Virus record (IMG/VR): IMGVR_UViG_2563366965_000003
Coordinates: 1 to 18,490 of that record
From: a virus
Taxonomy: Duplodnaviria; Heunggongvirae; Uroviricota; Caudoviricetes
Reading direction: 5' to 3' (one strand)
DNA length: 18,490 nt
In this document: piece by piece, positions 1 to 18,490 of the stretch
How the letters are laid out: each line of letters begins with the position of its first letter
How positions within the stretch are numbered: the first letter of the stretch is position 1
The notes under the pieces: model-generated
Database searches by the model: none
What the model saw: the letters and a program-made list of their open reading frames with translations, nothing else
What the model was told of the DNA's origin: nothing
Program-made: the position numbers and the translations under genes

Positions 1-204
1 CTAAATCAGTAAGTTGGCAGCATCACCATCTACGCCTTCCCTGAAAAATAGTTTCCCAGCCACTCCACATTTACTTGAAGGGCAGGTATGTCTTTCCGTT
101 CGATCAACAACAACCCAAAGTCTTGATTCATTTTTTGCCATTGCCGATGGTATTTGAGATGAGACAATTAACGTAAGCCCTAAAATTAGTATTGATTTTT
201 TCAT
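1..204 (-). CDS. small secreted protein of unknown function (prophage accessory gene)
   Basis: 67-aa ORF with stop at 1-3; N-terminus MKKSILILGLTLIVSSQIPSAMA resembles a Sec signal peptide; no family recognised. Confidence 0.4.
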   Translation of the reverse strand: MKKSILILGLTLIVSSQIPSAMAKNESRLWVVVDRTERHTCPSSKCGVAGKLFFREGVDGDAANLLI

Positions 205-502
205 TGTAATTTCCTTTTACTTTTTACAAAGCGTTTAATCATGGCTGATTATCTTTAAGCGTAGTAACAGCCTTGTGCGAAACATGTTACCAAATCGCCA
301 TTTCAGTGTATCCGCAGTTAGGCTGCCACTTCAAGGATTCCTAATTACATGGTACGTAAGCGTAAAATCCCGTTGGTTGTCGGGTAATAACTCTGATCAA
401 ATCTCCCTTGTCTTTTGCTCTTACGTATGCAGCTCTTGTGTATTCAACCCAGGCCTCCAGTTCAGCAATACGCTTACTTCCATCCGAGATAACACCTTCT
501 AC

Positions 503-754
503 TCACGCTGCTCGTTGAGTTTTGATTTTTGCTGTCTCCAGCTCAACACGCAGTTTCCTCACCGTTAGCGCAATATCCTCGTTCTCCTGGTCGCGGCGTT
601 TGATGTACTGCTGGTTTCTTTCCCGTTCATCCAGCAGTGTCAGCACAATCGATGGTGTTACCAGCTCATGGAAAAGGTCCGCGTCAAATCCCCAGTTGTC
701 ATGCATTGCCTGCTCTGCCGCTTCACGCAGTGCCTGAGAGTGAATTACGCTCAC
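503..754 (-). CDS. hypothetical phage early-left protein
   Basis: 83-aa ORF; start overlaps stop of upstream minus-strand gene by 4 nt (751-754), consistent with operon coupling; charged, helical-looking sequence; no family recognised. Confidence 0.45.
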   Translation of the reverse strand: MSVIHSQALREAAEQAMHDNWGFDADLFHELVTPSIVLTLLDERERNQQYIKRRDQENEDIALTVRKLRVELETAKIKTQRAA

Positions 755-972
755 TTCGAACCTCTCTGTTTACTGATAAGTTCCAGATCCTCCTGGCAAC
801 TTGCACAAGTCCGACAACCCTGAACGGCCAGGCGTCTTCGTTCATCTATCGGATCGCCACACTCACAACAATGAGTGGCAGATATAGCCTGGTGGTTCAG
901 GCGGCGCATTTTTATTGCTGTGTTGCGCTGTAATTCTTCAATTTCTGATGCTGAATCAATGATGTCTGCCAT
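751..972 (-). CDS. TraR/DksA-family C4 zinc-finger protein (lambda Orf73-like)
   Basis: 73 aa; C-terminal CxxC-(17)-CxxC motif (CCECGDPIDERRRLAVQGCRTCASC) typical of TraR/DksA zinc fingers; same length and position class as lambda orf73 (from memory). Confidence 0.7.
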   Translation of the reverse strand: MADIIDSASEIEELQRNTAIKMRRLNHQAISATHCCECGDPIDERRRLAVQGCRTCASCQEDLELISKQRGSK

Positions 973-1021
973 CTTTCATTAATCCCTGAATTGTTGGTTA
1001 ATACGCTTGAGGGTGAATGCG

Positions 1022-1048
1022 AATAATAAAAAAGGAGCCTGTAGCTCC
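1022..1048 (-). terminator. putative intrinsic terminator (minus strand) in early-left operon
   Basis: GGAGC/GCTCC 5-bp stem (1034-1038 / 1044-1048) followed on the minus strand by TTTTTTATTATT (plus-strand A-run 1022-1033). Confidence 0.35.
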
Positions 1049-1070
1049 CTGATGATTTTGCTTTTCATGT

Positions 1071-1352
1071 TCACCGTTCCTTAAAAACGCCGTTTAACAT
1101 GCCGATTGCTAGACTTAAATGAGTCGGTGTGAATCCCATCAGCGTTACCGTTTCGCGGTGCTTCTTCAGTACGCTACGGCAAATGTCATCGACGTTTTTA
1201 TCCGGAAACTGCTGTCTGGCTTTTTTGATTTCAGAATTAGCCTGACGGGCAATGCTGCGAAGGGCGTTTTCCTGCTGAGGTGTCACTGAACAAGCCCCAT
1301 GTCGGCAAGCATAAGCACACAGAATATGAAGCCCGCTGCCAGAAAAATGCAT
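1071..1352 (-). CDS. hypothetical phage protein
   Basis: 93-aa ORF between orf63-like and Orf73-like genes, same strand; true start uncertain; no family recognised. Confidence 0.4.
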   Translation of the reverse strand: MHFSGSGLHILCAYACRHGACSVTPQQENALRSIARQANSEIKKARQQFPDKNVDDICRSVLKKHRETVTLMGFTPTHLSLAIGMLNGVFKER

Positions 1353-1362
1353 TCAGTGGTTG

Positions 1363-1554
1363 TCATACCTGGTCTCTCTCATCTGCTTCTGCTTTCGCCA
1401 CCATCATTTCCAGTTTTTGTGAAAGGGATGTGGCTAACGTATGAAATTCTTCGTCTGTTTCTACTGGTATTGGCACAAACCTGATTCCAATTTGAGCAAG
1501 GCTATGTGCCATCTCGATACTCGTTCTTAACTCAACAGGAGATGCTTTGTGCAT
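1363..1554 (-). CDS. lambda orf63-like small protein
   Basis: 63 aa; overlaps downstream orf60a-like ORF by 28 nt, the overlap I recall for lambda orf63/orf60a; sits immediately downstream of exo as in lambda. Confidence 0.55.
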   Translation of the reverse strand: MHKASPVELRTSIEMAHSLAQIGIRFVPIPVETDEEFHTLATSLSQKLEMMVAKAEADERDQV

Positions 1555-1709
1555 ACAGCCCCTCGTTTATTATTTATCTCCTCAGCCAGCCGCTGTGCTT
1601 TCAGTGGATTTCGGATAACAGAAAGGCCGGGAAATACCCAGCCTCGCTTTGTAACGGAGTAGACGAAAGTGATTGCGCCTACCCGGATATTATCGTGAGG
1701 ATGCGTCAT
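1527..1709 (-). CDS. lambda orf60a-like small protein
   Basis: 60 aa from the second Met of the listed ORF ([14 protein letters not shown]...); ATG overlaps exo TGA stop as ATGA; position matches lambda orf60a. Confidence 0.55.
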
Positions 1710-2386
1710 CGCCATTGCTCCCCAAATACAAAACCAATTTCAGCCAGTGCCTCGTCCATTTTTTCGATGAACACCGGCACCATCTCGTCAAAACTCGCCA
1801 TGTACTTTTCATCCCGCTCAACCACGACATAATGCGGTCCTTCACGCTTCATACGCGGGTCATAGTTGGCAAAGTACCAGGCATCTTTTCGTGTCACCCA
1901 CATGCTGTACTGCACCTGGGCCATGTAAGCCGACTTTATGGCCTCGAAACCACCGAGCCGGAACTTCATGAAATCCCGGGAGGTAAACGGGCATTTCAGC
2001 TCAAGGCCATTGCCGTCACTGCATAAACCATCGGGAGAGCAGGCGGTGCGCATACTTTCGTCGCGATAGATGATCGGGGATTCAGTAACATTCACGCCGG
2101 AAGTGAATTCAAACAGGGTTCTGGCGTCGTTCTCGTACTGTTTTCCCCATGCCAGCGCCTTAGCATTAACTTCCGGAGCCACACCGGTGCAAACCTCAGC
2201 CAGCAGGGTGTGGAAGTAGGACATTTTCATGTCAGGCCACTTCTTTCCTGAGCGGGGCTTGGCTATCACGTTGTGAACTTCTGAAGCGGTGATGACGCCG
2301 AGCCGTAATTTGTGCCATGCATCATCCCCCTGTTCGACAGCTCTCACGTCGATCCCGGTACGCTGCAGGATAATGTCCGGTGTCAT
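1706..2386 (-). CDS. exo: lambda exonuclease (Red-alpha), intact
   Basis: 226 aa, essentially identical to lambda Exo as I recall it ([65 protein letters not shown]...). Confidence 0.95.
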
Positions 2387-2829
2387 GCTGCCACCTTCTG
2401 CTCAGTGGCTTTCTGTTTCAGGAATCCAAGAGCTTTCACTGCTTCGGCCTGTGTCAGTTCTGACGATGCGCGAATGTCGCGGCGAAATATCTGGGAACAG
2501 AGCGGCAATAAGTCGTCATCCCATGTTTTGTCCAGGGCAATCAGCAGAGTGTTAATCTCCTGCATGGTTTCATCGTTAACCGGAGTAATGTCGCGTTCCG
2601 GCTGACGTTCTGCGGTGTATGCGGTATTTTCGACAATGCGCTCGGCTTCATCCTTGTCATAGATACCAGCAAATCCGAAGGCCAGACGGGCACACTGAAT
2701 CATGGCTTTATGCCGTAACATCCGTTTGGGATGCGACTGCCACGGCCCCGTAATTTCTCTGCCTTCGCGGGTTTTGAATGGTTCGCGGCGGCATTCATCC
2801 ATCCACTCGGTAACGCAGATCGGATGATT
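2383..2829 (-). pseudogene. bet: 5'-truncated bet (Red-beta) remnant; only about the C-terminal 149 codons remain
   Basis: Translation from 2829 downward matches the lambda Bet C-terminal half (..NHPICVTEWMDECRREPFKTREGREITGPWQSHPKRMLRHKAMIQCARLAFGFAGIYDKDEAERIVEN..); similarity stops at about 2830 and an in-frame stop lies at 2839-2841; N-terminal annealing domain absent. Confidence 0.85.
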
Positions 2830-2988
2830 ACCGGTTCGCTACCAGGGAAGAACGGGAAGGAAAGGTGAGCACGAATCTGATTTTCAAGGAGTGTCGCCAG
2901 AGTGCCGCGATGAAGCGGGTGTTGGCATTTTATCGCGGCAATTTTCAATAGACTATGTACATAAAAATATCATTTTTTTAATACATGT

Positions 2989-3180
2989 CTAATTATTGGA
3001 CGAAATTGGTTTTTGCTTTGGTTTAGTTAGCCTAGCAATCAAGCCAGAGGCAATAATGATGATCCAAGCAATTTGATGCAATGCTACTCCAATATAAGAA
3101 CCTTTATAGATAATAAAGGCATAGATCGCTAGAAACGAAATAAATATCCATAACGAAAGTTGATAAATTTTGGCGCGCAT
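2989..3180 (-). CDS. small two-helix hydrophobic membrane protein
   Basis: 63 aa from ATG at 3180 (MRAKIYQLSLWIFISFLAIYAFIIYKGSYIGVALHQIAWIIIIASGLIARL...); two hydrophobic stretches; AT-rich; divergent from the lipoprotein operon. Confidence 0.35.
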   Translation of the reverse strand: MRAKIYQLSLWIFISFLAIYAFIIYKGSYIGVALHQIAWIIIIASGLIARLTKPKQKPISSNN

Positions 3181-3436
3181 ATTTAATCCAATCAATCAGA
3201 AAGACGAGTAATCATAGAGGTACTATCACCCGGGTAACTATTGCTATTATGAACGGATAGGATAGAGGCTTCAATAACATATGCATCAAGTATGATGGAA
3301 TATGTAGGTGAAAATGACTTGTGTCAAATTTGTGGAAATGAGTACCATGTTTCTCTGAAATTGATGTCGTTAATGGCTAGTGATAGTGAACTTTTTTACT
3401 TTATAATTCCTTTGGTTATAACAATAAGGTAAATTT

Positions 3437-3997
3437 ATGAAGAAGATAATATTATTAGCCATGATTATTGGTTCTTTAACAGGTTGCGCTAGTGTGCCAC
3501 CATTGAATTTTTCAACACCTAACGTGGGAGTTAGCCAGAAAAAAATAGATGCTGAAATTAAGTCATTAACGGTATCACTTGCTCGTCCAGATGAGCAGAA
3601 AGGGGATATCACTGCTGGTATGGAGGCTATAACTCCAATTTGGCGTGAATCTTTGCAGGAAGCACTCGACCGAATGACTATTTTTCGTGATAGTTCACCA
3701 AATACGGTTAGCTTAAATGTTAAAGTGTTGGCTCTTGACGTTCCTGCTTTTGGTGTTTCAATGACAACTAAAGCAATTGCAAGGTATGAAATAATCAACC
3801 GTGCGAATGGTGATATTATATATACGCAGGATATTGAGTCTACCGGTACTGTTCCAGCCAGTTACGCATTCTACGGTATTGTTCGAGCACGCGAATCTGT
3901 TAATCGCGCGGTGCAAAACAACATAACGCAGTTCTTGCAAGCATTAGAAAGTGTTGATCTTTCTCGTCCAATGTTTCCTGTTAGGGTAGCTAAATGA
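3437..3997 (+). CDS. lipoprotein of unknown function, likely outer-membrane targeted
   Basis: 186 aa; signal peptide plus lipobox MKKIILLAMIIGSLTG-C (Cys17, +2 Ala); stop overlaps next gene start (ATGA); faint pattern resemblance to YajG-type lipoproteins, from memory only. Confidence 0.7.
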   Translation: MKKIILLAMIIGSLTGCASVPPLNFSTPNVGVSQKKIDAEIKSLTVSLARPDEQKGDITAGMEAITPIWRESLQEALDRMTIFRDSSPNTVSLNVKVLALDVPAFGVSMTTKAIARYEIINRANGDIIYTQDIESTGTVPASYAFYGIVRARESVNRAVQNNITQFLQALESVDLSRPMFPVRVAK

Positions 3998-4446
3998 AGC
4001 GATTATTCGTAATTGCTCCACTCTTAGTGTTGGTTGGATGCGCACAAAATATATCGCCAAATAGTTATTCTGTTGGCTCTGTGGGCATGGTTAATCGAAC
4101 TATCGCTGGTACAGTTATTAGTGCTAGGGGGGTTGATATCAGTGGGACTTCCGCGTTAGGCGGGACTGCTGGGGCTGCCGTGGGGGCAACCGCTGGTTCT
4201 GCGCTTGGTGGGGGAGTTCGTTCTAATATCGTTGGTGCCGTTGGTGGTGCAGTCATTGGTGGTATTGCCGGGGCAGCAATCGAATCTTCAGCAACAAAAC
4301 AAACAGGCATGGAATATGTTGTCGAAACTGAGAATGGGAATTTAATGACCATTGTTCAAGGCAAAGATCCGTTATTTACTCAAGGAAGTAAGGTCCTTGT
4401 TTTATACGGAAACCCTTCTCGCATAATAACAGACCCGCGTCACTAA
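3994..4446 (+). CDS. SlyB-like glycine-zipper outer-membrane lipoprotein (PCP / 17-kDa-antigen family)
   Basis: 150 aa; lipobox LLVLVG-C (Cys16); long Gly/Ala-rich zipper GTSALGGTAGAAVGATAGSALGGGVRSNIVGAVGGAVIGGIAGAAI followed by a beta-rich C-terminal domain; overall architecture parallels E. coli SlyB. Confidence 0.75.
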   Translation: MKRLFVIAPLLVLVGCAQNISPNSYSVGSVGMVNRTIAGTVISARGVDISGTSALGGTAGAAVGATAGSALGGGVRSNIVGAVGGAVIGGIAGAAIESSATKQTGMEYVVETENGNLMTIVQGKDPLFTQGSKVLVLYGNPSRIITDPRH

Positions 4447-4636
4447 CATACCTTTTGATTTTGTAAAATCAATTCGTAATAATAAAGTCATCGGAGCTTG
4501 AACAACTCCGGTGACTTCTGCGCTAAACGGGGACGTTTATGCGCACATACAATCCAAACTCTCTTCTCCCTTCACAGATGCAGAAATGCACCTGCGATTT
4601 TTTGCATCCAGCGTCTGACCTCTGCGGAGGTGAAGC

Positions 4637-5092
4637 GTGAACCTACCACAAGATGGCATCAAACTGCATCGCGGTAACTTCACCGCTATCGGCCAGCAGA
4701 TCCAGCCTTATCTGGAGGACGGAAAATGCTTTCGCATGGTGCTTAAACCGTGGCGTGAGAAACGCAGTCTTTCCCAGAATGCACTCAGCCACATGTGGTA
4801 CAGCGAAATCAGTGAATACCTCATCAGCAGGGGGAAATCGTTCGCTACCGCAGCATGGGTAAAAGATGCTCTCAAACACACATACCTCGGTTATGAAACC
4901 AAGGACCTGGTTGATGTCGTAACCGGCGAAATCACTACTATCCAGTCGTTACGCCATACCTCCGATCTTGATACCGGAGAGATGTATATCTTCCTGTGTA
5001 AGGTTGAAGCCTGGGCGGTGAATATTGGCTGCCACCTGACTATTCCGCAGAGCTGCGAGTTCCAGCAGCTCCGCGACAAACAGGAGGCGTAA
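4637..5092 (+). CDS. ninB: NinB-family recombination protein (DLP12 YbcN-like)
   Basis: 151 aa; GTG start after GGAGG; conserved NinB core ([21 protein letters not shown]); first gene of a coupled nin cluster. Confidence 0.8.
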
Positions 5093-5262
5093 TGGCTACA
5101 CCGCTTATTCGTGTCATGAACGGACACATCTACAGAGTACCAAATCGTCGTAAGCGTAAACCGGAGCTGAAGCCTTCCGAAATACCAACACTGTTCGGAT
5201 ATACCGCCAGCCTGGTTGATAAAAAATGGTTGCGACTGGCAGCAAGGAGGAGTCATGGCTGA
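5092..5262 (+). CDS. ninE: NinE-like small protein
   Basis: 56-codon ORF read by hand ([56 protein letters not shown]); ATG overlaps ninB stop (TAATG); below the ORF-track length cutoff. Confidence 0.6.
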   Translation: MATPLIRVMNGHIYRVPNRRKRKPELKPSEIPTLFGYTASLVDKKWLRLAARRSHG

Positions 5263-5545
5263 TTTGAGAAAAGCAGCGCGTGGTCGGGAATGCCAGGTAA
5301 GAATCCCTGGCGTATGTAATGGCAACCCTGAAACGTCTGTACTGGCACATATCCGGCTGACTGGATTGTGCGGCACCGGTACGAAACCGCCAGACCTGAT
5401 TGCCACCATTGCATGTTCTGCCTGCCACGACGAAATCGACCGCCGCACACATTTTGTCGATGCTGCATATGCAAAAGAATGCGCGCTGGAAGGTATGGCG
5501 AGAACACAGGTTATCTGGCTGAAAGAGGGGGTTATTAAGGCGTGA
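5255..5545 (+). CDS. DUF1364-type Cys-rich nin-region protein (DLP12 YbcO-like)
   Basis: 96 aa from ATG at 5255 preceded by AGGAGG; Cys-rich ([11 protein letters not shown]...CSACHDEID); overlaps ninE and rusA. Confidence 0.7.
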
Positions 5546-5904
5546 ATACCTACAGCATCACATTACCCTGGCCTCCGAGCAATAATCGCTATTACCGCCA
5601 TAATCGCGGGCGCACACACATCAGCGCAGAAGGGCAGGCATACCGCGATAACGTCACCCGAATCATTAAAAACGCAATGCTGGATATCGGCCTGGCTATG
5701 CCAGTGAAAATCCGTATTGAGTGCCACATGCCGGATCGCCGTCGCCGTGACCTGGATAATCTGCAAAAAGCCGCTTTTGACGCACTCACCAAAGCAGGTT
5801 TCTGGCTGGATGATGCTCAGGTCGTTGATTACCGCGTTGTGAAGATGCCTGTTACCAAAGGTGGGAGGCTGGAACTGACCATCACCGAAATGGGGAATGA
5901 ATGA
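5542..5904 (+). CDS. rusA: RusA Holliday-junction resolvase
   Basis: 120 aa matching E. coli RusA nearly throughout ([26 protein letters not shown]...[31 protein letters not shown]). Confidence 0.9.
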
Positions 5905-6041
5905 TGTTTGAGTTTAATATGGCAGAACTTCTTCGCCACCGCTGGATGCGCCTGCGCTTATATCGTTTCCCCAGTTCTGTTTTGACCGATTACCGAATAC
6001 TGAGGAATTACGCCAAAACCCTGACAGGAGCAGGAGTATGA
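5901..6041 (+). CDS. ylcG: YlcG-like small protein
   Basis: 46-codon ORF ([46 protein letters not shown]); ATG overlaps rusA stop (ATGA); same position as ylcG in DLP12. Confidence 0.5.
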
Positions 6042-6126
6042 AGTCAGAGATAACAATCAACTAATACTGTTTTATTGATTTTTGCTTGTAATTGGCGTTC
6101 TGGTCTGATTTTTGTGGAGTAAGTTG

Positions 6127-6510
6127 ATGCGTGATATTCAGATGGTTCTTGAGCGTTGGGGAGCGTGGGCGGCTAATAATCATGAAGATGTGACCTGGTC
6201 GTCCATTGCCGCCGGTTTTAAGGGATTAATTACTTCAAAAGTAAAATCTCGCCCGCAATGTTGTGACGATGACGCGATGATCATTTGCGGGTGCATGGCC
6301 CGTCTGAAAAAGAACAACAGCGATTTGCACGATTTATTAGTAGATTATTATGTAGTCGGTATGACATTCATGTCACTGGCAGGTAAGCATTGCTGCTCTG
6401 ATGGTTATATCGGGAAAAGGTTACAGAAGGCTGAGGGTATAATTGAAGGGATGTTAATGGCATTAGATATCCGGTTAGAGATGGATATCGTTGTTAATAA
6501 CTCTAATTAA
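6127..6510 (+). CDS. quuD: late-gene antiterminator Q (DLP12 QuuD-like)
   Basis: 127 aa from ATG at 6127 with GGAG 7 nt upstream (ORF track starts at TTG 6112); Cys-rich zinc-binding region ([13 protein letters not shown]...HCCSDG); directly follows rusA/ylcG as in lambdoid late-control modules. Confidence 0.75.
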
Positions 6511-6542
6511 TATGCCAATTGTTTACTAAAAATTATTAAAAA

Positions 6543-6560
6543 TGGGGCGTTGAGACGCCC
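6543..6560 (-). terminator. stem-loop; probable intrinsic terminator for the convergent porin gene
   Basis: GGGGCGT/ACGCCCC 7-bp stem; on the minus strand followed by ATTTTTAATAATTTTT; two further hairpins at 6628-6649 and 6650-6683 lie between Q and the porin stop. Confidence 0.4.
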
Positions 6561-6698
6561 CCAAAAATAAAGGGTAATATATAACAGAAGGTTTATATAG
6601 TTAGAAGCAAGGTTGTGCTCCTAAAGGAAGTGGCTTGAGGGAGCCACTTATATGTTGGGGAGGCAAAGCCTCCCGCAACATATCTTTTAGTAATCAAA

Positions 6699-7781
6699 TT
6701 AGAACTGGTAAACCATACCTACAGCAACGATATCATCGGTAGCAACGCCAGATGCTTTCGTGAAATCGCTCTTATCAATCAGGTTGATTTTGTAATCAAC
6801 AAAAGTGGACATATTTTTGTTGAAGTAATAGGTTGCACCTACATCAATATATTCAACCAGGTCCTGATCACCCCACGCACCCAAGTCTTTTCCTTTAGAT
6901 TGCAGGTAAGCAACGGACGGACGCAGACCGAAGTCGAACTGATATTGTGCAACTACTTCGAAGTTTTGTGCTTTGTTGGCAATATGGTTATTACCAAAAA
7001 CAGTCATGTTCTGGGTTTCAGAATAGGTGGTAGCCAGATAGATGTTGTTCGCATCATATTTCAGACCAGCTGCCCATACTTCAGCATTTTGACCAGATGC
7101 ATTCAGGCTGTTGTTACCGTAGATAACCTGATTATTAGTGCGGTCAGATTTAGCATAGGTTGCACCTACACCGAATCCTTCATACTCATAAGTAGTGGAG
7201 AAACCGAAACCATCACCATTAGCTTCAGTTACGTCAGTGCGGTCATTTTTACCCTGATACTGAGCAGCAAAGTTCAGACCATCAACCAGACCAAAGAAGT
7301 CATTGTTACGATAAGTTGCAACACCTGTGGTGCGACCAGTCATGAATACATCTGTTTGGGTCCAGGTATCGCCACCGAATTCTGGCAGAACGTCGGTCCA
7401 TGCACCAATATCGTATGCTACACCGTAGTTACGGCCATAATCGATGGAGCCGTAGTCACCGAATTTCAGGCCAGCGAAGGCAAGACGGGTTTTATCTTTG
7501 GAGGAACCTTGAGATTCAGCGCGGTTGCCTTTGAATTCATATTCCCACTGACCGAAACCAGTCAGTTGATCGTTGATTTGGGTTTCACCTTTGAAGCCAA
7601 GACGGGCATAAGTAGTATCACCATCATCTGCATCATTAGAGGAGAAGTAGTGCTTAGCATTAACTTTCCCGTACAGATCCAGCTTGTTACTGTCTTTATT
7701 ATAAATTTCAGCTGCCTGAGCAGACATCGCCATCAGTACTGATGCAGCTACAGCAGAAATTGCCACTGTTAATTTTTTCAT
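6699..7781 (-). CDS. nmpC: general porin, OmpC/NmpC/Lc family (prophage lysogenic-conversion porin), apparently intact
   Basis: 360 aa from ATG at 7781 ([23 protein letters not shown] signal peptide, AEIYNKD mature start, C-terminal ...VGMVYQF); sits between Q and the lysis cassette as nmpC does in DLP12 and lc in PA-2. Confidence 0.85.
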
Positions 7782-8207
7782 CGTGAGCCCTTTTTTTGAA
7801 CTATTATTAAAAAATGATGTCACTGCGCGATAAATATTCATCTAATCAATGTGATTATTTCAAGATGTAAGTTTTGGTTTCTCATTTGATTTGTGAAGTA
7901 GATCTCTATTTTTATCTGAACTTTTTCTATCGAATCCTATTCATGGCTCTTGGCTGAATAAAAATAAATCTATTAGCCAATTTATATTAATGGCTGTTAT
8001 TTATGAGTGCTCTATAATTTGAAGATTCAATTTAAACCAGCTAAAAATAACGCTGGAAATTATTTGTTGGTTATTTGTTGAGATTTGCTTATGTATTTGT
8101 AGTGGTGTTTTCAATACTCGGTAGCATTCTCGCAAATATCATTTAGTGGTTTACGTACGTAAAAAATTGGTTATGCTGTTAAGAGTGGTTACTTCGTCAC
8201 ACAGCTT

Positions 8208-8236
8208 AAACCCGCCGTCGAGCGGGTTTTTCCATT
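8208..8236 (+). terminator. intrinsic terminator upstream of the lysis cassette (tR'-like)
   Basis: AAACCCGC cgtcga GCGGGTTTTTCCATTTTTT: GC-rich stem followed by T-runs on the plus strand, about 130 nt upstream of the holin start. Confidence 0.45.
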
Positions 8237-8368
8237 TTTTGAGTCTCGATATTAGCTGATAACCCAATACCTGAGTTATTCACTGACTCCGAGTCTGTTA
8301 CGTTTCTGCTTTTTTGCGATACGTTGTATTCCCTCAATTTACACCCGCTTTGTCTGCGAGGTGGGGTT

Positions 8369-8584
8369 ATGAAATCCATGGATAAGTTAACAACGGGTGT
8401 CGCCTATGGCACCTCAGCAGGTAGTGCCGGTTACTGGTTTTTACAGCTGCTCGATAAAGTCACGCCCTCACAGTGGGCAGCAATAGGTGTGCTGGGTAGC
8501 CTGGTATTTGGCCTGCTGACGTACCTGACAAACCTTTATTTCAAGATTAAAGAAGATAAGCGCAAGGCTGCGAGAGGTGAATAA
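8369..8584 (+). CDS. essD: class II pinholin (phage 21 S21 / DLP12 EssD type) with dual-start motif
   Basis: 71 aa ([26 protein letters not shown]...[15 protein letters not shown]); Met1-Lys-Ser-Met4 dual start; GAGGTGGGG upstream; two TMDs. Confidence 0.85.
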
Positions 8585-9081
8585 TGCCTCCATCATTACG
8601 AAAAGCCGTTGCTGCTGCTATTGGTGGCGGAGCAATTGCTATAGCATCAGTGTTAATTACTGGCCCAAGTGGTAACGATGGTCTGGAAGGTGTCAGCTAC
8701 GTACCATACAAAGATATCGTTGGCGTATGGACTGTATGTCACGGACACACCGGAAAAGACATCATGCTCGGTAAAACGTATACCAAAGCAGAATGCAAAG
8801 CACTCTTGAATAAAGACCTTGCCACTGTCGCCAGACAAATTAACCCGTACATCAAAGTCGATATACCGGAAACAACGCGCGGCGCTCTTTACTCATTCGT
8901 TTACAACGTGGGTGCTGGCAATTTCAGAACATCGACGCTTCTTCGCAAAATAAACCAGGGCGATATCAAAGGCGCATGTGATCAGCTACGTCGCTGGACA
9001 TATGCTGGCGGTAAGCAATGGAAAGGTCTCATGACTCGTCGTGAGATTGAGCGTGAAATCTGTTTGTGGGGTCAGCAATGA
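8584..9081 (+). CDS. rrrD: SAR endolysin (phage 21 R21 / DLP12 RrrD-type lysozyme)
   Basis: 165 aa; Gly/Ala-rich weakly hydrophobic N-terminal signal-anchor-release domain ([18 protein letters not shown]) then lysozyme domain; ATG overlaps holin stop (TAATG). Confidence 0.85.
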
Positions 9082-9539
9082 ACAGAGTAACCGCGATTAT
9101 CTCCGCTCTGGTTATCTGCATCATCGTCTACCTGTCATGGGCTGTTAATCATTACCGTGATAACGCCATTACCTACAAAGCCCAGCGCGACAAAAATGCC
9201 AGAGAACTGAAGCTGGCGAACGCGGCAATTACTGACATGCAGATGCGTCAGCGTGATGTTGCTGCGCTCGATGCAAAATACACGAAGGAGTTAGCTGATG
9301 CGAAAGCTGAAAATGATGCTCTGCGTGATGATGTTGCCGCTGGTCGTCGTCGGTTGCACATCAAAGCAGTCTGTCAGTCAGTGCGTGAAGCCACCACCGC
9401 CTCCGGCGTGGATAATGCAGCCTCCCCCCGACTGGCAGACACCGCTGAACGGGATTATTTCACCCTCAGAGAGAGGCTGATCACTATGCAAAAACAACTG
9501 GAAGGAACCCAGAAGTATATTAATGAGCAGTGCAGATAG
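9078..9539 (+). CDS. rzpD: Rz i-spanin (lambda type)
   Basis: 153 aa from ATG at 9078 ([29 protein letters not shown]...), matching lambda Rz except a few residues; N-terminal TMD. Confidence 0.85.
9298..9480 (+). CDS. rzoD: Rz1 o-spanin lipoprotein, embedded in the +1 frame of Rz
   Basis: 60 aa ([24 protein letters not shown]...[16 protein letters not shown]); lipobox VVG-C, proline-rich; wholly inside the Rz reading frame. Confidence 0.8.
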
Positions 9540-9570
9540 AGTTGCCCATATCGATGGGCAACTCATGCAA

Positions 9571-9864
9571 TTATTGTGAGCAATACACACGCGCTTCCAG
9601 CGGAGTATAAATGCCTAAAGTAATAAAACCGAGCAATCCATTTACGAATGTTTGCTGGGTTTCTGTTTTAACAACATTTTCTGCGCCGCCACAAATTTTG
9701 GCTGCATCGACAGTTTTCTTCTGCCCAATTCCAGAAACGAAGAAATGATGGGTGATGGTTTCCTTTGGTGCTACTGCTGCCGGTTTGTTTTGAACAGTAA
9801 ACGTCTGTTGAGCACATCCTGTAATAAGCAGGGCCAGCGCAGTAGCGAGTAGCATTTTTTTCAT
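9571..9864 (-). CDS. bor: Bor lipoprotein (serum-resistance lysogenic-conversion protein)
   Basis: 97 aa (MKKMLLATALALLITGCAQQTFTVQNKPAAVAPKETITHHFFVSGIGQKKTVDAAKICGG...), lambda Bor as I recall it. Confidence 0.9.
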   Translation of the reverse strand: MKKMLLATALALLITGCAQQTFTVQNKPAAVAPKETITHHFFVSGIGQKKTVDAAKICGGAENVVKTETQQTFVNGLLGFITLGIYTPLEARVYCSQ

Positions 9865-10154
9865 GGTGTTATTCCCGATGCTTTTTGAAGTTCGCAGAAT
9901 CGTATGTGTAGAAAATTAAACAAACCCTAAACAATGAGTTGAAATTTCATATTGTTAATATTTATTAATGTATGTCAGGTGCGATGAATCGTCATTGTAT
10001 TCCCGGATTAACTATGTCCACAGCCCTGACGGGGAACTTCTCTGCGGGAGTGTCCGGGAATAATTAAAAACGATGCACACAGGGTTTAGCGCGTACACGT
10101 ATTGCATTATGCCAACGCCCCGGTGCTGACACGGAAGAAACCGGACGTTATGAT

Positions 10155-10688
10155 TTAGCGTGGAAAGATTTGTGTAGTGTTCTGAATGCTCTCAGTAAAT
10201 AGTAATGAATTATCAAAGGTATAGTAATATCTTTTATGTTCATGGATATTTGTAACCCATCGGAAAACTCCTGCTTTAGCAAGATTTTCCCTGTATTGCT
10301 GAAATGTGATTTCTCTTGATTTCAACCTATCATAGGACGTTTCTATAAGATGCGTGTTTCTTGAGAATTTAACATTTACAACCTTTTTAAGTCCTTTTAT
10401 TAACACGGTGTTATCGTTTTCTAACACGATGTGAATATTATCTGTGGCTAGATAGTAAATATAATGTGAGACGTTGTGACGTTTTAGTTCAGAATAAAAC
10501 AATTCACAGTTTAAATCTTTTCGCACTTGATCGAATATTTCTTTAAAAATGGCAACCTGAGCCATTGGTAAAACCTTCCATGTGATACGAGGGCGCGTAG
10601 TTTGCATTATCGTTTTTATCGTTTCAATCTGGTCTGACCTCTTTGTGTTTTGTTGATGATTTATGTCAAATATTAGGAATGTTTTCAC
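10155..10688 (-). CDS. DUF1398-type protein (DLP12 YbcV-like / lambda right-end orf)
   Basis: 177-aa ORF (alternative start at internal MQTTRPR gives about 150 aa); position after bor matches the lambda/DLP12 right end. Confidence 0.65.
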
Positions 10689-10850
10689 TTAATAGTATTG
10701 GTTGCGTAACAAAGTGCGGTCCTGCTGGCATTCTGGAGGGAAATACAACCGACAGATGTATGTAAGGCCAACGTGCTCAAATCTTCATACAGAAAGATTT
10801 GAAGTAATATTTTAACCGCTAGATGAAGAGCAAGCGCATGGAGCGACAAA

Positions 10851-11057
10851 ATGAATAAAGAACAATCTGCTGATGATCCCTCCGTGGATCTGATTCGTGT
10901 AAAAAATATGCTTAATAGCACCATTTCTATGAGTTACCCTGATGTTGTAATTGCATGTATAGAACATAAGGTGTCTCTGGAAGCATTCAGAGCAATTGAG
11001 GCAGCGTTGGTGAAGCACGATAATAATATGAAGGATTATTCCCTGGTGGTTGACTGA
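10851..11057 (+). CDS. YbcW-like small protein
   Basis: 68 aa ([40 protein letters not shown]...); position and length as DLP12 ybcW. Confidence 0.5.
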
Positions 11058-11221
11058 TCACCATAACTGCTAATCATTCAAACTATTTAGCCTGTGACAG
11101 AGCCAACACGCAGTCTGTCACTGTCAGGAAAGTGGTAAAACTGCAACTCAATTACTGCAATGCCCTCGTAATTAAGTGAATTTACAATATCGTCCTGTTC
11201 GGAGGGAAGAACGCGGGATGT

Positions 11222-11416
11222 TCATTCTTCATCACTTTTAATTGATGTATATGCTCTCTTTTCTGACGTTAGTCTCCGACGGCAGGCTTCAATGACCCAG
11301 GCTGAGAAATTCCCGGACCCTTTTTGCTCAAGAGCGATGTTAATTTGTTCAATCATTTGGTTAGGAAAGCGGATGTTGCGGGTTGTTGTTCTGCGGGTTC
11401 TGTTCTTCGTTGACAT
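11222..11416 (-). CDS. YlcI-like small basic protein (DUF3950)
   Basis: 64 aa (MSTKNRTRRTTTRNIRFPNQMIEQINIALEQKGSGNF...); last gene before cos as in the lambda/DLP12 right end. Confidence 0.55.
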   Translation of the reverse strand: MSTKNRTRRTTTRNIRFPNQMIEQINIALEQKGSGNFSAWVIEACRRRLTSEKRAYTSIKSDEE

Positions 11417-11559
11417 GAGGTTGCCCCGTATTCAGTGTCGCTGATTTGTATTGTCTGAAGTTGTTTTTACGTTAAGTTGATGCAGATCAATTAATACGAT
11501 ACCTGCGTCATAATTGATTATTTGACGTGGTTTGATGGCCTCCACGCACGTTGTGATAT

Positions 11560-11800
11560 GTAGATGATAATCATTATCACTTTACGGGTCCTTTCCGGTG
11601 ATCCGACAGGTTACGGGGCGGCGACCTCGCGGGTTTTCGCTATTTATGAAAATTTTCCGGTTTAAGGCGTTTCCGTTCTTCTTCGTCATAACTTAATGTT
11701 TTTATTTAAAATACCCTCTGAAAAGAAAGGAAGCGACAGGTGCTGAAAGCGTGCTTTTTGGCCTCTGTCGTTTCCTTTCTCTGTTTTTGTCCGTGGAATG
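11560..11800. other. lambda cos site (cosQ-cosN-cosB); cosN 12-nt cohesive end at 11616-11627
   Basis: ...TTACGGGTCCTTTCCGGTGATCCGACAGGTTACG | GGGCGGCGACCTCGCGGGTTTTCGCTATTTATGAAAATTTTCCGGTTTAAGGCG... reproduces the lambda right and left genome ends as I recall them. Confidence 0.85.
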
Positions 11801-11804
11801 AACA

Positions 11805-11864
11805 ATGGAAGTCAACAAAAAGCAGCTGGCTGACATTTTCGGTGCGAGTATAAGTTCTGATTAG
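11805..11864 (+). pseudogene. nu1: nu1 (terminase small subunit) stump: 16 native codons, then deletion junction and premature stop
   Basis: ATGGAAGTCAACAAAAAGCAGCTGGCTGACATTTTCGGTGCGAGTAT = MEVNKKQLADIFGASI; identity to lambda ends at about 11851, followed by SSD-stop. Confidence 0.75.
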
Positions 11865-11886
11865 CCAGGTAACACAGTGTTATGAC

Positions 11887-11914
11887 AGCCCGCCGGTTCA
11901 GGCGGGCTTTTTTG
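11887..11914 (+). terminator. intrinsic terminator immediately upstream of stf
   Basis: AGCCCGCC ggttca GGCGGGCT followed by TTTTTT. Confidence 0.55.
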
Positions 11915-11924
11915 TGGGGTGAAT

Positions 11925-14888
11925 ATGGCAGTAAAGATTTCAGGTGTACTGAAAGACAGCACAGGAAAACCGGTACAGAACTGCACAATCCAGCTGAAAG
12001 CAAAACGTAACAGCACCGCGGTGGTGGTGAACACGCTGGCCTCAGAAAATCCGGATGAAGCCGGGCGTTACAGCATGGACGTTGAGTACGGTCAGTACAG
12101 CGTTATTCTGTTGGTGGAAGGATTCCCGCCGTCACATGCCGGGACCATCACCGTGTATGAAGATTCCCGACCCGGTACGCTGAATGATTTTCTCGGTGCC
12201 ATGACGGAGGATGATGCCCGTCCGGAGGCTCTGCGCCGTTTTGAACTGATGGTGGAAGAGGTGGCGCGTAACGCGTCCGCAGTGGCACAGAACACGGCAG
12301 CCGCGAAGAAGTCAGCCAGTGATGCCAGCACATCTGCCAGTGAGGCGGCAACTCATACAACCGATGCTGCAGGCTCAGCTCGTGCCGCCAGCACGTCAGC
12401 CGGACAGGCTGCATCATCTGCTCAGTCAGCATCTTTCAGCGCAGGAACGGCATCAACAAAGGCCAGTGAAGCATCGAAAAGTGCTGCTGCTGCAGAGTCC
12501 TCAAAAAGCGCGGCAGCTACCAGTGCCGCTGCGGCGAAAACGTCAGAAACGAATGCGGCAGCGTCACAACAATCAGCAGCCACTTCTGCATCCGCCGCGA
12601 CCACGAAGGCGTCAGAAGCTGCCACCTCAGCCCGGGATGCGGCGGCCTCAAAAGAGGCGGCAAAATCATCAGAAACGAGCGCAGCCTCGAGCGCCAGTAG
12701 TGCAGCCTCCTCGGCAACAGCGGCAGGAAATTCCGCGAAGGCGGCAAAAACGTCCGAGACGAACGCTAAGTCTTCTGAGACGGCAGCAGCACAGAGTGCC
12801 TCCGCAGCAGCAGACTCAAAAACAGCGGCTGCCTCATCTGCCAGCGCCGCGTCAACAAATGCCGGGCAGGCCTCAGCCAGTGCCACCGCTGCCGGAAAGT
12901 CGGCAGAAAGCGCCGCATCATCCGCTTCAACAGCCACAACGAAGGCTGGCGAAGCCACTGAACAGGCCACGGCAGCAGCGAGGTCAGCTTCCGCAGCGAA
13001 GACATCCGAAACGAACGCGAAAGCGTCGGAAACCAGCGCAGAATCCTCAAAAACGGCTGCCGCATCGTCAGCCAGTTCGGCGGCGTCATCGGCATCATCG
13101 GCGTCTGCTTCAAAAGATGAGGCGACCAGACAGGCGTCAGCAGCGAAGGGCAGCGCCACGACGGCATCCACGAAGGCGACAGAGGCAGCTGGCAGTGCGA
13201 CGGCGGCAGCTCAGAGCAAAAGTACGGCGGAATCCGCGGCAACGCGCGCCGAGACAGCAGCAAAACGGGCAGAGGATATTGCATCCGCCGTGGCGCTTGA
13301 GGATGCGAGCACGACGAAAAAGGGGATAGTACAGCTCAGCAGTGCGACTAACAGCACTTCCGAGTCACTGGCGGCAACGCCAAAAGCCGTTAAGGCCGCG
13401 TATGAGCTGGCTAACGGGAAATACACCGCACAGGATGCAACGACAGCACAGAAAGGGATAGTTCAGCTTAGCAACGCGACCAACAGCACATCTGAAATGC
13501 TGGCGGCAACGCCAAAGTCGGTAAAGGCAGCCTATGACCTTGCTAACGGGAAATATACTGCTCAGGACGCTACGACAGCACAAAAAGGAATTGTCCAGCT
13601 CAGTAGTGCAACCAACAGCGCATCTGAAACGCTTGCCGCGACACCGAAAGCAGTGAAAGCAGCTAATGATAATGCGAATGGTCGGGTACCTTCTGCCCGT
13701 AAGGTGAATGGTAAGGCGCTTTCAGCGGATATAACACTGACGCCGAAAGATATTGGTACGCTTAACTCAACAACAATGTCATTCAGCGGTGGTGCTGGTT
13801 GGTTCAAATTAGCAACGGTAACCATGCCACAGGCGAGTTCTGTTGTTTCAATTACGTTGATTGGTGGCGCGGGATTTAACGTGGGGTCACCTCAACAGGC
13901 AGGTATATCTGAACTTGTTTTGCGTGCAGGTAATGGTAATCCGAAGGGGATTACTGGTGCTTTATGGCAGCGCACATCGACAGGGTTTACAAATTTTGCC
14001 TGGGTCAATACATCTGGTGATACTTACGATATTTACGTTGCAATCGGAAATTATGCGACTGGTGTAAATATTCAATGGGATTATACCAGTAATGCCAGCG
14101 TGACGATTCATACGTCACCAGCATATTCTGCTAATAAGCCGGAAGGGTTAACGGACGGTACAGTTTATTCACTCTATACGCCATCAGAGCAGTTTTATCC
14201 GCCTGGCGCACCAATCCCGTGGCCATCAGATACCGTTCCGTCTGGCTATGCCCTGATGCAGGGGCAGACTTTTGACAAATCTGCATACCCGAAACTTGCA
14301 GCCGCTTATCCGTCAGCCGTGATCCCTGATATGCGTGGCTGGACGATTAAGGGCAAACCCGCCAGTGGTCGTGCCGTATTGTCTCAGGAACAGGACGGCA
14401 TTAAATCGCACACCCACAGCGCCAGCGCATCCAGTACGGATTTGGGGACGAAAAACACATCGTCGTTTGATTACGGAACCAAATCCACGAATAACACCGG
14501 GGCGCATACCCATAGTATTAGCGGGACTGCAAATAGTGCCGGTGCGCACCAACACAAGAGTTCCGGTGCATTTGGTGGCACGAACACGAGCATTTTCCCT
14601 AATGGTTATACCGCGATTTCAAATCTAAGCGCGGGGATTATGAGCACAACAAGCGGTAGTGGCCAGACTCGTAATGCAGGGAAGACATCATCAGATGGTG
14701 CTCATACCCACTCGCTGTCCGGCACTGCTGCAAGCGCAGGCGCACATGCACATACTGTCGGTATTGGTGCTCATACGCACTCCGTTGCGATTGGCTCACA
14801 CGGACACACCATCACCGTTAACGCTGCTGGTAACGCGGAAAACACCGTCAAAAACATCGCATTTAACTATATTGTGAGGCTTGCATAA
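11925..14888 (+). CDS. stf: side tail fibre protein Stf (lambda-type, expanded repeats)
   Basis: 987 aa from ATG 11925 ([31 protein letters not shown]...), lambda Stf N-terminus; Ala/Ser/Thr-rich shaft; three tandem fibre repeats; His-rich tip ending ...[14 protein letters not shown]. Confidence 0.9.
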
Positions 14889-15469
14889 TGGCATTCAGAA
14901 TGAGTGAACAACCACGGACCATAAAAATTTATAATCTGCTGGCCGGAACTAATGAATTTATTGGTGAAGGTGATGCATATATTCCGCCTCATACAGGTCT
15001 GCCAGCAAACAGTACCGATATTGCACCGCCAGATATTCCGGCTGGCTTCGTGGCTGTTTTCAACAGTGATGAGTCATCGTGGCATCTTGTTGAAGACCAT
15101 CGGGGTAAAACAGTTTATGACGTGGCATCAGGGGACGCGTTATTTATTTCTGAACTCGGCTCATTACCGGAAAATGTTACCTGGTTATCCCCGGAAGGGG
15201 AGTTTCAGAAGTGGAACGGCACAGCCTGGGTGAAGGATACGGAAGCAGAAAAACTGTTCCGGATCCGGGAGGTGGAAGAAACAAAAAACAGCCTGATGCA
15301 GGTAGCCAGTGAGCATATAGCGCCGCTTCAGGATGCTGTGGATCTGGAAATCGCAACGGAGGAAGAAACCTTGTTGCTGGAAGCCTGGAAAAAGTATCGG
15401 GTATTGCTGAACCGTGTTGATACGTCAACTGCACAGGATATTGAATGGCCAGTAGCACCTATAGGGTAA
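14888..15469 (+). CDS. tfa: tail fibre assembly chaperone Tfa
   Basis: 193 aa ([54 protein letters not shown]...), lambda Tfa; ATG overlaps stf stop (TAATG). Confidence 0.9.
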
Positions 15470-15549
15470 ATTCGTAATGATTACCTAAATACGTTATTCT
15501 TTTGTTCAAAAAGTGATTTTGCTATAGATAGGGAGTATGTTCTTGGATT

Positions 15550-15584
15550 AAGAATAAAAATCGCCATGAAAGAGCTTCATGGCG
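15550..15584 (-). terminator. putative minus-strand intrinsic terminator in the tfa-att spacer
   Basis: 9-bp stem CGCCATGAA/TTCATGGCG (15562-15584); on the minus strand followed by ATTTTTATTCTT. Confidence 0.35.
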
Positions 15585-16327
15585 AGTACATAAACGTACA
15601 AAATGTGATGAAAGTAGAGTGGCGTAAGCCACTATATTAAGATGTGACAATAGCGAAGAAAAGTAAATAACATTTTATGGACGTTTAATTGTTAATTATA
15701 AAAACTAGAGTGCCCGATATTGTTTACCTTGCTTTAAAATAATGTACTCAAACCAAATTTTTGAGCTAAAAGCTCAAATAATATAAATGCAATAATAATG
15801 TTTAATAAGACAATTAGCTTGCTTTGTATTTTCATTTCGGAATACTGTTAAGTAACTTTGATGACCCTAACAATAGATCGGAATTTTCTTAGAGTCAATG
15901 GTCACTGTTTTTGCTTGCAAAGCAAATGTTTTGGTGGTTATAAGTTGTCTTAATATAGTCACGCATGCAACTTGTTCCATGCGGAGATTAAAGATTGGAA
16001 TATAACGCTAAGATGGAATTAAATTACATTTGCAATAATCAATTTATTATTACTCAATAATTACCGATATTATTATTGTAAATTAATCATTAGAGTGCAA
16101 AAAGAAATGTAACGGCAAAATAAGAGGACGATAGCTGAGAAAAAAGCGTGCTTTCCCAATCTGGGGCAAATCACGTCTGAATGACACCTGAAAACAGGTG
16201 GTAGCCTCAAGAAGGCTTGGAATATTCTTCTTTAATGTTATGTAATTCATTGATTTTTCGTGTACGATTTAAAGACATTTATTCCAAGAAAAATTTTTAA
16301 CTCTTTGATTTTTCGACTCTGTATCAT

Positions 16328-16389
16328 CGGTCTCGAAAACCGGAGTAGGGGCAACTCTACCGGGGGTTCAAATCCCCCTCTCTCCGCCA
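16328..16389 (+). tRNA. partial tRNA-Ser(CGA) (serU-like), 3' 62 nt only; probable prophage attR core
   Basis: CGGTCTCGAAAACCGGAGTAGGGGCAACTCTACCGGGGGTTCAAATCCCCCTCTCTCCGCCA = anticodon stem-loop (CGA), long variable arm, T-arm, 3' acceptor strand and CCA; no complementary 5' acceptor strand (GGAGAGA) upstream. Confidence 0.7.
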
Positions 16390-16964
16390 CTTTATCAATG
16401 ACTTATCTCCCGACTTCCCGCCTTGCTTTTCCTAAACAGAACAATCGTAGAATATTCTTGAAGGGTTAGATCGTCACTGTTTTCTGTTCGATACTGTGAC
16501 ATTCAGCACTTGATTCGCTATGGATCTGACAGGAAGGTTTTGAGCGAAAATTTGCAGTTATTCAGTCGTTTTCTTATCGGTCACCATTATTCTTTTAGAC
16601 ATTGATCCTACAAAGCTGCCGCAAAGTTGGTGGTGGGAACTGAAGTTGCGTAGAGAAGGGGTCAATACCCGGAGGCAAACATGGGCTGGCAAAAGTGTAG
16701 CGGTATTAGGCGCAGCTATTTAGCCTAGTTATGTTTTATGAAAACTTGATATCATATAAGTGTCTTACTTATTGGCTGTAAATAAGTTTTTCCTAAGGAA
16801 TTGTTTCTTGAGTATCATTTGTAACTGTAACGGAATTTATAATCCTTTGCTTTATTGTTACGGTATTTTTTATCACACCCTATTTTTTATGTGGTTTTTT
16901 ATACTGAAGTTTGGCAAAGTGAACTTTATATGCATATACTTCATCCTGGTTTCAGTTAAGTTGG

Positions 16965-17717
16965 GTGGATGATATGGCAACTACATGTTCAGTTATATTG
17001 ATTTTGGAGTCCTTTGATGTTTATTTCGGAAAAGAGAGTGTGTTTCTGGAGAGAGGTTCATCTGTACTTGTCGACTCTAGCTCTAGAGATTTTTTCCTGA
17101 CATATCCTGAAAGAGTGATAGTGGCGGATTTTGGCGCTGAGTTTATTAGTCGCTATTTGAAAGCTAATAACTTAAGGGATATTTCTGATTGTAGGGAATA
17201 TCCATCTTATTTAAAAATAAACTTTGCTGACTTCAGTTTAATTAAAGGATTAATTAGTTGGGCTAATCACTGTGCTGAATACATAGAAATTTTTGATGAG
17301 TCTATTGCTTTTACATGTCTCTCTGCATTTTCTTCTGAAAAACAATTTGGAGTATTTCTGTTTGAATGTTTGAAAAGCACAGGGGCTAAAGTTAAAACGA
17401 TTATTCATACGGATTTATCTGCACCATGGCGTCTTAAGGATATATCATCAAGATTATATCTCAGCGAAAGTTTACTAAAGAGGAAATTGAAAGAAGAGGG
17501 GGTATCATTCAGTAAGATCATACTTGATGAGAGGATGCAAATGGCTGAATATTTACTCAGCACTCGTTGTTATCCTATTAGTAAAGTAGCTAAGGTCTGT
17601 GGTTATGCCAGTGTCTCATACTTTACTTATGTATTTAGACGTTATTTTGGTGTTTCTCCAAGTCAATACTCTCAGAGCAGTTCAGAAAGTAAAATTCTTA
17701 CTCACCAGGGAATCTGA
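16965..17717 (+). CDS. AraC/XylS-family transcriptional regulator (AppY/GadX/Rns-like)
   Basis: 250 aa; C-terminal dual HTH region (WRLKDISSRLYLSESLLKRKLKEEGVSFSKIILDERMQ...CGYASVSYFTYVFRRYFGVSPSQY); AT-rich gene and upstream region; stop lies where an IS terminus begins. Confidence 0.75.
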   Translation: MDDMATTCSVILILESFDVYFGKESVFLERGSSVLVDSSSRDFFLTYPERVIVADFGAEFISRYLKANNLRDISDCREYPSYLKINFADFSLIKGLISWANHCAEYIEIFDESIAFTCLSAFSSEKQFGVFLFECLKSTGAKVKTIIHTDLSAPWRLKDISSRLYLSESLLKRKLKEEGVSFSKIILDERMQMAEYLLSTRCYPISKVAKVCGYASVSYFTYVFRRYFGVSPSQYSQSSSESKILTHQGI

Positions 17718-18229
17718 TCATTGTTCTTGCCCCCTTATTTCCAGACAGGGGGTGTATCTTAAGTTAACGTTACCCGCTGACGTCGATATTCTCGCGGAGA
17801 GCGATAACCCAACGCACTGTGCGGATGGTTTTCATTGTAATGTTCGATCGCCACTGCAAGATTATGCAATGCCGTTCTTACATTCGGTTTCGGCATGAAC
17901 GCGATGTAGTCTTCCTTCATCGTTTTCACGAACCTTTCTGCCATTCCATTACTCTGAGGACTGCTGATTGCCGTTGTGCAGGGCTCCAGATTCAACTCTC
18001 TGGCGAACTGCCATGTTTCATGCGCTCTATACGCTGAACCGTTATCTGTCAGCCACTGGATGGACTGTTCCGGTACTTTATCGCCAAAGCGTTTTTCTAT
18101 CGCTCCTAACATGACATCCTGCACTGTCGCTTTATCGTAACCTCCCGTGCTTGCGGCCCAGTCTATGGCTTCACGATCGCAACAGTCCAGGGCGAACGTA
18201 ACACGCAGTTTTGAATCGCCACGGGTTTA
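17716..18229 (-). mobile_element. truncated IS2-like (IS3 family) element: 3' part of orfB transposase plus terminal repeat region
   Basis: Minus-strand ORF ending at 17759 encodes an rve-type transposase C-terminus (..[53 protein letters not shown]...[14 protein letters not shown]); reading frame continues upstream to a stop at 18227-18229 with no N-terminal or orfA part; 17716-17758 resembles an IS2 terminus (from memory). Confidence 0.6.
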
Positions 18230-18268
18230 ACAGACACCTCAGAGTCATTTAAGATGGCTTAAAGAGAG

Positions 18269-18490
18269 GTGCCCATGAGCGGTAAGCGTTATCCCGAAGA
18301 GTTTAAAACTGAAGCAGTCAAACAGGTTGTTGATCGCGGTTATTCTGTTGCCAGCGTTGCAACACGTCTCGATATCACCACCCACAGCCTTTATGCCTGG
18401 ATAAAGAAGTACGGTCCGGATTACTCCACTTTTTCATCAAGCCAATCCGCCCACCACTGCATCATTTCTCTGCGCTTATCGAGATACTGA
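18269..18490 (+). mobile_element. IS3-family orfA fragment (HTH N-terminus), C-terminal part replaced
   Basis: MSGKRYPEEFKTEAVKQVVDRGYSVASVATRLDITTHSLYAWIKKYGPD is a typical IS3-family OrfA N-terminus; sequence after about 18420 no longer looks like OrfA. Confidence 0.5.

Follow-up and report, generated by a model that had tools for sequence, protein, structure and literature searches.

How did an AT-rich block with two overlapping lipoprotein genes come to lie in the early region of a lambdoid prophage, and what might these genes do for their carriers? The window, i.e. the whole stretch of 18,490 nucleotides that was analysed, has a GC content of 0.453. In the islet (approximately 2928-4450, 1.5 kb), GC content drops to 0.394 against approximately 0.50 in the flanks, with 0.405 in gene A, 0.472 in gene B and 0.324 in the spacer at 3181-3436. 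The islet comprises one small minus-strand ORF, here called S, and two lipoprotein genes, A and B, joined by an ATGA overlap. An earlier note on this DNA had described such an islet, and all the sequence features that it placed there were found. A search of the islet against Rfam gave no match to a non-coding RNA. Coordinates are collected in Table 1.

As for the borders, the match to other ren-bearing phages stops at approximately 2926-2927, within ren, and the match to phage 82, 4A7, Perceval and others restarts at approximately 4450-4454, upstream of orf33/ninB. The islet thus separates, as additional DNA, genes which are direct neighbours in related phages, and its base composition deviates from that of its flanks. 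The promoter-like site at which the backbone restarts corresponds to the putative -35/-10 annotated in the phage 82 record (X92588); a terminator-like site follows at 4579-4596, although such sites were not more numerous than expected from shuffled sequence. We conclude that the islet is a moron, which a lambda-like temperate phage acquired horizontally between its ren and ninB genes.

The earlier note had seen the islet as standing in place of the immunity and replication region. This did not hold, since the phage record PhiR30_1 and the prophage of strain 2012C-4431, the latter with all its early genes annotated, keep cI through P and carry the identical cassette in addition, in the gene order cI-cro-cII-O-P-ren-islet-ninB. 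The loss of gam through P in the window, traced by alignment with PhiR30_1, is due to a separate bet-to-ren deletion and not to replacement by the islet. Position 2829 of the window equals 4169 of PhiR30_1, the bet position up to which the bet remnant aligns, and position 2818 equals 10532. At the join, the parental sequences have an exact ATT in common and are identical at seven of nine bases. The bet remnant is annotated as 'recombinase RecT, partial' in near-identical prophages, and the bet::ren junction is common to only 19 of the 280 cassette-carrying E. coli genomes. The short ren remnant between the bet remnant and the islet, overlooked in the earlier note, continues the full-length ren of PhiR30_1 and 2012C-4431.

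Table 1 Features of the islet and its surroundings (positions in the window)
Feature	Position	Strand	Remarks
bet (RecT-family recombinase), C-terminal remnant, left side of the deletion	2383..2829	-	Pfam RecT E=3e-9 on ORF 2383-2802
bet::ren deletion junction	2821..2829		gam through P and 5' part of ren lost
ren 3' remnant, ~40 codons	2829..2951	+	annotated 'protein ren, partial' in L001 and L124
Inserted cassette (moron)	2928..4450		DNA missing from other lambdoid phages having ren and ninB
Small hydrophobic ORF S, 63 aa, two predicted helices	2989..3180	-	candidate coding ORF; ATG start
Divergent promoter-like sites, AT-rich spacer	3246..3407		candidates only; count not above shuffled expectation
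Lipoprotein A, 186 aa, Cys17, Ala at +2	3437..3997	+	family without characterised member; predicted LptE/PelC/PqiC-type alpha/beta fold
Lipoprotein B, 150 aa, Cys16, Ala at +2	3994..4446	+	distant SlyB paralogue with glycine-zipper helical hairpin
Promoter-like site of the downstream orf33-ybcN(ninB)-rusA block	4455..4483	+	TTGATT-17-AATAAT; backbone restarts here
ybcN/ninB-type gene	4637..5092	+	Pfam NinB E=5.8e-5; annotated ybcN or NinB in related records; right cassette flank

The small two-helix ORF of the earlier note is present, with two hydrophobic stretches, but it stands outside the conserved module. It may alternatively start from TTG (2989-3195, minus strand); the PhiR30_1 record lists it as a hypothetical gene, whereas PGAP leaves it unannotated. 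Among 5.8 billion proteins, only five near-identical clusters were retrieved, all from E. coli, and S was missing at every non-E. coli locus having the A-B pair. As an E. coli-restricted ORFan, it was rejected as a third component. In the spacer, one plus-strand candidate promoter (3380-3407, GTGATA-16-TATAAT, 10/12) lies 30 nt upstream of A, and two minus-strand candidates (3327-3299 and 3274-3246) lie upstream of S.

Protein A starts with MKKIILLAMIIGSLTGC, hence its lipobox is LTGC with Cys17, as had been proposed. Its sequence proved nearly mute in family searches: there was no match in Pfam at E<=0.1, nothing usable in NCBIfam and PADLOC apart from a noise-level match to IglE, and only chance-level matches among sequences of solved structures. 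The viral structure library BFVD contained no close relative, the matches being a weak CsgG-like one and spurious ones to Erf/Rad52. The structure model was confident and displayed two helices packed on an antiparallel sheet which, together with the lipid anchor, is the arrangement of LptE-like, PelC and DUF330 (PqiC) lipoproteins. The best structural matches were DUF330/PqiC-family, PelC, LptE and CsgG lipoproteins, at 7-15% identity, with DUF330/PqiC and PelC closer than TraT. From this model, A is predicted to be a lipoprotein of the fold common to LptE, PelC, PqiC, CsgG and the core of TraT. Proteins with this fold reside at outer-membrane assemblies or are built into them.

Protein A has been widely labelled 'UDP-N-acetylglucosamine acyltransferase', a misannotation spread through the databases that our analysis corrects. 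Its newer RefSeq/PGAP name is 'YajG family lipoprotein'. The YajG family HMM (PF03923, Lipoprotein_16) matched YajG of K-12 at 3.4e-52 but not A, and the NCBIfam search of A returned no YajG match; hhalign of the A profile against the single E. coli YajG sequence gave a probability of 73% (E=3e-5, 120 columns).

The fold of A could also be taken to indicate an accessory of export or transport, in which A would be an LptE/PelC/CsgG/PqiC-like part of a lipid or polysaccharide route and B its anchor. In one Xanthomonas locus, the pair indeed lies beside a pgaABCD-type operon. We regard this role as improbable. The pga neighbourhood occurs in that one locus and is absent from the recurring neighbours, the identity of A to the families concerned is as low as given above, and no transporter, MCE, barrel-protein or glycosyltransferase gene is conserved beside the pair, only A and B themselves recurring. 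Similarly, while A resembles LptE, PelC, PqiC (DUF330, ABC_trans_aux), CsgG and YajG-type proteins in fold and N-terminal anchor, it differs in its genomic setting, no ampG, lptD, pqiAB or pel genes adjoining the pair.

Protein B starts with MKRLFVIAPLLVLVGC, hence its lipobox is LVGC with Cys16. Lipoproteins without Asp at position +2 are sorted to the outer membrane; in B, LVG-C16 is followed by A-Q-N, so that an outer-membrane location would be expected. In the structure model (moderate confidence, pLDDT 73), a Gly/Ala-rich zipper at approximately residues 55-101, folded into helices 55-70 and 75-101, precedes a beta-rich C-terminus, and the combination of lipobox, glycine zipper and beta-rich end noticed earlier was borne out. 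The SlyB-likeness suggested at the same time was confirmed by three approaches: i) the B family profile matched the solved SlyB structure 7ojf at E=2.1e-14 (residues 2-149 on 3-154), ii) BLASTP against K-12 SlyB gave 33% identity at E=7e-13, and iii) Foldseek returned 7ojf as the top and only significant PDB match (E=1.4e-7, probability 1.00), TraT being not significant at E=0.13. The similarity in sequence and fold thus extends over the full length, including the C-terminal beta domain. Pfam models scored under their gathering cut-offs, both for PF05433 (Rick_17kDa_Anti; E=3e-4, 21.1 bits versus 24.2) and for PF13488 (16.9 bits versus 25), and precomputed matches to one or the other are carried by many close homologues of B; in PHROGs, B matched phrog_13877 at E=1.4e-98. 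In K-12, slyB lies between anmK and slyA, not at a site like that of B, in a prophage between ren and ninB. On this evidence, B is a genuine, full-length but distant paralogue of the SlyB family.

SlyB (E. coli b1641; PDB 7ojf/7ojg) is a PhoPQ-regulated glycine-zipper lipoprotein of the outer membrane. It has been described to form rings around lipid nanodomains and outer-membrane proteins, protecting the membrane under stress (bioRxiv 10.64898/2025.12.22.696046; 10.64898/2026.06.08.730324). B can be aligned to it from the lipobox to the C-terminus, through an N-terminal beta segment, the glycine-zipper hairpin and the C-terminal beta domain. It differs in being carried besides the host's own slyB, away from slyA/anmK, on phage-borne or horizontally mobile DNA, and in being nearly always located behind a dedicated upstream partner gene, while canonical slyB has no partner. 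For the slyB paralogues of Yersinia, which are 62-75% identical to SlyB, no partner gene has been described either (10.64898/2026.06.08.730324).

The coupling of the two genes was confirmed at 3994-3997, where the stop codon of A (TGA, 3995-3997) overlaps the start codon of B (ATG, 3994-3996). Among 75 genome loci, which belong to Alpha-, Beta- and Gammaproteobacteria and further phyla, approximately 90% keep the A-then-B order: B follows A immediately in about 68 of them, and likewise in 13 of 16 non-E. coli viral loci. Clustering of all neighbouring ORFs disclosed no conserved third gene beside the pair; a cluster present at 17 loci was discarded, being an artefact of ORFs antisense to B in genomes of high GC content. 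The two proteins have similar mean column identities (A 61%, B 67%), and their distance matrices correlate (r=0.845, Mantel p=0.001). Comparison with enterobacterial homologues gave dN of 0.11-0.29 for A and B with synonymous sites saturated, and dN/dS of 0.06-0.08 for the lipoprotein genes where dS could be computed. Both are, by their substitution pattern, real genes under strong purifying selection; A and B look like obligate partners, and the pair is a self-contained unit. Seven of the longest proteins with an A domain were inspected by eye, and none of their diverse extensions looked B-like. In other hosts, the GC content of the pair is on average 4.9 points below that of the flanks.

Two small overlapping envelope genes superficially recall Rz/Rz1, and a spanin pair or a lysis regulator might be proposed. 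We find this hardly credible: both proteins are lipoproteins and neither is of the inner-membrane Rz type, the pair is located in the early or immunity region, it is common in chromosomes without lysis genes nearby, and for lysis the prophage already has a holin gene, a lysozyme gene and Rz at 8.3-9.5 kb.

Next, we considered how widely the pair is distributed. The cassette is carried by 280 E. coli genomes, approximately 5% of the complete ones, and all copies are at least 99% identical. Such uniformity fits a single recent acquisition. Outside E. coli, the nearest homologues (83% and 75% identity) are those of Klebsiella oxytoca, which occupy a constant position on the chromosome, with SRAP/umuDC on one side and cold-shock genes on the other. 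In addition, the cassette persists in defective prophages. These observations would be compatible with a neutral passenger, i.e. an accessory chromosomal pair of a Klebsiella- or Serratia-like enterobacterium that was picked up by one phage lineage and plays no role for phage or lysogen. We consider this unlikely, as both ORFs are intact in 280 out of 280 genomes, purifying selection is strong, the cassette edges are tight around the genes and the pair was captured at least three times independently, at different insertion sites and by phages whose repressors are unrelated. Nine loci of diverse lineages have a cI-type repressor gene (HTH_3 and Peptidase_S24) on the strand of the pair, at a distance of 46-194 nt upstream; in four further loci, such a gene is convergent within 1 kb. 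In locus L105, the pair sits between the tape-measure gene and gpM, in the tail operon. Recurrence of the pair in other phages was thus substantiated by cI-adjacent and tail-operon loci in unrelated lineages, and the association with phages is not confined to the prophage described here.

The idea of a phage-borne SlyB paralogue with a partner stood in so far as the pair is recurrent in phages. It is also common in chromosomes without phage genes nearby and therefore not phage-specific, and only one of 50,697 GenBank phage records carries it. Carriage by plasmids is essentially nil, with three weak partial matches.

Which function would account for these observations? We propose that the moron encodes a lysogen-expressed two-lipoprotein complex of the outer membrane which reinforces or remodels the envelope, and assign to this reading a probability of about 0.5. 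The repeated pickup by different temperate phages argues that the pair probably alters the cell envelope of its carriers. The conserved core would be a two-gene operon for two outer-membrane lipoproteins working together. By homology to SlyB, the glycine-zipper hairpins of B would be expected to insert into the outer membrane and form rings around lipid patches or outer-membrane proteins; since B is only 33% identical to SlyB, ring formation is an extrapolation. A, made in coupled amounts, probably docks on the periplasmic face of B and adapts or regulates the assembly. The two proteins would thereby contribute the building blocks that a single chain unites in TraT, a precedent for an outer-membrane ring made from an LptE-like core plus two transmembrane helices (PMC12658005). 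The positions of the pair, cI-adjacent or tape-measure-adjacent, resemble those typical of lysogen-expressed genes, for example lambda cI-rexAB, and expression probably takes place from the repressed prophage, from the pair's own candidate promoter here and downstream of cI elsewhere. The outer membrane of the lysogen would be reinforced or remodelled, so that the cell would tolerate serum, antimicrobial peptides or envelope stress; as a side effect, other phages might find their access reduced. As many loci are chromosomal and devoid of phage genes, the benefit may be a generally bacterial one, unrelated to lysogeny.

The main rival to envelope reinforcement is dedicated superinfection or surface exclusion, in which the A-B complex would ring, mask or lock receptors, or plug the envelope, against phages, colicins or conjugation, which would then be unable to use the receptors or to deliver DNA. 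This would parallel the action of Cor and Llp, two exclusion lipoproteins of phages, on FhuA, or that of TraT. The independent captures occurred at typical positions of exclusion genes, either adjacent to cI or, within the tail operon, adjoining the tape-measure gene (PMC3594210). The exclusion moron gp15 of HK97, a captured host envelope gene turned exclusion factor, also lies beside the tape-measure gene, though on the opposite side from the pair in L105 (PMC3594210). Furthermore, SlyB rings are able to enclose outer-membrane proteins (7ojf, with the PDB title 'SlyB13-BamA'; 10.64898/2025.12.22.696046). Nevertheless, neither protein resembles Cor, Llp, Bor or any PADLOC model, PHROGs offered families of unknown function only, Lambda_Bor matched the separate bor gene alone, and a close viral structural relative is lacking. 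The identity of approximately 60% kept across proteobacterial classes, together with purifying selection, is more readily reconciled with a conserved, generic target than with an arms race over receptors, and many carriers have no phage context, quite apart from the single GenBank phage record. Dedicated exclusion is retained as a tentative possibility.

A more specific version starts from TraT, the surface-exclusion and serum-resistance lipoprotein of F and IncF plasmids (PDB 9e2v, 9fs5). In TraT, an LptE-like core and two transmembrane helices make up a ring in the outer membrane, by which exclusion and resistance to serum are brought about; TraT is also reported to protect against some phages (PMC12658005). 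In A and B, the two building blocks would lie on separate polypeptides, a resemblance that speaks for exclusion as well; Pfam TraT (PF05818) matched neither of them, so that the relation is one of analogy. By this analogy, one might imagine a two-component ring that spans the membrane with alpha-helices, with the hairpins of B as membrane wall and the LptE-fold domains of A as periplasmic collar, serving as a receptor-independent barrier that temperate phages of several bacterial classes deploy from their immunity regions against superinfection, colicins and conjugation. We hold this to be rather doubtful; if true, it would add a new class to the exclusion systems of mobile elements and make a second family of helical protein complexes in the outer membrane.

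Returning to envelope reinforcement, its importance lies in what is already known of SlyB-type rings, recently recognised as a support of the outer membrane under stress in Gram-negatives and so far described as single-gene and chromosomally regulated. What is new here is a distinct and widespread SlyB subfamily, nearly always accompanied by a dedicated partner of predicted LptE fold and horizontally mobile, which several unrelated temperate phages carry at positions resembling those of lysogen-expressed genes. Should the outer membrane be stabilised or insulated by the pair, this would constitute a new type of lysogenic conversion, relevant to resistance to serum, antimicrobial peptides and phages, and a tractable two-protein system for the assembly of helical lipoproteins in the outer membrane. 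As an element, the cassette is of a known kind. It shares with lambda Bor/Lom, phi80/N15 Cor, T5 Llp, HK97 gp15 and lambda cI-rexAB the insertion between conserved genes, deviant GC content, candidate promoters, envelope proteins as products, chromosomal homologues and, elsewhere, cI-adjacent or tail-operon positions; it differs in being two-component and in having no kinship in sequence or structure to Bor, Lom, Cor, Llp, gp15 or rexAB. Neither protein is a close match to a characterised housekeeping protein in the family-profile and viral-structure searches, and we found no paper mentioning either of them.

Two minor observations may be added. E. coli YfgH is likewise an outer-membrane lipoprotein with a glycine zipper, and another small gene (yfgI) follows 15 nt downstream; hhalign of B with YfgH reached 96% over the N-terminus and zipper. 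The pair yfgH-yfgI was dismissed as a parallel case, since its genes stand in the opposite order, YfgI (DUF5384) has no relationship to A (hhalign 1.6%) and the C-terminal domain of B matches SlyB, not YfgH. Finally, the same prophage contains, as pointed out before, a porin gene (6699-7841, Porin_1 E=4e-153) and bor (9571-9864, Lambda_Bor E=2e-30), both matched by Pfam.

The islet (approximately 2928-4450) is a real and well delimited feature, a phage-borne version of a two-lipoprotein module that is widespread and uncharacterised; the second lipoprotein is a SlyB paralogue. The region was laid out as the earlier note had described it in ORFs, coordinates and low GC content (0.394, compared with 0.453 for the window and approximately 0.50 for the flanks), including the ATGA overlap of the start codon of the second lipoprotein gene (B; ATG) with the stop codon of the first (A; TGA). 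The porin and Bor genes it had reported in the same prophage were likewise both present. The residue at +2 from the lipidated Cys governs outer-membrane sorting by the Lol system; it is Ala in both A and B, which predicts an outer-membrane location for both. A candidate sigma-70-like site (GTGATA-16-TATAAT) lies 30 nt 5' of A and two further ones face the small minus-strand ORF S, although in this AT-rich DNA such sites were not more frequent than in shuffled sequence. Rfam search of the islet gave no family match. S is known from E. coli alone.

Features of the islet and the remaining window
Feature	Position	Strand	Remarks
RecT/Bet C-terminal remnant	2383-2802		flank of islet
Small ORF S	2989-3195 (TTG start) or 2989-3180 (ATG start)	minus	63 aa from ATG; two hydrophobic stretches
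Spacer between S and A			256 bp; 32% GC
Gene A	3437-3997		186 aa; N-terminus MKKIILLAMIIGSLTG-C17
Gene B	3994-4446		150 aa; N-terminus MKRLFVIAPLLVLVG-C16
NinB/YbcN-type gene	4637-5092		other flank; then ybcO, rusA, Q
Porin gene	6699-7841	minus	intact 380-aa ORF; Porin_1 E=4e-153
Bor gene	9571-9864
ORF	11919-14888		989 aa; phage_tail_N, fibre repeats, Collar domain
Tail-fibre assembly gene	14888-15469		after ORF 11919-14888
AraC-family regulator gene	16965-17717	plus	HTH_AraC/HTH_18; beyond tail-fibre assembly gene

While the protein-level reading of the earlier note was largely right, its positional reading, an islet in place of the immunity and replication region, proved wrong. The islet (~1.6 kb) was found as a single copy in 280 of 5,426 complete E. 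coli genomes, chromosomal and at least 99% identical every time, and in one of 50,697 GenBank phage records, Escherichia phage PhiR30_1 (recorded host E. coli C). PhiR30_1 carries both the islet and the supposedly replaced region, in the order exo-bet-gam-kil-...-cI-cro-cII-O-P-ren-(small ORF, A, B)-ninB-ybcO-rusA-Q-porin-S-R-Rz-bor-terminase, and the order is identical in a prophage of strain O178:H19 2012C-4431 with all early genes annotated. Homology with other lambdoid phages ends inside ren (~2926-2927) and restarts at ~4450-4454, 4-8 bases past the B stop codon. The insert ends at a promoter-like TTGATT-17-AATAAT matching the putative -35/-10 of phage 82 record X92588; upstream of orf151 (ybcN/ninB), this record also annotates an inverted-repeat 'regulator-binding site' and orf33, and window 4455-4640 corresponds to these features. 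The islet thus has the features by which morons are structurally defined (PMC3594210); it is a moron that lies between ren and ninB and replaces no immunity region. In alignment to PhiR30_1, window 2829 pairs with position 4169 (in bet) and window 2818 with position 10532 (in ren), and the two parental sequences have no more in common at the join than an exact ATT, or 7 of 9 bases. An illegitimate deletion adjoining the islet therefore removed gam through P together with the 5' two-thirds of ren; the bet::ren junction was present in 19 genomes only.

The likeness of B to SlyB, claimed earlier, extended over the full length in profile, BLASTP and fold comparisons. A profile of 88 homologues matched the solved E. 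coli SlyB 7ojf (E=2.1e-14, residues 2-149), and BLASTP with K-12 SlyB gave 33% identity over the whole length. In the AF2 model of B (pLDDT 73), a helical hairpin (55-101) lies between a beta segment and the C-terminal beta domain, and the model's sole significant PDB match was 7ojf, 'SlyB13-BamA' (E=1.4e-7). Pfam glycine-zipper models scored slightly under their cut-offs, a match to YfgH was confined to the N-terminus and zipper, and B matches phrog_13877, with no function assigned in PHROGs. Unlike canonical slyB, B is not located between anmK and slyA. Recently described Yersinia slyB paralogues are far closer to SlyB (62-75% identity) than B, and a partner gene is undescribed for them (10.64898/2026.06.08.730324). 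In one MAG (L069 6555-6884), a 109-aa B homologue keeps the N- and C-terminal beta segments and misses the whole glycine-zipper hairpin, a natural deletion variant which could be informative. In E. coli K-12 (L122 5793-6866), yfgI (DUF5384) starts 15 nt after the glycine-zipper lipoprotein gene yfgH; this could be another such lipoprotein with a partner, unrelated to A.

Protein A is an uncharacterised lipoprotein whose model has an LptE-type fold. It matched nothing in Pfam, NCBIfam or PADLOC, and corresponds to phrog_12521 (E=1.7e-124; function not assigned in PHROGs). Its structural matches (values in brackets), all with 7-15% identity, were XCC0632 (DUF330, PqiC family; 13.2), PelC (10.4), HpaA (10.1), LptE (9.8), PqiC (9.3), CsgG (9.2), TraT (7.0) and LpoB (6.1). 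The newer PGAP name is 'YajG family lipoprotein'; PF03923, which detects K-12 YajG at 3e-52, did not match A, and hhalign of A with YajG gave a probability of only 73%. In older records and many databases A is called 'UDP-N-acetylglucosamine acyltransferase', as are its homologues in Klebsiella, Xanthomonas, Bordetella, Lysobacter and Stenotrophomonas. Neither sequence nor fold supports this name, which appears to be a propagated misannotation. An exhaustive profile search collected 978 representative clusters at E<=1e-3 (274 at E<=1e-10). Nearly invariant are the stretch right after the lipidated Cys, PPLNFSVPNVGVS, and, in the last helix, a polar face (R150, E153, S154, R157, Q160, N162). 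As conservation is unusual in lipoprotein tethers, we infer that A may have a fixed binding partner.

Homologues of A and B, ~60-70% identical, are widespread. They occurred in i) Gammaproteobacteria (Klebsiella oxytoca, Serratia, Edaphovirga, Xanthomonas, Stenotrophomonas, Luteimonas), ii) Betaproteobacteria (Bordetella, Pusillimonas, Cupriavidus, Massilia, Comamonadaceae), and iii) Alphaproteobacteria and MAGs assigned to Verrucomicrobiota, Acidobacteriota, Nitrospinales and Desulfobulbaceae. B lies directly 3' of A in ~68 of 75 genome loci, with a gap of 0-120 nt or, frequently, an overlap; ORF calling was crude in GC-rich loci, and the key adjacency results were checked again with tblastn. 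The remaining loci look degenerate and include the zipper-less B and two Photorhabdus loci. In the latter (L053 7437-8049, L057 6962-7321), A without B is followed by a short-period repeat array that translates as recurring ...VHCRTGSLE... and looks like a CRISPR array. One locus (L034) belongs to an assembly titled Nocardiopsis yanglingensis, an actinomycete; its layout and query identities equal those of several Stenotrophomonas loci, which suggests contamination. Clustering of all neighbouring ORFs revealed no third conserved gene, and the pair was found next to a pga operon, in toxin-antitoxin and transposase islands and at a fixed K. oxytoca site, with essentially no plasmid carriage. Its GC content averages 4.9 points below the flanks, often 10-20 points. 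Distance matrices of A and B are correlated (r=0.845, Mantel p=0.001); dN is 0.11-0.29 and dS saturated. A and B make up a self-contained, mobile two-gene unit.

The possibility that the block had no phage association elsewhere was contradicted by captures in a tail operon and beside cI. In IMG/VR, where contigs are predicted and host flanks may be part of them, 20 E. coli-type contigs carried the identical cassette and 16 others were detected. In three loci (L105-L107, ~73% identity) the pair is located between the tape-measure gene and gpM/gpL minor tail genes; the HK97 gp15 exclusion moron (PMC3594210) also adjoins the tape-measure gene, but on the opposite side. In nine loci, a same-strand cI-type repressor gene (HTH_3 and Peptidase_S24) precedes A, its end 46-194 nt away, in a layout resembling lambda cI-rexAB. 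These comprise genome loci of Stenotrophomonas (L027), Xanthobacteraceae (L047), Alphaproteobacteria (L063) and Sphingomonadaceae (L076), and viral loci L109, L111-L113 and L117. In four more (L035, L108, L114, L116) a convergent repressor gene lies <1 kb away, with a CII (CP76) gene beyond it. The repressors are only ~28-35% identical between groups and hence belong to different phages, which captured the pair independently.

As for function, SlyB has been described as forming membrane-spanning rings of glycine-zipper hairpins that enclose lipid nanodomains and outer-membrane proteins, protecting the membrane under stress (10.64898/2025.12.22.696046; 10.64898/2026.06.08.730324). In TraT, an LptE-like core and two transmembrane helices build a hollow outer-membrane decamer conferring surface exclusion, serum resistance and, as reported, some phage protection; TraT is of chromosomal origin and was co-opted by mobile elements (PMC12658005). 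While TraT carries both elements in one chain, A and B provide them as separate lipoproteins in coupled amounts. We propose, with a probability of about one half, that A and B would be expressed in lysogens and form an outer-membrane complex serving to reinforce or insulate the envelope. The main rival, a dedicated exclusion function, seems distinctly less probable; since the pair is highly conserved across classes and many loci are non-phage, a generic target, for instance lipid, LPS or the partner protein, fits better than a specific phage receptor. Roles as a passenger, as a transport accessory or in lysis are less likely still.

A second large internal loss was observed at window 11805-14888, with end points varying between strains. 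In near-identical prophages, a remnant of nohD (DNA packaging) directly adjoins a partial tail-fibre gene, head and tail-shaft genes being absent between them. According to annotation, the porin gene is intact in strains A14 and 2012C-4431, and an internal stop makes it a pseudogene in strain JNQH498. The AraC-family gene may be carried by the prophage as cargo, or it may mark where the host flank begins.

Follow-up and report, generated by a model that had tools for sequence, protein, structure and literature searches.

A grounded lambdoid prophage related to DLP12 that lost its immunity and replication genes in a bet-to-ren deletion

The window, which is the whole 18,490-nucleotide stretch of viral DNA analysed here, is 100% covered at 99.9% identity in the genome of Escherichia coli 1332KP, where it lies between ybhC and ybhB/bioA. 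The complete element bounded by att sites is 23.4 kb long (positions 7304-30729 of locus L001). The lambda att core GCTTTTTTATACTAA occurs exactly at L001 7304, and a second copy with one mismatch is found at L001 30715. Int carries the Phage_integrase and lambda Arm-DNA-binding domains (Pfam) and adjoins the att core, and Xis is annotated in the 1332KP element. Since Int, Xis and the two att cores seem undamaged, the element may still be excised with help in trans. Its modules follow each other in the lambdoid order of exo/bet, nin, Q and SRRz, colinear with those of phage PhiR30_1. Just to the left of the window, two IS1 copies bracket foreign DNA (L001 9005-11972) that encodes a DUF2513 protein and two ORFs without a family and contains pseudogene fragments. 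The two unassigned genes to the left of the window gave nothing in PADLOC and have no tie to known defence systems. The sole helix-turn-helix (HTH) protein of the prophage is an AraC-family (YdeO/AppY-like) regulator at 16965-17717. ARAGORN found no tRNA or tmRNA. A search of the whole window against Rfam at the gathering threshold returned a single match, IS009 at 15231-15429, and none in 2830-4640. The element is an ordinary grounded (defective) lambdoid prophage, a relative of DLP12 rather than DLP12 itself. The features around its two deletion junctions are collected in Table 1.

Table 1. Coordinates of the main features discussed, numbered from the first base of the window
Feature	Position	Strand	Basis or remark
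exo (lambda exonuclease), intact, 226 aa	1706-2386	-	97.8% DNA identity to PhiR30_1 exo
bet/RecT remnant, C-terminal 148 codons kept, N-terminal 113 gone	2383-2829	-	tblastn
Deletion junction 1	2827-2829		alignment with PhiR30_1 bet and ren, exact string comparison
ren remnant, 3' 122 bp, last ~40 codons, stop TAG 2949-2951	2830-2951	+	tblastn
68-aa ORF, two hydrophobic helices by eye	2989-3195	-	no Pfam, PHROGs, NCBIfam or PADLOC match
AT-rich spacer with divergent promoter-like hexamers	3196-3436		consensus scan
Lipoprotein 1, 186 aa, lipobox LTGC, phrog_12521	3437-3997	+	PHROGs, AF2, Foldseek
Lipoprotein 2, 150 aa, lipobox LVGC, SlyB homologue, phrog_13877	3994-4446	+	phmmer, PHROGs
nin operon leader: putative -35 4455-4460, -10 4478-4483, inverted repeat 4487-4515	4455-4515	+	phage 82 alignment
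orf33 (ylcH-like), 33 codons	4539-4640	+	overlaps ninB/ybcN start at 4637
nin-Q block: ninB/ybcN, ninE, ybcO, rusA, ylcG, quuD	4637-6510	+	Pfam
Deletion junction 2, Nu1 codon ~16 fused to lom 3' end	11849-11851		blastn against PhiR30_1, string comparison, tblastn

The exo gene is followed by a bet gene that has been cut short. What is left corresponds to residues 114-261 of bet at 99.3% identity (tblastn), and RefSeq lists it as a pseudogene 'missing N-terminus'. Base 2830, the first past the junction, opens a remnant of ren that matches residues 54-97 at 93% identity (tblastn) and appears in RefSeq as 'protein ren ... missing N-terminus'. The preliminary description had the sequence pass straight from the bet remnant to a lipoprotein islet and on to ninB; the order is right, but the passage is not direct, the ren remnant having been overlooked. 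It had placed the limits of this region accurately, at the first post-junction base and at 4640, the end of orf33. The ren remnant fixes the right breakpoint, beyond which colinearity with PhiR30_1 resumes at position 10532 of that phage. The bet side of the junction reads GATCGGATGATT followed by GCGG, the ren side GGTGTATT followed by ACCGG, and the window GGATGATT followed by ACCGG. Three base pairs (ATT) are common to the two sides, and they sit inside an imperfect 8-of-12 patch at 2818-2829. The alignments indicate a simple bet-to-ren deletion with two clean breakpoints. The lost segment amounts to 6.37 kb as judged by PhiR30_1 (4170-10531) and to 6.64 kb (6,644 bp) as judged by the prophage of strain EC21Z-101, and its size and gene content are to be read as estimates because PhiR30_1 differs from the element in its integrase and in details of the left arm.

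The same junction was found exactly in 19 of 5,426 complete genomes, using a 121-bp spanning query of which at least 80% had to match; strains 1332KP, NCTC9040 and FORC_081 are among those that have it. These 19 genomes come from different hosts and laboratories, and the one match listed is 100% identical. That the join was produced by a collapsed or chimeric assembly is therefore next to inconceivable, as it recurs in 19 independent complete genomes and at least 80% of the whole window is present, at 99.9% identity, in 22.

Where the element has its gap, PhiR30_1 and the EC21Z-101 prophage, the intact relatives, possess gam, kil, cI, cro, cII, O and P, and by alignment the DNA of PhiR30_1 4170-10531 is not present in the window. 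The whole prophage and its flanks, a locus of 42.5 kb, were searched by tblastn with queries taken from two phages whose cI, cro and cII alleles differ, and no homologue of gam, kil, cIII, N, cI, cro, cII, O or P was detected. The sole matches were the bet and ren residues given above and residues 1-18 of Nu1; all others had E > 0.01. Among the ORFs of at least 33 aa in 2830-4640, Pfam, PHROGs, NCBIfam and PADLOC revealed no HTH, CI, Cro, N, O or P family. No S24 or HTH_3-type repressor domain was matched by Pfam in any prophage ORF scanned, and the unassigned ORFs inside and to the left of the window include no repressor, Cro, N, O or P according to Pfam and the annotation. HMM scans, tblastn and the comparison with intact relatives thus bear out the earlier statement that 2830-4640 contains no repressor, N, cro, O or P.

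The module could in principle have been moved within the prophage by inversion or transposition, perhaps by way of the two IS1 copies on the left, which enclose foreign DNA and so testify to past rearrangements in the element. Such a move is extremely improbable, however, because tblastn finds no cI, cro, cII, N, O, P, gam or kil in the whole att-bounded element (L001 7304-30729), and because its 23.4 kb are explained by the 47.4-kb relative minus two deletions, plus IS1 and cargo. The preliminary description had allowed for a functional module elsewhere in the same prophage, and the search of the full element lends this no support. With no such module anywhere between the att sites, the sequence comparisons show that it was lost and not rearranged.

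Several small ORFs (2989-3195, orf33 and 1-204) match no family, an AraC-family gene lies at the right end, and the 'possible regulator-binding site' marked upstream of orf33 in phage 82 is kept here at 4487-4515. A surviving non-canonical switch, with the 68-aa ORF, orf33, one or more left-arm ORFs or the AraC-type regulator controlling the remnant, is nevertheless very unlikely. The same small ORFs and the inverted repeat coexist with cI and cro in other phages and so do not stand in for immunity, the candidate small ORFs have no DNA-binding domain signature, and the AraC gene is terminal cargo, like appY in DLP12. Moreover, no replication or morphogenesis genes are left, so that there is no lysogeny decision to control.

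Between the ren remnant and the nin leader lies an islet (2952-4452) with a G+C content of 39.8%, compared with 48-53% in its flanks. It is rare among phage records, being present in 1 of 50,697. Its AT-richness, its rarity and its position directly to the right of the junction would fit a module replacement, in which the islet was swapped in for the immunity and replication region in one event. This, too, has an exceedingly small chance of being correct. PhiR30_1 carries an identical islet (100% over 1,589 bp) between an intact ren and ninB, the EC21Z-101 prophage likewise holds it beside an intact ren, and, of 280 islet-bearing E. coli genomes, 256 were shown by a query spanning P, ren and the islet to have an undeleted ren beside it. 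In the window itself, the 122 bp of ren stand between the junction and the islet. These comparisons identify the islet as a pre-existing cargo cassette and not a replacement for the immunity region.

The islet encodes two lipoproteins in overlapping genes and, on the opposite strand, the 68-aa ORF, whose counterpart in PhiR30_1 is a hypothetical protein (10703-10894). Neither lipoprotein, nor the 68-aa ORF, orf33 and a 67-aa ORF at the left edge, matched anything in NCBIfam or PADLOC. Lipoprotein 1 belongs to a conserved proteobacterial family, with 512 homologues of 60-87% identity from Klebsiella, Bordetella and Xanthomonas, among others. RefSeq assigns it to the YajG family, and it had no Pfam or NCBIfam match at E <= 0.1 or 0.01. 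Its AF2 model (pLDDT 84) has an alpha/beta fold resembling LptE, PelC, CsgG and DUF330, with TM-scores of only 0.43-0.56 (Foldseek, PDB). The widely used database name 'UDP-N-acetylglucosamine acyltransferase' is almost certainly wrong, as the modelled fold gives it no support. Lipoprotein 2 matches SlyB over its full length (PDB 7ojf, residues 2-149 against 3-155, E = 1.3e-14, phmmer); its glycine-zipper Pfam matches are weak, with Rick_17kDa_Anti at 21.1 bits, below the cut-off of 24.2. By homology it is a SlyB-type glycine-zipper outer-membrane lipoprotein. The pair represents a conserved bacterial envelope operon taken up as cargo by a lambdoid phage.

Head and tail genes amounting to 19.3 kb are missing in a second gap relative to PhiR30_1 (19653-38970, blastn), and the triplet TAT is common to both sides of the junction left there. 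Terminase, head and tail queries (A, E and J) had no tblastn match in the 42.5-kb locus, where only the first residues of Nu1 remain.

The ancestral state is seen in two relatives. PhiR30_1 (PV340558.1) is a complete lambdoid genome of 47.4 kb that is colinear with the window at 94-98% (100% in the islet) apart from the two gaps. Colinearity extends over the left arm to exo, then over ren, the islet, nin, Q, the porin, the lysis genes, bor and ybcV/W, and continues through the cos region as far as the tail-fibre gene and tfa. It differs in keeping the 6.37-kb bet-gam-kil-cI-cro-cII-O-P-ren segment and the 19.3-kb Nu1-lom morphogenesis segment, and also in having another integrase (a 1,164-bp gene) and a left arm with differences that include a Dam-type methyltransferase. 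No paper on this phage came up in a literature search on PhiR30 and on the induction of ECOR prophages. The EC21Z-101 prophage (NZ_CP101240.1) occupies the same lambda att site and has the same Xis accession. It is 97.5% identical from about position 739 through exo and the bet remnant, and 99.6% identical from ren through the islet. Unlike the element, it retains the full series from bet, gam and kil through an S24 repressor, cro, a YdaT/cII-like gene, O, P and ren to the islet in canonical order, and it has a DUF3037/HipA-like kinase pair, an IS2 in orf33 and other cargo between Q and the holin.

The resemblance to DLP12 of E. coli K-12 is concentrated on the right-hand side, where orf33, ybcN, ninE, ybcO, rusA, ylcG, quuD, the porin gene, essD, rrrD, rzpD, bor, ybcV, ybcW and ylcI follow each other at 96-97% DNA identity (window 4453-11851) and the protein accessions of QuuD, EssD, YbcW and YlcI are the same in both. 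Both elements end in an AraC-type regulator (appY in DLP12), and DLP12 also is without a repressor, cro, N, O and most morphogenesis genes, with just a fragment of P. However, DLP12 is inserted at argU (tRNA-Arg) and has another integrase (IntD), whereas the element described here lies at the lambda att site and has lambda-type Int and Xis. The cargo between ren and ninB is emrE-ybcK-ybcL-ybcM in K-12 and the two lipoproteins here; IS5 adjoins the K-12 porin gene, while no IS is annotated beside the porin gene here; and K-12 has a whole nohD (Nu1), which in our element is cut after about 16 codons. The deletion end points also differ, being exo'-'P in K-12 and bet'-'ren here. We considered whether junction 1 and the K-12 deletion were one ancient event and rejected this, as K-12 joins exo' to 'P and has a whole ren split by IS3. 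A further junction, bet'-'ninB in MB06021, could be an independent third deletion or a secondary one spanning the bet-ren join. Rac and Qin of K-12 still hold at least some immunity-region genes (the dicBF immunity region of Qin and a transcription factor of Rac), while the present element is without any. As grounded lambdoid remnants, Rac and Qin too have been stripped of morphogenesis and other modules (PMC6379469).

The element is thus very probably a DLP12-family prophage at lambda att that was grounded by a bet-ren illegitimate-recombination deletion and a Nu1-lom deletion and now persists as a remnant. In a single illegitimate-recombination event, bet was joined after its codon 113 to ren at about codon 57, with the loss of some 6.4-6.6 kb that in intact relatives hold gam, kil, the pL/N-side early genes, cI with its operators and promoters, cro, cII, P and the origin-containing O. 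Another deletion of like type, from Nu1 to lom, removed all head and tail genes. As a consequence of both deletions, the remnant should be unable to maintain or switch immunity, to replicate or to form particles, and would be inherited passively. Still present are exo, the nin-Q block, the porin gene, SRRz and bor, along with the tail-fibre gene, the gene of the AraC-type regulator and the two-lipoprotein cassette. What looks in the raw sequence like a missing module is a clean, datable deletion whose intact ancestral state is still circulating. The same functional segment is gone, with other end points, from at least two more DLP12-family or att-lambda prophages, and in three lineages the deletions each span the whole pL-cI-pR-O segment plus part or all of P. 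Lambda biology offers a reason for such whole-segment deletions, since loss of cI alone would be expected to derepress kil, N and in-situ replication and so kill the host. The pattern agrees with the generally held opinion that prophages become grounded when a deletion takes out the repressor along with lethal early functions. The appropriate annotation is that of a defective prophage and not of an inducible one, and the significance of the finding beyond annotation is small.

With the loss of transcription driven from pL and pR, any expression of the remaining genes would have to use local promoters. The spacer between the 68-aa ORF and lipoprotein 1 contains candidate promoters on the plus strand at 3380-3407 (GTGATA-16-TATAAT) and on the minus strand at 3327-3299 and 3274-3246; promoter-like sites are not enriched here (9 found against 13 expected from shuffles, over 2700-8700), and these are candidates only. 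A terminator-like hairpin lies downstream of the porin start, at 8208-8229. It is conceivable, though unlikely, that the deletion rewired the remnant, with the cassette promoters feeding the orphaned arms and giving rise to a domesticated envelope-remodelling or vesiculation module. The minus-strand candidates (3327-3246) would then read across what is left of ren and bet into exo and the left arm, and the plus-strand promoter (3380-3407) and the orf33 leader (4455-4515) would read into nin-Q. If these promoters were active, envelope stress would bring about joint expression of the LptE-fold lipoprotein and the SlyB homologue with Q and SRRz.

Together with orf33, the conserved leader takes up 4453-4640. 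The leader features align with ones marked 'putative' in the phage 82 record (X92588), and the hexamers were also picked up in the promoter scan. Downstream, the nin-Q block is 97.2% identical to that of K-12 DLP12, and QuuD is a Q21-family antiterminator that matches PDB 6jnx/6p18 (E = 8e-7). The porin, bor and similar cargo genes run from their own promoters in intact lysogens too, and the preliminary description, which had presented own-promoter expression of the Q, lysis, porin and bor genes as a consequence of immunity loss, therefore drew too strong a conclusion. By analogy, expression of Q and the lysis genes from their own or host promoters agrees with the DLP12 literature: in K-12 the SRRz operon of DLP12 is controlled by the prophage Q protein and by host RpoE and Hha (PMC7918800).

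The prophage in this window is an ordinary defective lambdoid element of the DLP12 family, with a well-defined immunity/replication deletion of 6.4-6.6 kb. The E. coli 1332KP chromosome matches all 18,490 bp of the window (megablast; 99.9% identity, 100% coverage), and at least 80% of the window is present in 22 of 5,426 complete E. coli genomes. In 1332KP the element occupies the attachment site of phage lambda, with ybhC on one side and ybhB/bioA on the other. On L001, the 42.5-kb 1332KP locus, copies of the lambda att core GCTTTTTTATACTAA lie at 7304 and, with one mismatch, at 30715; chance alone would give no copy. This puts the length of the prophage at 23.4 kb. The window (L001 12001-30490) spans most of it; outside, on the left, are int, xis and a cargo segment bracketed by IS1. 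Pfam recognises both the lambda arm-binding domain and the catalytic domain in the integrase. Between the IS1 copies lie an unassigned ORF of 126 aa, the gene of a DUF2513 protein, a fragment named "DNA repair protein" and a pseudogene interrupted by a stop codon. Coordinates are collected in the table.

Features of the prophage and matching blocks (window coordinates unless a locus or phage is named)
Feature	Position	Strand	Remarks
Two IS1 copies, opposite orientation	L001 9005-11972		left of window; bracket foreign cargo in prophage left arm
67-aa ORF	1-204		signal-peptide-like N-terminus; window begins just past IS1A
exo, intact	1706-2386	-	
bet/RecT fragment	2383-2829	-	
ren fragment, 122 bp	2830-2951	+	stop 2949-2951
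68-codon ORF	2989-3195	-	apparently two membrane (hydrophobic) helices; AT-rich part of islet
AT-rich spacer			between 68-codon ORF and lipoprotein genes
Candidate sigma-70-like hexamers	3327-3299 and 3274-3246	-	AT-rich spacer
Candidate sigma-70-like hexamers, divergent	3380-3407	+	AT-rich spacer; 30 bp ahead of lipoprotein ATG
Lipoprotein genes, overlapping pair	3437-3997 and 3994-4446		
Lipoprotein pair, window and bacterial loci	3437-4446; L009 4001-5013; L012 6001-7010; L014 4001-5022		
Putative -35/-10 pair and 29-bp inverted repeat	4455-4515		upstream of orf33-ninB
33-codon ORF (orf33)	4539-4640		behind conserved leader
ninB/ybcN	starts 4637		
Strong hairpin	6544-6561		between quuD and porin 3' end
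Porin gene (annotated ompC; nmpC/lc-like)	6699-7781	-	between quuD and essD
Terminator-like hairpin	8208-8229		AAACCCGC...GCGGGTTT then T-run; 140 bp upstream of holin gene essD
Junction 2	11849-11851		Nu1 after ~16 codons fused to lom 3' end; TAT common to both sides
Tail-fibre protein, 988 aa	11925-14888		Ala/Ser/Thr-rich low-complexity tract, ~330 aa
Rfam IS009 (RF02111)	15231-15429		218 bits, gathering score 117; within tail fibre assembly gene 14888-15469
Very AT-rich stretch, ~1.5 kb	15470-16964		31-37% GC; no annotated gene
AraC-family regulator	16965-17717		best NCBIfam similarity YdeO, below cut-off
blastn blocks, gap 1	1552-2829; 2818-11203		PhiR30_1 2893-4169; 10532-18917
blastn blocks, gap 2	11207-11851; 11849-13384		PhiR30_1 19008-19652; 38971-40505

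The preliminary description, made by a model from the sequence alone, held that no repressor, cro, N, O or P lies between the recombination and nin modules. This is borne out: scans with Pfam, PHROGs, NCBIfam and PADLOC find no HTH, CI, Cro, N, O or P family in any ORF of the interval, and the only matches are NinB, two PHROGs of unknown function (the lipoproteins) and weak glycine-zipper matches. Its boundaries are exact (bet fragment ending at 2829, ninB/ybcN starting at 4637). Between bet and the two-lipoprotein islet (2952-4452; 1.5 kb, 39.8% GC) lies a ren remnant that had been overlooked. The 68-aa ORF of the islet is annotated in phage PhiR30_1, absent from the RefSeq annotation of 1332KP and without a family match in any library scanned.

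PhiR30_1 (PV340558.1) is a complete Escherichia phage of 47,390 bp, 99.5% identical to window 2818-5200. Its order is exo-bet-gam-kil-(three hypothetical genes)-cI-cro-cII-O-P-ren-(small ORF)-(two lipoproteins)-ninB-ybcO-rusA-ylcG-Q-porin-S-R-Rz-bor-ybcV-ybcW-...-Nu1-A-...-J-lom-stf-tfa. The window aligns to it by blastn in colinear blocks with two gaps. At the first, the parental sequences are ...GATCGGATGATT/GCGGTC in bet and ...GAACGGTGTATT/ACCGGTTC in ren, and the window reads ...GATCGGATGATTACCGGTTC. Only ATT is common to both parents, inside an imperfect 8-of-12 patch. As read from its sequence, the junction is the signature of illegitimate recombination; with only ATT shared, its appearance does not fit a site-specific or IS-mediated origin. 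Residues 114-261 of Bet and ~57 to 97 of Ren survive (tblastn), and both truncated genes are already carried as pseudogenes in RefSeq.

The islet occurs in 280 of the 5,426 genomes, and its identity there is never below 99%. Of these 280, 256 contain an essentially complete match to a query that runs from the P 3' end through the whole of ren into the islet start, and the 121-mer across the junction occurs in just 19 of the 5,426. The prophage of EC21Z-101, with the same att site and the same Xis protein, has the intact P-ren-islet arrangement. The deletion is therefore a derived, minority and lineage-restricted state. The EC21Z-101 early region is complete and canonical (bet, gam, kil, a DUF3037/HipA-like kinase pair, S24 repressor, cro, YdaT/cII-like, O, P, ren, islet), and by comparison the window is missing 6,644 bp. 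The islet did not take the place of the immunity region; it sits in a variable cargo slot from ren to ninB, which holds emrE-ybcK-ybcL-ybcM in K-12 DLP12. In EC21Z-101 the DUF3037 and HipA-family kinase genes (L008 5667-7240) adjoin the S24 repressor on the pL side, and may be immunity-region cargo with a toxin or defence role.

A rearrangement would have left the missing module elsewhere in the prophage, a check that the preliminary description had proposed. The full 42.5-kb locus was searched by tblastn with gam, kil, cI, cro, cII, O and P of PhiR30_1 and with cIII, ea10, ral, sieB, N, cI, cro, cII, O and P of PhiR63_2, whose cI, cro and cII differ in length from the PhiR30_1 alleles. Apart from the bet, ren and Nu1 fragments, neither set gave anything better than E = 0.01. 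In the remaining ORFs of the window and the rest of the prophage, Pfam recognises Ead/Ea22, TraR/DksA zinc finger, DUF1382, DUF1317, DUF2513, NinE, YbcO, RusA, Phage_antitermQ, DUF1398 and DUF3950, with a single AraC-family regulator, and no regulator-like or replication-like gene was found in the IS1-bracketed segment. Judged by these searches, the module is absent from the whole element, a loss and not a rearrangement.

At the second gap the window has lost the 19.3 kb that hold terminase, head and tail genes in PhiR30_1 (blastn, tblastn), and it keeps the cos-proximal stretch upstream of Nu1 (11207-11851). The preliminary interpretation is supported with three corrections: the ren remnant, an islet older than the deletion, and this second, morphogenesis deletion. 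The phenomenon is a textbook one, and the element is a further case of it.

Over window 4453-11851 the identity to K-12 DLP12 is 96-97%, and the QuuD, EssD, YbcW and YlcI protein accessions are the same in both. K-12 DLP12 (L005 17994-20143) has lost the same functional segment with other end points, exo'/'P, beyond which IS3 interrupts ren. In MB06021 the prophage at att-lambda (L006 8614-9274) joins bet to mid-ninB; this bet'/'ninB junction could be an independent event or a secondary deletion. By lambda biology, loss of cI alone would switch on kil, N, O and P of a prophage, with lethal effect on the cell. Presumably only deletions that remove the repressor plus both early arms survive, which would be why their extents are similar. 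The pattern fits the "grounded prophage" concept (PMC6379469). An IS5 copy separates quuD and the porin gene in K-12, whereas no IS is annotated beside the porin in the window.

In lambda-type genomes pL, pR, pRM, pRE, the nut sites and ori lie inside the deleted interval, and the deletion would have taken them all. The signals at 4455-4515, at the right edge of the cargo slot, line up with annotations called "putative" in the phage 82 record X92588, where the inverted repeat is a "possible regulator-binding site"; they are kept in the window, PhiR30_1, phage 82 and K-12 DLP12. Promoter-like sites are no commoner than in shuffled sequence, so the candidate signals are not evidence of function. 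Within 7842-8207 no promoter scored as high as the scan threshold. From its position, the hairpin upstream of essD may be a tR'-like site for the action of QuuD, a member of the Q21 structural family. The SRRz operon of K-12 DLP12 is controlled by a Q-type antiterminator, host RpoE and Hha, and affects vesiculation (PMC7918800). Given this control and the 95.6% identity of the porin-essD intergenic region to K-12, the earlier statement that the remaining genes would use their own or host promoters agrees with published work on the closest relative. Such dependence of the cargo genes (bor, porin) would hold without the deletion too.

The first islet protein, of 186 aa and with the lipobox LTGC, is one of 512 detected members of a family with no Pfam domain; relatives 60-87% identical occur in Klebsiella, Bordetella, Xanthomonas, Lysobacter, Stenotrophomonas and others. 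Its AlphaFold2 model (pLDDT 84, pTM 0.78) has the alpha/beta lipoprotein fold of LptE, PelC, CsgG and DUF330, a likeness at fold level only (TM 0.43-0.56). The family's frequent database name, "UDP-N-acetylglucosamine acyltransferase", finds no support in the predicted fold. The second (150 aa, lipobox LVGC) is homologous along its full length to SlyB (PDB 7ojf, E = 1.3e-14), a glycine-zipper outer-membrane lipoprotein of the outer-membrane stress response (bioRxiv 10.64898/2026.06.08.730324). Chromosomes of Bordetella genomosp. 12, Klebsiella oxytoca and Stenotrophomonas also carry the overlapping ~186 + ~150 aa pair, in a non-phage setting and with gene 2 counterparts at 62-69% identity. The islet is thus a conserved envelope operon of bacteria that a phage has taken up as cargo, and in the lysogen it might, at a guess, serve envelope stabilisation or superinfection exclusion.

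At the right end, the AraC-family regulator occupies the position of appY in DLP12, and IS fragments lie between it and the att site. The DNA of the tail-fibre low-complexity tract has 58-62% GC and an AT skew of up to +0.43, and three ~47-aa repeats (…KGIVQLS.ATNS.SE.LAATPK.VKAA…) follow it.

Follow-up and report, generated by a model that had tools for sequence, protein, structure and literature searches.

What is a porin gene doing between the antiterminator gene Q and the lysis genes of a lambdoid prophage, and from where are the late genes transcribed when the two are held apart? This question was raised by an 18,490-nt stretch of caudovirus DNA (IMG/VR record IMGVR_UViG_2563366965_000003), analyzed over its full length and referred to below as the window. 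The nmpC/lc porin module in it has the order Q (plus strand), porin and IpeX (minus strand), pR'-tR' and an S21-type holin gene (plus strand). The genes concerned are:

6127..6510, plus strand: Q antiterminator of the QuuD type, 127 aa, Q21/Q933W family (PF06530, E=3.5e-53; 78% identity to 933W Q over 125 aa).
6699..7781, minus strand: porin gene of the Lc/NmpC type, 360 aa, ending in ...VYQF (Pfam, solved-chain matches, alignment to Lc).
8369..8584, plus strand: S21-type pinholin/antiholin, the first late gene (PF04971, E=2e-35).
8584..9081, plus strand: endolysin of the RrrD type (PF00959, E=8e-46; rrrD is annotated in a near-identical genome).

Solved Q21 structures were distant matches to the window Q (about 30% identical), and the likeness of this Q to other Q proteins stopped after ...RLEMD, which is the cargo junction. 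The first late genes form a lysis set of S21 holin, lysozyme and Rz. Dual starts, as annotated in 434B and phage 21, were confirmed in the sequence of the holin gene at ATG 8369 and ATG 8378.

A comparison with PA-2 lc and DLP12 nmpC, suggested in the original prediction for this locus, was carried out, and both regions were colinear with the window. The module was 93.2% identical over 2,814 nt to the PA-2 lc region (GenBank J02580.1), and the spacer between Q and the porin gene was 98% identical to the quuD–nmpC spacer of DLP12 in K-12. Identity of the module to ECOR and ev lambdoid phages was 98%, the nmpC gene of 434B/DLP12 and the window porin gene were 93% identical at the DNA level, and the module was carried by at least 2,398 of 5,426 complete E. 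coli genomes. Judged by these matches, the nmpC/lc porin cassette of lambdoid prophages is long known and the module is not new. The region is a porin moron of the DLP12/PA-2 'nmpC/lc' type, a 1.64-kb minus-strand cassette between a Q933W-type Q and its own late promoter. In 933W and 1720a-02 the cassette is missing and Q is directly followed by pR'. The cassette has its own terminator on the minus strand and a CRP site known from the PA-2 annotation; a consensus scan did not locate promoter hexamers. As a finding the locus is ordinary, considering PA-2 lc, DLP12 nmpC and IpeX and its presence in nearly half of the complete E. coli genomes.

The porin gene had been described as an apparently intact OmpC/NmpC/Lc-type gene convergent to Q, a claim that disruption on alignment would have undone. 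The open reading frame is listed as 6699..7841, and the real start is ATG 7781. Pfam Porin_1 (PF00267) matched over its full length (1-337 of 337, E=3e-153), and solved OmpC, OmpK36 and OmpF chains matched end to end with E values of about 1e-135. Identity to PA-2 Lc was 330 of 365 residues with no frameshift and no stop, and the claim of an intact porin, convergent to the Q gene at 6127-6510, was upheld. Residues 1-60 are those of Lc, for which a signal peptide of 23 aa is annotated, and the predicted signal peptide of the window porin is by this identity 23 aa as well. The C-terminal VYQF provides the aromatic end for outer-membrane assembly, and from homology a trimeric, 16-strand outer-membrane pore is predicted. 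Lc and the window porin differ at about 35 residues and by two short indels, mostly in three blocks, which we take as putative surface loops. The nmpC gene of K-12 is interrupted by IS5, whereas the window porin is intact.

7782..8149, minus strand: AT-rich upstream region of the porin gene with leader, presumed promoter and regulatory DNA (PA-2 annotation; 29.6% G+C).

The G+C content of 29.6% in this region compares with 45.3% for the whole window. The CRP site annotated in PA-2 maps to 7889-7909 with identical sequence, and no strong sigma-70 match for a porin promoter reached the threshold in a consensus scan of the upstream region. The porin would be transcribed from its own promoter within 7782-8149, with the CRP site, as suggested by the PA-2 literature, and its expression would therefore be independent of the phage late programme.

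The late promoter had been placed tentatively in the AT-rich segment 7850-8200. This was correct as to a position upstream of the holin gene, at the right-hand edge of the segment; the AT-rich body, 7782-8149, belongs to the porin upstream region just described. The elements at the edge are:

8150..8184, plus strand: predicted late promoter pR' (homology to annotated 933W pR'; layout analogy to pR'21).
8180..8207, plus strand: invariant initially transcribed block TAAGAGTGGTTAC...CAC (six diverged phages; consensus of 65 distinct IMG/VR sequences).
8208..8240, plus strand: tR', a stem-loop at 8208-8229 with an 8-bp stem, followed by UUUUUCCAUUUUUU (terminator scan, hairpin check).

Positions 8149-8231 match the annotated pR'/tR' of 933W. 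A palindrome, TTTACGTACGTAAA, was found at 8150-8163; its first six bases occupy the -35 position and are separated by a 16-nt spacer from the -10 sequence TATGCT at 8172-8177. These hexamers are weak (8/12 matches, under the scan threshold), and A8173 and T8177 were invariant in a six-sequence alignment. From dRNA-seq and Term-seq ends of 933W, 258 nt apart, the transcription start is expected at about 8184, a position obtained by aligning published 933W coordinates, which refer to a different version of the genome. Of the conserved core TAAGAGTGGTTAC the window has a single copy (8180-8192), and the block 8180-8207 is probably the pause or Q-loading part of a qut site. Together with the palindrome, which co-varies with the Q cluster, it makes up the candidate Q-response elements at pR'. 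No convincing sigma-dependent pause hexamer of the -10-like kind was found downstream of the expected start, and no convincing direct-repeat QBE of the Q21 kind was found at the window pR'. The tR'-like terminator predicted upstream of the holin gene was confirmed as the stem at 8208-8229 with its T-run, and it is conserved with 933W, SfII, PhiR55_1, 1720a-02 and PA-2. Transcripts from pR' that end at tR' are predicted to be about 48-57 nt long. Homology with 933W and phage 21 suggests that pR' fires constitutively and halts at tR' (8208-8240) to give an RNA of about 50 nt, and that Q, encoded at 6127-6510, loads at pR' over a distance of 1.64 kb and permits read-through into S, R and Rz.

In lambda, phage 21 and 933W the late promoter lies directly after Q, the canonical arrangement. 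If this were the case in the window, late transcription would run antisense over the porin for 1.7 kb, and the 6650-6683 hairpin with the CTTTTAG that follows it on the plus strand could pass for a weak tR'. This hairpin may indeed be a weak terminator of Q read-through. However, neither a consensus scan nor a search for the conserved core motif of the family found a late promoter or any promoter-like site in 6511-6700. The statement in the original prediction that no pR'/qut site was obvious directly after Q was thus confirmed, and a canonical pR'-qut element in this place, on which that prediction would have fallen, was absent. The homologue of the 933W promoter and hairpin was instead located at 8149-8231, 1.64 kb downstream of Q and past the porin cassette. 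Other cargo between Q and pR' likewise leaves the motif downstream of the cargo. A late promoter directly after Q is considered very improbable.

The displacement of pR' is not peculiar to the porin cassette. Among 101 IMG/VR loci, the pR' motif lay 6 nt to 2.5 kb downstream of a Q of family PF06530; the gap was 61 nt or less in 25 loci and pR' was displaced in the other 76. Whatever lay between, the palindrome at the -35 position tracked the Q cluster. Cargo in the gap was reverse-oriented and included porins, Kiwa, PDC-S20 and many unknown two-gene sets. On this comparison of loci, the gap between Q and pR' is a variable slot for reverse-oriented cargo, which goes beyond the literature surveyed, and the porin cassette is cargo inserted between Q and Q's own pR'. 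A literature search for a described Q-pR' defence hotspot gave nothing explicit. Looking in this slot would be an easy means of finding defence or conversion genes in lambdoid prophages. A Q933W-type late promoter can be up to 2.5 kb from its Q, and the slot explains why annotators miss pR' next to Q, also in phages related to the Shiga-toxin phages, whose toxin release is under the control of pR'.

The element carrying the module is a decayed prophage without immunity, replication, head and tail-shaft genes. The immunity and replication region is deleted, and RecT is fused to a fragment of ren. The porin had been described as a lysogenic conversion gene; its carrier is a domesticated remnant of a defective prophage. 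Q is therefore probably not expressed from an early promoter here, and the porin/IpeX cassette is most likely the part still in use. It is possible, though in our judgement doubtful, that the Q/pR' circuit is dead in this element, that the lysis genes, if controlled, are controlled by RpoE and Hha at the same upstream region, and that the block is kept since decay is recent. The loss of the immunity and replication region, with the RecT–ren fragment fusion, leaves no pR to drive Q, and control of the DLP12 lysis operon S-R-Rz by RpoE and Hha is reported in secondary literature. Against this, none of Q, pR', tR', S, R and Rz is damaged in the window, and the module works in plaque-forming phages with 98% identity to it. 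A dead circuit would concern present activity and not the identity of the elements as Q, pR' and tR'.

The original prediction had also noted three hairpins between the stop codons of Q and the porin gene and regarded them as brackets. All three are real (6544-6561, noted earlier as 6543-6560, 6628-6649 and 6650-6683); they are not mere brackets, since they belong to the 3'UTR of the porin transcript on the minus strand, which is the known sRNA IpeX:

6532..6698, minus strand: porin 3'UTR, the IpeX sRNA, about 167 nt from the stop codon to the terminator T-run, with predicted ends (98% identity to DLP12; fold).
6650..6683, minus strand: IpeX stem-loop 1, 15 pairs with one bulge and a loop of 3, directly after the porin stop (fold, hairpin check).
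6628..6649, minus strand: IpeX stem-loop 2, 8 bp with a C-rich loop of 6, CCCUCA (fold, hairpin check).
6601..6624, minus strand: IpeX stem-loop 3, 9 bp, in which one-sided G-U/A-U changes are tolerated (fold, variant alignment).
6578..6599, minus strand: weak AU hairpin in IpeX (fold).
6538..6561, minus strand: intrinsic terminator of the porin/IpeX transcript, GGGGCGU-CUCA-ACGCCCC followed by A UUUUU (terminator scan, fold).

The IpeX region was 98% identical to that of K-12 DLP12 and 97.5% identical to that of PA-2, and the PA-2 and DLP12 regions were identical to each other. IpeX was present in all 34 of the IMG/VR loci having both Q and the porin, and in no locus lacking the porin. The minus strand of 6525-6701 folded with a minimum free energy of -64.6 kcal/mol (z=-8.8), and none of 200 shuffles folded as well. 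Five stem-loops were predicted in this fold, two of them (6601-6624 and 6578-6599) beyond the three noted earlier; the terminator hairpin itself, 6544-6561, has 7 bp and a loop of 4. The porin transcript would run about 167 nt beyond the stop codon, through four stem-loops, to this terminator. An Rfam scan of 5900-8700 at E≤1 did not find IpeX; its one match, to a Trp leader on the tR' hairpin, was below threshold. No compensatory pairs were found among the 13 distinct variants aligned (of 20 found), the sequences being too alike to inform, and comparative support for the IpeX fold is absent. Taken jointly, the identity and layout of the parts, that is, porin expression from its own promoter, IpeX as the porin 3'UTR and the late-gene circuit, are regarded as highly probable.

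In reviews, IpeX is described as a structured 167-nt RNA of DLP12, located on the porin transcript and processed from the porin mRNA, which represses ompC and ompF post-transcriptionally and is reported to lower OmpC and OmpF. The same reviews state that its action 'does not involve base-pairing' and that 'no complementary sequences exist' with ompC/ompF. A search for pairing between the window IpeX and the ompC leader gave the following:

6579..6593, minus strand: predicted IpeX anti-ompC helix 1, RNA AACCUUCUGUUAUAU (15 contiguous pairs with ompC leader -20..-6, AUAUAACAGAGGGUU).
6565..6573, minus strand: predicted IpeX anti-ompC helix 2, RNA CCUUUAUUU (9 bp with ompC leader -30..-22, AAAUAAAGG).

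Pairing was assessed by windowed duplexes, run-length statistics and cofolding; whole-length RNAduplex against 160-nt leaders was uninformative. Helix 1 consists of 14 Watson-Crick pairs and one G·U, spans the ompC Shine-Dalgarno sequence and is located in the loop and 3' arm of the weak AU hairpin 6578-6599. The helix 2 segment is left unpaired in the predicted fold. Of 4,000 windows drawn at random from the genome, 0.175% had a run of at least 15 pairs, as did 2 of 3,000 shuffled IpeX sequences. The bipartite duplex had an energy of -26.7 kcal/mol (z=-4.2, reached by none of 500 shuffles), equal to the values obtained by the same computation for MicC-ompC (-26.5) and MicF-ompF (-27.4). The cofolding ddG with IpeX was -21.6 for ompC, -13.1 for ompF, -4.4 for the leader of the cassette's own porin and -3.3 for ompA. 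In duplexes compared with shuffles the ompF match alone was not significant (z=-1.2), and the negative controls, ompA and the own porin leader, gave no IpeX pairing by duplex or cofold. The anti-ompC segment was unchanged across 20 IpeX variants, and the ompC target was at least 99% identical in 5,353 of 5,426 genomes. The CCCUCA loop of stem-loop 2 was considered as an anti-Shine-Dalgarno seed; it offered just 5-6 bp and was dropped for the match of 15 and 9 bp. The complementarity of IpeX to ompC is as strong as that of MicC, which contradicts the 'no complementarity' of the reviews and goes beyond the literature surveyed.

The hairpins could still be only terminators between convergent genes, with an indirect effect of IpeX through factor titration or envelope stress and with an ompC match that arose by chance or is a vestige of an ancestral porin leader. 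The reviews describe IpeX as acting without base-pairing and without complementary sequences, the IpeX alignment has no covariation, and the plus strand of 6565-6597 resembles a degraded ompC leader with a 4-nt indel, as fits a relic. However, a contiguous match of 15 bp to the sole target chosen a priori is expected, on the empirical counts, in about 0.1-0.2% of cases, and the match falls exactly on the ompC Shine-Dalgarno sequence with the energy of the validated MicC and MicF duplexes. It lies in an unstructured stretch just upstream of the terminator, the usual seed place of 3'UTR-derived sRNAs, and ompA and the own porin show nothing of the kind. At the DNA level the exact matches, of 10 and 9 nt, are shorter than the default BLAST word (11), and an earlier negative report could be due to this. 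Terminators with a chance or vestigial ompC match are for these reasons judged unlikely.

We prefer direct pairing of IpeX with ompC, a step that seems slightly more probable than not. IpeX would act as a direct antisense RNA: the stretch that follows stem-loop 3 and precedes the terminator would form two helices with the ompC leader and keep ribosomes from binding, in the manner of MicC and MicF, and ompF would be bound more weakly. In the original IpeX study, said to be that of Castillo-Keller, Vuong and Misra from 2006, ompC repression was reportedly Hfq-independent and ompF repression Hfq-dependent, and the weaker ompF pairing would fit this. The phage porin would thus take the place of the host porins, a function suggested by the computed complementarity. 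The position of porin/IpeX in a slot that otherwise carries anti-phage systems suggests receptor replacement as the selected role. The whole reading, to which we cautiously incline, is that IpeX is a 3'UTR-derived antisense sRNA with its seed at 6565-6597 (minus strand), forming 24 bp over the ompC Shine-Dalgarno sequence, and constitutes with the porin a 'swap' device for receptor replacement as a defence against superinfection. If so, a single transcript gives a new porin and silences the resident porins. Confirmation of the pairing would also remove an apparent exception to the rules of sRNA action, IpeX being cited as working without base pairing.

The closest known systems are PA-2 and DLP12 (qsr'; quuD-nmpC-essD-rrrD), which are colinear with the window over Rz-R-S-pR'-lc-IpeX-Q end and alike in gene order, orientations, CRP site sequence and type of holin and endolysin. 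The window element is at att-lambda and not at the DLP12 site, and it has decayed differently from DLP12. Published IpeX agrees with the window in locus, strand, sequence and intrinsic-terminator end, and no sequence difference was found. The predicted IpeX duplex at ompC -30..-6 overlaps the stretch computed for MicC (-46..-13), with the same energy, and the IpeX match includes the Shine-Dalgarno sequence itself. The pairs ompN-micC and ompC-micF resemble porin/IpeX in linking a porin gene to an RNA repressing a competing porin. MicC and MicF are divergently transcribed genes, whereas IpeX is a 3'UTR on the porin mRNA. It has a short local similarity to MicF, nt 16-42 only, and no overall homology to MicC/MicF (no Rfam hit).

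The late-gene circuit can be compared with those of 933W and phage 21. 933W and other Stx phages share with the window a 78% identical Q, a homologous promoter, the initially transcribed block and the first hairpin. No cargo separates Q from pR' in 933W, where the promoter overlaps the end of the gene; the window has its cassette in this place. Transcription from the 933W pR' reaches a second terminator after 258 nt, and StxS is the 74-nt 3' end of this transcript. In the window, the promoter-proximal hairpin is the only strong terminator downstream of pR', no StxS homologue was found, and what the window has in common with the 933W pR' transcript is limited to the first 50 nt or so. Phage 21 has a Q of the same Pfam family and, as in the window, a promoter with a conserved start region, a terminator within about +50, an S21-type holin and a SAR endolysin; its annotation gives pR'21, a pause element (SDPE) and a terminator at +3..+50. 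Between -35 and -10, phage 21 has a direct repeat, ATTGAGCA/AATGAGCA, as the QBE of Q21, whereas the element that tracks Q in the window is a palindrome over -35. Q and pR' are adjacent in phage 21 and apart in the window.

The interval from the stop codon of Q (6510) to the start of the holin gene (8369) was found to contain a single long ORF on the minus strand. The genes of the region were arranged as follows:

Upstream flank of the cassette: rusA
6127-6510, plus strand: Q, 127 aa, family PF06530
6699-7781, minus strand: porin, 360 aa from the ATG at 7781
8369-8584, plus strand: holin of the S21 type
8584-9081, plus strand: lysozyme, downstream of the S21-type holin

The porin covered the entire Pfam Porin_1 model (1-337 of 337, E=3e-153), matched the solved OmpC, OmpK36, PhoE and OmpF chains from end to end and was identical to Lc of phage PA-2 in 330 of 365 positions. 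As originally predicted, the porin is thus of the OmpC/NmpC/Lc type, intact and convergent to Q. The approximately 35 differences from Lc, including two short indels, were mostly located in three blocks (residues about 181-190, 218-236 and 263-268), the remainder being near-identical. Judged by sequence, such clustering is what surface loops under selection by phages or immunity would be expected to show. A second lysogenic-conversion gene, encoding the Bor serum-resistance lipoprotein, was observed within the same 3 kb (9571-9864, minus strand), directly past Rz and opposite to the late genes.

No promoter-like site was found directly past Q. In a sensitive search with 7842-8368 as query, about 280 Stx and other lambdoid phages matched 8149-8231 with the extreme end of their Q genes, and in the 933W record the homologous region is annotated as pR', the Q-dependent late promoter, and its terminator tR'. 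The Q proteins of the window and 933W, both of the 'Q21/Q933W family', are 78% identical. Alignment of six sequences (the window, PA-2, SfII, PhiR55_1, 1720a-02 and 933W) revealed an invariant block, TAAGAGTGGTTAC…CAC…AACCCGCC…GCGGGTTTT, and a -10 hexamer with an invariant A and T, which in the window reads TATGCT (8172-8177). The core motif was present in the window as a single copy. Sy et al. mapped the start of the Stx-phage pR' transcript and its 3' end 258 nt apart, which in 933W fits initiation 7 nt past TATCAT and a 3' end within the U-run of the 966-993 terminator. By homology, transcription in the window would start near 8184, placing pR' at 8150-8184 and tR' at 8208-8240 (stem 8208-8229), with a predicted terminated RNA of about 50 nt. 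The annotated record of phage 21 has the same layout of -35, Q-binding element, -10, start, pause element and terminator within +3 to +50. The description in the original prediction and its main inference, a late promoter removed from Q and followed by a tR'-like terminator upstream of the holin, were therefore correct. No counterpart of the part of the 933W transcript that forms the small RNA StxS was found in the window. In 933W, a strong hairpin followed by U7 (759-786) lies at about +24 to +51 of the pR' transcript, and notwithstanding this hairpin the published StxS precursor is 258 nt, ending at the second terminator (966-993); termination at this hairpin is either inefficient, or short products went unprobed. 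Ahead of S, the window has no strong terminator other than its own first hairpin.

The region upstream of the porin, 7782-8149, had a G+C content of 29.6%. The CRP site annotated upstream of PA-2 lc corresponds to 7889-7909 and is identical in sequence, and a consensus scan of the region found no porin promoter hexamers. The 1986 PA-2 record also lists a second 'CRP site'; it corresponds to 8184-8204, where the invariant initially transcribed block of pR' lies. Because of this coincidence, the second site is probably not a CRP site but a 1986 pattern match on the actual qut, the Q-utilisation site.

Unlike in the window, Q abuts pR' in 933W and 1720a-02, while the gap holds one minus-strand gene in PhiR55_1 and two in SfII. 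A scan of IMG/VR for the core motif gave 120 loci, 101 of them with a PF06530 Q upstream. The distance from Q to pR' was at most 61 nt in 25 of the 101 loci and 0.6-2.5 kb in the other 76, which fell into 23 sequence classes, nearly all coding opposite to Q. The largest class (34 loci) consisted of the porin plus IpeX, a small RNA of the porin 3' UTR. Other cargo comprised Kiwa (KwaB E=2e-150, with a membrane partner), PDC-S20 (E=1e-177), an HNH/PDC-M68A-like protein, NA37-like pairs, an α/β-hydrolase and lipoproteins; several sets, two-gene sets among them, had no Pfam or PADLOC hit. The interval between Q and the pR' core is thus a variable cargo slot, which in the window extends over 6511-8149 with the porin cassette as cargo. 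A palindrome of 10-14 bp was located over the putative -35 position of pR' (8150-8163 in the window). It followed the Q protein cluster (clustering at 85% identity) without exception, independent of the intervening cargo, and this supports the distant promoter as the cognate target of the upstream Q. The palindrome was TTTACG(T/A)(A/T)CGTAAA in the cluster of the window and 933W, ACGCGTACGC with SfII-like Qs and GCGGTCCGC with 1720a-like Qs, and it differed likewise in further clusters. Neither a Q-binding element nor a sigma-dependent pause hexamer was identified with confidence at the window pR'; as a lead, the palindrome is a candidate Q-binding element of the Q933W-like subfamily, although physical linkage could give the same pattern. 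The Q-binding element of phage 21 is, unlike this palindrome, a direct repeat.

The three hairpins predicted between Q and the porin were present at 6544-6561 (one base off the predicted position), 6628-6649 and 6650-6683. The spacer containing them (6511-6698) was 98% identical to the nmpC–quuD spacer of K-12, and within it PA-2 and DLP12 do not differ from one another. In reviews, IpeX is described as a 167-nt RNA of DLP12 and PA-2 that is produced within the porin transcript, from the promoter of the porin, and lowers OmpC and OmpF. Counted from the base past the porin stop, 167 nt corresponds to 6698→6532 and ends in the T-run beyond the 6544-6561 hairpin, which a terminator scan called on the minus strand only. 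On the porin strand the spacer gave a folding energy of -64.6 kcal/mol (z=-8.8 against shuffled sequence), with four stem-loops plus the 6544-6561 terminator in the predicted fold. Among the 120 IMG/VR loci, which had been retrieved for another purpose, IpeX was matched in all 34 with both Q and porin and in none without porin. On this sequence evidence, the hairpins are identified as IpeX. No compensatory changes in the fold were observed among 13 distinct variants aligned (20 were found); as their substitutions were in loops or yielded G-U pairs, the comparative test is uninformative and not negative.

IpeX was found to be complementary to the translation-initiation region of K-12 ompC. IpeX AACCUUCUGUUAUAU and ompC AUAUAACAGAGGGUU (-20 to -6) form 15 contiguous pairs, 14 Watson-Crick and one G·U, spanning the Shine-Dalgarno sequence, and beyond a small internal loop CCUUUAUUU forms nine further pairs with AAAUAAAGG (ompC -30 to -22). 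Correspondingly, the plus strand at 6565-6597, opposite the IpeX seed, closely resembles the leader of ompC: 26 of the 29 aligned bases agree, and there is a 4-nt indel. Among 4,000 random genomic windows of 45 nt, 0.175% had runs of at least 15 pairs, as did 2 of 3,000 IpeX shuffles. The bipartite duplex had an energy of -26.7 kcal/mol (z=-4.2, 0 of 500 shuffles), very similar to the validated pairs MicC–ompC (-26.5) and MicF–ompF (-27.4 kcal/mol) in the same computation. Cofolding, which includes the unfolding cost, gave -21.6 kcal/mol for ompC and -13.1 for ompF, against -4.4 for the leader of the cassette's own porin and -3.3 for ompA. In the predicted fold the seed lies past stem-loop 3 and ahead of the terminator, where structure is weak. 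It was invariant in 20 of 20 variants, and the ompC target showed 99% identity or more in 5,353 of 5,426 genomes. The longest exact DNA matches between seed and ompC are 10 and 9 nt, shorter than the usual BLAST word of 11, which may be why the match was overlooked earlier. In a 2006 study, IpeX reportedly represses ompC independently of Hfq and ompF in an Hfq-dependent manner, a difference that fits the strong ompC pairing and the weak ompF pairing. The balance tips slightly towards IpeX being a direct base-pairing repressor of ompC, a model derived computationally, with an a-priori target and appropriate controls. It contradicts statements relayed second-hand from the literature, according to which IpeX does not base-pair with ompC or ompF and has no sequence complementary to them. 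A short local similarity was also seen between IpeX nt 114-137 (window 6562-6585, TTATATATTACCCTTTATTTTTG) and MicF nt 16-42 (TTATTTATTACCGTCATTCATTTCTG), the ompF-binding part of MicF; it may simply result from both being antisense to similar porin leaders.

One genome, that of E. coli strain 1332KP, was 100% identical to the window across 6100-8400. Its element is inserted at the lambda attachment site, with ybhC on one side and ybhB/bioA on the other, and is defective: a truncated recT abuts a ren fragment, the immunity/replication region is absent, and the side tail fibre and its assembly protein are the only virion genes. The prophage of window 1-18490 is lambdoid, decayed and located at att-lambda (ybhC…ybhB/bioA). 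RecT is reduced to a C-terminal part of 139 aa, while the lambda-type exo is intact; cI, cro, O, P, head genes and tail-shaft genes are lacking, and a 989-aa side tail fibre and tfa come immediately after the lysis genes, bor and ybcV. Two plus-strand ORFs in the nin region (3437-4446) may be a further cargo pair. One is annotated in the matching genome as a YajG-family lipoprotein and had no Pfam hit here; the other (150 aa) gave a weak, sub-threshold glycine-zipper match.

The Q-porin-lysis module itself is already known, and the identity of its parts is held with high confidence. About 35 lambdoid phage genomes, annotated with the same order of Q, porin ('OmpD', 'NmpC' or 'OmpC'), holin and lysozyme, matched the region 5900-8700 at 92-98% identity. 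In at least 2,398 of 5,426 complete E. coli genomes, 80% or more of 6100-8400 was present, with the annotation quuD–porin–essD. Comparison with the reference cassettes, as the original prediction had proposed, showed the 1986 PA-2 lc record (J02580.1) to be colinear with the window, with 93.2% identity over 2,814 nt. The gene order is also the same in K-12 and in a mutant 434 phage that acquired the K-12 DLP12 region, but in both of these nmpC is interrupted by IS5.

Follow-up and report, generated by a model that had tools for sequence, protein, structure and literature searches.

A lambda-type cos site beside a 16-residue nu1 stump in a DLP12-like prophage at att-lambda

The locus and the surrounding prophage

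The sequence analyzed here is a stretch of 18,490 nucleotides (hereafter, the window), in which a cos site is followed by a truncated nu1 gene, the end of lom, a terminator-like hairpin and the tail fiber genes stf and tfa. The features are listed in Table 1. The stf gene is also annotated in the genome of NCTC9040. No Rfam match was found in the cos-junction region, and the only Rfam match, IS009, lies within tfa. A promoter for stf created by the fusion was also sought; a single weak sigma-70-like match within cosB, against 1.1 expected by chance, is not significant.

Table 1. Features of the cos-nu1-stf region, in window positions.
Feature	Position	Strand	Description
Lambda-type patch	11540..11599	.	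Directly left of cosN; the window has the lambda base at 9 SNPs
cosQ	11586..11592	+	GGGTCCT; packaging-termination subsite; identical to lambda
cosN	11614..11629	+	Cohesive ends GGGCGGCGACCT (11616-11627) plus 2 bp on each side; identical to lambda
I2	11633..11665	+	Lambda bp 18-50, from cosN to cosB; identical to lambda
cosB R3	11665..11680	+	Lambda bp 50-65; critical TerS binding site (PMC9026076); identical to lambda
I1	11681..11723	+	R3-R2 interval, IHF site (PMC4669245); identical to lambda
cosB R2	11724..11739	-	Lambda bp 109-124, inverted; CTGTCGcTTCCTTTCT; 15/16 positions match lambda
cosB R1	11765..11780	+	Lambda bp 151-166; identical to lambda
nu1 stump	11805..11864	+	ORF of 19 codons, MEVNKKQLADIFGASISSD and a stop; ATG at 11805
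Deletion junction	11849..11851	.	TAT microhomology; lambda 237 joined to lambda 19574
lom remnant	11849..11860	+	Final four codons (TAT AAG TTC TGA), last 12 nt of lom; out of the nu1-stump frame
Terminator-like hairpin and T run	11887..11914	+	Intrinsic type, in the lom-stf gap; hairpin 11887-11908; 8-pair stem with 7 G-C pairs
stf	11925..14888	+	Intact, 987 aa; side tail fiber; Pfam phage_tail_N, Phage_fiber_2, Collar; tblastn to lambda Stf
tfa	14888..15469	+	193 aa; tail fiber assembly chaperone; Pfam Caudo_TAP; 93% identical to lambda Tfa

The prophage lies at att-lambda, between ybhC and ybhB/bioA, and not at argU. Reading from ybhC, its order is int, xis ... exo, bet' fused to 'ren ... 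quuD, an nmpC-like porin gene, essD, rrrD, rzpD, bor, ybcV, ybcW, ylcI, cos, nu1' fused to 'lom, stf, tfa and an araC-like gene, followed by ybhB and bioA. The immunity and replication block is absent (lambda 32474-40448 is deleted), and O, P and ori are gone. The statements on the attachment sites and on downstream cos sites rest on strain 1332KP, the closest complete genome, whose prophage is 99.9% identical to the window and is flanked by gal-mod-ybhC and ybhB-bio-uvrB. In this strain the attL core is exact, the attR core has one mismatch, the P arm is 86% identical to lambda, xis is intact and Int is 99% identical to lambda Int. The late and nin gene order, taken from the PGAP annotation of the 99.9%-identical loci, is DLP12-like; given the att-lambda site and the lambda-like Int, the element is therefore a relative of DLP12 and not DLP12 itself.

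The likeness to DLP12 (qsr') of K-12 is close. Its late order is ybcN, ninE, ybcO, rusA, ylcG, quuD, nmpC, essD, rrrD, rzpD, bor, ybcV, ybcW, ylcI, cos and noh, its identity to the window over 4453-11851 is 95.7-96.9%, and an AraC-type regulator is found near its right end. DLP12 has likewise lost the head and tail genes, from just right of cos to the tail-fiber region (lambda 1018 joined to 22119), and its junction consists of nohD-aaaD' fused to tfaD. On the other hand, DLP12 is located at argU with its own integrase, retains a full nohD and a fragment of A but no stf, and in K-12 carries an nmpC split by IS5, whereas the element described here has 16 codons of nu1, an intact stf-tfa pair and an intact nmpC-like gene. 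The cos of the element is also nearer to that of lambda than the DLP12 cos is.

Other identities were considered. Identity with the defective prophage that E. coli B strains carry was rejected, the matches in BL21 and C3029 being only the DE3 or Qin-type cos (query 1-452); a literature search on the identity of that prophage yielded nothing useful. Two ORFs at 3437-4446 were without a match in PADLOC, NCBIfam or Pfam, and a reading of the region as a phage-inducible chromosomal island (PICI) or a defense island was set aside for want of such support. A decayed prophage that has a cos but has lost its packaging and virion genes is an ordinary and well-known state.

The deletion junction and its sibling alleles

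Three adjoining BLAST matches to lambda (NC_001416) define the junction. Window positions 9078-11615 match lambda 45966-48502 with 99.7% identity, positions 11616-11851 match lambda 1-237 with 2 mismatches and 1 gap, and positions 11849-12832 match lambda 19574-20557 with 86% identity; the breakpoint is therefore lambda 237 joined to 19574. The first-pass annotation had described a cos and nu1 stump that are lambda-like up to about 11851, followed by a jump to the terminator and the start of stf. The alignment agrees with the first part and with the jump, but the right side starts in the end of lom, and the ATG of stf is at 11925 rather than at 11926. The first 16 residues encoded by the stump, MEVNKKQLADIFGASI, are those of Nu1, and the ORF then runs on into SSD and a stop. 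The recognition helix of TerS (residues 17-24, coordinates from PMC9026076) and everything downstream of it are absent, the stump ending one residue before the helix.

Also confirmed was the absence from the window of the terminase, head and tail genes, starting at codon 17 of nu1 and reaching into lom; only stf and its chaperone gene survive. Among 23 lambda late proteins used as tblastn queries, only Nu1 (residues 1-18), Stf and Tfa matched the window; the 18 proteins from A to J, plus Lom, gave no match there. Both flanks of the junction keep the order and orientation of lambda, which identifies a deletion and not an inversion, and the flanks of the 1332KP prophage are ordinary chromosome, so that the inversion raised at first pass as an alternative to a deletion is rejected.

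The junction allele was found in 2 of 5426 complete E. coli genomes (NCTC9040 and 1332KP, sequenced independently), and a 34-mer spanning it had no match in GTDB species representatives, IMG/VR or JGI metagenomes. The prophage itself occurs in 22 complete genomes. Related prophages occupy att-lambda in other E. coli, namely in PEC1009/EC416, in the 23CRST021 group and in the NCTC9087/MS 124-1 group. These siblings are 99.9% identical across the whole window and share the chromosomal site and the bet'-'ren deletion, and they have three other junctions: lambda 700 to lom, lambda 551 to about codon 82 of stf, and lambda 1759 to mid-stf. Some of these alleles truncate stf, and their sizes vary. 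Removal of 884 bp across the older junction turns the PEC1009 allele into that of the window, and a deletion of 890 bp would turn it into the 23CRST021 allele. No shared repeats were found at the ends of these two deletions, only TAT and GA microhomologies, and the near-equality of their sizes was treated as a coincidence. The removal of all the missing genes in a single deletion, as first proposed, is thus unproven: because the sibling junctions differ and the window allele is derivable from that of PEC1009, an origin in two steps is at least as likely as one in a single step of 19.3 kb.

Our preferred reading, to which we assign a probability of roughly 85%, is that the region is the scar of an illegitimate deletion, mediated by microhomology, in a cryptic prophage of DLP12 type at att-lambda, in which cos has been kept passively. 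Cos would owe its survival to the position of the left breakpoint, 237 bp to the right, and not to any part in a working packaging system.

Completeness of the cos site

Base-by-base comparison revealed that cos is identical to that of lambda, ungapped, from bp 48442 to 117, a span that covers cosQ, cosN, I2, R3 and I1. The 7-bp cosQ, which corresponds to lambda 48473-48479, is located about 30 bp left of cosN, as in cos sites of lambda specificity. The 17-mer ACGGGGCGGCGACCTCG around cosN (11613-11629) has 0 mismatches to lambda and a single occurrence in the window, where 0.01 would be expected; with such identity, chance is of no concern. The role of cosQ in packaging termination (PMC4669245) and the definition of cosN (PMC9026076) were taken from the literature, in which a replacement of bp 18-50 (I2) is lethal (PMC4856287) and the spacing between cosN and R3, here the same as in lambda, is important (PMC9026076, PMC4856287). 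The order R3-I1-R2-R1 with an inverted R2, which is that of a lambda-type cosB, is present. Substitutions in the cosN/cosB core would have counted against the intact lambda-like cos described at first pass; cosN, R3, I1 and R1 are unchanged, and the sole change in the core is an A to G in R2, at 11733 (lambda 118). By every known subsite the cos adjoining the Nu1 stump is complete.

These differences bear on the possibility that the site is a fossil, in which the R2 substitution, an altered R2-R1 spacer or the loss of everything beyond lambda 237 blocks terminase assembly. We consider this improbable. The changed R2 position is the equivalent of bp 55 of R3, at the edge of the segment contacted by TerS (bp 55-63; PMC9026076), and the one substitution in the R2-R1 spacer, at 11752, is private to the window. 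However, the same G at 11733 is present in the sibling prophages and in PhiR63_1, a phage with a complete nu1; its GenBank record, that of a complete genome with a named host, suggests a propagating phage. Position 11752 varies across phages (A, G, AG), and DE3, lambda imm21, lambda imm434 and newer lambda records share the 1-bp gap relative to NC_001416 that shortens the spacer. Furthermore, among transitions in conserved R base pairs those in R2 or R1 have the mildest effect (PMC9026076), R2 is less critical than R3 (PMC9026076), R1 is accessory and also less critical than R3 (PMC4669245, PMC9026076), and the terminase of N15 packages lambda DNA although its own cosB has R3 only (PMC9026076). 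As regards the loss to the right, lambda 48442-178, to which window 11555-11792 corresponds, functions as a cos when inserted in a cosmid, with nothing further required (PMC4856287).

The identity with lambda also distinguishes the window from its relatives directly left of cosN, where the siblings, K-12 DLP12 and PhiR63_1 share another, DLP12-type sequence at all nine SNPs of the patch. The length of the lambda-type tract falls between a minimum of 60 bp and a maximum of 641 bp (11092-11732). In experiments, cos-stimulated recombination between lambda and DLP12 through the homology of the cos region, on the left side of cos, yields active recombinant phages (PMC3945230). The patch is consistent with such an exchange between phage and prophage, but it could also have come from any co-resident lambda-type prophage by ordinary RecA recombination, without cutting at cos.

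Passive use of the cos and its meaning

The passively kept cos would still be a competent cis substrate for a terminase of lambda specificity supplied in trans, the element itself encoding neither TerS nor TerL. R3-I1-R2 would serve TerS and IHF as a binding site, with cosN as the target nicked by TerL; the terminase would then keep to the cosB side and move rightwards through stf-tfa and attR into ybhB-bio-uvrB. No second cos was found within 55 kb downstream in 1332KP, with 3 mismatches allowed, so that packaging would lack proper termination and mature transducing particles would be rare. The exposed left end would be expected to stimulate recombination with phage DNA, of which the patch at 11540-11599 may be the footprint. 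If a lambda-type lysogen were located in tandem upstream, the cos could terminate an interval of 44.0 kb, or 91% of the length of lambda.

That a helper terminase may recognize such a cos is a reasonable proposal, and the idea is already established in the literature. Passive prophages in the chromosome, among them partial ones whose end is a cos, are packaged by helper phages from one cos to the next (PMC4669245), and the partial or tandem passive prophages of the Feiss laboratory, like cosmids, have a cos without its own terminase that is used by a helper (PMC4669245, PMC4856287). Those constructs either contain a second cos within packaging range or form multimers on replication, whereas the element has one cos and no replicon. 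PICIs of the cos type, such as EcCICFT073, also lack a terminase, have a lambda-like cosN and need a lambda-like helper for packaging (PMC9026076). In contrast to the element, whose cosB is of the helper type and which has no recognizable PICI genes, PICIs are able to excise and replicate, and the Rpp protein that they encode redirects TerS to a PICI-specific cosB that differs in sequence. No PICI replication module (primase/rep and ori) or regulatory module was found in the window or in the annotated siblings. Because it has no replication or immunity module and, in 1332KP, no second cos within 55 kb downstream, the element is not mobilizable in the PICI or cosmid sense.

A more active role is very unlikely. 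In that reading Int/Xis, terminase and capsids would come from a lambda-type helper, the 23.4-kb element would leave the chromosome through attL and attR and be packaged starting at its own cos, a dimer of 46.8 kb being one example, and cos would be under selection. The att cores, the intact xis and the lambda-like Int of the 1332KP sibling would suit this reading, as would the length of the element, almost exactly half a lambda headful (twice the length is 96.5% of lambda). Cos is, moreover, spared in all the junction alleles (the four at att-lambda, AR_0369 and K-12 DLP12), in which the deletion starts 237-1759 bp right of cosN. However, the handful of alleles is too few to show selection for cos, the truncations of stf and the variation in size among the siblings fit neutral decay, and the allele is rare. 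The element has no origin or O/P, no immunity, and neither pL/N nor cII to drive int-xis; with lambda 32474-40448 deleted, there is no route to concatemers. Its plain lambda-type cosB would not outcompete that of the helper, and neither of the two ORFs at 3437-4446 has a recognizable satellite-type function (PADLOC, NCBIfam, Pfam).

The broader proposal that the retention of cos is not accidental, decayed prophages persisting as helper-exploiting elements or as selected recombination gateways, we regard as similarly unlikely. If it were true, lambda-type phages, including Stx1 phages with a lambda cos, would mobilize the element and the adjacent bio-uvrB, or cos would serve the exchange of late and tail-fiber modules. 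Finally, that the junction is an assembly error, or one edge of an inversion or transposition in which the morphogenesis genes were relocated, is negligible in probability: the source genome is known from the window alone, but the identical junction in two independently sequenced strains, the collinear flanks and the chromosomal borders of the 1332KP prophage all speak against it.

We therefore return to a passively retained cos in a deletion scar. It is important to mention that the literature already describes both helper terminases acting on a passive cos in the chromosome and the cos-stimulated recombination between lambda and DLP12, and that the allele is a new one in a familiar class. 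Beyond bookkeeping its significance is small: it adds one more state, with breakpoints known to the base pair, to the stepwise erosion of lambdoid prophages. The near-identical prophages with four junctions offer a clean system in which to time and order prophage decay, and the patch beside cosN fits, as a natural footprint, the exchange that experiments have demonstrated between lambda and DLP12. As judged from its sequence, the site is a natural, fully lambda-type cos without terminase coding sequence, which could be a passive substrate of packaging or recombination for phages of lambda specificity.

Integrity of cos and the adjacent lambda-type patch

The sequence at 11092-11732, which spans cosQ, cosN, I2, R3 and the I1 interval, is base-for-base identical to that of lambda, and R2 is the only subsite that carries a change (see table). 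The first-pass annotation, which had called cos intact, is therefore correct for every subsite but R2. The R2 substitution corresponds to bp 55 of R3, at the edge of the segment contacted there by the small terminase subunit TerS (bp 55-63; PMC9026076). Compared with NC_001416, the R2-R1 spacer lacks 1 bp; spacers of this length also occur in DE3, lambda imm21, lambda imm434 and more recent lambda records. The window spacer contains one private base (11752), at a site also variable among phages (A, G or AG). The sole deposited phage matching a 38-mer with the R2 variant at its centre is PhiR63_1 (a 47,976-bp record; host ECOR13), which has a full nu1 and the same R2 base as the window.

R3 has been described as the critical site, the same transition being milder in R2 or R1 (PMC9026076); R1 is accessory (PMC4669245). 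Lambda 48442-178 provides a functional cos when inserted in a cosmid (PMC4856287), and the window retains this interval in full (11555 to about 11792). All the sequence features of a cos of lambda specificity are present, and engineered partial or passive prophages and cosmids are close parallels. Based on the subsites identical to lambda, the R2 base of PhiR63_1 and the literature on R3, R1 and the cosmid insert, we predict that the window cos is a competent cis substrate (probability about 0.85-0.9). Inactivation of cos by the R2 change, in spite of its position at the edge of a TerS contact, is on the same grounds unlikely.

Immediately left of cosN, positions 11540-11599 are of the lambda type at nine clustered SNPs, at which the near-identical att-lambda prophages of other E. 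coli (NCTC9040, PEC1009 and NCTC9087 compared over the patch, in a sibling set that includes both same-junction prophages), K-12 DLP12 and PhiR63_1 have a different type in common. The exchanged tract measures 60-641 bp (bounds 11092-11732) and may take in cosQ, cosN, R3 and I1. We interpret the patch as a short gene-conversion tract abutting cosN on the left. It would fit recombination at the window cos, since the left is the side where cos cutting is reported to stimulate recombination: after the cut, terminase remains on the cosB side and the left side is exposed and recombinogenic (PMC3945230). The lambda x DLP12 recombinants that cluster at cos were, in all tested cases, active phages (PMC3945230). 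The same pattern would, however, result from ordinary RecA recombination with a lambda-type prophage resident in the same cell.

Features of the window and of related loci (window coordinates unless stated)
Feature	Position	Lambda counterpart	Remarks
cosQ	11586-11592		GGGTCCT; identical to lambda
cosN cohesive end	11616-11627		identical to lambda
I2		bp 18-50	identical to lambda
R3	11665-11680	bp 50-65	identical to lambda
I1 (IHF) interval			identical to lambda
R2 (inverted)	11724-11739		single change at 11733 (lambda 118 A to G)
R1	11765-11780		identical to lambda
Stump ORF	11805-11864		MEVNKKQLADIFGASISSD, then stop; residues 1-16 are Nu1
lom/stf terminator-like hairpin	11887-11908
stf	start 11925		987 aa; Pfam phage_tail_N, Phage_fiber_2, Collar
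tfa	14888-15469		directly after stf
Allele 1 junction		237 / lom end	this window, NCTC9040, 1332KP
Allele 2 junction		700 / C-terminal part of lom	PEC1009, EC416
Allele 3 junction		551 / stf codon ~82	23CRST021
Allele 4 junction		1759 / mid-stf	NCTC9087, MS 124-1
884-bp deletion	12825-13708 of L003 (PEC1009 locus)		scar at window 11849-11851
890-bp deletion	13139-14028 of L003		scar at 11934-11935 of L039 (23CRST021 locus)
1332KP att sites	741-755 and 543-759 of L037; 15330-15344 of L038		1332KP loci, outside the window

Nature of the element

A search with the whole window matched 22 complete E. coli genomes (at least 80% coverage, 99.9% identity), in which the insertion point lies between ybhC and ybhB-bioA, that is, at att-lambda. 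The PGAP gene order at these loci is exo, bet'-'ren, two unassigned ORFs, ybcN, ninE, ybcO, rusA, ylcG and quuD in the left part; an intact nmpC-type porin gene, essD, rrrD, rzpD, bor, ybcV, ybcW, ylcI and the junction with the nu1 remnant in the right part; and stf, tfa, an AraC-family regulator and IS remnants past this junction. A second internal deletion junction (bet'-'ren at 2827-2831; lambda 32473/40449, 5-bp overlap) has taken out the N-terminal part of bet, then gam, kil, cIII, N, rexAB, cI, cro, cII, O and P, and the N-terminal part of ren; the RecT'-'ren junction is also found in the sibling loci with annotation examined, except NCTC9087. Beyond the window, the 1332KP copy encodes an Int with 99% identity to that of lambda and has an intact xis. 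Its attL core matches exactly, its attR core differs at one position (ACTTTTTTATACTAA), and its P arm shares 86% identity with the lambda P arm. With 23,411 bp, the element is very nearly half the size of a lambda genome.

The combination of lambda-type Int and att sites with a DLP12-like late region indicates a DLP12-like cryptic prophage with a lambda integration module, which by gene content is defective in immunity, replication and morphogenesis. DLP12 of K-12 is the closest known system (95.7-96.9% identity to the window late region), but a separate deletion in DLP12 runs from lambda 1018 (A gene) to lambda 22119 (tfa), and the DLP12 nmpC is split by IS5, in contrast to the intact porin gene of the window. 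The element does not occupy the DLP12 integration site and thus counts as a relative of DLP12. The cos-type PICIs are a more distant parallel, and the element does not show their defining features. A satellite-like, helper-mobilised element would accord with the intact att sites, int and xis and with a dimer at 96.5% of a headful; the lack of a replicon and of a regulatory module, the helper-type cosB and the signs of ongoing neutral erosion argue against it, and we consider this very improbable.

The porin gene (6699-7841, minus strand; 380 aa, OmpC/NmpC-type) is located downstream of quuD and oriented opposite to it. The two unassigned ORFs overlap (3437-3997 and 3994-4446, plus strand; 186 and 150 aa) and are found between 'ren and ybcN, where a moron would typically be placed; no NCBIfam or PADLOC match, and no Pfam match above the cut-off, was obtained for either. 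The 150-aa ORF gave a sub-threshold glycine-zipper match, and the 186-aa ORF is a YajG-family lipoprotein in one RefSeq record. The tfa 3' end holds a full-length Rfam IS009 match (15231-15429, plus strand; 218 bits, gathering score 117). Among the best matches, only 1332KP aligns to window bases 1-27, the other siblings starting at 28; in 1332KP an IS1A copy ends just ahead of the window start.

The junction and its alleles

Alignment with NC_001416 placed window 9078-11615 on lambda 45966-48502 (Rz to the right cohesive end, 99.7% identity), 11616-11851 on lambda 1-237 and 11849-12832 on lambda 19574-20557 (86%). The breakpoint is lambda 237/19574, with TAT (11849-11851) present in both parents, and 19,336 bp are absent relative to lambda: nu1 from codon 17, A, W, B, C, nu3, D, E, FI, FII, Z, U, V, G, T, H, M, L, K, I, J, and lom save its last four codons. 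The cos-adjacent 16-codon nu1 stump joined to stf-side sequence, noticed in the first-pass annotation, is thereby confirmed; the right side, described as the stf upstream region, is indeed near stf but begins in the last 12 nt of lom, and stf itself is present, with its ATG at 11925. The loss of terminase, head and tail genes other than stf and tfa likewise agrees with a tblastn search using 23 lambda late proteins, in which only Nu1 1-18, Stf and Tfa were found in the window. After the Nu1 part, the stump ORF runs out of frame across the lom stop region. The TerS recognition helix (residues 17-24) and wing (residues 31-39; PMC9026076) both lie past the break, so that the stump is without TerS function. 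An artefact or an inversion, the latter raised at first reading as a point to check, can be dismissed, because NCTC9040 and 1332KP, complete genomes sequenced independently, have the identical junction, and both flanks run collinear with lambda.

Four different junctions occur among the near-identical att-lambda prophages (table). Allele 1 was found in 2 of 5426 complete genomes (NCTC9040 and 1332KP), and its junction 34-mer had no match in GTDB species representatives, IMG/VR or JGI metagenome contigs. By whole-window search, five more genomes have the match pattern of 23CRST021 and two more that of NCTC9087 and MS 124-1; AR_0369, a more distant prophage, joins lambda 401 to lom. Alleles 1 and 3 equal allele 2 minus 884 bp (TAT microhomology) and minus 890 bp (GA microhomology), respectively, both deletions spanning the older junction. 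Since allele 4 has A-gene sequence missing from allele 2, there were at least two primary deletions. The window state could have arisen in one step of 19.3 kb or by a further deletion at an older scar; a two-step origin from allele 2 fits equally, and the deletion proposed at first reading need not have been a single one.

The 884- and 890-bp deletions are near-equal in size and offset by ~314 bp, both lying across lambda 700/lom; their ends share only 3-bp and 2-bp microhomologies, and the similar size is probably a coincidence. Within stf there are three internal repeats (13138-13683), every one of which aligns to lambda 20548-20805. In 23CRST021, stf lacks 270 bp (13414-13683), which looks like repeat-number variation, and 13684 is also where the NCTC9087 allele has its right junction.

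Cryptic lambdoid prophages with cos and a truncated nu1/noh are well known; this junction allele is rare and, as far as could be found, undescribed.

Use of cos by a helper terminase

As the element has no terminase, its cos is idle on its own. A helper terminase can initiate at a passive chromosomal prophage cos and terminate at the next cos, initiation requiring cosN and cosB and termination cosQ and cosN, and partial prophages ending at cos have been used in helper-packaging constructs (PMC4669245). Recognition by a helper, suggested at first reading, is therefore reasonable, being established biology for passive prophages and not a new idea. A lambda-specificity terminase would be expected to cut at the cosN cohesive end and then to move to the right, passing stf, tfa and attR before it enters ybhB, bio and uvrB. 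No cos-like sequence was found within the next 55 kb in 1332KP, and normal termination, hence efficient transduction, is thus not expected. Were a lambda-type phage to integrate in tandem upstream, its cos and the window cos would lie 44.0 kb apart (91% of the lambda length); with such a phage downstream, the distance would be 27.9 kb (57%).
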